This document shows positions 1-64,000 of a stretch of DNA of 64,000 nucleotides, piece by piece (positions within the stretch are counted from its first letter, which is position 1; every line of letters starts with the position of its first letter). Source of the stretch: Hyaloraphidium curvatum SAG 235-1 (taxonomy: Eukaryota; Fungi; Monoblepharomycota); NCBI GenBank assembly GCA_025558095.1, contig JAIVFI010000024.1, forward strand, positions 310,001 to 374,000, given 5' to 3'. A program made the translations under genes and the position numbers. The notes under the pieces are model-generated. The model worked only from the letters and a program-made list of their open reading frames with translations, did no database searches and was not told the DNA's origin.

Positions 1-85
1 AGTACGTGGTCGCCTTTCTCTCGTGTTCTGTCGATCACGGAGCCCGCGAGCCCGCCATACAGTCCCAGCTGCCCCTGGAACGCTG

Positions 86-760
86 CTAAACTTCGACCAT
101 TGCCTCCTCCTCATCAGAATATGATTCCTCCTCCGGCTCTCCCATCCCCTCGTCGACAACCTCTGCTTCAAGGTCCTCCACGATCTCCTCGTTTGCAGCA
201 CTGCCCGACTCGACCCCCGGCGGCGAAAAGAAGCCCGTATCCGTGACTCCGTCCGGAGAGCGTATGTCCCAGGTCACGCTGTCGACGCTCCCCTTTCCGC
301 GTGTCCGCAAGAGCCGCTGGAGCTCGTCCTTGTCGAAATCCAGAAAGCCGGTGTCCTCTCCGTCGCCGTCCTTCTCCGCCACGATGCACGCCGGTCCGTG
401 GACGATCATGGAGGCGTCCATGCCGGGGTCGGCACCTCCGTTTAGGATGAACGATGCCCGCTGGTTTGGCTTGAGGCCTTTCCCGATCCCCTCGCCGTCC
501 AGGACGAGGAGAAGCTTCGGGAATCCTCCTCGAGCCTGCCACGTCAATACAGAGTGCACCTCGAGGGTCTCTGCTTCCATTCCCTCCGAGTTCTCTGGAA
601 AGAAGCTGTTGGGGCTGCCAAACTCTGGCGCCCCTGGACCAAGGACCAGTTCGCGCAGAAGAGGCGAGAGCCGCCCAGGTTCGGCCTTGACCTGCCACGG
701 CTCTCCTCTTATGGGTAAGAATACGAAAGTAAGCGGCACTGAGCACTCGGGCAGCGACAT
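86..760 (-). CDS. Hypothetical protein with DUF3846-like core and acidic tail
   Basis: Intronless 224-aa ORF. LLLVLDGEGIGKGLKPNQRAS...IVHGPACIVA resembles the (N/D)EEGKxxGLPxN...IxG pattern of bacterial/phage DUF3846 proteins. Head-to-head with PFD1. Confidence 0.5.
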   Translation of the reverse strand: MSLPECSVPLTFVFLPIRGEPWQVKAEPGRLSPLLRELVLGPGAPEFGSPNSFFPENSEGMEAETLEVHSVLTWQARGGFPKLLLVLDGEGIGKGLKPNQRASFILNGGADPGMDASMIVHGPACIVAEKDGDGEDTGFLDFDKDELQRLLRTRGKGSVDSVTWDIRSPDGVTDTGFFSPPGVESGSAANEEIVEDLEAEVVDEGMGEPEEESYSDEEEAMVEV

Positions 761-873
761 CGTCTCGACGCGTTGTCGCGCGGCCGCCCCCCCTTGATCG
801 CCTCCGCGGCGCCTGCGCGATCGCCTCGGAGCCCCCGACGTAAAGTCCGCGTCCTTTGGCTCAGGAAATCGCG

Positions 874-1414
874 ATGTCGCTCAGCGATGAAGCTCTCCGA
901 CGGGCAAGTTATCGCCCCGCCCGCGTGCTTTCTCAATGGCTCAACCTCTGCGTCTCGCCGGACCTCCTCTGACCTCTCGGAACCCCCGGCACCCCGGACC
1001 GACCCGACCTCAGCTACTCAACGAGTGCAACACAAAACTGAACGCGCATCGACGCGAGCAGCAGACTATCCAGGCCATGTCTGCCTCGAAGGAGCGAGAA
1101 CGGAGGCTAAACGACTTTACGGTCGCGCAGCTGCAGGCTCTCGAGGACGAGACGGCGACGTTCAGGGCCGTGGGAAAGATGTCAGTTTCTAGACTGTCGG
1201 CATGGGTGTCTGGGACGCCTCTGACGCGTGGCGATTCGCGTCCAGGTTCCTGGCAGCGACCCCGACTGAGATCATTGAGGACCTGGAAAAGCAGAACAAG
1301 GACGTGGCAAAGGACCTTGAAGCCCTGGGCAAGAAACGGGATTGGATTGAGCGCCAGATCTCCGACCTGAACAACACGTTGCGGGACGTGATGAGGACGA
1401 GCGGAAGGGCATGA
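874..1414 (+). CDS. PFD1: Prefoldin subunit 1 (3 exons: 874-903, 1014-1180, 1246-1414)
   Basis: Spliced product MSLSDEALRR|LLNECNTKL...TFRAVGKM|FLAATP...KKRDWIERQISDLNNTLRDVM matches beta-prefoldin PFDN1. Intron 1 has a GCAAGT donor. Confidence 0.85.
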
Positions 1415-1580
1415 GGCTGGCTTGTAGAGGACGGCTTGCGCTCTATACCCCACGATCCCACGATAGGTCAGATACCGGTTCTGTATTGGGAATGACATGC
1501 TGTGACAGAGCACATGATCGATAGTCAAAGCGGATATCGGGAATCGGGGTATATGTGGGCCAACAGAGCGTCGAGGCCGG

Positions 1581-4500
1581 TCAAGCTTCGCCATTGTCCA
1601 CGACCACTTTCTGGAGCCAGCTGCGAAGCCGGACTGTGCCGGCGGAAGCTTTGACGGTCTGTGCGGAAGCTGCTGCCGGCATCCGACTCGGCGCATGAGC
1701 TGCGATCGAGGCTGCTGGGGAGTCTTTCTTGGGCGAGGCCGCGGTGGCCAAGCGCTGCTTCTGAGGGAAAGCAGCCTCGCGCAGCCCGGGCAGCCGCGGA
1801 AGGGATGCCGCCCTGGAGGCCAGAGTGATCGGCTGCTGCTTGGGCTCGGGAGGAAAGTCGTCGTACAGCTTGCGTCCCCATGAGGTAGACGCTTTGGCCG
1901 GTGGCTGTCGTTCCTGGAGCAGCTGACGAGGTGGCGAAGAAGGTTTCGGGTTCGGAGAAGAAGCATGCGACGAGGGTACCGGGGGTGCAGGAAAGCCGAA
2001 ATCAGGGATCTGCCACGCATCCGCGAGAGAGGGCAGTGACGGTGTGGACGCTTTGTTCGGAGATTTGGTCTCGGTTGCGTCGGCCTCTTCCAGATCGAAC
2101 ACGGGGATGGGATGCGCTGCCTTCGGCAGATCTGTCGACAATGGTTGATCAGCAGTGAACAGTGGATGCCTCGGGCTTACCCACACTCGACAGCCTTCTT
2201 CCGGACACTGAGGTCGAAGAAGCTTGTGTTCTCATCAGTTGCCAGGGCGCCTGAGATGCGTTTCCCGTTCTGCGGCGGTTTGGACGGCAGCGAGAGCGAT
2301 CGCGCACTGCCTGACCCTCCCTCCAGCCGTTCTCTCTTGGAACCCGGCGGCTGTGATCCTTCCGTCTCCGAATCCTCGACGATCGGTCGCTTCAGCTTCC
2401 GCTTCGGAGCCGTTATCTCGGGGAGCGACGAAGATGCCGAAGAGCTCGGAGAAGGAGCAGGGTCGACGATCTCCCACACAGGCTGGCGGCGCTTCTCAGG
2501 AGGCGGGGCTTCCAGGGCCTTTGAAACTTGCCGAACCCCTCCGTCAGGTCGGAACTCATTCTGCGAATCATTTTCCACGGCACCGAACGCAGCGTCGGCC
2601 GGCGACTCGGCTTTGCGCCGGCGCGCTGCTTTGCGCGGAATGCCCGTCTTGCAGCATAGATGACGGCACTTCATTTTGTCCTTGCTACGAGGGCAAGCAA
2701 ATGCTCAGCTAGAGTCTAGCCCCGAGCAAACATATCTCACCAGGCGTGATTGCAGGGCACAGTATCGGGCTCGAGTCCAGCCTGTGCAGTCTGCATCTGA
2801 TCGGTCCTTGATTCAACCCTTGCTCCCGGAGCAGCACCTTGAGCGCGAGGTCCTTGTTGGACCGTCGCTTGCACAGATTTGGATTGCTCTTGCGGACGGG
2901 CTATCGCTGCACTGGGTGCTGGAGCGGTGCGCAGATCGAGCGGCGGTGGAAGAGGAGGAACTGTGGTGACGGTCAGTTCCGAGATCGAATAGCTCCCAAA
3001 ACCAAACCGCAATACCATCATCGTCCACATCATCGCTGGCGAGATTGTCGCCTGCAAGTGCCAAGACTGCCTCGTCGTCGATGCCGAAGAAGCTGTTGGA
3101 AGCTTCTGCGGCCCCGACCACCGCGCCCGCCGGTCCGCCCGCGTGAACAACATCGTCCAGGTCGACGCCGAAGAGCAGATCATCGCTAGCAGGATCTCCA
3201 GCTGGGCCTGCTTCCTGCTTTTCGCGCAGATCAGCGAGAGTAACCTCTCCGGAAGTACTGCTCGGTATCTTCTTGTCCTTGCTCTGCTGCATGATGCGCA
3301 TGAAGATCCTCGGATTAATCTCGGGCGCGATCTCTTCCGATATGTCCACCCCCGCTATTCAAATGGGCTTTGCTTAGTGCGGTGAGCACATGCAGTGTCC
3401 ACTTTGTCTCACCGTAATCTTCGCACATGGCACGAATGTACACCTTGGTGGAGGTCGACATGATCGGGGCCTTGAAGCGGAATTCCTTCGGCCCGTCGCG
3501 CAGTTTGCTGCAGCTGGTGCATACGCAGTCAAGACAAATTCAATGTCCGCCCGTGGAGGACCCACTAGATCCGATAGAATTCGACGAGCGGCCCATCCGA
3601 TACGCCGCAGAAGAGCACGACAGACGGCGAACTCTTGATGGAGGGGTTGGCCAAGCCCAAGGTCACGAAAAGCTCGAGCTCAGCGCTGTCGACGTCTTGG
3701 AACTGGGTGATGTAGGAAGAGTTCCAACCCGGCCGAGCAATAGGGTTGCTCAATCAACCTGCCTTGCGAATGCGGAGCTCAAGCTGCGGCAATGACTTCA
3801 AGGACTCCAGGACCTGCATTGCGAAGAAAATCAGCTTCGATTGTCGAAACTTGATTGAATTGAATCCGTACCTTGTGACCGAACGGAGGCTGGCGACCAA
3901 CGGCCATCTCAATCCTCCCTGGGTCGCATGCGCGCAACGCGGCAAAGTCCCTGATACCGGAAATATCAAGCTTCCGGGCGAACTCCACGCCCAGGCCGTC
4001 GAGTTGGCGCAGGAGGAGACCGCTGCCCTGACCCCAAGTTTTGGCCTGCAGACTTTGGAGCCTGACGTGGAGCTGTCAGTAGCCAATCAAATGGGCACGC
4101 ATCGCGAGCTCACATCTCAACAGCACTCCGAACGAAGCGAAAGTCCTTCCGTATCACGGCGACTTCCAAGATGCAACGAGCGATGCGTTGAGCTTGCATG
4201 ACAACGTAAGACTGCTCTTGCGCCATGATCGGCCTCGAATTCTGGCCAACGATCGGTATCGCGCCAAGAGCGGCTTGAATGAGCAGAGAGATCTGCAAAA
4301 GAGGATATGCACTTAGCACACCTGCAGAAGCAGACGGATGGGGCCGTGCCTTATGGTCTAGAGTCTTGACTTTCGTCTTGAGCGGAAACCGCAGACCATG
4401 CTTCTTGTTCAAGTCGTTCAGGATGCCTGCGCCAACGGTACGTTCACCGCAAGTAGCAAACGCATGCATGACGAAAATCACCCTTGTCGCCCATGTTCAT

Positions 4501-7500
4501 CCTCGTCGCGTCGTTGAACTCGCTTGCTTTCGATAGTGCATCTAGCTGTGGAAAGGTAAGCAAACAACCAGCCGAGAGAAGTAGCTACCATACCACGTCC
4601 TTCACCGTGGATCCCGGTTTCAGTTTGCAAATCTCGACCATGGTCTCAAAACGGATGTAGAACTTGGCCATGATTGGTCCTGCTTGGGTGTCAGGACGTC
4701 CGAGGTGCCGTAAAAAAGCGCCATCCTCGCCTAGCTCGGTACTCTCCAGCATTTTCCCGTCCCGCAGCTTCACGAACTGGTGCTGCTCCAGCTTTTCGAG
4801 GTCCTTCAAAGCCAGAGACTCGAGCCTTTGCTCGACCGGCATATGGTCTGGCAGCTTGGTCTTGAAACGGTAGTGGCCCGGATTCGCTTTCGCACGAATG
4901 AATAGGAATGTGGCCTTGAGCCACTTGACCGCGAGAGTAAGGTCCGTGACGGTGCCAAGCACGACCTCCGCATTGATGTGCTCAATCAGGCTCTCGTGAA
5001 GACTGGTGGGCGTAGAGTCGATGAGACGCTACAAGAAGAATGCAAGCCCATATGGTACCTGCTCTCGATTGTCTCCTGTCCGGAAACGAGTGCCTCGTAC
5101 TTGGCGCGATTGCCCTCCTCGGTCATGATAACTGGTGCCGTAAGCGGAGACTCTCACACCGCGAGCGCTGCCATTTACCTGCGCATCCGCTGTCATCAAA
5201 CTGACGGAGGAGGTGTGGTCAGTGGAGACTTCGTCAGAGGCACTTCTGACCAACCTGCGGTCGTCCCGCGCGGCCAATCATCTGAAACAGGTCGAGATCC
5301 GAAATCGGAACGTACTTGGAGTTGTGGTACTGGCAGGTGCCCTTGATAACCACGAGGTAGGCTGGAAGATTGACGCCGACCGCAAGAGTGGAAGTGGTGC
5401 CTGCAGCGAAAGAAGCATTGAAATATGCAGAAGAGTCGAAAGCTAGGACCACCAACATAGCACTTTGATGTCGCCCTTGAGGAACGCTCCCTCTAGCTGA
5501 CGCCGATCTTCCATCGAGAGACCTGCGATAGCTGTCAAGGGCGCAGATAGCACGCTTGGAAGAGCTCTCACCAGCATGATGGTAGGCGACCGCGTGCGGG
5601 ATCAGCTCCCCGATCTTGCGATCTTGGAAGTTGTTCCTCATCGAATTGAGATGCTGTTGAATCCTGGCGCTGCTGACGAACGGGTGTTTCCGAGTTGCAA
5701 TGACGCGCTCGACGGCGACCTTCGAGAGTGTTTGCGCCGCATGCTCCGCCGACTTGCGAGTAGCACAGAAGACAAGAGCTGGCTTGCCTTGACTGAATCG
5801 CTCCAGGACATCGAGAAGCCTTGGCAAACTCATCAGCCTCTCGTCATGGCGGAGGAAAGTAGTTCCTCACTTCGAATCGAGAGTCTGCTCGAAGATGAAC
5901 TCGTTCATGCGCTCGCCCCGCGGATACCCAAGGACCTCCTTGCAGAGAATCACCGGGCGATAATCCTCCCCAAAAATTCTGACCTCAGCGGCAGCCCCTA
6001 TCGTAACACGGCGTGATCAGCTACCTCGCTGAGCAACGTCAGCGGAAGACTCACCGGAAGGATCGCAAAGCCACTTCGCGATGTCGTGCACATTAGGGAC
6101 CGTAGCGCTGACAGCAACGAACCTGACGGCTTCGTTGCTCGGTCCAGAAGCACCCGAGATGCTGTTGAGGGCGGCCTTCTGCTTCATCCTTCCGACGACA
6201 ACTTCCAGAGTCGCCCCCCGCTTTTCCTCGCCGAGCTGATGCAAGAAGGGCGACTGGTTAACTGTGGGTCAACTGCTGGCGGCATGCACGCACCATGTGC
6301 ACTTCGTCGACCATGAAGAGCTTGACCAGATTGAACAAGGCCTGGTGATCTCGCCACTTTCGCGAGATCGAGTCCCACCTTCCCAGCGGATGTCAGGGGA
6401 CGGTACTATTGACAGCGTTAAGACCCACTTCTCCGGCGTGGTGACGATGATTTGTGCTCGCTGAACGTTCCGGATTTCGTCGTGCGCGGTATCTCCGGTG
6501 AGCTCGCCGCAGGTAATGCCGAGAGTTCGGAAACGCGCGCTCCAGTCGCGGGCTCGCTCGGTGCAGAGGGCCTTGACAGAATTGATCAGATAGATGGCGA
6601 CGTGCCGCAGGAAGGTACGCACTCGCGTAGGGGCCATGTAGATGATCTTGACGTTCTCGCGGTCCGCTTTCATGAGCTCTCTCGCAATGGCTGCGGGTGC
6701 GCGGGTAAGGAAGGGTGCAAGCATGGGACGAGATCGAGCAAACCGAGTTCGAGAACGACTGGAAAACGGGGAATGGTCGTCAGCGCATATTACACATCCT
6801 CGAGTGGCACGTTACCTGTCTTGCCCGCGGACGTCGGGGCGCTGACGACCACGTTTCGACCCGTGTTGTAGGCAACGTCGAAACACTCGCTTTGCATCGC
6901 GTTGAAGTACGGGAAGTTCCACAGCGAGCGGAAACGATCAGGCAGCTCCGACACGGATCGTAGGTTGAGAGTCCGACCATCGCGCCCCAAGACGGTCTGC
7001 TGCCGAAGAGGTCTGCCCCGGGAAGCCTGTGGACCGAAGTTATCTTCTTGACCAGGCCCGTAGCCATGCGGAGCCCCGAAGTTTGCTTCGTGTCCTGGTG
7101 CATAGTCGTACTGCGCAGCTCTGCCGTCGGGCTGAGCCATAGCGTGGAAATCGTCGCCATAGACATTGGCCGTGCGAGCTTGGTAGGGCGTGTTGTACGC
7201 ATCTTTAAGGGAGGGCGTGAGGCAACAGAGGTGAGCTTGAGAGGTCGAGATCTTACCGCGCGGCCCATGCTGAAGGTGTTCAAAGTCGGGGGCATCGTCT
7301 TGCGCGTCTTCGATTTGCTCTTCGTAGAAGTCTGGCGAGAAAGGGTTAGAAGCATGACAACTTTTCTCTCGACAAGCGATCACCGGAGTTGCGCTGCCAG
7401 GCATAGTCCTCTGCCTGATCCTGGTAGAAAGGGTTTCCATCGCTTCCTCCGATCGAGGGCCTCAAGGGCTGAGCTCTGGCAATCGGACCGTATCCCAGGT

Positions 7501-7897
7501 TCCCGTGATCGCCTCCTCTCGTGCCCTGAAACTGCGGTGCAAGATCCGTCGGTCTCGCGGCGAATCTCGGGGGTAGACGCGAAGCTCGGTTCGCAGGACG
7601 CGACTGCGCGATCATGAACTCGTCCTCGCCGCGGTCGGGTGCGTTCCAGGAGCCGTACGCGTCCGGCACATCGTCCTCATCGTAGGCCGGTCCGAACGCG
7701 CGACCATCCCGCGCATCTTCGTCATAAGCAAAGAGCTCTCTGCCCTGGTCCATGTGCGCGGGACGCGACTCCGAGAAGTTGGCGGGCCGATCGCCGGGGA
7801 ACTGCGACGCGCCGTACGGCGGCCGGATCATGGGGCTCACAAAGGGCCGCGGCGCGTTGCCCGCCCGTTGCTGGCCGTAGCCAGCATTGCGCTTCAT
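1581..7897 (-). CDS. MER3: Meiotic DExH helicase Mer3/HFM1 (multi-exon; start approximate)
   Basis: FNAMQSECF, APTSAGKT, TTPEKW, GATLEVVVGRMK, VSATVPN, LVFCATRK, VAYHHAG, TSTLAVGVNLPA, QMIGRAGRPQ, a Sec63-like region and the C-terminal CNHACKDKMKCRHLCCKTG zinc motif (split by an intron near 2.7 kb). Confidence 0.9.
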
Positions 7898-8123
7898 TTT
7901 GCGCGGAGCATTGGGCACAGCTGCCGCCGGTCGGTGGTCCGCGGTCGAACCGAATTGGCGGTTCGCACGGAAGTTGAACGGCAGCGGCCGTCCGTCGGCG
8001 ACGCTGACGAAACACTCCACACACACAACCTCATCCGAAGGAGAAGGAAGCCAGCTGCGGTCCTCCTACGAGCTTTTAAGAAGCACAGTGCCCCCATCGA
8101 ACGCTTTTTGACGCCGCGGAAAG

Positions 8124-8823
8124 ATGGCTAAGCACCATGTGGGTGTCTGCGCAGCACTCGTTCCCGAACCCCGTTGACGGATCTCCACCCCTTCTATGCT
8201 GCGATTATCCTCGGAATCTTGAATGGAGTAGCCTGAGTGAGTGATAACGAAGTTTGCACCGCCTGGCATTTGCTGACTGTGGTCTCCCGCCTGTTCCTAC
8301 TGGGTTCGCTCGCTCGCGTGACCGCCGAAACCCACATCGCAGCCTAATCTTCTGCCGGAAGCAGCCGGGGATTGCCATCGGACGCCTCTGCGAGAAATGC
8401 GACGGCAAATGTGTCATTTGTGACTCCTATGTCAGGCCAATGACGCTGGTCCGGATCTGCGACGAGTGCAACTACGGATCCTACCAGGGGCGATGTGTAA
8501 TCTGCGGCGGCCAGGGGATTTCCGATGCCTACTACTGCACAGAGTGTACGATCCAGGAGAAGGACGTGAGTCGCCCTCCGCTGCCTGCCCTGATCGACTT
8601 GCTCATCGCCCGTTCTCCGCTCGCCCTCCCCTGCCTACCCCGATCGACTTGCTGACCGCCCGTTCTCCGCTCGCCCTCGGCTGCCTACCCTGACCGGCTT
8701 GCCGACCGCCCGTTCTCCGCCCGTCAGAGAGACGGCTGTCCAAAGATTGTCAACCTCGGATCCAGCAAGACGGACCTTTGGTACGAAAGGAAGAAGTTCG
8801 GGCTCAAGAAACAGAATGGTTGA
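8124..8823 (+). CDS. PHF5A: SF3b subunit PHF5A/Rds3 (exons 8124-8138, 8232-8236, 8343-8565, 8728-8823)
   Basis: Spliced product MAKHH|PD|[32 protein letters not shown]...QEKD|[25 protein letters not shown] is near-identical to known PHF5A/Rds3. Confidence 0.97.
8571..8720. repeat. 3 x 50-bp tandem repeat inside PHF5A intron 3
   Basis: Units start at 8571, 8621 and 8671, each tcgccctc..ctgcct.ccc.ga.cg.cttgc..a.cgcccgttctccgc. Confidence 0.95.
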
Positions 8824-9387
8824 ACTGATGGCCGTGGAACTGGACTGGGCACCCTGCCTCGGGAGCAGAATGGTTGATCTGAGCCGCGGAACTGGAGTGC
8901 CAAATGGAGGGCTCCCTGCCTCGGTGCCATCTTCTGCCAGCATTCTTTGTCGATGTAGCTATGTGATTCCCAAATGATATCCGCTGGCGATCCCGGTCTC
9001 GATCTAGGTAGAACGAGGCTGTGACTGTGTCGACCACCTGGTTTATCGGCCGCGGCGGCGTCCGTCATCATCAGTCAGTTCTGAATTCTACGGGTCCCCT
9101 CCCTCCAAAGCTCCTCCGCAGCTGCTTTCCTCCATTTCGTTGGCACGTTGCCGCACTCGGCGTTTGCTGAAGGGGATTAAGGAGCCGGCCTCTCCCCCCG
9201 ACCGCAACGAGGCGCGACTCGCGTCCACTCCGACCCGTGGCAACGGCGCCGCCGGAAGCTGGAGCTCCAAGATTCGACTTCCAGAGCCAGGTCCATCTGT
9301 TATTCTGAGGCTCGGAGCCACTAGGGTCGGCAACACGTGCTGGTCGCACAGGTTTCCGCCCGTATTGACCTCAACCGTGCCGACAGG

Positions 9388-11382
9388 ATGCTCTCCTCTG
9401 CCAACCCCAACAAGGAGAATCCGGGCCCGCAAGGGCAGAATGCTGGTGACAGTGATCAAGTCGTAGCGTCGTCCTCGCCTATCCAAATCGCCCACCACAA
9501 GTCCGCCGGGCACCCGCAAGCTCCGGGCGGGCGGCGCGAAGCGAGATACGGCTATCGCAAGGCGCAGGCCCACCCCGCCGCCATGTCGATTTCGCAGGCA
9601 GACTCCAAGCGCCCCAAGCCTTCCGTCTACGAGGCTAGGAAGCCGCCGCTGAAGCTTTCGGATCCCGCGGCGTGGCCGCTTCCGACCGCTACCCGCAACT
9701 TGAGCCCCAAGGCCAAAGTCGCGACGAGCCATACTCATTCTTCTCGCAATGCCGGCTTCGGGGGGCGCAGGTCCGGGGACGTGCACGGCGCAGCGCCGGA
9801 TGTGCACGAGGACGCGCGAATGCTCGGCGGATTGGTCGGAGACCGTCACGGATCGTTGGACTCTATCCAGACTCAGGATATCCATATCGCCGACGCTATG
9901 TCTATGGACATTATCAGCGTTTCCAGCGGTGAGATATGCTACTTGCTTCGATCGCGCTACGTCTGACTGACACTGGCCCCAGCTCTGAGCGTCGACATCC
10001 AGAGCCTTTCCGATAGCGATCTCGACAGCAGCGAGGCTTACCCGGAAGGAACCGTTACCCGTTGCTCTACGCCATCTCAGGAGGGGCGCGAGACGGTTGC
10101 GACGGAATCCTCTTCGCTGCCGGACAACATTTCCCTGTCCCTGCTCACTCAGGAGCCGCGAAGCGTCGACGCGCTGGACAATGAGCAATGCGGGAACGAG
10201 CCATGCTCGTTGGAACGGCGTCTCGAGCAGCGTCAGAAACAGATCGACTACGGGAAGAACACAGCGGGCTACGAGCGGTACACGAAGATGGTGCCAAAGT
10301 GAGTTCGCGGTTTATTCTCGCCTCTCTATTGTTCGCTCAACGACTCTGTGCAGGAGCAAAAGGAAGCGGGGAGATCCTCAGACTCCGGACAAGTATGCAT
10401 CCTACAGCAAGCGTGCGTGGGACGGGCTCGTCCGCGTCTGGCGCCGCAAGCTGCACGCATGGGATCCTCCCGGGCTTCCGGTCTCGGCGAGCCACGTCGC
10501 GAAGCTGCAGAGGCAAGCGCAGCAGGCTGCCGATGCCGCCGCATTGGCGGAGGAGCACAACCGCGTCCACTGTTTCGGGCAAGGCCTTGAGGAAGGGGAG
10601 ATTCCGCAGCCCACCTTTGCAATGGTTGTGGGGTACGCTGTCTCCCGTGCAAAGCGCTTGTTGCTGGCATGCTGACGATATCCACTCGTAGAACGCGCAG
10701 TCTCGCCTTCCACCGCCAGTTGCCTGTACCAGTAGTGCCAACGCCGACACCGCAGGCACAGAGCATCGTGGCCAGCGGCAACGGCACTGCTGTCCCGGTT
10801 TTCACAATCCTGCAAACTGTTCCTGCGGATGACGCTGCAGCCGTTGAAGCGGATCTCGAGGCCATGACCAACGAGCTCAAGTCCATGCTTTTGCATCCCG
10901 AACCGGCGCCTCCTTCTGAGGAGGCACTCGGCGTCGATTCGGAAGAAGCAAACGGCGAGGCATCTGTTGCGCAATCGGAAACTGGGGAAGCGATCCCCAA
11001 AGAAGGTGTCGATGAGCCATCCGTCTTTTCCGGCACTGGAATGGTTCAGAGCGGTGTTGATGTTGCACCAGAGGAGAGTGATCGTACGCCGAAGGAGCTG
11101 GAGCAGCTGCCAGCTAGTGGGGTAGCCAACGAGGCTGCTGCGTTGCCCCCGGTGCCGCCTGCCCCCAAAGTGGAAGTCGAGATCGTGATCTCCAGAGCTA
11201 GGAGCCCGCAGCTGCTCTCGCCGTCGTCGATACGGAGCTACAACTGGGCGGACGATGCGGACGAAGAGGTGGATTGGGAAGTGACGGAACTGAACCAGGA
11301 GGACGGGCCGGATCCGATTTCCTTTGACGATAAGGACTGCGTCACGGACAGAGAGATTGAGGAGGGCGAAATCGTTGAGTGA
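9388..11382 (+). CDS. SLBP: Histone RNA stem-loop binding protein (SLBP), multi-exon
   Basis: Spliced RNA-binding domain (~10210-10470) RRLEQRQKQIDYGKNTAGYERYTKMVPK|SKRKRGDPQTPDKYASYSKRAWDGLVRVWRRKLHAWDPP matches the SLBP RBD (RQKQIxYGKNT...TPxK...WD...W...LHxWDP). Start codon is a best guess. Confidence 0.9.
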
Positions 11383-11571
11383 TTCCTCTCATCACATGTA
11401 GAGCAGCTGCCATGTACCCAGTTATCTTCCCGACGTATCTGTGCGACCTGCAATAAACTCATGCAAGTCGTCATATTTATCGGGTTGGGCGGAGCACCTG
11501 CCTCGCACTGGATGTCAGACTGCCCTAGAGGTTCGCGGCGAATCTGTCGCAAAAGATTATAATTTTTCTCA

Positions 11572-13463
<1,892 letters not shown>

Positions 13464-13947
13464 GGTGAGGGTCCTGGCAGGATGGGCGATCAGAGGTGCG
13501 TTCCACCGCTGTGGGCAACCAAAACGCGGCGCATCGGGCAGCCATGAGCCCATTAAGCGCCAGAGAGCGCTCAAAGGGGGTCGAGGAGGGCAGAAGGGCG
13601 GCATATCACGGCGATGCCACCGTCTCCCACTGGGGGAGGACACCACGGCTCCCCGAGCCCCCGGAGCGCCATCCCGCGTTTACCGAGGCCGCAAAGGAGC
13701 CTTCCAAGAAGCTCACAACTCGCAAGCAAGGAGACGTACCTTCCTTCGTTCAGGATGGGGTGTCGGTGCAGGCGCTGTGCGTTTGTTGGAGGACCCGGAA
13801 ATTGCGATCGCGTCATTCGGAGCTCTTGCATTGCCAATGCACCGGTTGCTCATCGTCGAAAGGCCCAGTCGAATGCGCTCTAATCTATGCGGAAATGGCG
13901 CAACCAGTCTAGCACGATGTTGGATCAGAGACGAAACAACGTGATGC

Positions 13948-14982
13948 TCAGATTCCCCATCTCTGCTCTTTCATGGCGATGGAAAAACCGCACTTCAAGT
14001 ACAAGGGGCTCACGTCCTCGTCCGCAGATAGTAGGAGGACATCTGCGCCATTTGTCCCGGCGTATTCAACGCAAGCATCGACCATCCGCCTCGCGTAGCC
14101 TTTTCCGCGGTACGCCTCGAGCACACCGACGCCAAAAACCATCGCAAACTGCGGCGAGCCCGCGTGCTCCTCGGGTTCCAGCAGCACGGATGCGCAACCA
14201 ACGGGGAGGACGTGATCCGATACAGCCGGCGCGGAGCTCCGCGTCCTCCTCGATTCAAACGGCGCAAAGCAAATAAGGTGGATCCAATCGTTGCGACCGC
14301 GATCGACAGCTTTCGTCCCGTCGAATGAGGACACGAAGCCCTCGGTAACGTATGATCGGTAGTAGGACTCCTTCCCGTAACTGGTGGAGCCGAAAGCGGG
14401 CCCTTCGACCTCGAACACCCTGCGTCGCACGTCCTCCGCCGTCAAGCACGGCCTGAAAGAGCACCGCAGCTCCAGATCGGGCTCGAAGGCACCCTCCGTG
14501 GTCCTCGCCATCACAAAAACCTTCTTGGAGTGCGGCTTGTGCCTAGAGCCGTCGAGCACCTCTCCGTCCGTCAGGTTTTTGAGCCCGCGGGCACGGAAAG
14601 CCGATACAAGCTGCTCGTACGTGCAGCCTATATTGGCGTAGTCCTTGTCGTAGGCGATAAAGACCACCGTGGAGGCACCGACCGGGGGTGCTTTCACGTG
14701 GGAGACCGCCTCCGCGACCGCGGCCTTCCGCCCCTCGTCGCTGTCTGCGGCGCCGTGGAACTCCATGAGAATGATCACCGCCTCTGTGTTGCCGCGCTTT
14801 CGGATCACGATGAATCGCAGGCGCGACAACAGGCTCCCGGAATCCAGGGGGAACGACACGTCGCGTTCCTCGCCTGGCCATTCGGGATGCCGCGAGGGGT
14901 CGTATGAAGGCACCCGAAAGTGCATCGTGAGCTCGCGGCTCAGGAATCTGCACGCTTTCGACGGGAGCGAGGGGTCGTCCAT
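13948..14982 (-). CDS. GNAT-family acetyltransferase (C-terminal GNAT domain), intronless
   Basis: Acetyl-CoA motif A VGVLEAYRGKGYARRMV and LYLKCGF. N-terminal half not recognised. Confidence 0.75.
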   Translation of the reverse strand: MDDPSLPSKACRFLSRELTMHFRVPSYDPSRHPEWPGEERDVSFPLDSGSLLSRLRFIVIRKRGNTEAVIILMEFHGAADSDEGRKAAVAEAVSHVKAPPVGASTVVFIAYDKDYANIGCTYEQLVSAFRARGLKNLTDGEVLDGSRHKPHSKKVFVMARTTEGAFEPDLELRCSFRPCLTAEDVRRRVFEVEGPAFGSTSYGKESYYRSYVTEGFVSSFDGTKAVDRGRNDWIHLICFAPFESRRTRSSAPAVSDHVLPVGCASVLLEPEEHAGSPQFAMVFGVGVLEAYRGKGYARRMVDACVEYAGTNGADVLLLSADEDVSPLYLKCGFSIAMKEQRWGI

Positions 14983-15129
14983 CGTTGGCTCGTCGGCCGA
15001 GACGCCCGCAATCTCTCGCCACTAAAGTGCGCCAGGAGCCACCATAACGATGGATAGAGCGGATCTATAAGCAATGAGCAAATACAGCAGAGACCCCACC
15101 GTGCGCCAGCCACGACTTCCCAAGCCCGA

Positions 15130-17220
15130 TCACCTGGTCTTCTTCGTGATCTCGTCCCATTCAGCTGGCGGCGAGTCTTCCCCATTCAGCGCCTCGGGCG
15201 AAATGAGCGTGTCCCCCGTCGCGTGCGGATCACCGCCGACCCCGTTCGAGTCCGCCTTGGCCGCCCCGTTGGTCGCCCCGTTGGCGTCCGCGACTTCCCC
15301 GTTCATTGCAGCCTCCTTCTTGGCCTTCCTGGCCTGCTTCGCCTTGCGCACCCTTTCCGCGCACCCGCACGTGACCATGGTGTACGCCGCACGCTTGTAG
15401 AACCTCCCCATGGACGCCAGCGTGGCCTTGGTCCGTGCCCAGAAATCGGCCCACGTCTCGGGCCACACCGAGGTGACCATCTCCCAGAGCCACTTGCCGA
15501 TGAAGATGCTGGGCTCGTCGATGAAGAGGTGGAAGATCCAGGCGAGGACGAAGCAGATGGGCGCGTAGATGAAGTAGCAGGCGGCGATCATGGGCCAGAA
15601 GGAGAGGCCCATGGCGTTGAAGTCGATCACGAGGAGCGGCACGATCGTGAAGAGCACCGTCTCGTGGATCAGGTAGAGGCCGAAAGAGATCTGCGCGGCG
15701 AAGGGGTTCAGGGGCCTTCCCGGAATCGGCGAAGAGACACCAACCTTTCCCAGGAACTCGAACGGCCAAGTCTCCAGCACCCACTGCCCCCACCGGCAGA
15801 TTTCCGCCCACACCATCACAAGCGTCGCGCTCAACCACAGGCTCGTGGTGATCCCGTGCCAGTTGACCTGCGCGCCCATCGTGCCGCGGTAGAGCTGGTG
15901 CGGCAGCACGCCGTAGTCGATCGGGTTGCTGATCTGCGGCACCCAGAGCACCACCGCCGCCATGCCCATGAGCGCAAACTCGAGGGCGACGAGGTAGTAC
16001 CATTTCCAGCGCCTGACCGTGTCCCAGAGGCCCTCGACGTCGAGGTCGGCGAGCAGCAGCCCGATCGCAAACATGAAGTTGTAGTTGTAGGTCCACCAGT
16101 TCATCGTGATCAGCACGGCGTACATCATCCAGCGCCGCATCGGCAGCAGCGAGATGCACAGGGTCATGAGGTAGATGAAGTTGGACCCTGCGGTCGGGCG
16201 TCAGCGCAAGGGCACAGGCCGCGGCCAGGGAAAGCCCACCCCAGTACTCGTACGGGATCGTCCACAGCGTGCTTCCCCTCACGAGAATCCAATCCGCGTT
16301 GCCCCATCCCAGCAGGTTGAAGCAGAAGATGACGTACTCGCCAAAGTTCCGGATCAGGCTCCACCCCGGGGTCTTCATGTCCGGGCTCCCCAGGATGACG
16401 CCGGCCTCATTGGCCGGCTGCGTGGCGCCCTGCGCGGCCACCTGCCACTGGATCAGCGCGGCGGCTGCGCAGGGTATCAGGAGGCGAAACGGGCGGCGGA
16501 AGACGGCCGAAGCGAGGGCGGAGAAGCGCGGCTTGGGACCGTAGGCGGAGCGCAGGAAGGAAGCGGTGATAACGCGGCCCGAGAGGATAAAGAAAAGCGT
16601 GACGGACCAGCCGCCGCCCCTGTCGGCCGCGGGCGGGTCAGCGGGAAAACGTTGCAGACGGGCGGGGCGACCCACCAGAGCAGGTTGAACGGCTTCATGT
16701 CCGCCACCTGCGGCTGCGACTTGCGGAACGTGGCGTCGACAAAGTGCCCGTTCATGACGAAGAAGGCGGCCAGGCCGCGGAGGCCCTCCAGGTACATCAG
16801 CTTGCCGCCGCCCGAGACGGTCTGCTTCTCCGGGTTCGTGAAGGGCGCCGTCACCTCGGGGGCTGCGTGGCCGTTGGCAAGCGAGCCATTTGCTTGCCCC
16901 GCGGCCGGCTGATCGGCCGCGGCCGGTGCGAGCGGGTCGGCGGGGGCATCGGGCGGCAGCAGGGCGGTCGTCGACACGGCGGGCGTCGGAGCGTCGACGC
17001 CGAGCGTGAACGACGAGGGCGCCGAGGCAAAGGGCGCGCGCGGCACCGCGACGGAGAGCGGCGGGCGCGGCGGCGGCGGCAGCGGCGCGGGCGGCGGCGG
17101 CGGGTCGTCCAGCGAGTAACTCCAGATGTCCGAGATGGGGTCGGGCGCCGGCACGCCGCTGCCCACGACGGAAGCGCCGCCCGCTCCGGGCGGCGTCGCC
17201 GCGCTCGGAGAGGGAGCCAT
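15130..17220 (-). CDS. Acyltransferase-3 family polytopic membrane O-acyltransferase
   Basis: YLEGLRGLAAFFVMNGHF, VTLFFILSG, FRRPFRL, LWTIPYEYWG, GK|ISFGLYLIH, multiple hydrophobic segments. Confidence 0.85.
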
Positions 17221-17372
17221 GGCGGGAATGGGAGCCAGAGGTGGTTGTTGTCGTCAGTCCCTGGAGCGCTGGCCGCCCAATCATTCCACTTTGGTCGTCG
17301 ATGGCAAGAGCCCGGTCCTCAATTCATTCCATGCGATCAGCAACTACAAACTCAATGCATCCGACCCAGCAC

Positions 17373-19566
17373 TCAATACTCCTGCACGCTCGGGAGGAAA
17401 TTGCCCGTGACTGCGCGGCGATCGCGGTCAGCATCTGTTCGCACACGACGGCAGCGCGAGGCACCCACTGAGTATCGGCATCCCGTACCTGTCCCTCCGG
17501 ATCGTGAAGCTGAAGCAGCACGGCACCGTCTTCCTCCCCGACGGCGCCGGCATCACCGCCGACGAGGACCCGCGCTTGCCCGGCGGCCCCGAGATGGACG
17601 CCCTGCGCTCGCGCTCGGCCGTCGCCAGGTCCGACGCAAACAGCTCCGTCGCGTTGCCCGCCAGCAGCCCCGGGTGGCCCATCGGGTTGCCGTCAGGGTT
17701 TTTGAGCACGCAGCTGGTGAGGACGGCCTTCTGGCCCTCGTCAAAGGCGATGTTGCCGTACTTTTCCCAGTAGTTGACGGCGCTGTCCTCCTGCATCAGC
17801 TCGTAGATGCACGTGCGGCCCATCGAAAGCCGCTCCATGGGGAGCTGCACCAGGTTGGCGAACTCGCGGTTGGACTTCCAGATCTCGCCCGTGCGCCGCC
17901 ACAGGCACGCCGGCACGCCCACGGACGTGAACACGCGGTCGTACTCGAGCAGCAGCCGCTCGAAATGCTCCTCCACCAGCACCAGGTCCAGGTCCGTCAG
18001 GCTCTGCCCCACGCTGCGGAACGCGGGGCGGATGGCCGAGATGACGGAGAGGATGCGGTTCCGCGAAGCCGGCTCGACGTGGTTCTCCATGTAGTTCTGC
18101 AGCCGCACGTAGCCGTTGTGGTAATTGTACGGCTTGAGCAGGCCGGCCTCGAACTTGGCGTGGATCACGCGCGTCAGCCGGTCCTCCTGCGCGTCCGCGT
18201 TGTCGTCCGGGTCCGCGGCCGTGAGGATGAACCTCTCCGTCTTGTCCCGCGCCAGGCCATCGCTGCTCGGCGTCGAGATCTGCGGCGGGGGCTGCAGCGA
18301 GGGTTGGTGCGGCGTCGGCGGGGCGCCCGAGCCGCCGTGGGACGGTCCGCCGTTCAAAAGGCCGCCCGCGTCGTGGGTGGACGAGAGCAGGATGGGGTGT
18401 GACTGGGATCCGACGAGGTCCCTGAAGTGCCCACCGTCGTCCAGCGACGACAGAAAGTCCGAGAGGATGGAAAACTCGTGGCCCGAGTGCTCGGCGGCGA
18501 AGAGCGGCGGGAACGCGGCCAGGCTGCCCAGGCCGTAGCTGTCCAGGTTCGCCAGCGCGTGGTCGTGGTCACCAAACTCGTGCAGCTGGCCGGACTCTGT
18601 CGTCAGGGGGTGCGTGGAGGAGAGGAGCGGGCCCAGGACCTGGGCGGCGGTGGTGGCGTCGAAGCCGAGGAGGTGGTTGCCCGATCCCGAGGCGGACATG
18701 AGGCCGTGATCGCTGGGGGAGACGAGTTCGGGGCTCGTGGAGCGCACCGACTGGCCGTCGGCGCCGGCCTGCTTGTTGTCGTCGTGGCAGAGGTGCGCGA
18801 TGTTCCGCTATGGAGGTAGGCGGATCAGCATGGGAGACAGCCGCGCGGCGGGCTCGGACGCACCTTGACGCAGCGCTGGCACGGCCGGCCGACATCTGCA
18901 GGCGACAACGAACGGGATTGCAACGGAGGAAACGCGTGGTGAAGCGTTGGAGGGTCAGAAGCCGCCGAGCCGTCTGCAGCCGGACCACGCACCGCAGGTC
19001 ATGTGCGACCGCCTGCAGTAGACGCAGGCCTGGGTGACCTTTTTCCGCTTCTCCTTCTTCGGCTTGTCGCCCTTGGCGTCCGCCTTTGCGGCCTTCTTTG
19101 CGGCGGCGTCCTTGGGCTGCCTGGGAGTGCCCGAGGGGCCGGGCGCCCCGCCGCCCTGCAGCCCGCCGTCCTGCACGCCCAGCGGCAGCGGCATCCCGTG
19201 GTTCAGGCCGTGCAGGCCGTCGAGGTGCGCGCGCGCAAAGTGCTGCAGGCCGAGTGCCGCGGCGGCGTCGTTGATGACCCACTGCGGCTCGAGCGGCGCC
19301 AAGCCGCCCGGCCCGCCGACTCCGTTCAGCGCGAGCGGCGGCAGCGACGCGGCGCGCTGGCCGTCCGCGGGCACCGCGCCGCCGCCCCCGCCGCCCGGCG
19401 CCGTGCGCGTCTTGGCCGGCCGCGGCTTCGGCGCCGCGCCCGGCACGGAGCCGTCCATGGCAAAGCTCGGCGCCAGCGCGGCCGGGAAGGCGGCGTGCGA
19501 CTGGCGCGGGTCCGGTGTCACACACACAGCGTGCGCTGGAGGGGCGATGGATGGCGACTTGGCCAT
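17373..19566 (-). CDS. Zn2Cys6 transcription factor, Rds2/AcuM type with C-terminal PAS region (alternative start 19458)
   Basis: KKVTQACVYCRRSHMTC...HLCHDD cluster; FILTAADP, AGLLKPYNY, PACLWRRTGEI, NYWEKY, CCFSFTIRRD; last exon (I)TGNFLPSVQEY*. Confidence 0.88.
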
Positions 19567-20255
19567 GACGTCGCCAAATCGCTGGGGCGTCTCCCTTGCT
19601 GCCCACACCCCCGACGGCCCCGGTCGGCCTTCCCTGCCCATCCAATGACCGTCAGTCGATCTCGAAGGACAGTCCGGCCCGCGGAAAACACGAGGGGGTT
19701 GCGCTTGATCGCGAGGGCCGTGGCCGTTCCCGCCCAGCAGCCACATTGCCCGCCCTAGGTTCAACAACAATCGCAGATAGCCGCCAGTCATGTAGAAAAG
19801 CACTATGCAGCAGTGACTGACTGGTCCAAATGAACACGGCAAACTGTTGCCAGCATCGCAAGCCCCGACTGTGACGCCTCGATCGCCACACGGCCTCGCA
19901 GCCCGCATCGCGCCCGAATCGCGCCGGCGGCGGGTCCATCGCGTTTCATCCATTCGAATAGTGTCTGGCAGCTCCGGATCGGTCTTGCTGTCGGCCCTGC
20001 GGAGCTCTAGTGAGGGAACGGAGTGGAGACTCGGGGTCCCTTCGGCGCCTCCTCCATCGCCGGCGTCTGCGTTCGCCGCTCCCAGGGTCCCCCCCTACTC
20101 CCGCCACTCCGCGCGGCCCGCGCCCGCCCTTCCTTCCGCGCGCCTCCGCACGCGCCCGGCGCCCCCCCGCCGCGCCGCATCGCCCGGCGCGGCTCGCCAC
20201 AACGGCCGGCCGACGTTTGTCGAAGGCCGCTCTCGGGCTCGAAGGCGACGACGAG

Positions 20256-22248
20256 ATGGGGTTCCTCGATCTGTTCCGCGGCAATTCGTCGCCAAATGCC
20301 CAGAAGAAGAAGGACTACGAGATGGAGCGGGTGCGTCGGCCTTCTCGTCCTGCGCAAGGCAGGGCAGGCCCTGACCCCGCGCAGGTCCTCGGCAGCGGCA
20401 CATACGGCGAGGTTCGCCTCGCGACGCAAAAGAGCACGGGCCGCAAGGTGGCCATAAAGGTCATCTCGAAGAGGTGGATCCCGCGCCGGCCCCGGCCGGG
20501 ACCGCGCTGACGGCCGCCGAAGCTTCCTCAAGGCGCACGGCAAGACGGACATGGTCGAGAAGGAGATGTTCGTGCTGGGGCTGATCAGACAGCCGAACAT
20601 CATCGAGCTCATCGACCACTTTGAGTCGTCGGACAAGGTTGGACGCGCCGCTGCTTCGGAGTCTCCCCGCTGACCGTGTCCCCCGCCTCAGTACTACCTC
20701 GTGTTCCCAGTGTGGGTGCCTCCGCGCCGCCGAACGCGTTCCGCAGAAGCTGAATCCCCGCAGGGCGACGGGCGGTGAGCTGTTCGACAGGATCGTGGAG
20801 CGCAAGAGGTTCACGGAGCGCGATGCGGCCATCATCATGGCCACCGTCGTACGTCCGCGCCGCCGGCTGGCCTTTCCCGGAGCTGACCGATCTCCATCTC
20901 GTCTAACTATGGGACGCCGCAGATCAACGTGGGTCTCTTTTGGCCCCGCCTCTTTTGCGACCTCTGACCCCCTCCCCTCCAGGCCGTCGCCTACCTGCAC
21001 GACCCGCCGCACCTCATCATCCACCGCGATCTGAAGCCCGAGAACCTGCTCTTCTTGACGAAGGAGAACGACTCGCCGATGGTGCTCGTGGACTTTGGTA
21101 TCTCCAAGGTGCTCACGTCGCCCGAGGACCAGCTGAAGACCGTGATCGGAAGCCCGGGGTACACCGGTGGGCGGCGCAGCTCGCTTGTTTCTTGTGGCCA
21201 CACTGACTTTGTTTGGTCTGGTTCCTACAGCTCCCGAGATTCTCCGCCGAGTGCCGTACGGTCGCGAGGTCGACCTGTACTCCTGCGGCGTTAGTACCCC
21301 GCGCCTCCCCGCCTCCACTCGCTCAACCCGTCCCTGCAGGTCATCACCTTCACTTTGATCGCCGGCTACTCCCCGTTTTACGCTGCCCAGGACAGCACGG
21401 CGATGGCTGACGCGGTGGTGACGGGCAAGTGGAAGTTCGAGGCGCCGGAGTGGACCAACGTCACGCCCGAGAGCAAGGACTTCATCAAGCGGCTCATGCT
21501 CATCAACCCCAAGAAGCGCATGACGGCGCACGAGGCCATGGACCACGTCTGGCTGACGTCCAACTGCCCGCCCGGGTACATCGACCACCTGAAGAGGATG
21601 AACGAGCACTGCATCGCCGCCGAGTACAAGGCGCTGGGTCTGGAGATCCCGCCGGAGGGGCCGGTAGCCCCCGCGGCCGCAGCCGCAGCCCCCGCGCCGG
21701 CACATGCTGTTGCGCCCGAGGCGGCGCAGGCTGCCGCAGTTGCGGAGCCCGCACCGGCACAACCTGCTCCCGCGGAGGCCCCCGCCGCGGTGGCCGCGGC
21801 GGCCGCGGTTCCGACGCCCGCTGCACCGGCGGATTCCCCGCGCCAGGACACCGCCGCCTACAACTCCATCCTCCAGACCCTCGACCGCTACCAGGCCCCC
21901 ACGGGCGCGCAGAACCTCCTCGAGATCCACGCGATCGCCGCCGAGAACCGCCGTTCGCGGTGGCACACGATATCCACCAAGGCGCTCGCGCTCAAGGAGG
22001 TCGACCTGCTCTTCCAGAGCGTGCACATCAAGCACGCTCTCAAGGAGGCCGCGTCCAAGGCCGCGGCCGCGGGGAGGACGGACAGCTTCGCGTCGGACAA
22101 GGCGGCGCAGTTCTCGGACGACGACGACGCGGCGCCCGAGTCGCCCGTCAGGATCGATCCCAACGATTCGATCAACAGGAAGGTGTTCAAGCTCGCGCCG
22201 AGTCCCGAGGCGCTGGCGGCGTACGAGGAGCTGATGAAGCAGGAGTGA
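20256..22248 (+). CDS. CaMK1-like Ser/Thr kinase with Ala/Pro-rich C-terminal extension (many small exons)
   Basis: LGSGTYGEV, VAIK, ATGGELFDRI, HRDLKPEN, DFG, GSPGYTAPE. 6-nt exon at 20923-20928. Confidence 0.9.
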
Positions 22249-22469
22249 GTAGGAATATGGTCGGCAAATGCACGCGCGACTCATTACGACTGCTCGGACA
22301 GGGCCGCGGAACTGGAGCACAGGGCCACCAACGAGACCGCGGGTCTGCTGCAATTGGCAGGAGAGACCGGGGCAGCGAAAAAGTAGCGCGATTCTTGTTT
22401 CCGGGGCAAGGTTTGGAATATGGGCGGATCGAACCTCAACTGCGAAGCTGGCTACATGCGGCGCGGAAA

Positions 22470-25078
22470 CTACTGAGCGGGATGACCTCTGAGGATTTCC
22501 TCCAGGTTCCGTTGGCGCAGCGCGGTGTCGGCAAACACGGCTCGCACCAGGCCCGTCAACTCCGGCAGCGCGAAGCCGCGGAGGCGTCCCTCGCGGAACA
22601 TGTCCATGATTTTGGCAAAGGACGAGTCCAAAAGACGCGCCAGCAAAGAGAGCTTGTCCACGTTGGGCGCCAATCGCCGCGCGGTCTCGGCACCGGCTTC
22701 AGAGCTTTCGTTCTCTGAAGCTGGAACTAGGCCACGTAGCGCCTCGGAAAAAACGCCAATCAAGCCCGCATGGAGGTCGTCAATGACCTTGCACATGCGG
22801 GCCGACTCATCGGCGCCAATGTCCCTCACGTCCTCGACCGCGGCGATCACTGCCGCCGCCGCCTCGTCGACCATGAGCCCAAGGCACCTCAGAAACACGC
22901 CCGACGGCAAGACCTCCTTCCACACCCGCCCCAATCGGCCAAGCAGGTGCACCGCCTGTTTAGCCGCACGCGCGGAATCGGCGGCCTTGTCTTCGTCCGG
23001 CATCTCCCAGCCTCCGGCCGATGACAAACACTCGGCGAGCTCATCCTTCTGCGCGCAAAGGGAGAGGTTGAGCGCACGGACCCCGGCGCGCCGAAGCTCT
23101 GCTGCTTCGTCCGCGAACGACGTCACGATCGTCGCGTGCTCCGCCACCTCGTACCCTTTTCCGGGTCCGCGCCGCATGGGCCCGCTCCACCTCGAACCGA
23201 GAGCTTCGAGGCCCGAGGCAAGATAGTGGCAGTCGTTGTGTGTCCGCGCGGCAAGCACAGGGACAGGTTCCCGATCGGCTGCCTTGATCGCCCTGTACAG
23301 ACGCGGGATGCCGCGGGCGAGCTTGACCAACTCCCGAGTGCAACGCGCAGAAGAAGAGGCGGCTGCCTCGGCCAGGAGGGCAGCAACGAGATCCAGCAAT
23401 GCAGGCGCCAGAGAGGAAATGGTGCAGGGCGGCGGGGCAAAAAGTGGCTGGAGCAGGGAGGGATGGAGATCCTGCTGGGTGAGGTGGAAGCCGTTCGGAG
23501 GCGAAGGCGATGTCGACTGAGGTCGAGCGCCTTCCGGTGCCCCGGTTTCGGCGACAATCGATGGTACCGGCAGGAATAGCTCGCCAGGGTCCTTCACATC
23601 CCACCGAACATCTTCGTGTTTGCCAATGATCAGAGTTCTAGCTTGCTTCAGAACTGAACGCCGTTTGCCTTCGACGAAACGCGTCTCGACGTCGCGGCAA
23701 AAGTCGGTGAGCAACGCGTTCTGCGGATCGCCCTCTGGGACAAAGCTCTGCGAGATAAGACGTGCCATGAACTGGCCCGTTGCTTCTTCGACTTCGCCAA
23801 AGCTGGCCAGCTCGACGGCGCTCGTCGGCACCCGGGGTTCGAGCCAGTGCTTTGCGATCGAGGCCGCAAGACCGTCCCAAATCGAAGATCCCAAAATGGA
23901 ACAGAAAAAAGTGGCGGATTTCGCAAACATGGTGTCGTGCATGTAGGTCGTCAGGTCTAGGATGCTGCGGTAGAGGTCGCCTGCGTAAAGCGGCTTAGTG
24001 ATAACACTGGGAACGAGCAGAACGAGGCCGACCAATTTGGAAACCGTCTGCGTCGATCCTCTCTCGCACAAATACTCCGTTACTGCGAACATCTGCCTGC
24101 ATCTTGCGTTCCACCATAGGTCCCAAAACACTCTTCGAAAGCCCCCGCGTGAACGGGGCAAGATGGTGCCTCGCCGACGCAGCTCCGAGAATATCCAGTG
24201 CTTCAAGCACTCCGTCAAAGGCTTTCGAGTCCCGAATCTCAAAGCCTGACGGGACAAAGACAAGGATAACTGCGATTTGCTCCTCCAACCGCGCTTCCAG
24301 CAAGGTCCCGGCCTCCTCGGTGTCCTCGCGAACCCAAGTGAGCACTTTGGCGCCCTCGCAAAGGGTAACGAGAAGTGAGAGCTTCTCGCAGAGATCGAGG
24401 TGGCTCCTCGCCGCCGCGGCATAATCTCCCGTGTCGAGGTGCTTCAGGACGACCGAATGCAGAGCCTGCCACTCGACCAGACGGTCCATGACGTTGACCA
24501 GCTCCTTTGCTTCCTCAATCTCCTTGCGCAAGGTACGGTGCTGCTGCAGGAGAGCCTCCAGTTCCGCCCGAACTCCGGTCTTGGGCACGTCAACACGCTT
24601 CCAGTCAAAGAGGGACAGCCACACACCTCTGGGTCCTCGAGAGTGTTGGCCACCTGCTCTATCTCGCTGACGAGGGCGGTCACTCGCTCGTGACGGGCAA
24701 CGGACTCGGCATGTTCGGCTTCCAAGATTCCTCGGTTGGCCTCGACGATGGACGCGATCTCGGCCTGGCCACAACGCGTCCGACGCGTCGAGCGCAGTGA
24801 GCATCGCCGAGGAAAGCATTCGCATGGTGGAATATCAGCCCACCGCGCGTCCGAGGTTCTGGGACGCGAGTGCCCACCTCGATGCGGGCGATTTCCTCGT
24901 CGAGGTCCGCGATTGCGAGCTTCATCTCGGCCCTGTCGGGCTCCCTCGGCTTCCGCTCTTCCCGCAGAGCCCCATCGGAGACCGGTTCCTCGAGAAGCGC
25001 GGGATCCGGCGTCTCCCCGGCGAGGGTAGCGAGAATGAGGGCCGCCAGGCTCCCAGGCCTCCGCCGCGGCACGTCCAT
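22470..25078 (-). CDS. ZW10: ZW10/Dsl1-family kinetochore/ER-tethering protein
   Basis: THNDCHYLA, LGRVWKEVLP, DIGADES and LVRAVFADTALR match ZW10 C-terminal motifs. N-terminal coiled coil. Confidence 0.82.
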
Positions 25079-25229
25079 GCCGGCGAGCCTCCACGCGAAG
25101 TACTAAGGTGCGCAGCAAAGACGCCGATTGGGGAGTTTCATGGTCTTCGCATTCTGTTGGCACGTGGAGTCTGTGATATGGCCCGGAACCATGCTACGAG
25201 CGGACACTTTTAATTTAAGAACGGGGGGT

Positions 25230-25254
25230 CCGGGGGGCTCCGCCCCCCGGTTTT
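25230..25254. other. Perfect GC hairpin CCGGGGGGC-TCC-GCCCCCCGG followed by TTTT
   Basis: 9-bp stem (25230-25238/25242-25250) with 3-nt loop, preceded by the AT-rich tract ttttaatttaagaa and a G6 run. Confidence 0.6.
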
Positions 25255-26789
25255 GTCCATTTTGAGGCCATTTTCGCCCGCAGGACATCTGAATTTCACT
25301 CTCGCTGGCCGACGATCGCGCAGGCCGAGGTGTAGCATGCGGGAGGCGTTCCGAACTAAAGGCGCATTCAGCTCGACGAATCGTGCCTATCTTGGCTGTG
25401 CTCCGAACTTCTGAGCTGAATTGCAATCTATTTCAGGCCGGCCATTGTCGGAGCCACGCTAGCTGCTCCGGGCGGCGCCAAGACCGACATCCACTGAAAA
25501 GGTCGTGTCCCGTACAGGCACCGAACGCCCTTTGGCCACGTGCACGTCGTCGGACTCGTAGCAACGTGCATTGAAATGCTTTGCCTTACCTTTGCGTTCG
25601 TGCAACGTCCGTGGAGGACTCGTGACGCCCTGCAGTTGGGCAGATCGGAACGCCGTCGTCGCCGCAGGCATCAAGAAGCTCACGCCCACCAGCAGAAACG
25701 TGCGGCCGAATTCAAAGACTGTCGGTGCTACAGAGAAGATCTCGCTTCTGGCCATGCGGCGGTCGTGCGAGCATCTCTCCGGTGTGCGTTTGATGCGTCC
25801 GTGCGCGACAGCGCAGCTTGGCTCTGGCGTCTGAGCCGTGGTCACGGTGCCGCCAATCAATGCCGCCCATGGATAGCGTAAGGTCCTGGCCGCCGATCGT
25901 TGAGCGAATCGTCGCTTATAGTGGGTCCTCGACATGGCCGGCCGAGCCGGACCTGTTCCCGGCCGGTGCCCATGCCGGCGGCGGCTCAAACTTGGCCATC
26001 GGGTTAACTCGCCGTGCTATGAGGGTGCCAAGTAGTTTTGAGGCCCTCCAGTTGAGAGACCCCGCTTCCGCGCTGGCCGCTGATGATCCCCGTCTCCGTG
26101 GCATTCAGACATGACACCAGAACAGTTCTACCTTCCAAAAGCCGGTAGCGCTCACAAACATGGCCGCTTACGGTGCCATCCGAGCGCTTTCAAGCCATCG
26201 TTCGTGTCCAATGTCTGGAGAGCGATTGAGCCAGGAGCGCCAGCACTGCTCGATCCAGTGACTCGTTTAGCCCGGTTTTCTACCGACGTCGGCAACGATG
26301 GTCTTCATTCATCTTCTCTTTTGCACCAGAAGCAGGTTTCTGACCCACCGCTCCGCCTGCCGCGCAGAACGGACGCGAGTGCGGGAGAGGGGCCTCGCAG
26401 CGATACCTGTTGTCGCGCACATGGCTCCGCCGGGCACTCAATCACATGTCTGAATAGCAAAACACGCGTGCCGGACGCGATTCCGAAGCTGGAGAGCTCT
26501 GGAGTTCGTTGGGAGCGCGACGACCGTGGCGGCCGGGACGACCTTTGAACGACTGCCGCTCCCCAAAGAGAGCTGGAGCGGCCAAATCCTGCCGTCCGCT
26601 GCCTCCAAGCACATAATAAATGAGCCTGAGGGGCGAGACATCGGGCCCTTTGCCCTCAGCGCGTGGGAAAGGGGGTTGTAGATCGTCGCCAGCCAGAAGG
26701 GTTCGGTAGAGCGCCACTAATTGAAGTCAGGTAGATCGCGGCCTATTAGTTTTGCTCGTCGCATCGATCAACTACCATGTGTATCCGTC

Positions 26790-28250
26790 TTATTGACAGC
26801 ACGCAGTGCCTCCGACCGCGTCCAAAGCTTCAAAAAGTGCAGTGATCGCCGTTCTCCCCTTGGCTCGCAATGTTGCGTCCGCCTTGCTCCGGCTCTTTCT
26901 TCCGGTTCCGTGCCACTCTATCGCAAACTCGATTCCGCTCACGCCCTCCAGGGGCATCACTGCCTCAAGCGGGCTCACAGACCACAATGTCGTGATTTCA
27001 ATGAGCTCCGCTGTTTCCCGCACTGGCTCCAGAAAGACGCCCTTCAGAACTTCAAGATCGCACTTGGAGTCGCGCAAAATCAGCTTAGACACGGCCACCG
27101 TGTCCCTGGACTGGCCATTCAGCAATCTCAGTGCTTCAGCGACTTTTCTGTCGCTCTCTTCCGCCGGGAACGACACGGGGATCAGAGGCGAGTATTGCAG
27201 CGCGACGAGCCTGGCATTCGCCGGCCCCAAGGAGCGAAAGAACCGCGAGAGCGCATCTCCCAGTGACGGGATGTCAGTAGGCACGCGCTTGAGGGAGGAT
27301 CGGTACCGCCAAAGGTCGTGGATGTGCAAGGAAATGTTGGTCCTCATCGGCAGCGAAGACAGGGAAAGAAGGCCCAGGGCAACTGCGAGATCCGCATCGT
27401 CCTCCGTTGGAGGGGCACCCGGAACTTGGGACACCGGGCAAAACTCCCAAAAGTCAAGCTCAATGTGCCTAAGCCCCGGGCACGAGGTCGCGAGAGCGAG
27501 AGGATCAAGGAACCCCATTCCAGGGGCCAGCACAGAAAGCGAGGGGCAGCCGCGGCGCAGCTTGCGAAGGTCCTCGGCATCAAGATAGGATCGACTGTGT
27601 ACTTCCGTAGCAAGGTGCGTGTCCATATTGTACTTCAAAGTGCTCAGCGACGGAAACGCCCCGGATGCGCAAACTTCGGCGAGCTCCCCCGGCAAGACCC
27701 GTGAGTCCAGGATCACAAGCGTCGTCAGTGCGGGACATATGGATGCAAAGCGTGAGAAAGGGAAGCTGGCGGAGAACAGCTCGGGGCAATTGCTGATGTC
27801 GACCTTGTTCAGAGCCGGAGACGACAGCCATCGCGTCAGATAGCCTTCGACTTCTTTCGCTTTCAGCCCGCCCTGTCCATCCTGCCCATCCTTGGAGCTG
27901 GAGAAACCGACGGATCCAGACAAGTTGATGCTCTCCAGGCGGGATAGGCGCGACAACAGCAGATCGAAGAAGGCAATCGCAAGGGGGGAGGTACAGCAGC
28001 CGCCGGCCTCCACAATGGCGATCCACGACGGGTAGTCGAACGTCCGGTGGGCGTCGGTACCGAGAGTCCGGACCAGCCGCCATGCGTCCGGTCTCGCGAG
28101 GACCACGCGACGGTACAACAGGGGCAGTGCTGTCCGGGCAAACTGCGAGCAGGTGCAGGCCAGGGAATACACATCTCTCGGTGATAATCTGCCGATCGAG
28201 ACGATCTTCTCGACGAGTTCGATTGGCAAGGGACCGGCAGAGTCGTCCAT
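26790..28250 (-). CDS. F-box / leucine-rich-repeat protein, intronless
   Basis: LPIELVEKIV...LACTCSQF...LPLLYRRVVL F-box signature, followed by LxxLxL/CPxL repeats. Confidence 0.8.
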   Translation of the reverse strand: MDDSAGPLPIELVEKIVSIGRLSPRDVYSLACTCSQFARTALPLLYRRVVLARPDAWRLVRTLGTDAHRTFDYPSWIAIVEAGGCCTSPLAIAFFDLLLSRLSRLESINLSGSVGFSSSKDGQDGQGGLKAKEVEGYLTRWLSSPALNKVDISNCPELFSASFPFSRFASICPALTTLVILDSRVLPGELAEVCASGAFPSLSTLKYNMDTHLATEVHSRSYLDAEDLRKLRRGCPSLSVLAPGMGFLDPLALATSCPGLRHIELDFWEFCPVSQVPGAPPTEDDADLAVALGLLSLSSLPMRTNISLHIHDLWRYRSSLKRVPTDIPSLGDALSRFFRSLGPANARLVALQYSPLIPVSFPAEESDRKVAEALRLLNGQSRDTVAVSKLILRDSKCDLEVLKGVFLEPVRETAELIEITTLWSVSPLEAVMPLEGVSGIEFAIEWHGTGRKSRSKADATLRAKGRTAITALFEALDAVGGTACCQ

Positions 28251-28337
28251 AGATGTGCTGCGTGCTGCGGCGCCGCAACATATAGCCGCGGCGCGTCCCA
28301 ATGTTTACGCCGCACATCCTATACATAGCTCGGGGCG

Positions 28338-28907
28338 ATGATGCTTTCGCGGCGCCTCGACCGGCGCGTCGTGCGGCTGCTGGCATCCCGCATCGCGCCG
28401 AGCACGCGAACCCGCCCTGCCGGGCGTGGAGCGGCGACGAACGCGTCGAACCCGGCCGATGCCGGAGCCACGGACGATGCGCCCTCCTCGGCGGACATTC
28501 CCGAGCCGGAGCCGCGCTACACGAATTTCTTCGGACCGCGCATTGATCTACCATTCTTCATCGGCGTCGGGCTCGCCTCCTACTTCCTCTTTCACGATCG
28601 GGCGCGCGGCGCTCGGGGCGAAGACACCTTCTTCGAGAAGCTCTCGCGCCAAAGGGACCGATGGGCGCGCCGAGGCCTGGAAATTCGGCTTCCTTACATT
28701 GGCGTGGTGCGCGTGATCAAGGGGACGGACGCGACGGTTGCCGCTGCAGCTCCGCCGGAGGTGGTTGCGGCGGCCGTCGAGGAACAGCCGGCTCCAAAAC
28801 CCAAAGTTACCGTCGCGGACGTCGAAGTGGATCCGAAAGAGATCGAATCTATACTCAAGGCCATGAGCGACGCTATACAGGACCCTCAGCAGACGAACCG
28901 TCGGTGA
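28338..28907 (+). CDS. Hypothetical single-TM protein, possible mitochondrial presequence
   Basis: Arg-rich, acid-poor N-terminus; one hydrophobic helix (LPFFIGVGLASYFLF); head-to-head with the F-box gene. Confidence 0.55.
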   Translation: MMLSRRLDRRVVRLLASRIAPSTRTRPAGRGAATNASNPADAGATDDAPSSADIPEPEPRYTNFFGPRIDLPFFIGVGLASYFLFHDRARGARGEDTFFEKLSRQRDRWARRGLEIRLPYIGVVRVIKGTDATVAAAAPPEVVAAAVEEQPAPKPKVTVADVEVDPKEIESILKAMSDAIQDPQQTNRR

Positions 28908-29051
28908 CGGTCGTGGGCGGCAGTCTTATTAGCATACGTAGGTGACCGTCCTGGGTGACAGACTGGACTGGCATTGGTGCTAGCTCGCGGGTTACATGCT
29001 CGGCGTATGTTGCGATCTGCTGGGAGGCGCTTCGAGGCGCTGGATCCTCAA

Positions 29052-30365
29052 TCAGACCCTTTCCGTCCTGAGGACGTCGGTCGAATCGGAAAGGAAATCA
29101 AAGCTGCCCCTGCCGCCTTCTTCGGGCCCCTTCCCCGCAACCGATTCGGGACCGACTTTCCGGATCGCCTGTCGATCTGCCCATCGCCCAGGCTCGGCAG
29201 CGTCGGCAGGAACCAGCTCTGCTGTGGAGACAGAAGTCGTGGCTCTGGGCACGGCCAGGATTCGGACCGTGCCCGGGTAGAGGAACGGTATCAGGGAGAG
29301 GAGCTCTGTGTTTGGGATGCGTCAGCTTCGCCGGTCAGTGATGGTGTAAGCGGACATCGGCCCCACCCGGAAGGATGGACAAGCAATACCACGCCGCTTC
29401 CGAGTTCACTGGTGCAAATGGAGAGTATAGCATGGCCGCAACCCCGTCTAGGTCCGGAACGGCGGGTTTCAGTGTTTCGGGGCAGAAAGGGCATCGAGGA
29501 CACGCACAGGCGAACTTCAGCATGAAGAGGGAGCCGCAGCACGTGACAAGCAGCAAAGCCTGCTGGCGCCGCTCGAGTGCGCCTTCGTCGAGCCCGCAAG
29601 AATCCGCGTGCTTCCGCAGGTACCACAGGGCGGCCAGTGCCGTGCTGACAAGCACGAGCGCAAGGAAGAGCAAGGCCGCCCCTGTGGCCACGCGCATATT
29701 GCGAGCGATGTCGGCCATGTACTGGTCTCTCGCCGTGAAAGAAAGCACGAGCCCCAGGACGCCGAATACCAGGAACGGTGCGTAGCCGACTACGGAAGCC
29801 TTGATGACCTTGGAGGTCGGCACCGTGAAGGCAGGCAGAGCCTTTGGCAGCAGCGAAAGAAGTAGCAGGTGAAACGTCAGGCCGGTATAGAGAAACGCAG
29901 GCACTATATTGAAGGAGGGCGTGAGTTGGCATGCACGATGGCCTTTGCATTGTTGTGTCAACGCACGGAGGACGTTGAAGACGTAGGTGACGTAGAGTCC
30001 CAGCGAGTAGGCGTAGATCAGGCAAATCCTGAAGATGAACGTGAACATGCGAACTGAGTGTGATGCTGGTTAGCGTGGACGGCTGGCCGAGCGCCGGCGG
30101 GCGACGGACCCCAGGCGAAGACGGCTCCGCTCATCATGGTGCGGCGCGCGTTTTCCTCCTTGCCCGTGACGTGAATGCGCCAGCTGAGCAGAGCTGCCAC
30201 CGCAGTAAACAGGATGAGGTAAAGGACGGCCGGCCCCAACGTGTAGGTGTGTGCGATGAACGGTGCGACATCTGGGAGGGGAACGAACGGCACCGCTGTC
30301 GCCGTGATGAACAGCGTGTCCGTTTCGGAGGCGGACGATTCGGTCGGCGTTGGCACGAGCGACAT
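29052..30365 (-). CDS. Multi-pass (about 7-TM) membrane protein, GPCR/RTA1-like topology
   Basis: Series of hydrophobic helices across ORFs 30018-30512 and 29335-30048, joined by introns; Ser/Thr-rich N-terminus; cytoplasmic tail ending ERV*. Confidence 0.6.
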
Positions 30366-30532
30366 GCTTTTCAGCGCGTGCAGCTGAAGGCCTTCGGGCC
30401 GCTGAAGCTGGCAGAACCCGTGAAGATTTGGCGGGGCTCGGGCCGGCAAAGTTTGGGCCCGCCATACGGAGTTTCGTCCCCAATGACCATGTACTGAAGC
30501 GGTGCAAAGCAAATCTACAACGAAACCTGACG

Positions 30533-33154
30533 TTACTGCTGCGGGTGCTTTCCCTGAACGACCATCAACTGGCCCGGCCCCAGCCCGTGCCCGATCAGCT
30601 CATCGCCCCACTGATCCAGAAGCCACTCGGACGTTCCGGGCGGAACCCCAGCGTCCGAGCCCGTGCGGTGCCGCAAAAAAGGAAGCCGCTTCCCACTGGA
30701 GCTTGCTCCGGGTTGAGCACCACCATACCGAGCGTTGCGGCCCAAAATGACGACGTCTCGCCGGGTCAGGCTCTCGATCTTTGGAACGAGCGCGGCGACA
30801 TTGGAAAAATCCTCCACGGTTGCTCCGCGCTGCGCGACTAGAAGAGAAATCGAGGCCTCATCATCCGCGCCGGCCTTGGCCTCCGTTTTGCGGACCCGCA
30901 AGATGAGCAACGCCGAGTCGCGATCCGACGCCAGCCTAGCGGCCACGGATGCCGCTTCCCTGTCGTCCAAGCCTCCGGCAAATACCAAGGCGATAGTCCT
31001 CCGTAGGGTAAGCTGGCCGCTCTGCGCATTGATGTCGGACCGCTTGACCGTAGCTGCTGTTCCCTGGCCACCGAGAGCAATCGAGCCATAGCCACGGTCG
31101 AGCGACACCAACCCCGGGCATGCGAAGCGGAGGGCTTCAAACACCTCGTCGCTGATGGTTTTGTTTCGCCTGAATTCGCTCGATGCGTCTGCGACGCTTC
31201 CCACGCTCGTCGAGTGGTCCAAACTCAGTACGACGAGGCCCACGTTCTTTTGCATTGCCTTGCCAGTGATTTCGGGCCCGTACGCGCCGTCCACAAACCC
31301 GAAGGATGCTTCGATGGGGATGCCGAGAAGGCTTGCAAAGCCGCCGAAGACGGCCAGAACGCCGTCACTCGCGATCGCGTTGTCTGAGTCCGCGAAATTG
31401 ACAGCAACCGAAACGGACGAGATGCGGTCGCTCAATTGCGACAGCCGGAGCGCATGAACAGTGGATCCGCTGCCGCGGGCCAGCGAGGCAGTCAACAGCA
31501 TGAGCCCGGGAAGCGTGCGCTCGTCGGTGAGGCACAGCAAGATGCTCTGGTTCGTGGAAAAGACAGCGCCCGGGATTGAGACTGCATCAACGGGTTCCAG
31601 GCCCTTGAATTGCTGTCGCAGCTCCAGACTTGGTGCCGCATCCTGCGTGCGCGAAGCACTGGAAGAATCCTCCGGCGCATGCAGTCCCAGGGCGTGCAAA
31701 TCAACTCCGTCGGCGTAAGTGTAGTACTTTGTGGGGTAAATGGCCATTATGATGGGAGCTCTGCGGATCGGCAGAGTCAATCCTCTGCAGTGGGCAGCTG
31801 TCACGGCGAGCTCACGTCATGAACGTCGTGACCAAAGCCATGATCACCATTATCGCAAAGATGGTTTCGTTGATGACACCCGCGGAAAGACCAACGTTGA
31901 GGACGATAAGCTCCACAAGCCCCTCTGGGTGGTTACTGGTGAGTGACTGCCAATCAACGGCGCCGAGGGAGACGCACTGGTGTTCATCAATATCCCGACC
32001 GCCCAGCTTTCGCGCCAGGTCAAACCCGAGAGTCGCGCCGCAAAGAGACAACCGAAGATCTTGCCAGCACAAGCGACGGCAATGACGAGGACGACATAAG
32101 CCCAAGCAAGAGCCGAGTTGAGCAAGCCAATGTTGGTGCGAATGCCACTGAGCGCAAAGTAAACGGGAAGGAAGATGAGCACAACAAAGTCCTCTATCTT
32201 CGCAGTCAGACGGAGTGCGAATCCGCTCTCGTGGGGCGTTGCGAGCCCCATAATGAAAGCCCCGAAGATGGCGTGCACGCCGATCATCTCTGTCATGAAG
32301 CTCGAGAAGATGACGAGAGCAAAGATGGCAAAGACGAGGGCCTCGTTGACCGCCGAGCCCGGTCCCTTTGTCTCGGCCCAGCGGACGGCCATGAGAAGCA
32401 GGGGCTTGAGCCCGAGAACAAGCAGGAGCGTCCATCCGACCGTGCAGAGGAAGGTATAGAGAGCGTAGAGGAGGTTTGAGGCTTGCGCAATTGCCACCGT
32501 CAGAGCAAGGAGGCACCAGGCCGTCGCATCGTCAACTGCTGCGGCCGAAATCACGGCCACGCCAACTTTGGTAGGGAAGAGCTTCCTCTCCGCCAGGATA
32601 CGAGCGAGAACGGGGAACGCAGTGATGGCCATCGCGACTCCGAGAAAGAGGAGGAAGCTGCCGAACGAGGGCACGTTTTGGGCCCCCGGAACGTCCATGT
32701 ACTGCCGGTAAAGAGCCCAACTGACGGCGGCACCCAGGGCAAATGGAACAATCATGCCCGCGATGCTCGTGCCCAGGGCTCGGCGGGCGTTCTTGCGGAG
32801 GACCGCGGGGTTCAGCTCGAGGCCAACCAAGAAAAGGTAGAAGCACAGGCCGAGCCCGGCAAAGGTCCTGAGCGATGGCAGAGACTGCGGAGGGAAAATC
32901 GTGGTGGTAAAGCCAGGAATGCGTCCGAGGGCCGAGGGGCCGAGCAAGATGCCCGACACCACCTCGGCGATGACCCGCGGCTGCTTGATGAACTGGAATC
33001 CCAGTCCGAGTGCCCGCGCCAGCAGGAGGATGATGAGGAGCTGCACGAGGAAGAGCGCGAAGGGCTGCTGTGTGGCGTCGATTGGAGAGGTCCCGTCCCA
33101 GACATTGCCCCGCGCAAAGAGCCTGCCGCCGGGGGGTTCCAGCGGGGAGGACAT
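30533..33154 (-). CDS. KHA1: CPA2-family K+/H+ antiporter (Kha1/CHX-like)
   Basis: [78 protein letters not shown]. Confidence 0.9.
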
Positions 33155-33593
33155 GGCGGAGCGTCCGCCCAAGGGCCGTTACAGCCTCTTCCCGCAGCCG
33201 TTTGCCGGGTCAACAGAACTTGGAGACCGAGCAGCAGCGCCTGCCGGGGTCAGAGGAGCTCGGAGATAGACTGCTAAACGGCGGACCGCCGGGCCCGAGA
33301 GTCCGGGTCCAACGCGGGCACCAGCCCTGCCGACTTGGCGTTGCGTATGCACATGCATCGTACGAATGCATGTAAAGTGCGAGCAATGAATAATTGTGGG
33401 GTATGAGGCCGGGTGAGCTGCGATTCGGGCTTCCGAGTCTCCGACGATTTTTCACTAGACGATGCGGATAGTCAGAGGGGGAACAGGGGGCTGGAGAACT
33501 TGACGGCAAACGCGATGGTGCGATCACCTGCGGAGCAAATCTGGTCTGCACGGCCGGGAGAGGTCCAGCTCAAATAAACGCTGCGTCTTTGCC

Positions 33594-34058
33594 ATGGGCG
33601 CCGGAGACCAGCACCACCACGAGGGTCCCGATGACACGCCGGAGCGGTGAGGACGCGCCGAAGTTGCGCATCCGACCGCGCTGACAATTCCGGACAGGTT
33701 CCCGGACCTGAAGTTCGTGGAGCCTGCTGAGCTCGCTGCGTGGCTCAAGAAGAAGGACGGCAAGCTGAGGGTGGTCGACGTTCGGGCAGACGAGTACTCC
33801 GAAAAGCACATCGTCGGGGCCGTCCACATCCCGAGCGACGAGATCCAGAACGATCCTTCACCGGCCGTTGAACAGCTGAAATCGGAGCAGACTCTCGTCT
33901 TCCACTGCGGTTTCAGCCGGAACAGGGGCCCGAAAGCGGCGAAAAAGGTTCGGGACGCTTTGAAGGCGGCGGGGATCAACGGACCCGAAATCTACGTTTT
34001 GAAGGGGGGCTGGGACGCGTTCGAAAAGCAGTTCGGCTCGGGAGAGCTCGTGGAATAA
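33594..34058 (+). CDS. Cdc25-like rhodanese-fold phosphatase / arsenate reductase (Ych1/Acr2 type)
   Basis: VVDVR..EY...HIVGA.HIPS and active-site VFHCGFSRNRGP, YVLKGGW. One intron after MGAGDQHHHEGPDDTPER. Confidence 0.85.
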
Positions 34059-34061
34059 CTA

Positions 34062-36290
34062 CTACTTGACATCGGTGCCGCCTTCGTCTGCATTCCCAAG
34101 AGCGGCTGCTGGGGATCCACCGCTTTCCCCGGCGGATACGTCTTCCTCCCGCTCTGGAGCCAGACCATTGCTCCGCCGTTCACGATACGGATGCTCATCT
34201 GCCGATCGCCGGCGTCTCGGCGTCGGCGTCGACTTCAGCAGCTCCTCGTGGCTGGCCGGAGGCCGATCAGTGAAAGACGTGCCAATGTCCGTCCCGCGGG
34301 GCGACACCAAGGGCGGTGCACCGTCCGCTTCCAACATAGTCCGAACGGTTCGCGGGTGCGTAACCTCGCCATCGAGCACCTCGCTCTTGACGCTGTTTGC
34401 GGGCGAGGTCCGCCCCTGTCCGCCGTTCACGAAGCTCACCGCCTCCGTTTCCCCAGGAGGAATGAGCAGAGAAGACTCGGACACATCGTGAGCCAATCCA
34501 GACGACGGCGCAAGCGCATCCGGCGCAGTTGCTCCCCGCTTCCGAACCAGGAAGGTGTCGGGCGTCATTGCCCGCCGGTCCGATGCCTGCAGCGCCGGGG
34601 AAATGCCGGTCGCTCCATACGCCCTCTTCTTGGTCGTCCTGACCAGGTACGGGCCCACAAGTGCCTGGATGCTCTTGAGCGACTTCCACGGTTTCCGCTT
34701 GGCGACCTGCCGGGTGTGGACGTCGACAAACTCGTCCGTCTCGTCGATGATCTCCTCCCCGATCAGCTCCTCCAGCACGTCCTCGAGCGTCACGATGCCA
34801 ATAATGTCGTCCGGGGGCGGTTGCAGACCCAAGTCGAGGCCCAGCGACGCTGAAGACTCCTGGGCCGAAACCACACGCGACGATCCCGAGCCGGACCTCG
34901 GTCGTGCCAGAAACGAGGGGTGCGGGGACTTTCCACCAGGAGCGAGGTCCGCAACGTTGTCTGCAACGAGAGCCATGTGACTGCGACCTTCTTGGAAAAG
35001 GTTCAAGGCGTCAAAGAGCTGTTTCAGAGACCAAGGAGCGTGAGCAAACCGCCGATGCAGATTCATCCACAGGACCCACGTTCGTATCGCCGGCAATGAT
35101 GGGCAAAAACATGAGCGGGAACTGCCGCACAGGACAGCAGTCGTGCGGGTCGTAGTCGATGAGGTTCTTGACCAGGAACATCGCCCGCACGTTCCTCTTG
35201 CTCCCCTCGTAAACCGGGATCCGCGAATGACCTTTCCTCCGGATCTCCCGGACCGCCTCGCGGTCGAGGATGCCGTCAATCGACAGCATGTAGACGTCTT
35301 CCATCGGCGTCATGACCTGGCGCACGGATTTGTTCGACAGGTCCAGCGTTGCACGAATGATGTTGACTTCGTCAGCCGAGAGCTCCCCGCCGCCGCGCCC
35401 GTCCTCGTGGAGGCCGATGAGGGCCTTGAGTTCGCCGCGCCGGTACACGGTCGCCCCTTTTTCGCCTTCGAGCGCCCAATCGAGTAGCTTCGACATGGGC
35501 CAGGCCAACGGGAAAAGGACAAACATCAGAAGGCGCACCAGAGGGGCGAAGAAGGCTGCGATGGGCAGTCCCCAGCGGTTGCAAACGGCTGACCGCGCAA
35601 ATAAGCATTCGCCAAAGTGGAGCAACAGGCCGGCTCGTACCGTTCGGGATGATTTCTCCGAAGCAGACGACTAGTGCGGTACTGATGAAGATGGCGAGGA
35701 AACCGCCCCCCAGGATGTCGTCGAGAAGGATCGGCAGCGATTCGTTGATGATGACGTTGGCGAGGAGGAGCGTGATGAGCAGCCAGTGCTCGTGCTTCCG
35801 TATTGGCGCGATCTTCGCCGCCCATTCGCGCTCCTGCTCAACGTCCGAGCGCTGCAGGACCTGCAGATTCAGCGGATCCAAAGTCATGAAAGCTGAGGAG
35901 TAGAAGAATGAGAACTGGGAACACGAACGCGCCGAACCTCCACCCCGGTCGGTCGACGGAAGGTACCCCATGGGCCTCCGTCCTTCCGCAACTCGAGCTC
36001 CCCATTCGGCATTGGGAAAACATACCAAGCGTCAGACCGGCCATGACACCGCCCGCGAGCACCAAGAACACCGAAAGCACGAGCCGCGTCCAGAACTGCG
36101 GCGACCCGAACTCGACCGAAGGCTGCGAGGGATCGCATTTCGGCAGCTTCGAGCCGCTGGCCGCGATTCCGTCCCCGGAGGAAGCGCCGCGGAACGCCAA
36201 GATCACGGCGGTGAGCACCGACACCGCGACCGGCAGGAGGGTGAGCCGGCGCAGGGCCACGATGCCGCCGATCCGGGTCGCGGGGTCCAT
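34062..36290 (-). CDS. CNNM/DUF21 + CBS-pair metal homeostasis protein (Mam3-like)
   Basis: LVLAGGVMAGLTL, HWLLITLLLAN, FGEIIP, VMTPMEDV, GHSRIPVY, FQEGRSHMA, GIVTLEDVLEELIGEEIIDETD. Confidence 0.92.
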
Positions 36291-36542
36291 CGCGAGGTCC
36301 TCTTTCCCGTGCCTCCCAGTCCGGAATCTGGCTTAGATGTCTCCCTCCGCGGAACCGCCGCAGGCGGAGGCGGTCTTCAGCCCCGCTGCCGGGCACCGGC
36401 GCGGCGTTATGTTTCAGGGTGGTTTCGATCAGTCCCCGCCCGGCGCCGCCGCCTCCCAGCACAGCGATGCGGAGCGGCAAAGCGCTTCGTCCCTTGCCGA
36501 CGATCTGAAGAACAAGATGCAAGATTGGAATGAATTCTTCTG

Positions 36543-38019
36543 CTAACCACATTCCGTCTCGGTGCCCTCCACGCCGCCCTCCGCCTCAGACGCCCCGCCT
36601 TCGTAGTCGACACCCCCTGGTCCGAGATCGTGCTGCACCCTCGCCCACCCGCCCTTCTTCCCCTTCCGATGCTGCTTCCGGTCGTTCTTCTGCGGTCCGG
36701 GAGCCGGCGCGGCGGGCTCGGCGCCGGCGGGGCGATCGCCGCCGTCCTCCTTCGCGGCGCGCTTCTGCCAAACGAGCTCCTTCTTCGGCCTGCTGGCCGG
36801 GGCCGCGTTCTCCGGTGGAATGTAGACCGGAGCCTGCGCGAGGCTCGGGTTCTTCAGCGACCGGAGCTTGTCCCTCGGTTCCAGTTCAGCCTCCCGCTCG
36901 GGCGCCTCCTCCTTCGAAGGAAAGTTGGTCGGTATCCCCTTGATCGGCCGCGGCTCGTCCGGCAGCTTCCCCGCCGAGATCGCCATCTTCTCCAGGTCCA
37001 GGTCAATCACCCTCACGCGCCTCTTCTCCTCCTCCCTGCGCTGCTCCTCCTTGAGCCGCAGCAGCGCGCGCTCCTTCTCCTGCTTCGTCGCCCAGCGGTC
37101 CCCGATCACGGACCGCGGGTCAAAGTCCGCCGCAGCGTCCTTGACCACGGTGCGCTGCGCCGACTCGCGCTGGAACCGCAGCATCTTGTCCCGGCCCTCC
37201 TCGGCGCGCTCTAGCGCCGTGCGGTCCCCGCGCATGCGGGCAGCGAGGAGCTCGAGCTGCTGATCGCGCGAGAGGACAGGGGTGCCGCAGGTGAAGCAGG
37301 GCCCGGGGCCCTCGCGGCCGCAGACGATGCGCCCGCACGTGAGGCAGTTTGTGAGCAGGGGGTGGACGGTGGCGAGGCACTTGCAGGGCCGTCGGTCGGC
37401 CTTGGGGGCCGGCTCGGCGGGTTTGCGGTTCTTGGAGAGGCGCGTTTTCGGTACCGCTTTCGGCTCTGGGGGTGGCGCGGCCTTGGGTGGCGGAGAAGGA
37501 GGGCGAGGCTGCGCGGCTTCCGGGGGCTTGGGTGTCGTCTTCTTTCTGGAGAAGAGGGTCCTCATTAGAACGCGAAGTAGCGCAATGGGAGGGAGACGGA
37601 ACCCACGGCCGAGCCGGAAACAGCTCCTCCTCGTTCTCGTTGCGGCGGTCGACGACCTTCACGCCCGGTATGTTGGTCCATTGCTGGATCTGCTCCTTCT
37701 CGGGGGCGGGACGCGGCTGCTGGTTCTTGGTTCGCTTCGCGTCCTGTTTTCCCGCCCGCTGCTTGGCCGGCACCGGCGCAGCGGGACGTGTTTCTCCCTT
37801 TCCCGGGGCCGCGAACCTCCGCCGTGCAAACTCGCGCGCAAAGTCCTTGGCGTCCAGTGAGTCCCCGAGGAACGAGGCTACCCAGTCCGAGACTTCCCCG
37901 GCAGACTGCAGGGACGCGAGAGACTGGGCGACCTCGGCCGCATCGGCCTCGGGGAAGCCGAGCAGGATCGAAATCCGCGAGACCGCAAAGTCGGCGAGCT
38001 CCGGCGGCAGCGGGCTCAT
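36543..38019 (-). CDS. ASC-1/TRIP4 (Rqt4)-like C2HC5 zinc-finger protein
   Basis: CKCLATVHPLLTNCLTCGRIVCGREGPGPCFTCG finger; N-terminal PWI-like helix; RTVVKDAAADF motif. Confidence 0.88.
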
Positions 38020-38107
38020 CGCGTCGGGTGGGCGGGAGCGGCCGCCGCGTCTCAAAAGCTGCCTCGACGTACGTACAACGGGCTCGAGCCCCGCGGAGGT
38101 CGAGCCG

Positions 38108-38677
38108 ATGCGCCCCACTGCGATGCGTTTCCTGATCCTGGCGGTGGTTGCCACGGTGTGGGCCGCGGCCCCCGCGGCGGCGTGTTCCTGCCTGAGGCCG
38201 CCCCCTCCGCGCGAATCTCTCAAGCAGTCTTCCGCCGTTTTCCTCGGCAAAGTCACCGCCCTGCACGACACCGGCCCAGACGGATTCCGCCTGACCGTCG
38301 ACATGGACGTTTCGCGCATCTGGAAGGGCGTGGACTCGCAGGTCGTCAAGGTCATGACCACGTCCAACTCTGCCGCATGCGGCGTCAACTTCGAGAAGGG
38401 CACGCGGTACCTCGTCTACGCAAACGCGCAGGACGACGGCCTTTGGGCAAATTTGTGCTCGCGCACCGCGCGGGAGAAGGACGCAGCGGATGACTTGAAG
38501 GAACTTGGGCCAGGCGCCCCGCCGGCCGGCGCGAAGCTGTCTTCCGAGGCACCGGCGCCCGCCCCGCGGTACTGGATCGTCGCGGGCGGGCTCCTTGTTG
38601 CCGCGGCCGCGTTCTACGCAGGCGACGCGGGGCCGTTGGGAGCTTTCCGCGCACGGCGGGAGAAGGCGCAGGGATGA
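38108..38677 (+). CDS. Secreted/membrane-anchored TIMP/NTR-like protein, bacterial type, intronless
   Basis: Signal peptide ending AAA|CSC, AVFLGKV, WKG, AACG.NF..G.RYLVYA, NLCSRT, C-terminal TM helix. Confidence 0.75.
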   Translation: MRPTAMRFLILAVVATVWAAAPAAACSCLRPPPPRESLKQSSAVFLGKVTALHDTGPDGFRLTVDMDVSRIWKGVDSQVVKVMTTSNSAACGVNFEKGTRYLVYANAQDDGLWANLCSRTAREKDAADDLKELGPGAPPAGAKLSSEAPAPAPRYWIVAGGLLVAAAAFYAGDAGPLGAFRARREKAQG

Positions 38678-38834
38678 ACCCCGCCCCGGAAGCCTGTTTG
38701 GAGACCCGCCAGCATTCTGTAGATAGCACTGAGTTGTACCTATGTGACGTGACATATGCGCGCGCCCCGTCGTTGTAGCGTTGCCAACTCGACAGCGGTG
38801 AGGCCGATACTCGCAGGGCGATTCTCCGCCGTCG

Positions 38835-41267
38835 ATGCAACAACGCGTTTACGGGCCCGCCCGTGCGCTCTTCTCCCGACTCGGCCAGCAAAGCCGAAAG
38901 TTCCGTTCCAGCGCATTTGAGCGCGTTGGACCTCTCGTGCCCGCCCGCGCCCCCCTGCCCCGCTTCCGGGGTCTCGCCACGATGGCCGACGCGAACCCGT
39001 TCTTCACCGAATGGCGCACGCCGCACGCGATTCCGCCGTTCGAGGCCATCAGAGTCGAGCACTTCAAACCGGCATTCGACGCGGCCATCGCTGCCCAGCG
39101 CGATTCGATCGCCCAGATCCGCGCCGCGCACGCCGACCGTGCGCCGACCTTCGCCTCGCTGATGGTCCCGCTCGAGCGATCGGGCGCGCAGCTGCGGCGC
39201 GTCGAGGCCGTCTTCCACAACCTCGCGTCGGCGCACACGAACCCCGAGCTGCAGGCCGTGGAGCGCGATCTCGCGCCGCTGCTCGCCCGCCACGCAAACG
39301 CGGTCGCGATGGACGTCGGGCTGTTCAAACTGGTGGAAAAGCTGGACGCGGACATGAAGGCCGCGAGGGGCAACGCCGCCCCGCGCAATCCCGAGGAGAG
39401 GCTCGTGGACCGCTCCTTCCGCGGGTTCGTCCGCAGGGGCGCGCAGCTCAAGGAGGGAAGCAAGGAACGTGCCCGCTTCGCCGAAGCCACTGAGCGACTG
39501 GCCGCCCTGGCGGCCGACTTTGCTCAGAAGGTGCTTGCCGACGAGGGCGGATGGGAGCTCCGCCTCTCGTCGCCCGAGGAACTCGTAGGCCTCTCGCCCC
39601 CATTGCTCTCGGCCGCGCGCGCGGCAGCCACGGAGCGCGGCCTCGACACCGACCCCGCCGGTCGCCCGATCCACGTCATCACGCTCTCCCGCTCCTCGGT
39701 CGAGCCCTTCCTCGCGGCGTCGGACAACCGCGCCCTGCGCAAGAAGGCCTGCGACGCCTGGGCGCTCCGCGGGGCCAACGGCAACGCCAACGACACCCGC
39801 GAGACGGTGCGGGAGATGCTCCGGCTGCGCGCCGAGGTCGCGCACATCCTCGGCTTCGCGTCGTTCGCCGAGTTTGCGCTCGAGGACAGGATGGCGCGCA
39901 CCACGGGAGCCGTCGACTCGCTGCTCATGCAGTGCTGGCGCCCCGCGCTCGACAAGGCCAAGGACGAGGAGCGCGAGCTGCTCGACGTCGCGAGGCGGCT
40001 CGGCCACAACGACGTGCAGCGGATCGAGCCTCACGATTACCGATACTACGTCGGCAAGCTCCGCGCGCTGAGGTTCGACCTCGACGAGAGCGCTGTCAAG
40101 AGGTACTACAGCCTGGACAGGCTTGTTCAGGGGATGTTCTACGCGGCCGGCAGGCTGTACGGTCTCAAGATCAGCGAAACCACGGGCAAGTATCCTAGGT
40201 ACCACCCGCAACTCCGCACTTTCGAGGTCACCGACGCCACCACGGGCTCGCTCATCGGCGTCCTCATGTGCGACTTCTTCAGTCGTCAAAGCAAAAGAGG
40301 AGGGGCATGGATGAGCGAAGTAGGTGTCATCCGCAGCGCTGCCGTTCGCGTCTCATCGTAAATCATTCCCCCAGTACCGTGGGCAGAGCATGCTCGAGGG
40401 AGCGGACGAAAGGCCGATCGTGGTCAACGTGCTCAACTTCAACGCGCCGGCCAAGGAAGGCGAGCCGGTGCTGCTGTCTGCCGACGACAGCAGAACTCTT
40501 TTCCACGAAGTGAGTTGCTTTGAAGCGACATTGTCTGCCGGCCTGATCGTCCTCTCGTGCAGTTCGGACACGCTCTCCACGGCCTCCTGAGCCGCGTCGT
40601 CTACCCCAGCCAGTCGGGCACGAACGTCCTCAGCGACTTTGTCGAGCTCCCCTCGCAGATCAACGAGCGGTTCCTCGAGCCGCTGGCCAGGCTACCGGCC
40701 GAGGTCAACCCGTTCCGCGACGTCGAGACCGGTGCCGTCATTCCGGCCGAGCTGCTCGCGCGCATGGAGGAAGGCCGCACGTTCGGCGAGGGCTTTGCTA
40801 CCGTCGAGTTCCTCCTGTCGGCCCTGGTCGACATGGATGTTCACAGCATCCCCTACTCGGCGTACGCAAAAGGCGCCGCACCGGACCCATTCGCGGTGGA
40901 GCAAGCGACGATCGCCCGCCTCGGCGCGCCGGCGTCGATCCCGCCGCGGCACCGTCTCTCGCACTTCCTCCACCTGTTCGCTGACGGCTCTCCCGGCGCA
41001 ATGTACGCCTCGGGGTACTTCAACTACCTCTGGGCCGAGGTGCTGGAGTCGGACGCTTTCGGTGCCTTTGAGGAGGCGGCAGCGCGCGGCGGCGGCTCGG
41101 TGCTCGACCCGGCGGTGGGCGCCAAGTTCCGAAGGGAGGTGCTCGAGGTCGGCGGGAGCGTGGATCCGGCAGAGGCGTTCAGGAGGTTCAGAGGCAGGGA
41201 TCCGGTTGTGGAGCCGCTGCTGCGAAAGAGAGGTTTGCTGGGAAAGGAGGCGAGGGCGCACCTATGA
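38835..41267 (+). CDS. M3A metallopeptidase, peptidyl-dipeptidase Dcp-like, with N-terminal presequence
   Basis: NPFF..W.TP..IPPF..I..EHF.PAF, KRGGAWM, TLFHE|FGHALH (HExxH split by an intron), DFVELPSQ, YASGYFNYLWAEVL, FRGRDP. Second ATG at 38982. Confidence 0.9.
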
Positions 41268-41398
41268 AGAGCCGCGATCGCCACCGGAACTTGTCGAATG
41301 TCTTTCCATTCATGTATTGACCTCGAAGTCTTTGAACGGATCCGCCCCGCCTCCATTGTATTAAGGTGATCACTGCACCTGCGGTGCGTGGCGGAGAG

Positions 41399-43765
41399 GA
41401 GGCAAACAATCTTGTTTCTTCGAATTCGATGCGACCTCTTGCAGCTGGCCTATTCCGATCGGGCGCACGAGTGCTCCCTGCACTACCATTGACTGCGCAC
41501 GGAGATCTGGATCGGCCTCGGATTCCCCGCCGGGGAAGTGCAGCGGGAGCCGGGCCGCCGGATGGAGACCCCCTCTCCTCGACTTGCTGGCTACCCAGAG
41601 CCGGACGTTGCACCGCGGACGTGCTCTACTATAACGGGAGAGGCCAAAACATGGGAAACCATGCGTTCGCGTTATTTTTGGAGTTTCGCGTTTCCGGTTT
41701 CTGCTGGTTAGATCGGTCTTCGAGATTCGAAGTCAAGTCACCATCTGGCTACCACCGGCTCCCGCAACCTCCGGATTGGACGGAAATCGCGCCAAATGGA
41801 GGCAGATGCGACTGCAGCTTCTGGAGACACGTGATTTCGGCACTTTGGGCGTTCCGGCGCCGCGGCTGCTGCCCACCGGTGTCCGGGAGCCGGGGACACG
41901 TGGCAACGAATCCCGAGTGCCTCTGAAGCGGAACGCGTCTCTGGATGCTCAGAAGGCGCGGGAGTCCCGCGGATCCCTCGAGGGACCGCGAGGGGATCGG
42001 CGCACACGCGTTCCCGGCCCGCGCCGCGCCCAAACACCGCCGCCCTTGCCGGGCGACACCTTCGCACCCCTCCGGTGCCCGCCGACGCCCCTCCGGCCTC
42101 CCGGCGCCGCGATGCGTGCGTGCTGAGGGCGGGGGCCGGATTGCTGAGCACCAGCCTCCGTGTTTGTGGCTATATCAGCCGGCGGGCGCGCTGTGTTTGG
42201 CCACTGCAAACTTCACCCCAATCACGGTTGGGGCCGTTTGCCGTTCGCGCTTCGTACGCCGCCGCAACACCGCCGCGCACGAAGCATGCTGCTTCTCTGT
42301 CTCGCCGCCGGCGTCGCCGCCCGCCGCGCGCGCCGCGTGCCGTCGGGGCCCGTCCCCGCCGGTACCGGTGCCCGCCGCTGCGTGCCCGCCGCCGCCGCCG
42401 CCGCGCCCTCCCCCTCCGCCGCCGCACTCGTCCAACCGGGGCATTTACCGATCGGTGAGTTTCCCGGCGTGGATGGCCTTTCCTGGGGCGAGGCCATGGA
42501 TGCGGTCGCCGAGCACCTGCTCGTCGGCGCCGTCCACGGGACCGCCCCGCCGCCCCCCGCCCCCGCCGCCGCGCTGCTCGCAGCCAATGCGCCCGAGCGC
42601 GCCGCCCCGGCGACCGTCTCGTCCCCGCCGCCGCCGGCGCCGATGGTGGTCCCCGCCGCCGTCGACGCCCGGTTCCCTCGCCCCAACCAGCCCGTGCCCT
42701 TTGCGGAGCTGGCGGTGAGCCGGGAACTGGACCGCCGCGGCCGCGAGCTCTACCTGGAGTCGTACGACATGAACAACTACGGCCACCGCAGCACCTACCT
42801 GCAGCGGTGGCCGCCGCGCGTCGACCTCGACGACTACCACCTGGGCTGCACGGTCCCGGTTCAGCTTCCCTCCTTCGCCTCGCTTTCGGCGTGGAGCCAG
42901 GAAGGCAGGTGGGACACGGAGCTCTACTGGAAGGCGATCCAGAACGCCGTCAGGGTGGACGCATGTTCCCCCAACGCGCTCGCGGTGATCCCGCGGGGGC
43001 CCAAGGGCACGCCGCTCAGCGGGCCGGCGTTCCTGCTTCCGGATCCTTCCCCCGAGCGCGTCGACGAGCGGCCGGAGCCAGAACCGGAGCCGATCGCCGC
43101 GGCGGAGGCTCCGGCTGCCGAGCCGCCCAAGGACCTCGACGGCGACGTGCCCATGGTCGCGGAGGCTCCCGAGGGCGGCTTTGTTGAGGAGCAGGCCGCG
43201 GTCGACGTCGAGGCAGCGGCGGAGGAGGAGGTGGAGGCGCAGGAGATGGAGTTGGAGGTGCAGGAGGTGGAGCTGGAGGTGCAGCTCGAGGTGGTGGAGG
43301 TCGAGGCGGAGGAGGTGACGGTCGAGGAGGTCGAGGCGGAGGAGGTCAAGGCCGCCGACCCCCAGCCGCAGCCCGAGGAGTGGCACTACTCGCCGCTACC
43401 CGAGGTCGAGGAGTTGCCCGCGGTGGAGCCCGTGGCGGAGGACTTGGGTGCGAGCCCGATCTCGGACTCGCATCCACTCCGCGCGGACGTCCCGCAGGCG
43501 CCCGACCCCGAGGTCAAGCCGCGCATGTGGTACCGGAAGCTTTTCGACAGGCTGAAGCTGGGGCGGCGCGGCTCGAGGTAAGCAGGTAAGGAGAACGGCG
43601 GCGGATCTCCTGCTTCGGTCGCGCTGTCCGGGGACTGGCCACCCTCGGACCGTGCGTTCGGGACAAGGGGTGAAGCCGACGGACTCGAACGATACCCAGA
43701 CGCATCTGTACGATAGCAATGAATAGACATCTGATACCCGCAAAGACGCCCCATCCGAGTCCTGC
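41399..43765 (+). repeat. Left arm of a ~2.4-kb inverted repeat
   Basis: Reverse complement of 46686-~49045. Sharp inner junction (...ccatccgagtcctgc at 43765); coordinates sum to 90451 across the inner ~1.8 kb; outer edge diffuse. Confidence 0.95.
42286..43581 (+). CDS. Orphan Pro/Ala-rich and Glu/Val-rich protein, copy 1
   Basis: Long intronless ORF with GC3-rich codons (first ATG 42286, MLLLCLAAG), aromatic-rich central segment, EVE-rich tract, basic C-terminus. Confidence 0.65.
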   Translation: MLLLCLAAGVAARRARRVPSGPVPAGTGARRCVPAAAAAAPSPSAAALVQPGHLPIGEFPGVDGLSWGEAMDAVAEHLLVGAVHGTAPPPPAPAAALLAANAPERAAPATVSSPPPPAPMVVPAAVDARFPRPNQPVPFAELAVSRELDRRGRELYLESYDMNNYGHRSTYLQRWPPRVDLDDYHLGCTVPVQLPSFASLSAWSQEGRWDTELYWKAIQNAVRVDACSPNALAVIPRGPKGTPLSGPAFLLPDPSPERVDERPEPEPEPIAAAEAPAAEPPKDLDGDVPMVAEAPEGGFVEEQAAVDVEAAAEEEVEAQEMELEVQEVELEVQLEVVEVEAEEVTVEEVEAEEVKAADPQPQPEEWHYSPLPEVEELPAVEPVAEDLGASPISDSHPLRADVPQAPDPEVKPRMWYRKLFDRLKLGRRGSR

Positions 43766-43866
43766 AACGTGCCCAGATCTTGTGACAGCAAGACGACGTT
43801 TCTCATTCAATCAAACCTCGCAAAAACACATATCGATACCTGCGTACAACTAAGGCCTCCGCTACT

Positions 43867-46442
43867 CTAGAGCTTTGCTGAGCTCGCGGAAGTGGTCGAT
43901 CCGGCGTAGCTGGACCCGCTGGCGCCTTCCGTGGCAAACAGCTTCGGTGACTTCCTTGGCAGCCGGCCGAGGGCAACCTGACCAGAACCATGAATACGAG
44001 CTGAACGAGTCAGGGAATAGAGACACACCTCGGGCGGAACGGTGTCGCTGCCGAGGCCTGACACGGCGTTCCTGATCTCCGCGGGCACCTTGCAAGGGTC
44101 CGGCAAGCTGAAGTACCCCTGCGAACGCGTGTGAGATGGGAACGCCGCAGCAGAACAACGTGAGGAACGAACTAGCACGAAGTCGGCTTGCGAATAGCCG
44201 ATGAGTTCCTGCAGATCCTCTGGCAGGTCTTTCGCATACTCGGGGGGGCACGAGAGGTACTGGTTCTGCGGCTTCGGGTCAGAGAAACGCTCCGGCGGCC
44301 CAGATCTAGAGCGAACCTCCTCCTGCTTGAGCCAACCGAGACTGCAAATTGGAAAGTCAGCAACAGGATCCGGTAGAAGTCTGACCGCCACCCACGAGTA
44401 ATCGCAGTTCATGCCGATGCGAACTTCGTTGCTCCGGTTCGCACCTCCACTGTGAATGACCGAGCCCTGCAAGAAAGTTTCAGCCGAGTGCGTGCAGCAA
44501 TGAAGCAAGCGACCCACAGTGTAGATGAGTACGCTGCCCTTCTCCATTTCGGCGAACCCGATCTCCTCCGGCTTGGGCACGCGGTCGTACGACTCCCACG
44601 TGTTAGAGCCAGGGACCACACGCGTCGCCCCGTTCTCCCGGGTGAAGCGCGTCATGGCCCAGATGACGTTGAGCTCCGGCTCCATCTCCCTTGAGAGCCA
44701 GTTGCCCCAAACGTTCCGGTCGCGGTGAAGCTGCTGCGCTTTTTCTCCAGGACCGATCGCGATGAGCTGGGTCAGGTGCAGTTGCTACAAGGGTTCAAGT
44801 GAGCAAGCTTGCGACCAAGAACGAGACTCCACTCACGTATTTCTTGCAGCTCTTGAGGAGGACGCTGTCGCAGGCCTCGAGGACGCTCTTGTGCCTGACA
44901 AAGTCCCTCGCCGTCTTCGACCTCGCCACCAGCGCACCCGTTCGCTGCGTGCGGAAGCCCGAAAAGGAGTCGGCGCCGCCGGAAGTGCGGTTCAAGTACG
45001 GTCGACATTCGTCAAGAAGCTGGTCGACCATCTTGGGAGACATGGCGTTGGCGACGATCACGGCACCATCGCGGGCGAGGATTGCTGCGATCTCTGCCTT
45101 GGAAGCCGTCGGGCGCAAAGTAACGAGCTTGGCTTCCTTGCCTGGCTCCGGCTCGATGGCCTCAAAAGCGGCAAAGGCGCTGACAGTGGGTCGTGCCGCG
45201 GCAGAGGCGTTGTTCTGGCCCGCCAGGCTGTTGGGAGCGATCTTCTTGATGCGCCTGGGAGGGCGGCCGAGCGCGTACTCGGCTGGAAGAGCGTCCGTAA
45301 AGGTGCCGGTGAGGTTGGCCGACTTTGGCAGTAGAGGTGCCTTGTCCGGGTCGGGGAACGAGAAGTAGTTCTGAAAACCGAAGGGTTACGAACTTCCACC
45401 AAGCACCAAAGAGACACGAGAAACTTGCACATGTGTAATCTGTCATAGTATACGATATGAGCTGCAGGGACAGTGTCAGCGTGAGCGAAGTGAAGGGAAT
45501 GGGAAGCCGAGTCAGCGTGAGCTCCAAGGACAAGGTTCATAGTCATACCTCTTGCACTTCCGGACGAAGGTTCTTGGCGTATTCAGGAGGAACGCTCAGG
45601 AACTGAAGGTTTCGAGCGTAAGAGTGGACGGGTGACAGGAGAAAAGACAAACGGCCTGCCTGGTTCTCTTCCTGCCGAAGCCACGCCAACGAGTAGTCGA
45701 CATTGAACCCAATACGAGACATGTTGCTCTCGTTCTTGCCGCCCGAGTGAATCACGCTTCCGGTATCTGTCTCCAAGGTCACCGGAGCCAATGCAGCGCA
45801 CAAGAACCCCGATACTCACAGAACAGCACGCTGCCCTTGGGCATCTCCGCGTAGGCGATCTCCTCCTCTTTCGCTTCGCGGTCCCAGTCTTCCCACTTCT
45901 GACTTCCAGGAACCACCCTCGTGGCACCGTTCTCCTTCGTGAAGTCCGTCAGAGCCCACATCATGTTGAGCTCCGGCTCTAACCCGCGCAGGTACGACCC
46001 CCAGACCAGCCTGTCGCGGTGCAGGTATTGGGCTCCCTGACCGGGATTGATCTTGATGAGCTGCGTGAGGTGCAGCTGGAACCGCACGCAGTATGGCCCC
46101 AGGACTTGCTCGCAGGCCTCGAGCACGAGCGGGTGTGCGACAAAGTCGCTGGCGGCCTTGGTGCGGGAGAGGAGGGCGCCGATGCGCTGGGTCTGGAACC
46201 CGGAGAACTGTGCGGCCACGACAGTGAGTTCCTCGGCCAGTTTCAGGTAATCCTGCAAGAAAGCCGACCGAATTGGAGCCAGGCGCAGCGCTGTCGAGGT
46301 ACGGCGCCGACTCGGTGAGGAGCGTGTCGACCAGTGACTCGGGGACGAGCCGCGAGACGATGCAGGCTCCGTCACGCTCCAGCGCCGCGCACACGTCGGC
46401 AACCGACGCCGTGGCCGGCAGCGTCTGCAGCTTTGGTGCCAT
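43867..46442 (-). CDS. Tandem two-domain PhyH-family Fe(II)/2-oxoglutarate dioxygenase (single multi-exon gene)
   Basis: Both halves carry RDG.....,QLHLTQLI, LHRD, ENGATRVVPGS, HSGG.N....RIG, WL.QEENQ. Exon from 45370 runs in frame, with no stop and no ATG before domain 2 begins. Confidence 0.85.
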
Positions 46443-46685
46443 CTCGACGGAAGAAACGGCGCCGGTCGGCCTTCGTGGGATTCACGCGGGCGGCCTCTAT
46501 CTGCCTGGCTCAACGGCGGAACGGAGGCAACGGGCGGGAGACATCATCATTCACAATTTTCCGGCGAAGCCTCCATCCCGCTATGCAGGTGCCATTCGGC
46601 CATATATCTACTATAGAGTTGCTCGACAGATATGTTTTCCGGGAGTCCGAACGAATGCTTGGACTTTCGGGGGACCTGGACCTGC

Positions 46686-49045
46686 GCAGGACTCGGATGG
46701 GGCGTCTTTGCGGGTATCAGATGTCTATTCATTGCTATCGTACAGATGCGTCTGGGTATCGTTCGAGTCCGTCGGCTTCACCCCTTGTCCCGAACGCACG
46801 GTCCGGGGGTGGCCAGTCCCCGGACAGCGCGACCGAAGCAGGAGATCCGCCGCCGTTCTCCTTACCTGCTTACCTCGAGCCGCGCCGCCCCAGCTTCAGC
46901 CTGTCGAAAAGCTTCCGGTACCACATGCGCGGCTTGACCTCGGGCTCGGGCGCCTGTGGGGCGTCCGCGCGGAGTGGATGCGAGTCCGAGATCGGGCTCG
47001 CACCCAAGTCCTCCGCCACGGGCTCCACCGCGGGCAACTCCTCGACCTCGGGTAGCGGCGAGTAGTGCCACTCCTCGGGCTGCGGCTGGGGGTCGGCGGC
47101 CTTGACCTCCTCCGCCTCGACCTCCTCGACCGTCACCTCCTCCGCCTCGACCTCCACCACCTCGAGCTGCACCTCCAGCTCCACCTCCTGCACCTCCAAC
47201 TCCATCTCCTGCGCCTCCACCTCCTCCTCCGCCGCTGCCTCGACGTCGACCGCGGCCTGCTCCTCAATAAAGCCGCCCTCGGGAGCCTCCGCGACCATGG
47301 GCACGTCGCCGTCGAGGTCCTTGGGCGGCTCGGCAGCCGGAGCCTCCGCCGCGGCGATCGGCTCCGGTTCTGGCTCCGGCCGCTCGTCGACGCGCTCGGG
47401 GGAAGGATCCGGAAGCAGGAACGCCGGCCCGCTGAGCGGCGTGCCCTTGGGCCCCCGCGGGATCACCGCGAGCGCGTTGGGGGAACATGCGTCCACCCTG
47501 ACGGCGTTCTGGATCGCCTTCCAGTAGAGCTCCGTGTCCCACCTGCCTTCCTGGCTCCACGCCGAAAGCGAGGCGAAGGAGGGAAGCTGAACCGGGACCG
47601 TGCAGCCCAGGTGGTAGTCGTCGAGGTCGACGCGCGGCGGCCACCGCTGCAGGTAGGTGCTGCGGTGGCCGTAGTTGTTCATGTCGTACGACTCCAGGTA
47701 GAGCTCGCGGCCGCGGCGGTCCAGTTCCCGGCTCACCGCCAGCTCCGCAAAGGGCACGGGCTGGTTGGGGCGAGGGAACCGGGCGTCGACGGCGGCGGGG
47801 ACCACCATCGGCGCCGGCGGCGGCGGGGACGAGACGGTCGCCGGGGCGGCGCGCTCGGGCGCATTGGCTGCGAGCAGCGCGGCGGCGGGGGCGGGGGGCG
47901 GCGGGGCGGTCCCGTGGACGGCGCCGACGAGCAGGTGCTCGGCGACCGCATCCATGGCCTCGCCCCAGGAAAGGCCATCCACGCCGGGAAACTCACCGAT
48001 CGGTAAATGCCCCGGTTGGACGAGTGCGGCGGCGGAGGGGGAGGGCGCGGCGGCGGCGGCGGCGGGCACGCAGCGGCGGGCACCGGTACCGGCGGGGACG
48101 GGCCCCGACGGCACGCGGCGCGCGCGGCGGGCGGCGACGCCGGCGGCGAGACAGAGAAGCAGCATGCTTCGTGCGCGGCGGTGTTGCGGCGGCGTACGAA
48201 GCGCGAACGGCAAACGGCCCCAACCGTGATTGGGGTGAAGTTTGCAGTGGCCAAACACAGCGCGCCCGCCGGCTGATATAGCCACAAACACGGAGGCTGG
48301 TGCTCAGCAATCCGGCCCCCGCCCTCAGCACGCACGCATCGCGGCGCCGGGAGGCCGGAGGGGCGTCGGCGGGCACCGGAGGGGTGCGAAGGTGTCGCCC
48401 GGCAAGGGCGGCGGTGTTTGGGCGCGGCGCGGGCCGGGAACGCGTGTGCGCCGATCCCCTCGCGGTCCCTCGAGGGATCCGCGGGATTCCCACGCCTTCT
48501 GACCATCCAGAGACGCGTTCCGCTTCAGAGGCACCCGGGATTCGTTGCCACGTGTCCCCGGCTCCCCGGACACCGGTGGGCAGCAGCCGCGGCGCCGGAA
48601 CGCCCAAAGTGCCAAAATCACGTGTCTCCAAAAGCTGCAGTCGCATCTGCCTCCATTTGGTGCGCTTTCCATCCGATCCGGAGGTTGCGGGAGCGGGTGG
48701 TCGCACGATGTTGACTTGACTTCGAATCTCGAACACCGATCTAACGAGCAGAAACCGGAAACGCGAAACTCCAAAAATAACGCGAACGCATGGTTTCCCA
48801 TGTTTTGGCCTCTCCCGTTATGCTCGAGCACGTCCGCGGCGCAAGTTCCGGCTCGGGGTAGCCCTCAAGTCGAGGAGCAGGGGGTCTCCATCCGGCGGCC
48901 CGGTTCCCGCCGGACTTCCCCAGCGGGAATCCGAGGCCGATCCAGATCTCCGTGCGCCGTCAATGGCAGTGCAGGGAGCACTCGTGCGCCCGATCGGAAT
49001 AGGCCAGCGACGAGAGCTCGGAAGGAATTCGAGGCCGTTTGCCTC
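46686..49045 (-). repeat. Right arm of the inverted repeat
   Basis: Starts gcaggactcggatgggg at 46686; homology to the left arm fades around 49008-49045, ~60 bp upstream of the TOP3B ATG. Confidence 0.95.
46870..48165 (-). CDS. Orphan Pro/Ala-rich and Glu/Val-rich protein, copy 2
   Basis: Mirror of 42286-43581; three amino-acid differences (V/I, V/A, D/E). Confidence 0.65.
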   Translation of the reverse strand: MLLLCLAAGVAARRARRVPSGPVPAGTGARRCVPAAAAAAPSPSAAALVQPGHLPIGEFPGVDGLSWGEAMDAVAEHLLVGAVHGTAPPPPAPAAALLAANAPERAAPATVSSPPPPAPMVVPAAVDARFPRPNQPVPFAELAVSRELDRRGRELYLESYDMNNYGHRSTYLQRWPPRVDLDDYHLGCTVPVQLPSFASLSAWSQEGRWDTELYWKAIQNAVRVDACSPNALAVIPRGPKGTPLSGPAFLLPDPSPERVDERPEPEPEPIAAAEAPAAEPPKDLDGDVPMVAEAPEGGFIEEQAAVDVEAAAEEEVEAQEMELEVQEVELEVQLEVVEVEAEEVTVEEVEAEEVKAADPQPQPEEWHYSPLPEVEELPAVEPVAEDLGASPISDSHPLRADAPQAPEPEVKPRMWYRKLFDRLKLGRRGSR

Positions 49046-49108
49046 TTCCTTCGGCGATCTCGTTCCGACGCGATCACAAACAGTGCGTCGGTGCTGATCA
49101 ACTCCGCG

Positions 49109-52100
49109 ATGGACGGCCCGGGCGGACCTCCGCCCAGCAATGCTCCCCGCCAGCATCGTGGCCGTGGCGGGCGGGGCGGTGCGCGCGGGCGAGGCGCCCC
49201 GGGGGTCGACGCCGCGCGTCCTTCGCAGCCCGCGGCCGGCGCGTCTCCACCCGCTCGCGCCCACGACAGCCGCGGGGCCCGGGGCGGACGCGCGCGTGAG
49301 GACCGCGGCAACCACGGAGACGGCGGGAGTCGTGGTCGTGGAGACGGTGGACGCGGCGGACGCGGCGGACGTGGAGGCAGAGGAGCGCGATCGGGGCGCG
49401 GGAGAGGCGCTGGGCCGGGCAACGCGTCGGTGCCGGAGCACACCGCGGGAACCGTGGCCGGCAGCGCGGTGGACATTGGGGCCGGCACCCCTTTGGACGG
49501 GAGTGCGGCAGCGGCGCCGTTGCCTGCCGCGCCCACCGCTCCTTCCGCTCCTGCGCAACCGTCAGCGCCTTTCAGCAGCTTCGCGCTCGATCTGCTCGAG
49601 TCAATGCCGCGGTTGCCTCCCGGTCAGACTCTCCTTGGACACGCGGCCGCCGTGGCGCGCAGGGCGGGAGGGCCGCCGCTGAACGTTCTCATGGTAGCCG
49701 AGAAACCGAGCGTGGCAGAAGCCATTGCCGTTGCACTCAGCGGTGGCACACACTCCTCGGTCCGATCGGCGACCCCCGTTCACACCTTCCAATCTTCTTT
49801 CCTGGACCGACCCGCGACCGTGCACGTCACGGCCGTTGCTGGCCATCTATTCTCGGTCGACTTCCCCGCGGCCTTCAACAACTGGAACGTCGTCGATCCC
49901 CTGACCTTGTTCGAATGCCCGACGGAGCGCGTGGAACAGCGCCGCGGCGGGATCGCGAACCACATCAAGGAATCCGCGAAGGGCATGGACGCCCTGGTTC
50001 TCTGGCTCGACGGCGACAGGGAAGGGGAGAACATTGCTTTCCAAGTCTGGAAAGTCGCCCGTTCCGGTCTCAAGCAGTCCCGACTGGGCGCGTTTTCGGT
50101 CTTTCGTTCTCGCTTCAGCGCCTTGACGGCGCAAGAGATCCGCACCGCTTTCCGGACGCTGGAGCTGCCCAACCCGAACCTTGCCCTCGCCGTCGACGTC
50201 CGGCAAGAGATCGATCTGCGTATCGGCTGCGCCTTCACGCGCTTCCAGACCAAGTACTTCCAGGGTTCGACCGTGTGCCAAAGCATTCTTGATTCCCGTC
50301 TAACCGGTGCTTCCGCAGGAAGATACGGCAACCTCAACAGCGCCACCATCAGCTTCGGGCCATGCCAGACTCCGACCCTGGCCCTGTGCGTGCAGCGGCA
50401 TGATGAGATCCTTTCCTTTGTCTCCGAACCCTTCTGGACTCTTGTTGCCCGCGTCGACGCGGGACGGACCTTGATTGTGCGCGGCCGCCGGTTCGTCGAT
50501 GATCGGACAAAGGCGGACCGCTGCCTCGCTGCGCTCAAGGGCGTCCGCAAAGCCGTGATCACCTCGGTTGCCCCCAAGACGAAGAGCCTTCCTCCGCCCG
50601 CGGCGCTCGACACCGTGCGCATGCTTCAGCTTGCTTCGTCGCTGCTCCATCTGTCGCCCCAGGACGCGATGCGCGCGGCCGAGTCTCTGTACGTTTCCGG
50701 CTTCATCAGCTATCCACGCACGGAGACCAGCCGCTACCCCGCGTCATTCGACCTCGCCAGCACGCTCCGCGAGATCGCCAAGGGTGAGTACGAGCGCACG
50801 GCGCGATCCATCTTGGACTCTGCGCGGGGCAAGGTGGCCGCGCCCGACCGCGGCAAGGACAAGGGAGACCACCCTCCGATCACCCCCGTCCGATTTGCTG
50901 CCGAGGACGAGCTCTACGGCTCCGAACGGCGCGTGTACGACCTGGTCGTGCGCATGTTCCTGGGCAGCTTGATGGGACCATTGCGGTACGAACGGACTAC
51001 CGTCGTGGTGGATGCGGGCGGCGAGGAGCTGCGGGCTTCCGGGAGGCGCCTTGTGGACCGCGGCTGGGCGGCCGCGTGCCATTGGATCTGGAGCGAGGGC
51101 GGGAGGAACCAGGAGCACGACGTCGAGGGCGACGAGGGAGAGGTCGACGAGCTCGACGACGAAACGGAGGACGAGAGCGCGCTTCCGCCCGATCTCGCCG
51201 CAGGCAGAGAGTATGCGGTCGAATCCTTCTCGCTCCAGCAAGGCCAGACCAAGCCTCCGGGCTACCTGACGGAATCGCAGCTTCTGGGGGCCATGGAGCG
51301 GCGTGGAATTGGCACTGACGCTTCGATGAGCACGCACATTGCGAACATCGTGGACCGGAACTACGTCAGGGTCGGCGGAAACCGCCGCGAGGTGATCCCA
51401 ACCGAGCTTGGGATCGTCGTCATCCACGGATATGAGCGCATCGATCCGGATCTTGCGGCGACGACGCTGCGGAGCGCGATGGAGTCGGAGATCGGCAAGA
51501 TCGCGGACGGCGCGGTGCATTACACGCACGTGCTATCGGAGCAGCTGCGCCTCTACCGGGACAAGTTTCTCCGGTTCGTCGGCGGCATCGCCGGCATGGA
51601 CTCGCTATTCGAGGTTTCTTTCTCGTCGATCAACGACACCGGCAAGATCATGGGTCGCTGCGGGGCCTGCCGGCGGTATTTGAAGTGGTTGCCGCTGCGC
51701 CCGCAAAGGCTGCATTGTGCGACGTGCCAACGGACCTACGATTTGCCTCAGAACGGCGCGATAAAACTCTATCGGGAGCAGCAGTGTCCTCTCGTAAGTT
51801 TCCAACCCCGCGATGGATCGAGTGCTGGCTCACGCATTAGCTCTTTCCAAGGACGGGTTCGAGCTGGTCTACTTTTCAACAGGATCCACGGCACGCTCTT
51901 TTGTCTTGTGTCCGAAGTGCTACAACGAGCCGCCCGTCCCCGGCATCAAGGCGCCGATGCCATGCAGTCAGTGCACGATCGCCAAGTGCCCGCACTCTCT
52001 CGCCCGCACCGGCCTGTTCCCGTGCCCCAACGTTATCGGCGGTACCGGTTCGCGCGGCACCAGTGGGAGCAGCGGAGGCGTTGAAAGGCCGTGCGACGGC

Positions 52101-52580
52101 ACGGTGTGCTTGGATGGCACGAGCGCGCCGCGGTGGAAGCTGTCGTGCAACTCGAGCTCGTGCAATTTTGCGGCCATTTTCAGTGACTCGGTCCATGGCG
52201 TGGCCACTGTGGCCAGCGGAGTGCCGAGCATTGAGGAAGCGAATGCGGCCTCAGGTGTCTGCGAGACATGCGGAGCGGTGCTGATCAATATCAGGTTCGG
52301 CTCGAAAGCAGGCCGGGCGGACCTGGAATCGATTTGCGTCGTCTGCGACGAGGAGGACGTGGAAGGTGTGCTCGAGGCCAAGCTCGTGAGGATGGCGATG
52401 CTGCGGTCTCGAGGCCGGGGTCGAGGTCGTGGTCGGAGGGGACGTGGCAGAGGTCGAGGCGGTCACAGGAGGCAGGGGAGCGACGAAGGGCCGGCGTTCG
52501 CGGGCGCCGAGGGCAGGATGGTGCGGAAGGGAGACGGACCATCTCTCGGCGCATTCTTTGGGAAGCTGGACGGGTTCTAG
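49109..52580 (+). CDS. TOP3B: DNA/RNA topoisomerase III beta
   Basis: TOPRIM VLMVAEKPS, WLDGDREGENI, RQEIDLRIGCAFTRFQT, SFGPCQTPTL, catalytic ISYPRTET, GIGTDAS, C-terminal Cys zinc ribbons and RG tail. Confidence 0.93.
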
Positions 52581-52667
52581 CACAGTAGTCTAATCCACGA
52601 TCGTGTGATTTGACAGCGTCGAAGTAGAATTGATGGTCCGCCCGTCCCACCGGAATCGGTAAACAGA

Positions 52668-53776
52668 ATGCCCCGCAAATCCGCAGAGGCGACCGCTCCT
52701 GAGGTCGACGATGAAGAGGATATCTACGCCGTCTTTGGCGTCGAGAAGACGGCGTCTGCGGAGGACATAAAGAAGGCCTACCGCCGACTCGCTCTGAAGT
52801 GCGACCGGGTTCTCCGCGAGTCCTTCAAGCGCTATTCTGACAAATGGGCACCTGCCACCGGCAGACTGCATCCGGACAAGATTGCTGCGGAGGCCACCGA
52901 GGCTGAACGGGCCGAGCAGACGGCGCAGTTCCAACGGCTCGCCCTTTACTACGCGATCCTGACCGACGAGGCCAAGCGCGCTCGCTACGACGGTGGGCGA
53001 ATGGAATTTGACGGCTTAAACCACATTCTGACGCGGTCCGTCTTTCTGCAGCCACCGGCTCGGTTTCCGAGGCATCCTCGTCGATCCTCGACGGCCTGGC
53101 GGCCTCGGGGAAGGAATGGGACGCCTACTTCAGCGAGCTCTATTCGGGCATTGTTTCCGCGGAAAAGATCGACGAGTTTGCCGCACAGTACCGGAGTTCC
53201 GACGAGGAGCGGGCAGATCTCAAGGCGTGCTACGAAGAGTTCGAGGGAGACATGGACGCCATCATGGTCAGTTCCGCAGCAGATCTGTTGCAATCATTCA
53301 TGAGGAGCTGACATTTGATTCGCATCATTCAGGAGTCCATGATCTTGGCCGATATCGAGAACGAGCCCCGCCTCCGAGCAATCATCGAGACGATGCTGGC
53401 AACCGGGGAGCTCAAATCGACGCCCGCGTGGAAAAAGACCACGTCGAAAGCGGCCGTAAAGAAGCGCATAAAGGAGGCTCAATCAGAGGCCAAGGAAGCC
53501 GAGGAACTCGCGAAGGAGCTGGGCATACACGAGAAGCTCGGCAAAGGCGGCTCGAAGGAGAACGGGGAGGACGCTCTGCGCGCTCTGATGCTCGCCAACT
53601 CGCAAAGGAGGATGGACTCGCTCATCCAGAGCATCGAAGCAAAGTATGCCCCCCCTGCGAAGGGCAAGGCTGGGAAGGGCGGGAAGGCAAAGAGAGGCAA
53701 GGAGCCCGAAGAAGAGGACTGGGTGTCGGAAGAAGAGGAACCGGCGCCAAAGAAGACGAAAGCTAAGGCGAGGTGA
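52668..53776 (+). CDS. DNAJC9: DnaJ/Hsp40 protein, DNAJC9-like
   Basis: J-domain IKKAYRRLALK|LHPDK; W..YF..LY, EFA..YR.S.EE..DL; C-terminal EAKEAEELAKELG...MDSLIQSIEAKY. Confidence 0.85.
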
Positions 53777-53922
53777 CCTTTGGAGATACCCAGCACGGAA
53801 AATGACTTTCTAGTTCGTGGTATTGTCGTTCTTTTGACATTGAATCGGCGTTCGCGCCGTCAAAGAGCGATACTTCCGTCACTCCATCCACCATGCCGCA
53901 GCAGCTCCCGCCCAATCCAATT

Positions 53923-55608
<1,686 letters not shown>

Positions 55609-56007
55609 CCCCGCCAGCGGACACCGTGGGTGTGTTCGCTGCCCGATCTAAGCCTTCCGGCTCGTCACGAGCGATCGCATCTCTTCTCTCGCTTCGCAGC
55701 CGCAAATCTCTCTCAAAATAAACGCCTAGTCTCTGCGATCTCTACATCCGCGAGGCCCTTTTTCTAGCATCTCGCCTGTTCCGACCCGAACCGTGAGTGC
55801 CGCCAGCGACACCATCTGTCCGTGCCAGCGCAAAAGTCGCTCCGCCCTTGGTCTCCTCCGCGTTCGAAAGCTGTACATTTTGGCCAATTTACAGGTGTGC
55901 GACAGAGGTGGTCGCTCTCCCGAAATAGTCCGCCCCGGCCACTGCGGGGTTTTGGAAAAAGTTCACACGCATGAAACCAAGAAGAAGCCCAGGCAGCAAC
56001 CGACCCG

Positions 56008-59000
56008 TCAGGGGCTGTGTGCCGGCTGACCGTGGTTCGGGTTCAACAGATCAAAGTCCGAAGCCTGCATGGACGCCAGGACATGGTTGTTCGGCTCCGA
56101 CGCGGAGAAGAGGTCCTGCTGGGACGGGCCGGCGCCTGACTGGCCGCCGCCCATGCCCGTTTCCAGCATGAGCAGGTCCGCGATCTGCTGGTTCCCGAGC
56201 TGCGAAAGATCCGTCAGGAACGCCTGGTTCTGGGCGTCCGAGGCCATCTGGATGAACTGGTGGTTCAGGTGCTCGGCCGTGTTTGGCGAGAGCTGCAGGT
56301 ACTGCGATCCGTCGTCGAGCTGCCCGCCGACATCGCCGTCCCCGACGCCGCTGCCGTTGGCGAAGTGCAGCCCGTTGGGCTGGAGCCCGAGGTCCATGGC
56401 CAGCTGCGCGTCGGCAGGCGAAGGCCGGTGCACCGGGATCGCGTGCTCGGCCGACGACTTCTGCTTCTTGTGCGCAGGTCCGGCCGACAGGCCCTGGCGC
56501 AGCTGGTTCTGCACCGCGGCCTCCTCCTGCTCGCGCCGGATCGCCCCGATCGCGGCCTCGAGCGCAGACGATTCCGGGGGCGTCGTGGCGCTCGAAACCG
56601 AGTTGGTGCGCACCATGCGCGGCTCCTGCTGCAAGTCCGTCGACTGGAGCCCGCCCAGGGTCAGGTACGCGGGCGACGCCGCCGTGCTCGGCGTGTCCAC
56701 TCCCAGGTTCAGCGGGCCGGGCGTCTGGAACGAGGTCGCGTTCAGGCCCGGTGCGAGTCCCATGCGCTCAAAGTGCCGGTAGAACTCCTGCTTCCGCTTG
56801 CCAAAGTAGAAGAGCGCGTACTGGAAGCCGTCGACCTCCTCGTGCTTGCGCCGGCGCTTCTTCTTGTTCTGCGCCGCCGCCGCCTGCGCCTTGGCGTCCG
56901 CGGCCGCCGCGGATCCGGCGGCGGGGGCGGGCTGGTACTCGTCGCAGCGCGTGAACCGGATGCTGGCGAGCATCACCCAAGGGTAGCGCCGGGAAAAGTC
57001 AACGACCCAGTCCTCGGTCAGGTCCATGCGCACGAGCGAGATGGCCTCCTTGACGTGACCAACGCTGTACTCCTCCTGCAGCTTCTGGTTCATGAGGCTC
57101 TGCCGCGCCGGGTCGTAGCCGTAGGACACGTTGAGGAACACGGTGCCCTCGGTGTTGGGCGCTTCCCAGCTGCTGTTGCTCGCGTCGAGAAACGAGCCGT
57201 TGGCGAGCCGGCCAAAGCAGATCTTTGGCTGGACCTGTCGCGCCGGAAAGGCTCAGCACTTACAAGCGGGAAGAAAGCGATTCGGATACCCACCAAGCTC
57301 TGCGGATGCCACACGGGGTCCAGCGAGATCTCGCCCAGGAAGGCCTCGACCTCCTTGATCAGCTCCTCGGGCGGCACCCACTCGACGAGCGGCTGCGTGA
57401 GGTCGGATCCCTGCATCTGGCTGTGTACCTGCACGACCAGGTTGTGCGTGATCTTGCCCGTCGGGTTGGGCGCCTCGAGCACCCGGCCCCACAGCTCCTG
57501 CCACCCAGCCTCGTCCTTGCGGCACGTGTACACGGTGCGGCACACCTTTTCGCTGTCGGGCCGGCGCGGGAACCGCTGCAGCGCCGCCAGCACGGGGACG
57601 CACTGCAGCAGCTGCTGCACCCGCGCCGAGTTGAGGCCCCAGCGGTTCTTGGCGTAGTCCGTGTGCGAGGCGTGGCCGCCGCCGCGGTACAGCTTGGACT
57701 TGATGATGGTCCCGAGGGCAAACACCGTCTCCTCAAAGACCTTGAAGTCCACCGCGGCGCTGCCGTCGGCGCTCGGCAGCTCCAGCGCGAGCTTGTGGAT
57801 CTTCTTCTCCTCGGACTGCAGGAGCGCAGCCAGGTCGGGGGTGGATGCGGCGGCGAGCACCGGCTGGGGGATGATGGCCGGCGGCACGGCCACGACCACG
57901 GCCTTGGTCGCGCCGGTGGGCAGCGGCAGCGAGGCGGCCGTCAGAGTCGGCTGCAGCACAGGTGCGGGGGTCGCGGACATGGCCGGTTGGGGCACAGAGC
58001 CGGCGGCGGAAAAAGTCCGGGTGAGGTTCGCGGGCGTCGATATCGACGCCGCTGCCGCGGCCGCGGCCTGGGCGACCTGCTGGTGCTGCTGGGCCGTCTG
58101 GATCGCGGCTGCAAGGAAAGGAACCCGTCAATCGGCCGATCGGGACGAAAATGGAAGCCAACTCACCCTGAGCAGCGGCCTCGTGCTGCTGCTGCACGTT
58201 CTGCAGCGCCTGGTGCGTAGCTGCGGCGTGCTGCGCGTTCTGCAGCGCCTGCTGCGCGACCACCAGCGCCGCCTCGGGCCCGTTGACGGCGGCGGTCGGT
58301 TGCACGATCGACGGGCTCGACACTTGCACCTGGGGCGACGGGTTGGCCGGCGCCAGCGTCACGTGGCCCGGCGGCGGCGCGCTGGACGCCGGGTGGCCGA
58401 CGTTCTGCACGATCATCTGCGGCGACGATCCGCTGCCGCCCTGCATCGCCGCCGATGCCGCCGCGGCCTGCTGTGCCTGTGCTTGTGCCTGTGCCTGTGC
58501 CTGTGCTTGCGCTTGCGCCTGGGCGTGGGCCTGTCAAGCACGGGGAGCGAGTTAGGAGAGCCACGAAAGCCCCCAGATCCGCGGCGTACCTGGTACTGGG
58601 CCTGCGCCTGCGCCTGCATCTGGGCCTGCTGCTGCGCGTGTGCCTGCGCCAGCGCCGCCATGGCGTTCTCCGCCGCCTGCTGCGGCGTCTCGCCCGGCTG
58701 CACTTTGACGGCGATGGTCTGGGTCGTGGGCATCCCCGGGCCAAAGAGCTGCATGTACTGCGCCTGCGCGGCCTGCTGCTGCTGCGCGGCGGCGACGGCG
58801 TGTGCCTGCTGGTTCAGCTGGTGTTGCAGCACGGCCTGCTGGTTCAGCTGGTGCTGCATGGCGACCTGCTGGGCGGCCAGCTGCATCGACGCCTCGCCGT
58901 CCGGGCCGCCTTGCGGGCCGCCCTGCGGGCCGGCGGGACCGCCGAGGTCCGAGGTGGGGAGGTTGGAGGCGGGGATGATCGAGGCGATGGCGGGGATGCC

Positions 59001-59459
59001 GATGGGGGTCTGCGGGGTCTGCAGCGAGCCGGGCGTGCCGACCGACATGGATCCGCCGGGCGTGCCGAGCGAGGGCGCGTAGCCCTGCTGGAACTGGGTC
59101 TGCAGCTGGGCCAGCTGCGGGTGCACGACGGGGTGCATGCCCTGCGGCTGCACCACGCCCGCGATCGCCGGATGGCCGGCCTGCAGCGGGATGGCCTGCA
59201 GCGGCGTGCCGACGGCGGGGCCGGCGGCCTGCGCCTGCTGGAGGCCGCCCGCCATTGCGCCGACGGGCTGCAGCACGGTGGTGAGCGTGCCGCCCGGGCC
59301 GGCCAGCAGCGTGGGGGCGTGCACGATGCCGTGCGGCAGCTGCACGATCGTCGGCTGCATGATGCCCGGCTGCGAGCCGACCGGCAGGGCGCCCGGGGCG
59401 TCCAGTGCCTGCACGATCTGCACTGCCTGCAGCTGGCCGGGGCCCAGCGGCGAGTCCAT
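56008..59459 (-). CDS. Gln/Ala-rich protein with ParB-type HTH and phage-Dam-like N6-adenine methyltransferase fold (degenerate NVSY motif); exons 59459-58590, 58530-58167, 58108-57294, 57234-56008
   Basis: ALGTIIKSKLYR...HTDYAKNRWG HTH-like block; EWVPPEELI...FLGEISLDP...W...GTVFLNVSY...KLQEEYSVGHVKEAISLV...IRF...ALFYFG...FYRHF follows the motif order of phage Dam-type methylases. Confidence 0.78.
58468..58530 (-). repeat. Hexamer microsatellite encoding a (Gln-Ala)n tract
   Basis: tgtgcc/tgtgct/tgcgct repeats on the + strand, read as AQAQAQ on the - strand. Confidence 0.8.
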
Positions 59460-60037
59460 GGCGGCCGCCCTGCGCGGGGTGCGCTCGCGGGCGGGCCGCC
59501 GTCCGCCGCGCTGCGCTATCTGCGGAGTTCCGGGCGCCGTCGCGGCGGGCGGGCCGCTGGCGGGAACGCCAGCTTGGGCGCCGCGGGGAGTTCTGGCGAC
59601 GGCGGCGCACGCGTCCGGGCCCGATTCTGCGCCGCGCGGGCTGCCGCCGGCCGTGCGGAACGCGATGCGGGGTCTCCGCCGGGGCAGGGGGGGCCGCCGG
59701 GGTCGGGGCACGCGGGGAGAGGTCGAGGGGTGTTCACGGCAGTTCACGCGCTTCGCGGCGCCCAGGCCGCCTGGCCGCACAACCACCGGCGCCCCGCCGA
59801 ATCCCTCTCCGGCCGGCCCCGGCGGCCGCTGAATGCGCACTTCGGCGCGATCGGCAATCCCACTCTCCGTTTGTCCGCCGGCGAGCGCGCAATGGTGGCC
59901 GGGGTGCGTGCCGCCGCCCGTGCCCCGAGCATCCCCAAGGACCGCCGCTGATTTAAGCGACACCAGTGCCTCTTTTGCTTCGGACGACTGTGCAGATTCG
60001 AGATCCATGATCACCCTTCGCACGGGCCCGGTTCCAG

Positions 60038-60976
60038 GTGGCTGCTCGCGGGATCCCGTTCCGTGTCCCCCGCTCACCTGCCCCGCACGGGCTCCCGCTA
60101 CTGGACTATATCCGGGCCACCGCCAGCGCCATCCCGGGCTTATATTCTCATTACATCACCCCGTCCATCCTCGCCACGGCCCGTCCCTCGGCCTCGCTCA
60201 TCGACAAGCACAAGCTCGTGGACGCCTTCCTCTCCAGCAACCTTCGCACCCTGATCAACCTGCAGGAACCCGCCGAGCACCCCTCGTGCGGACCCGACGG
60301 CGTGCTCCCCGATACCGGCTTCAGCTACGACCCGGTGACCTTCACCGACGCCGGCATCCGCTTCTTCAACTTTGGCTGGCCCGACATGACCGCGCCCCCC
60401 TTCGAGCTCATGGACACCATCGTCGAGGTCATCGCGGACTCGATCAAGGGCGGGCGCCGCTGCGCGGTGCACTGCCACGCCGGCCTTGGGAGGACCGGGC
60501 TCGCGGTGGCGTGCTTCCTCGTCACCCTGCGCGTGCGCGTGGACGACGCGGTGTGGTGGGTCCGCATGGCGAGGCCGGGATCGGTCCAGACGGCGAAGCA
60601 GGTCAGATTTCTCTACTCTTGGGCGGAGCGGTGGGAGGCGAGGGCAAAGGAGAGGAGGGAGAAGGAGGAGGAGAGGAGGAGGAGGATCGCGGAGGCGTCG
60701 GCGGACGGGCCCGAGGAGTCCACGGACGAGGAGGAAGCGGACCACGAGGTGCATCCGGTGCTGCGGAGGGAGATCAGCGGGCCGCTGCTGGAGAGGGTCA
60801 ACTCGCTGCACGAGCCCCTCGTGGTGCCCGCCTTTGACGCCTTGGACGACGGCGAGGACGGCGAGGACGCCGGCGGCAGCCCGGTACGGACGTTGCTGCC
60901 TCCTGCAGGCACGGATCGACCCGCGGAACCCGGCCAGCCAAGCACACCCCATCCGGACGAGGCTTCTCCAATGTAG
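60038..60976 (+). CDS. PTPDC1: PTPDC1-like protein tyrosine phosphatase (5' end not resolved)
   Basis: ITPSILATARPS, INLQEPAEHPSCG, GFSYDP, FNFGWPDM, catalytic VHCHAGLGRTG, RPGSVQT. Confidence 0.82.
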   Translation: MAARGIPFRVPRSPAPHGLPLLDYIRATASAIPGLYSHYITPSILATARPSASLIDKHKLVDAFLSSNLRTLINLQEPAEHPSCGPDGVLPDTGFSYDPVTFTDAGIRFFNFGWPDMTAPPFELMDTIVEVIADSIKGGRRCAVHCHAGLGRTGLAVACFLVTLRVRVDDAVWWVRMARPGSVQTAKQVRFLYSWAERWEARAKERREKEEERRRRIAEASADGPEESTDEEEADHEVHPVLRREISGPLLERVNSLHEPLVVPAFDALDDGEDGEDAGGSPVRTLLPPAGTDRPAEPGQPSTPHPDEASPM

Positions 60977-61332
60977 CTCACCCAACCCCCGGCAACGGCC
61001 CGGATACCCATTTGGCGATGATTCCCAGCTCTGAACATTGATGTATCGTTTATCTGATATTTATATTCCCATGGGGGACATTCCTCCACCGGACTCACTC
61101 TCCAAGACCGCCACGTGGCCCCGCTGCCCCGCCGTGTGGCGGGCCCCCTGCCCCCCCCCCCGGACCGTGGGACGCGCAAAACGACCGGACGGACACGAGC
61201 GCGCGCGCATCCGGTAACCTTTTCGTCATTCCCGTCGGCCTCGCTGCGCGGCACGACGCGCCCGCGGCACAGGCTACTGGACCTCGCCGGCGCCGCCTCG
61301 GTCCGGGCGCATCCCGCCAGCGGATGTGTCGA

Positions 61333-61525
61333 TTACTGCGGGGAAGCGGGGGAGGAGGGTCAGGGAGGCGCGGATGGGGAGGGGGGAGCGTTACCTTCGA
61401 CCGCTGCCGCATCTTCCGCCGCTTGCGCTTGAGGCGCCGCTGCCTCTTCTTCCGCTGAAAGGGGCGGAATGTCAGCGTCGCAACGAGGAGAACGCGACGC
61501 TGATACTTACCCACTTGGCCCTCAT
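61333..61525 (-). CDS. RPL41: Ribosomal protein L41 (eL41), 25 aa; exons 61525-61511, 61454-61395, stop 61335-61333
   Basis: Spliced MRAKW|RKKRQRRLKRKRRKMRQRSK|* with GTAAGT and GTAACG donors and CAG acceptors. Confidence 0.93.
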
Positions 61526-61698
61526 TAGGGACTCTCGTTCACGCGAGAGGAACCCTGGGGCTTGATTGGTGTGGTGGAAGACGAATGCTCGGCTGGTGCG
61601 AAACCGGAGTCCGATTTTCGCACGAACCTAGGTCTGAACCCCAAACAACGCAAACACGAATCGGCAAGCCCGCATTCCCCGCGAATCACCTCGCCGGG

Positions 61699-63329
61699 AT
61701 GAAGCGCAAGCGCGCCGGGCGCGACGAGCCCGACTTCTCGCCGTCCGCTTCCTCCGACGAAGCCAGCCCGGACCTCCCCTCCCCCTCCTTCGGCTCCGGC
61801 TCCGACGACGCATGGGGCTCCGAGGACGGCGCCGGTGCGGGCGCCCAGGGGACCGACCGCAGGCGCGAGAAGAAGCGCCGGGCGCTCAAGGACAAGGCGA
61901 TGAAGGCCAAGTACAAGCCCAAGGCGGAGGTGTCGACGACGGACGTCAAGAAGCGGATCCGGGACACGGAGAGGCTGCTCTCGCGGGTGGGCTACCTCGG
62001 AGGCCGTGGAAGGCGGATTTGGGGTTCTGATGGGCGCCGTGGCAGCCGAATTTGCCGGCAGATGTGCAGCAGGACCTCGAGCGGAGGCTGAGGGCGCTCC
62101 AGGCCACGCTGCCGACCGTGACGGAGCAGGTCTACGACAAGGAGACGTCGAAAAAGAACTACGAAAAGTACAAGTACGTCCGCTTTGTTGGTAGGTCTCC
62201 GTGGCGTGTGCTTGGACCGGCCGGATGTTGACGTTGCCAAAGAACGGCAAAAGGTCACCCGGAAGCTGAAGCAGGTCGAGAAGCGGCTGCGTAAAGCGGA
62301 AGAGGACGGCGAGGACGCGGACGAGCTTCGGCAGGAGAAGGAGGGCCTCGAAGTGGACCTCGCATATACCCTGGTGGGTCGGAAATCTGTTCGGCGGCGC
62401 GGCTCGTAATCATTGACACCGGATGTCGTCAGAACTACCCCCTCCTGTTCAAGTACGTCTCCCTCTACCCCGTCACCCACCAGCCCGGGGAAAAAACCCC
62501 CTCCACCTCCGAAACCCGGCGCTCCGACGTGCTCCGCGACACGGTGCGCGCCGAGATCCGCCGGCGCACCGAGGCCGGCGCCGAGCTCGCGCAGGAGGCG
62601 GTCGGGTTCGCGGTCCGCAAGGCGCTCAAGCTGGGACATCCCGAACTGTTTCCGGAGCTGCTCAAAGCGAAGAAGGGGGTGCCGCCCAAGGGCGGCGCGG
62701 CAGCGAAGGAGGATGGAGGGAGGGCGTCGGAGAGCCCGCCGCCAGGGAAGCCCGCAAGGGCTAAAGCGACAACGGAGGGAAAGGCGACGGAGAAGCCGAA
62801 GAAGGACAAGACCGCCGGAGGCCCGATTGGAGGGAAGCCGGCCAACGCGCAACGTGCCGGCGCGGAGAGGCCGCAGAAACGCCCGAAGCAGGAACCGCCG
62901 GCACCGAACCCCTTTGCGGACGACGACTTTTTTGTCCTCGACGACGACGACGATCGGGCGTTGGAACCCGGTCGGGAGATCCCCGAGGCCGGGGACGTCC
63001 TGGGGGATGGTGCTGCGGACGATGGTTTCTTCCCGAAGCGGCGCGGCGGGAAGAAGCTGCGCAAGGAGGAGAATGCGGGGAACGGCGAGGCAAAGAGCTC
63101 CGCAGGCGATCCGCCAGCATCCTTGGGGCCGTACCGCGGACGAGGTCGAGGGAATTTTGGGGGGGGAGGACGTGGAGGCGGCCGCGGGGGTGGTTCTAAT
63201 TCGGGATCTCATGCCGGGACGAGCCGTGGATCCTTCAGGGGACGCGGTGGAGGTGATCGGAGAGGACGGGGTGGTGGAGGCAGAGGCGGGAACTGGAAAC
63301 CGAAGCTGGGTGGTTCCAAATTCGAGTAG
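61699..63329 (+). CDS. EFG1: rRNA-processing protein Efg1 with RGG-rich tail
   Basis: KKRIRDTERLL|PNLPADV..DLERRL, KYKYVRFV|ERQKVTRKLKQ, VDLAYTL|NYP..FKYVSLYP. Confidence 0.85.
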
Positions 63330-63382
63330 CTTCCTCCGCTGCTGAATAAAAACATAAAGAGCCCAAGCCACCGTCCCCGAGA

Positions 63383-64000
63383 CTAGAAGATCCTGCATCC
63401 GCAAAGGCTGTTGGCCTCCTCGTCGTCCTCTTCGCCTTTGCGATCCTTCTTGATGGCGTTCGCGACTTCTTTTGCAGCCCGCAGCCCCGTCTCGTATGCT
63501 GAAGACGACCGAATAAGCACAAAGATCGCGAGCAAACACCGTTTCGCCCACCTGCGTGCTGGTAACTGAAGGAGCGCAGGCTTGTGTGCTCGCCGGCAAA
63601 AAAGATGCGCTCCTTGCCGTCCGCCCCGTTGACCGGCCTGGCGATCTCACGCAGGTGCGCCTCGGCCTCGGTGCGCCCGCCCATGTCCAGGCCGATGTAC
63701 GAGTAGGAGCCCATGGAGTAGGGATCCGAGTGCCAGCGGGTGACGATGACGTCCACGGGATCCGGGATCGGATGCCCCGGGAAGACGCGGTACCTGAGGT
63801 GGTGCATGATGATCTGCTTGACCTTCTCGTCGCTCAGTTTCTCGATCGCGTTCTGCGAGCAAAGCGTGCGTCGGTCCCTGCATCTAGCTGCGTGCATGCG
63901 ACCACCCACGGCAAAGCTTGTGGAGGTCCAGGCTGCGAGCACCGGAGGGAACTTGTGCTTCTTGCTCGACGAGCCCTCGGGGGACGACGGCCTCATGTGA
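63383..64000 (-). CDS. Flavin amine oxidase (polyamine oxidase-like), 3' part only
   Basis: VTRWHSDPYSMGSYSY, IFFAGEHT, HA|AYETGLRAAKEV; ends SLCGCRIF*. Truncated by the window edge. Confidence 0.85.

Follow-up and report, generated by a model that had tools for sequence, protein, structure and literature searches.

Structure and Gene Content of the Locus

Within the 64,000-nucleotide stretch of DNA from the water fungus Hyaloraphidium curvatum analysed here (the window) lies a 7.6-kb locus (41399-49045) in which two 2.35-kb inverted arms enclose a 2,920-bp spacer. Its features and its two neighbours, in window positions, are as follows.

38835-41267, plus strand: M3 peptidase (Dcp-like), left neighbour; its own neighbours differ in comparison with two relatives
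41399-43765, plus strand: left arm (self-comparison and RNA contigs); outer edge next to where the Dcp RNA contig ends (41397)
41399-41964: left arm, outer stratum (diverged), non-coding and transcribed; 92.3% identical to the right arm
41821-41876, minus strand: GT-AG intron (RNA joint) of a transcript pointing outward from the left arm; transcript spliced, apparently non-coding
41965-43765: left arm, inner stratum (apparently homogenised); 99.7% identical to the right arm (5 differences in 1,800)
42286-43581, plus strand: left copy of the orphan gene X; 431 aa when read from the first in-frame ATG; covered by RNA contigs
43867-46442, minus strand: spacer gene with two PhyH-type 2OG-Fe(II) dioxygenase domains; 648 aa, 12 exons, 11 RNA-supported introns
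46681-46690: perfect 10-bp palindrome with its centre exactly at the right inner junction (sequence scan)
46686-49045, minus strand: right arm (self-comparison and contigs); outer edge ~64 bp before the start codon of Top3B
46870-48165, minus strand: right copy of the orphan gene X; protein differs from that of the left copy at 3 amino acids
48576-48634, plus strand: intron (RNA joint with right-arm letters) of a transcript pointing outward from the right arm; acceptor lies 3 nt beyond its left-arm counterpart
49109-52580, plus strand: topoisomerase III beta (Top3B), right neighbour; inverted relative to DnaJC9 in comparison with one relative

Self-comparison confirmed the layout described in an earlier note, with inverted arms of ~2.4 kb at 41399-43765 and 46686-49045 around the spacer and a full, inward-pointing orphan ORF in each arm, both intact; its further claim, that the spacer holds a single gene, agrees with the RNA-contig joints, which define 11 canonical introns and restore one 648-aa frame. 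The ungapped match between the arms covers 1881 nt (41885-43765/46686-48566), and homology extends outward to ~41420/49032 and, via a short match past an 8-bp indel, to ~41399/49045. The palindrome at the right inner junction is possibly a fold-back scar; such palindromes occur at 0.17% of window positions, and this one was spotted post hoc.

The X protein consists of an Ala/Pro-rich start, a ~140-aa core and a Glu-rich tail; a shorter model (P0001) gives 312 aa with a start at ~42643. A word search matched X only, and Pfam, NCBIfam, Atlas and a metagenome scan gave no match. The full HMMER matches, two repeat proteins with 19-24 residues aligned, were judged spurious, and a single-sequence AlphaFold prediction (pLDDT 38) was unusable. 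The earlier note had proposed a genome-wide search for X in similar palindromes; this yielded only two full copies, both at the locus, and elsewhere just a relict 0.3 kb of the 3' end of the gene, 147 kb away (C24:502 kb) and 82% identical. This third piece had gone unmentioned before.

Both halves of the spacer gene match the PhyH family (PF05721) over the cut-off and retain the HxD...H triad, and the two domains are 59% identical to each other. The spliced model was built from window coordinates for the frame check and the comparison of the halves; database searches used ORFs or exons. The two PhyH ORFs might have been tandem paralogues, a possibility ruled out by the RNA joints, and a PhyH pair on contig C39, tested as a recent duplicate, is not recent. 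The RNA contig of the spacer gene ends at 46526, which gives the gene a 5' region of its own.

RNA contigs also cover the X ORF region, and the transcript leaving the right arm runs towards Top3B. The open frame at 48545-49108 was considered as an N-terminal extension of Top3B and ruled out, as a relative's protein matches from the ATG at 49109. Hairpin dsRNA, which had been raised as a product of the repeat, finds no support in the form of read-through RNA: no RNA contig spans the right inner junction, a contig gap that is not proof. A search of Rfam gave no match.

Support from Short Reads and RNA

Near-identical arms within a long-contig assembly invite the suspicion of an assembly or polishing artefact, a refuting condition already named in the earlier note. 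The assembly and the short-read run may share their source strain. The arm has a depth of 15 in the Illumina contigs, the spacer and flank one of 8-9. These contigs contain the two outer-arm alleles and span the right outer junction as well as the two inner ones, at which they reach just ~30 letters into the arm. The inner stratum is collapsed into one contig of double depth, so that the identity of the inner arms is seen in reads, beyond the assembly alone. Arm-specific splice acceptors are carried by RNA as well. An artefact is refuted by these short-read and RNA contigs, single positions such as 43183/47268 excepted, and we regard it as extremely unlikely.

Two Levels of Identity between the Arms

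The arms fall into two identity strata, absent from the earlier description, of ~0.55 kb (outer) and 1.8 kb (inner), and the high identity of the inner one includes non-coding sites. The outer stratum has 42 differences in 547 columns (41420-41964), and identity changes at 41965/48486 (Fisher p 4e-22). The arms do not differ (100% identity) over the 531 bp upstream of the ATG at 42496, of which 321 bp precede the first in-frame ATG. The two X copies have four coding differences, three of them non-synonymous; polarised with the relic as outgroup, the inner differences include two derived ones in each arm. RIP-like mutation as the source of the arm differences was ruled out (20 transitions, 24 transversions).

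At near-neutral inner sites, two differences are observed where 76 would be expected at the outer rate, and selection at the protein level alone therefore cannot account for the identity of the arms. This bears out the earlier proposal of a recombination-maintained locus. The strata suggest that the arms are an older duplication later overwritten by recent arm-to-arm copying, although a second, recent duplication of the inner part alone would formally give the same result; conversion is read here from the strata in one strain rather than from a species tree of the arms. The asymmetry of the strata, perfect to the inner edge and diverged over the outer 0.55 kb, is not accounted for by symmetric edge erosion.

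A Lineage-Specific Synteny Break

The relative whose Top3B is 71% identical is collinear with the window at 15-37.7 kb and 49.7-64 kb, micro-inversions included, and there Top3B and DnaJC9 lie head-to-head across ~80 bp. In two relatives a TLC gene comes directly after Dcp; its orthologue in H. curvatum sits on another contig (C17). The relatives compared are distant, and in their Dcp and Top3B loci no similarity to the arms or to X and no inverted repeat was found, nor was X or an orthologue of the PhyH gene located. The Top3B locus of Gonapodya has no synteny with H. curvatum. The inverted repeat thus sits at a lineage-specific synteny break. We also considered whether Dcp once lay at the site of the relic (C24:502 kb) and ruled this out, as the adjacent TLC gene is a paralogue (36%) and the orthologue is on C17.

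Origin of the Repeat

We think it likely that a lineage-specific inverted duplication arose at a breakpoint, diverged and was recently homogenised in its inner part. The expressed orphan X, with a bidirectional promoter, would have been duplicated in inverted orientation at the rearrangement, either by a small inversion in which one break was staggered, flipping the PhyH gene and leaving X on both sides, or by inverted insertion of a copy of the X region. The arms would then have drifted apart to ~8%, until recent non-allelic copying from arm to arm, by gene conversion or template switching, overwrote the inner 1.8 kb; the five differences, spread over both arms, would have arisen since. If such copying involved a crossover, the spacer could be passively inverted, nearly silently, and rare inversion of this kind is plausible.

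Alternatively, selection on X, whether for dosage or through a Centroid-like essential or selfish role, could keep the duplication, with old, recurrent homogenisation and a passive re-inversion polymorphism. Both ORFs are intact and RNA covers the ORF region, the older, 82%-identical relic points to earlier copying of X, and Centroid genes, too, evolve fast, are restricted to a lineage and form part of a homogenised inverted repeat (PMC9731477). However, conversion by itself keeps both copies intact, the repeat is missing at the syntenic sites of relatives, whereas that of FF is kept across a genus, and no X homologue was found anywhere searched; we consider this reading unlikely. More doubtful still is that the locus inverts appreciably or under regulation, with X Centroid-like in being essential or selfish, as part of a genome-wide set of self-homogenising invertible cassettes diversifying this early-diverging fungus. 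The rearrangement is real but of a familiar kind.

The recent exchange between near-identical ~2-kb arms, which resemble the 2-kb inverted repeat of Ogataea polymorpha (PMC5720833), also recalls a regulated flip/flop as in methylotrophic yeasts, in which induced recombination between arms inverts the PhyH gene and alters its expression. The earlier note had inferred a possibly orientation-switching locus, with mating-type switching as one precedent, but there are no two alternative cassettes or alleles: the 648-aa gene fills the spacer. As this gene is complete, with its own 5' region, and has 1.8 kb of near-identical arm on each side, a flip leaves its nearby context unchanged, and a regulated genetic switch is therefore unlikely. 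No silencer is evident; the flanks are gene-dense, both arms give spliced RNA and the left flank, with Dcp, is RNA-covered (contigs only). No tyrosine recombinase was found in the genome. Yeast mating-type switching requires none. The yeast-style switch is, taken together, very unlikely.

A Foldback/Pack-MULE-like transposon with giant TIRs carrying the PhyH gene, or a mobile X itself, would fit the inverted ends, the dispersed 0.3-kb relic and the relocated neighbours; it is largely refuted and highly improbable, because, in line with the earlier note's view that the locus is no classical transposon, neither the whole unit nor either arm has a TSD (only a chance 6-mer was found), there are just two full copies of X, which has no family match in Pfam or NCBIfam, and the arms consist of gene plus promoter, unlike element ends. 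Extremely unlikely, too, is an inverted-repeat centromere of the Komagataella type, with 2-kb arms and a small core: the dimensions are similar (PMC5010909) and the locus is near the middle of a 682-kb contig, but K. phaffii centromeres are transcription cold spots, whereas here arms and core carry spliced or coding RNA, the core is an expressed 12-exon gene, and the GC of both (58-74%) matches the rest of the window.

Comparison with Known Systems

The mating switch of O. polymorpha shares with H. curvatum the ~2-kb inverted repeats around an invertible-looking segment (PMC5720833), but H. curvatum has no alternative cassettes, no evident adjacent silencing domain and no known inducer, and a flip would be nearly silent. 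The ORF-bearing long inverted repeats of Candida albicans are likewise multi-kb, >99% identical and a few kb apart; they have been shown to mediate CNV, LOH and inversions (PMC6591007), whereas no such event was observed for the H. curvatum repeat. The staggered-break inversion duplicates of Drosophila are also inverted, non-repetitive gene copies flanking a segment at a synteny break (PMC1885836). The H. curvatum arms are near the ~1.9 kb maximum reported for them and the outer identity near the reported 88% +/- 5%, but most of the Drosophila duplicates decay (PMC1885836), whereas the inner part of the H. curvatum repeat appears to have been re-homogenised.

The closest precedent is the FF/Centroid repeat of Saccharomyces, where kilobase inverted repeats of lineage-restricted genes are homogenised by non-allelic conversion and inversion is expected just as a by-product (PMC9731477). 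As there, H. curvatum has kilobase inverted arms with intact paralogous genes and an identity above the reach of selection. FF has 4.2-kb arms and a 24-kb spacer of 15 genes, is near a centromere, is kept across the genus and has been shown in both orientations (PMC9731477); the H. curvatum repeat has 2.35-kb arms, a one-gene spacer, only its inner part homogenised and no sequence relation to FF, and is missing at the syntenic sites of two relatives. Its two strata and five marker differences make the orientation of the spacer directly testable by long reads. On its own, the locus offers a clean case of apparent concerted evolution acting on inverted gene copies in a fungus other than the yeasts. 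If similar gene-bearing repeats are frequent in the genome, local duplication in inverted orientation, with subsequent conversion or decay, may be one of the main ways in which gene duplicates and micro-inversions arise in the lineage.

Inverted Repeat and Read Support

A repeat finder recovered the core of the two arms across a 2,920-nt gap, with more inverted segments lying outward of it to ~41420/49032, and alignment over an 8-bp indel pushed the edge of homology to ~41399/49045.

Arm core and RNA-supported features of the outer arms
41885-43765 and 46686-48566, inverted: arm core pair (repeat finder, 2,920-nt gap)
41821-41876: intron of the left outward transcript (RNA joint)
48576-48634: intron of the right outward transcript (RNA joint; acceptor shifted by 3 nt)

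The inverted repeat is real and well supported. In this genome of 55 contigs and 31.9 Mb, the two arms described in the earlier note are recovered by short-read contigs: depth is 15.1 in the arm versus 8-9 in the spacer and flank, right-arm alleles are carried all along the outer arm, the right flank is matched by a loose contig end, and both inner junctions are spanned (by ~30 letters). The two DNA runs, X1 and X3, come from a single sample, possibly of the assembly's own strain, and hence check the assembly rather than other isolates. The note had seen neither a target-site duplication nor a recombinase; a search for the former at the repeat found none, and no tyrosine recombinase was found. 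Elsewhere in the window, a 50-bp repeat occurs three times in tandem (8571-8720; 86-90% identical).

Genes of the Arms and Spacer

The orphan ORF X is intact in both arms (431 aa counted from the first in-frame ATG), and RNA contigs cover it. X matches no family, and word search, full HMMER search, Atlas and metagenome contigs gave no homologue. The genome-wide search for further copies that the note had proposed yielded only the two full copies and one relic. This relic of the 3' end (~300 bp, 82% identical) lies on the same contig 147 kb away (G000:C24:502206-502472; L008:1355-1623 in the fetched stretch), upstream of a TLC-domain gene. On both sides the outer arm parts also give spliced RNA pointing outward, with no sizeable ORF common to the left and right transcripts. 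Each arm thus combines a gene with a bidirectional promoter region, and both arms are active.

At first appearance the spacer holds two PhyH genes, a reading rejected on a single RNA contig that joins both. Its joints define 11 GT/GC-AG introns and one 648-aa frame (46442 to 43867), agreeing with the claim of exactly one gene; an independent metatranscriptome, from a biofilm, shows four of the same splice joints. The protein has two domains, 59% identical, each with HxD...H. PhyH is a large and much expanded family in this genome (59 matches, ~50 loci), and the cargo is therefore not special. Some PhyH loci are present twice on small contigs (C50, C48, C54), possibly haplotigs.

Two Strata and Probable Copying between Arms

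Arm identity changes abruptly at 41965/48486 (Fisher p = 4e-22), from 92.3% in the outer stratum (41420-41964; 42 differences in 547 columns) to 99.7% in the inner (41965-43764; five in 1,800). Inner upstream, synonymous and 3' sites show two differences where ~76 are expected, with the 210 bp that separate the two candidate start codons counted as non-coding; the 321 bp lying upstream of both candidates are likewise 100% identical. Of the four coding differences between the X copies, three change an amino acid. Such a pattern can arise from recent copying between the arms but not from purifying selection. Two differences are derived in each arm when the relic serves as outgroup. The inner arm collapsed into one double-depth Illumina contig, so its identity is present in the reads. 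The note's proposal of a recombination-maintained locus is supported. At 43183/47268 the right-arm allele is absent from the contig difference list and may stem from an error in the assembly or from bubble collapse.

Identity is perfect as far as the inner edge and falls off outward. Such a pattern would fit copying initiated at the inner edge, for instance by fold-back template switching; ordinary conversion tracts may explain the homogenisation as well.

Synteny Break and Origin

A relative picked up through Top3B (topoisomerase III beta; 71% identical) is microsyntenic with the window at 15-37.7 kb and 49.7-64 kb apart from several small inversions; window 26800-36300 differs from its contig (L046/L047) by several single- and few-gene micro-inversions. 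There, Top3B and DnaJC9 stand head-to-head with ~80 bp between them, whereas in H. curvatum Top3B is inverted relative to DnaJC9 (49045-52668). The two halves of this intergenic stretch are each represented by a short motif kept beside each gene here (each p ~0.05); on this basis the breakpoint would be no more than ~20 bp from the outer end of the right arm. The former 80-bp bidirectional promoter seems to have been divided, and Top3B may now use the outward transcript of the right arm, with its five upstream ATGs.

In two relatives, a TLC gene and a prenylcysteine lyase gene come immediately after the peptidase gene Dcp; their H. curvatum orthologues are on other contigs. The fetched loci of both relatives contain neither X-like sequence nor an inverted repeat. 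The Top3B/DnaJC9 inversion, the displaced Dcp neighbours and these absences mark the block that runs from the TIMP-like gene through the right arm as a lineage-specific assembly at a synteny break. The Dcp-like M3 peptidase has, after the two relatives, bacterial next-best matches (e.g., Microvirga, 46-50% identity); the TIMP-like ORF adjoins it, and the pair (38108-41267) falls within the non-syntenic block.

A 10-bp palindrome is centred exactly on the right inner junction (0.17% of positions; post hoc), and a 6-bp hairpin lies within the left outer edge (also post hoc). A staggered-break inversion in which these two junctions are new would fit both hints; the right arm may instead have arisen by simple inverted insertion.

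Orientation Switching and Hairpin RNA

Because the spacer holds a single complete gene and is flanked on both sides by 1.8 kb of nearly identical sequence, inversion would leave the PhyH promoter and 3' context unchanged. The switch of Ogataea polymorpha depends on inversion exposing one of its two MAT loci to repression by the centromere (PMC5720833); nothing like this is evident here. The suggested mating-type-style switch is not supported, and regulated or frequent flipping has a small probability.

Read-through into a hairpin dsRNA, also suggested, needs RNA over both inner junctions, and RNA contigs cross the left one only. The simplest reading of this RNA is a PhyH 3' UTR that continues into the arm on the putative antisense strand, with a short natural antisense overlap as a possible result. 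The genome has Argonaute and RdRP genes. Two Argonaute/Piwi loci on contig C17 (G000:C17:196959-197677, minus; 210684-211795, plus) lie 13 kb apart in opposite orientation, possibly a second local inverted duplication.

Comparison with Known Systems

The H. curvatum repeat belongs to an already known kind of structure. Among precedents the nearest is the FF region of Saccharomyces, where gene-bearing inverted repeats are homogenised by conversion, re-inversion is passive and orientation is stable on laboratory timescales (PMC9731477). Further precedents are the inverted duplications at inversion breakpoints (PMC1885836) and the inverted repeats with ORFs of Candida albicans (PMC6591007).

Follow-up and report, generated by a model that had tools for sequence, protein, structure and literature searches.

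A Dam-like domain with a degenerate catalytic motif, joined to an HTH domain in a Gln-rich protein of the fungus Hyaloraphidium curvatum

A 64,000-nucleotide stretch of the Hyaloraphidium curvatum SAG 235-1 genome (the window) carries a genuine, expressed nuclear gene whose product joins an HTH domain to a Dam-like fold from which the canonical (N/D)PPY catalytic motif has been lost. The explanation that we favor, and consider reasonably probable as a whole, is that a prokaryotic HTH-Dam module was turned into a fungal DNA-bound regulator with a non-methylating Dam-like fold. The initial annotation had presented this gene as an undescribed arm of fungal 6mA biology, a claim that had to be dropped, since a family combining a ParB-HTH with a "chlorophyte-type Dam" domain was already described in chytrids and chlorophytes by Iyer, Zhang, and Aravind (2016, BioEssays; PMC4738411). 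The architecture is therefore already known; the novelty lies in the degeneration of the catalytic motif and in the transcription factor-like setting.

Judging from architecture and taxa, the gene probably belongs to that published family, with which it shares the order of the two domains, the chytrid taxon, and the inferred phage/bacterial origin (PMC4738411). Iyer et al. treat the family as presumed N6A methylases, and their main text carries no remark on inactivity (PMC4738411), whereas every fungal member that we found lacks (N/D)PPY. Unlike the family as described in that text (PMC4738411), the module here lies inside a ~1,100-aa Gln-rich protein that also carries an NLS-like insert and ends in an acidic tail.

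Gene structure and domain layout

The gene has four exons (Table 1). The initial annotation had assumed the splicing, and public transcript contigs bear this out: all three introns are of the GT..AG type and are removed, and one contig (run X1) joins 56425-57232, 57292-58108, 58167-58529, and 58589-59098. The four exon pieces are open and together encode 1,091 aa. RNA contigs cover exon 1 at 58589-59098 and 59278-59730, and the ATG assigned to it is the first in-frame ATG after 60008. The features named in the annotation were recovered on the minus strand where it had placed them, NVSY to the exact nucleotide. An ortholog, P0001, is 68% identical and continuous across the junction of the intron that splits the Dam-like domain (...WHPQSPVQPKICFG...); a proteasome ATPase gene lies downstream both here and on the ortholog's contig, indicating synteny.

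Table 1. Features of the gene, in window coordinates
Feature	Position	Strand	Basis
Whole gene, 4 exons, 1,091 aa in total	56008-59459	minus	
Coding part of exon 1, 290 aa from the ATG at 59459; low-complexity, rich in Gln/Ala/Pro/Gly	58590-59459	minus	Open frame
Intron, 59 nt, GTACGC...CAG, within (Ala-Gln)n-coding repeat	58531-58589	minus	Skipped in RNA contig; ends checked
Exon 2, 121 codons plus first base of split codon; Ala/Gln-rich	58167-58530	minus	RNA contig, open frame
Intron, 58 nt, GTGAGT...CAG	58109-58166	minus	RNA contig
Exon 3: low-complexity end, HTH domain, first part of Dam-like domain	57294-58108	minus	RNA contig, open frame
Helical HTH domain, 122 aa, six helices, predicted ParB/KorB-like	57396-57761	minus	AF2 model, structure matches, homologs
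HTH block FEETVFALGTIIKSKLYR	57684-57737	minus	Sequence
HTH block NRWGLNSARVQQLLQC	57600-57647	minus	Sequence
Dam-like domain, N-terminal part	57294-57383	minus	Alignments A1/A2, hhalign
EWVPPEEL, equivalent of EWYTP	57360-57383	minus	Alignment
ISLDPVW, equivalent of IDLDPAS, strand 1	57309-57329	minus	Alignment
Intron, 59 nt, GTGGGT...CAG, splits Dam-like domain	57235-57293	minus	Skipped in RNA contig
Exon 4, 408 aa plus stop (56008-56010): rest of Dam-like domain, linker, acidic tail	56008-57234	minus	RNA contig, open frame
Dam-like domain, C-terminal part, VQPKICFG ... FYRHFERMGLAPGLN	56740-57234	minus	Identity to P0001, hhalign, ortholog model
Motif IV position, NVSY for NPPY	57121-57132	minus	Invariant in three close orthologs
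KKKRRRK, NLS-like basic insert; sits in a loop that joins late strands of the fold	56845-56865	minus	Alignment, ortholog model
FYRHF...APGLN	56740-56784	minus	Sequence
Acidic, hydrophobic tail, last 130 aa	56011-56400	minus	Composition, alignment

The HTH domain follows an arm of about 515 aa rich in Gln, Ala, and Pro, close to the ~500 aa originally proposed; exon 1 alone is 20% Q, 17% A, and 11% P. When this arm was aligned with those of the orthologs, composition was held in common, and no reliable domain emerged. The KKKRRRK insert is missing from the prokaryotic relatives (alignment A1, columns 350 to 390), whereas P0001, P0129, P0004, P0005, and P0006 have basic inserts at the equivalent position; in the ortholog model the corresponding loop (residues 277 to 284) has low pLDDT. 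The last 130 aa hold 14 D/E and 0 K/R and include two conserved islands, YLQLSPNTAEHL (56266-56301) and the C-terminal MQASDFDLLN...SP (SDFDLLN at 56041-56061). On the strength of motif and composition, KKKRRRK is a putative NLS and the tail a putative activation domain.

Origin of the HTH and Dam-like domains

The AlphaFold2 model of the window's own HTH domain (pLDDT, 92.6) resembled the DNA-binding domains of KorB (8qa8; Z, 7.2; 100 residues aligned), ParB (6s6h; 6.3), SopB (6.2), Spo0J (6.2), and VirB (4.6). Noc (6y93) matched it with a Foldseek probability of 0.95 and TM scores of 0.52/0.58, but at an E value of 0.39. The ParB/KorB/Noc/SopB domains gave the best full-length structural matches, with ~100 of the 122 residues aligned, although identity is 6 to 19% and the fungal protein has neither the N-terminal CTPase domain of ParB nor a dimerization domain. 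Raf1 and AAA-lid domains score like the ParB group, and Z scores of 7.2 or less are common for helical domains. No Pfam model, HTH_ParB (PF17762) included, matched any of 51 HTH domain sequences at E ≤ 0.1; one bacterial relative reached E 0.071 for an HTH_ParB-type Pfam model. The ParB-type label given in the initial annotation is thus no more than moderately supported: the matches to KorB, ParB, SopB, Spo0J, and Noc (Z, 6.2 to 7.2) speak for it, but no Pfam match does and the Z scores are moderate.

A representative search returned 126 homologs of the HTH domain at E ≤ 1e-3, among them prokaryotic proteins of ~300 aa with EWYTP...IDLDP...NPPY. PF05869 was carried by 15 of the 79 short homologs, in agreement with the proposal that prokaryotic Dam proteins are joined to this HTH as well.

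Direct searches with the exon pieces revealed nothing relevant, whether against Pfam and PHROGs (PF05869 was absent even at E ≤ 10), against the PDB by sequence, or against GenBank phages by tblastn, the individual exons being too short or too far diverged. Single exons and database orthologs were the queries in all searches. PF05869 likewise had no match on ortholog P0001 at E ≤ 1 in the Pfam scan. The exons and the ortholog therefore fall under the PF05869 gathering cutoff of 28.1 bits, unlike the prokaryotic HTH-Dam proteins, which reach 29 to 70 bits. In contrast to these null results, residues 40 to 365 of P0001 matched the bacterial protein P0041 by BLASTP at E 7e-16 across both the HTH and the methylase domains, and the methylase parts alone (A6 versus A7) were aligned by hhalign with 98.6% probability (E 8.9e-16). 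Of the 30 best matches by ESM-Atlas features, 26 were phage PF05869 clusters; the structure neighbors in the Atlas were phage Dam proteins, of which some also carried DUF3102 or ParB_N.

The fold was modeled on the ortholog P0001 (residues 40 to 365; AlphaFold pLDDT, 84) rather than on the window's joined 1,091-aa protein. Since Foldseek found nothing in the PDB at E ≤ 0.001 for either this model or the HTH model, an exhaustive VIA search was needed. Residues 133 to 318 of the P0001 model form a Rossmann-type SAM-methyltransferase fold and matched the adenine-N6 methyltransferases PCIF1 (Z, 10.1), DIMT1 (9.7), EcoDam (9.5), T4 Dam (9.3), DpnM (8.7), and M.TaqI (8.6). The BLASTP and hhalign alignments and these model matches uphold the PF05869-like phage/bacterial Dam-type fold recognized at the outset, and the two alignments show that the shared motifs reflect homology rather than coincidence.

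The prokaryotic and phage HTH-Dam proteins with PF05869 (e.g., P0041, 306 aa, and L105 to L108 from IMG/VR) are collinear with the fungal protein over both domains. Common to both are EW.(T/P)P, (I/L)DP, a Trp before strand 4, and a C-terminal Y.G....F..F..G; the prokaryotic proteins, however, are ~300 aa long, have invariant N/DPPY and IDLDP, and lack the basic insert and the low-complexity arms. Relatives in chytrids, which the annotation had mentioned, were found in Clydaea, Lobulomyces, and Borealophlyctis. The HTH-Dam-like proteins of eukaryotes fall into a single clade (100/100 support) on a very long stem branch.

Catalytic status and constraint

All 16 prokaryotic relatives have N/DPPY at motif IV, versus none of 7 eukaryotic lineages (Fisher P = 4e-6), a count made outside the chlorophytes because the word-indexed homolog searches added only one ortholog, P0129. 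The predicted degeneration of motif IV is thus seen across the sampled eukaryotes: NVSY here and PLVC, PLID, PLLG, or NPPS elsewhere. The loss of both prolines, as it was first put, describes the present lineage; in more distant fungal orthologs, the Asn and Tyr are gone too. In addition, all eukaryotes have replaced the first Asp of IDLDP, which does not vary among the full-length bacterial proteins in the alignment. Since NPPY is lost in every fungal relative found, DNA binding or gene regulation is a more likely role for the protein than DNA methylation, and catalysis has probably been lost.

The Dam-like domain of the window's gene product, roughly 200 aa long, is nevertheless conserved. 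It is 71% identical to that of P0001, compared with 33% for the tail, and thus far better conserved, and the block DASNSSWEAP.TEGTVFLNVSYG is invariant across three orthologs. A Trp after LDP, GHV.EA, and APGLN are conserved only in the eukaryotic members. Relative to the P0001 gene, dN is 0.18 and dS is saturated, so dN/dS could not be quantified.

These data bear directly on whether the protein still methylates DNA at adenine N6, targeted by its HTH and using an atypical motif IV, a reading that we consider unlikely. Active KsgA/Erm adenine methylases use (A/S/N)(L/I/V)P(Y/F) at this motif (PMC3814359). NVSY keeps the catalytic Asn and the stacking Tyr and is invariant in three close orthologs, so only its third-position Pro-to-Ser change is unprecedented there; because L, I, or V is tolerated at the second position, residual or altered activity may remain in this lineage. 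The LDP Asp, the invariant Asp in LDAS, and other fold-core residues are also retained, such that SAM could still be bound, and the family stands among the presumed methylases in Iyer et al. (PMC4738411). On the other hand, the Pro replaced by Ser is the one present even in KsgA/Erm, the first IDLDP Asp is gone in all eukaryotes, and the long stem branch separates the clade. Moreover, the distant orthologs of the same clade with PLVC, PLID, or PLLG have lost the catalytic Asn/Asp and the aromatic residue, and the conserved function of the family as a whole therefore cannot be methyl transfer.

Possible roles of the Dam-like domain

We propose that the core of the protein derives from a prokaryotic or phage protein acquired long ago, in which a ParB-type HTH was followed by a small Dam N6-adenine methyltransferase of the PF05869 type. 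After its arrival in fungi, this module would have been set into a long Gln-rich disordered protein and gained the basic NLS-like loop and the acidic C-terminal tail; the canonical (N/D)PPY was lost. In the likeliest working model, the HTH would supply DNA binding, and the conserved, catalytically degenerate fold would act as a binding module rather than a methylase. That fold might bind DNA, an adenine that is flipped or modified, SAM/SAH, or another protein, while the low-complexity N terminus and acidic tail may recruit the transcription or chromatin machinery. Nuclear localization, DNA binding, and a regulatory role are all predictions, indirectly supported by the KKKRRRK insert, the HTH fold, the Gln-rich arm, and the acidic tail. 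Precedents exist in METTL14, ciliate MTA9, DNMT3L, and the second domains of DIRS1 and clade 4 (PMC4738411), in which, as here, the methylase fold is kept and active-site motifs are disrupted. Inactive domains of the METTL14/MTA9/DNMT3L type serve in substrate binding or scaffolding, although these proteins belong to MT-A70 or C5-MTase families rather than to PF05869-type Dam and the present gene has no active paralog in its genome.

Such precedents also suggest that the dead Dam-like domain could serve an active methyltransferase complex, e.g., an MT-A70/AMT1-type 6mA writer, as a noncatalytic partner or as a targeting subunit, a reading to which we assign a low probability. Its models would be METTL14 for METTL3 and MTA9/p1/p2 for MTA1; eukaryotic adenine-methylase complexes are known to contain catalytically inactive paralogs of the methylase as well as accessory subunits that bind DNA (PMC4738411, PMC9852454, PMC12485025), and MT-A70 (PF05063) scored above the cutoff at no fewer than five loci of the H. 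curvatum genome. However, a pairing of a Dam fold with MT-A70 has no known precedent, and no active Dam-type partner turned up in the genome: neither the C-terminal exon nor a bacterial Dam domain, used as queries, revealed a second Dam-like gene there, which also answers the initial annotation's question about an NPPY-intact paralog in the negative. Weak multicopy PF05869 matches in the genome (E 0.06 to 0.6) were taken as chance, because the single match examined (L006) runs antisense to a pol ORF that encloses it and that bears the reverse-transcriptase and integrase motifs of a retrotransposon; the element is probably of the Ty3/gypsy type by our reading.

Heavy 6mA marks active genes in early-diverging fungi. 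According to a 2026 review (PMC13297926), no fungal 6mA reader is known. A more specific form of the regulator hypothesis, which we view as speculative and rather improbable, is that the protein reads 6mA (or hemi- or unmethylated ApT): the Dam-like pocket would still flip adenine and recognize it in a methylation-sensitive manner, and the protein would couple the abundant promoter 6mA to transcriptional activation via the Gln-rich and acidic arms. A phage methylase would then have given rise to the first 6mA reader dedicated to that task in fungi.

That the gene is a functionless, decaying relic or mis-assembled pseudogene, as the lost catalytic motif and the lack of Pfam matches on the exons and ortholog might suggest, is extremely improbable and already contradicted by the intact 1,091-codon frame over four exons, the spliced transcript, the syntenic orthologs with a 71%-identical domain despite saturated dS, and the residues conserved specifically in eukaryotes.

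A phage-type adenine-methylase fold kept under constraint after loss of its catalytic motif, and joined to an HTH and activation-like arms, makes the protein a concrete candidate for a sensor of adenine/6mA state or a writer-targeting factor. Loss of catalysis would correct the published assumption that the ParB-HTH-Dam proteins of chytrids act as methylases. Should the protein prove an ordinary DNA-binding regulator, it would be of moderate interest as another mobile-element enzyme recruited as a eukaryotic regulator. The survey also brought to light a wider chytrid and blastoclad protein family, without a Pfam model, that is headed by this HTH: the domain stands alone at the head of many proteins with long disordered tails, and three HTH-only paralogs are present in the H. 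curvatum genome.

An expressed, conserved protein with an HTH and a Dam-like domain

The gene encodes an expressed, conserved protein in which an HTH and a degenerate adenine-methylase fold with a basic patch are flanked by low-complexity and acidic arms. The peptides named in the initial annotation were all found in four overlapping minus-strand open frames within GC-rich DNA (64-78% GC), and its proposal that these exons are joined was confirmed by X1, a set of adapter-bearing contigs that is the sole public run covering this stretch. A 2521-nt X1 contig aligns to 56425-57232, 57292-58108, 58167-58529 and 58589-59098, and the pieces that it skips (57235-57293, 58109-58166 and 58531-58589) are GT..AG on the minus strand. 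The label of the run, "RNA?", is a guess; since canonical introns are cleanly removed in both this gene and the neighbouring plus-strand gene, X1 is transcript-derived. The coding pieces are all open and sum to 1091 aa, and the end of the tail is conserved (MQASDFDLLN...SP).

Coordinates of the gene, its neighbours and related loci
Feature	Position	Strand	Remarks
Coding piece 1	58590-59459	-	290 aa; ATG at 59459
Coding piece 2	58168-58530	-	121 aa, then one split codon
Coding piece 3	57294-58106	-	271 aa
Coding piece 4	56011-57234	-	408 aa; stop at 56008-56010
N-terminal arm	first ~515 aa	-	low complexity, Gln/Ala/Pro/Gly-rich
HTH domain	57396-57761	-	
Dam-like domain, first part	EWVPPEEL 57360-57383; ISLDPVW 57309-57329	-	followed by intron 57235-57293
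Dam-like domain, rest	VQPKICFG through NVSY (57121-57132), GHVKEAISLV, to FYRHFERMGLAPGLN (56740-56784)	-	
KKKRRRK insert	56845-56865	-	inside Dam-like domain, between GHVKEAISLV and FYRHFERMGLAPGLN
Linker, then acidic tail	after Dam-like domain	-	last 130 aa: 14 acidic, 0 basic
26S proteasome regulatory ATPase gene	54656-55608	-	directly downstream
Divergently transcribed neighbour	59805-60976	+	RNA-supported introns 59903-59965, 60034-60122
ORF of neighbour	60038-60976	+	CX5R phosphatase signature VHCHAGLGRTG
HTH-only paralog	C3:1009421-1009789		100% identical over 602 aa to KAI9032419.1, Hyaloraphidium curvatum
HTH-only paralog	C44:233839-234391		
HTH-only paralog	C1:598619-599063		
MT-A70 locus	C4:284369-284767		
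MT-A70 locus	C5:790415-790846		
MT-A70 locus	C25:450422-450961		
MT-A70 locus	C2:823913-824516		
MT-A70 locus	C38:230939-231145		

The intron at 58531-58589 sits in an (Ala-Gln)n-coding, dinucleotide-like repeat (58480-58640, minus strand), where a second X1 contig makes an odd 31-nt skip from 58636 to 58668 (CG..TT, shorter side only 22 nt) that is probably an assembly artefact. Predicted proteins from other fungi, P0002 and P0003/P0127, end a few residues past ...WHP(Q/S)..., at the position of intron 57235-57293, which suggests a common intron position and truncated public gene models. Since the proteasome-ATPase gene also lies downstream of the ortholog on contig L018, the region is syntenic; this synteny, the spliceosomal introns and the host-like GC content exclude contamination.

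The Dam-like fold and its catalytic motif

Searches were run with single exons or database orthologs. Pfam, PHROGs, PDB sequence searches and tblastn against phages gave no relevant match for the exons, nor did Pfam for P0001, an ortholog 68% identical to the protein, so that neither belongs formally to PF05869 (Dam). The phage-type Dam fold put forward initially was nonetheless established by homology. With the exon that holds the HTH as query, exhaustive HMMER searching returned 126 relatives, among them ~300-aa prokaryotic proteins that carry the same HTH followed by EWYTP...IDLDPAS...W.G.V(Y/W)(L/M)NPPYG and exceed the PF05869 gathering threshold. P0001:40-365 is collinear across both domains with one of these, the 306-aa P0041 (BLASTP, E 7e-16), and profiles of the methylase parts alone align with a probability of 98.6% (hhalign, E 8.9e-16). 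In the AlphaFold model of P0001:40-365 (pLDDT 84), residues 133-318 form a Rossmann-type domain; eight of the nine chains reaching Z ≥9 in an exhaustive structural comparison are adenine-N6 methyltransferases (among them PCIF1, 10.1; DIMT1, 9.7; EcoDam, RlmJ and ErmE, 9.5 each; T4 Dam, 9.3), with DpnM (8.7) and M.TaqI (8.6) next. A language-model feature search placed 26 of the 30 nearest clusters, mostly from phages, in PF05869, and the closest Atlas structures were Dam proteins of phages, some of which also carry DUF3102 or ParB_N. The prokaryotic HTH-Dam family occupies at least 483 confirmed loci in viral contigs and also occurs in many bacterial phyla.

The change of catalytic motif IV to NVSY was verified and extends to the orthologs P0001 and P0129. 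Other fungal relatives have PLVC (P0004), PLID (P0005 and P0128, from Clydaea vesicula and Lobulomyces angularis), PLLG (P0006) or NPPS (the partial P0014, Borealophlyctis nickersoniae). An (N/D)PPY motif was thus found in 0/7 eukaryotic lineages versus 16/16 prokaryotic relatives (NPPY, once DPPY; Fisher's exact P = 4e-6), the latter having been gathered through the HTH and hence without bias as to motif IV. The first Asp of IDLDP is also substituted in every eukaryotic member, and a Trp after (L/F/I)DP is conserved and eukaryote-specific. A maximum-likelihood tree unites the four full-length proteins from eukaryotes (100/100 support) on a long stem, a pattern that one old acquisition with faster change thereafter could produce.

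These substitutions suggest that catalysis has likely been lost across the eukaryotic family. For the NVSY lineage itself loss is probable but less assured, since NVSY retains the catalytic Asn and stacking Tyr and the motif in active KsgA/Erm enzymes is (A/S/N)(L/I/V)P(Y/F) (PMC3814359), leaving only the third-position Ser without precedent there. An enzyme still active with an altered motif IV is an unlikely alternative.

The HTH domain, its paralogs and candidate methylases

The HTH segment, modelled with 51 homologs, gave six helices (pLDDT 92.6). Full-length Z scores were moderate (KorB, 7.2; Caulobacter ParB, 6.3; SopB and Spo0J, 6.2; VirB, 4.6), as was the match to Noc (Foldseek probability 0.95, TM 0.52-0.58). 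ParB-family structures recur, but unrelated helical domains (Raf1, AAA lids) reach similar Z and no Pfam model matches the domain. A ParB-type HTH, in line with the literature, is plausible.

Four loci in the H. curvatum genome carry this HTH, and only the present one has the Dam-like part; at the other three the HTH heads long Pro/Ser-rich proteins. The HTH-only architecture also occurs in Quaeritorhiza, Paraphysoderma, Rhizophlyctis, Polychytrium and Borealophlyctis, and DNA binding is presumed for these stand-alone paralogs, which many chytrids and blastoclads possess.

Searches of the same genome detected no intact PF05869 gene, the NPPY-intact partner about which the initial annotation had asked. 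Weak multi-copy PF05869 matches were attributed to chance; the one inspected (C2:655556-658708) is antisense in a retrotransposon pol ORF. That 907-aa ORF, with reverse-transcriptase and integrase motifs, recurs at ~10 like loci and is, by our reading, of Ty3/gypsy type. MT-A70 (PF05063) exceeded its cut-off at five loci or more, which are candidate genes for adenine methylases acting on RNA and DNA in H. curvatum. That the protein serves such a writer as a non-catalytic partner or targeting subunit seems doubtful.

Relation to described families and possible function

The initial claim of an undescribed arm of 6mA biology did not hold up: the ParB-HTH + Dam architecture reported by Iyer, Zhang, and Aravind in 2016 (PMC4738411) matches that of our protein, so the family is known. 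The proteins and domains that the main text of that paper calls inactive are METTL14, DIRS1 and the second domain of clade 4; the ParB-HTH + Dam family is not among them. Its clade name, chlorophyte-type Dam, had no further use in the literature searched; a fungal methylation review (PMC13297926) and a eukaryote-wide 6mA survey leave ParB unmentioned, and their few uses of "Dam" all concern the bacterial enzyme. The new points are that the catalytic motif has been lost systematically among the fungal members, that the module sits in a transcription-factor-like setting, that expression and splicing are confirmed, and that there is an HTH-only radiation.

We favour, with some reserve, a regulator that would be held on DNA by its HTH. 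The KKKRRRK insert would serve as an NLS, the HTH would bind DNA, the Dam-like fold would be a binding module and no longer an enzyme, and the arms may recruit transcription or chromatin factors. That such a module reads adenine in a methylation-sensitive manner has a low probability. The fungal review knows of no fungal 6mA reader (PMC13297926).

Judged from sequence comparison, the Dam-like domain is constrained despite its motif loss. It is 71% identical to that of P0001, versus 33% for the tail; DASNSSWEAP.TEGTVFLNVSYG is invariant across three orthologs; and dN between this gene and that of P0001 is 0.18, with synonymous sites saturated. That the gene is a functionless relic is highly improbable.
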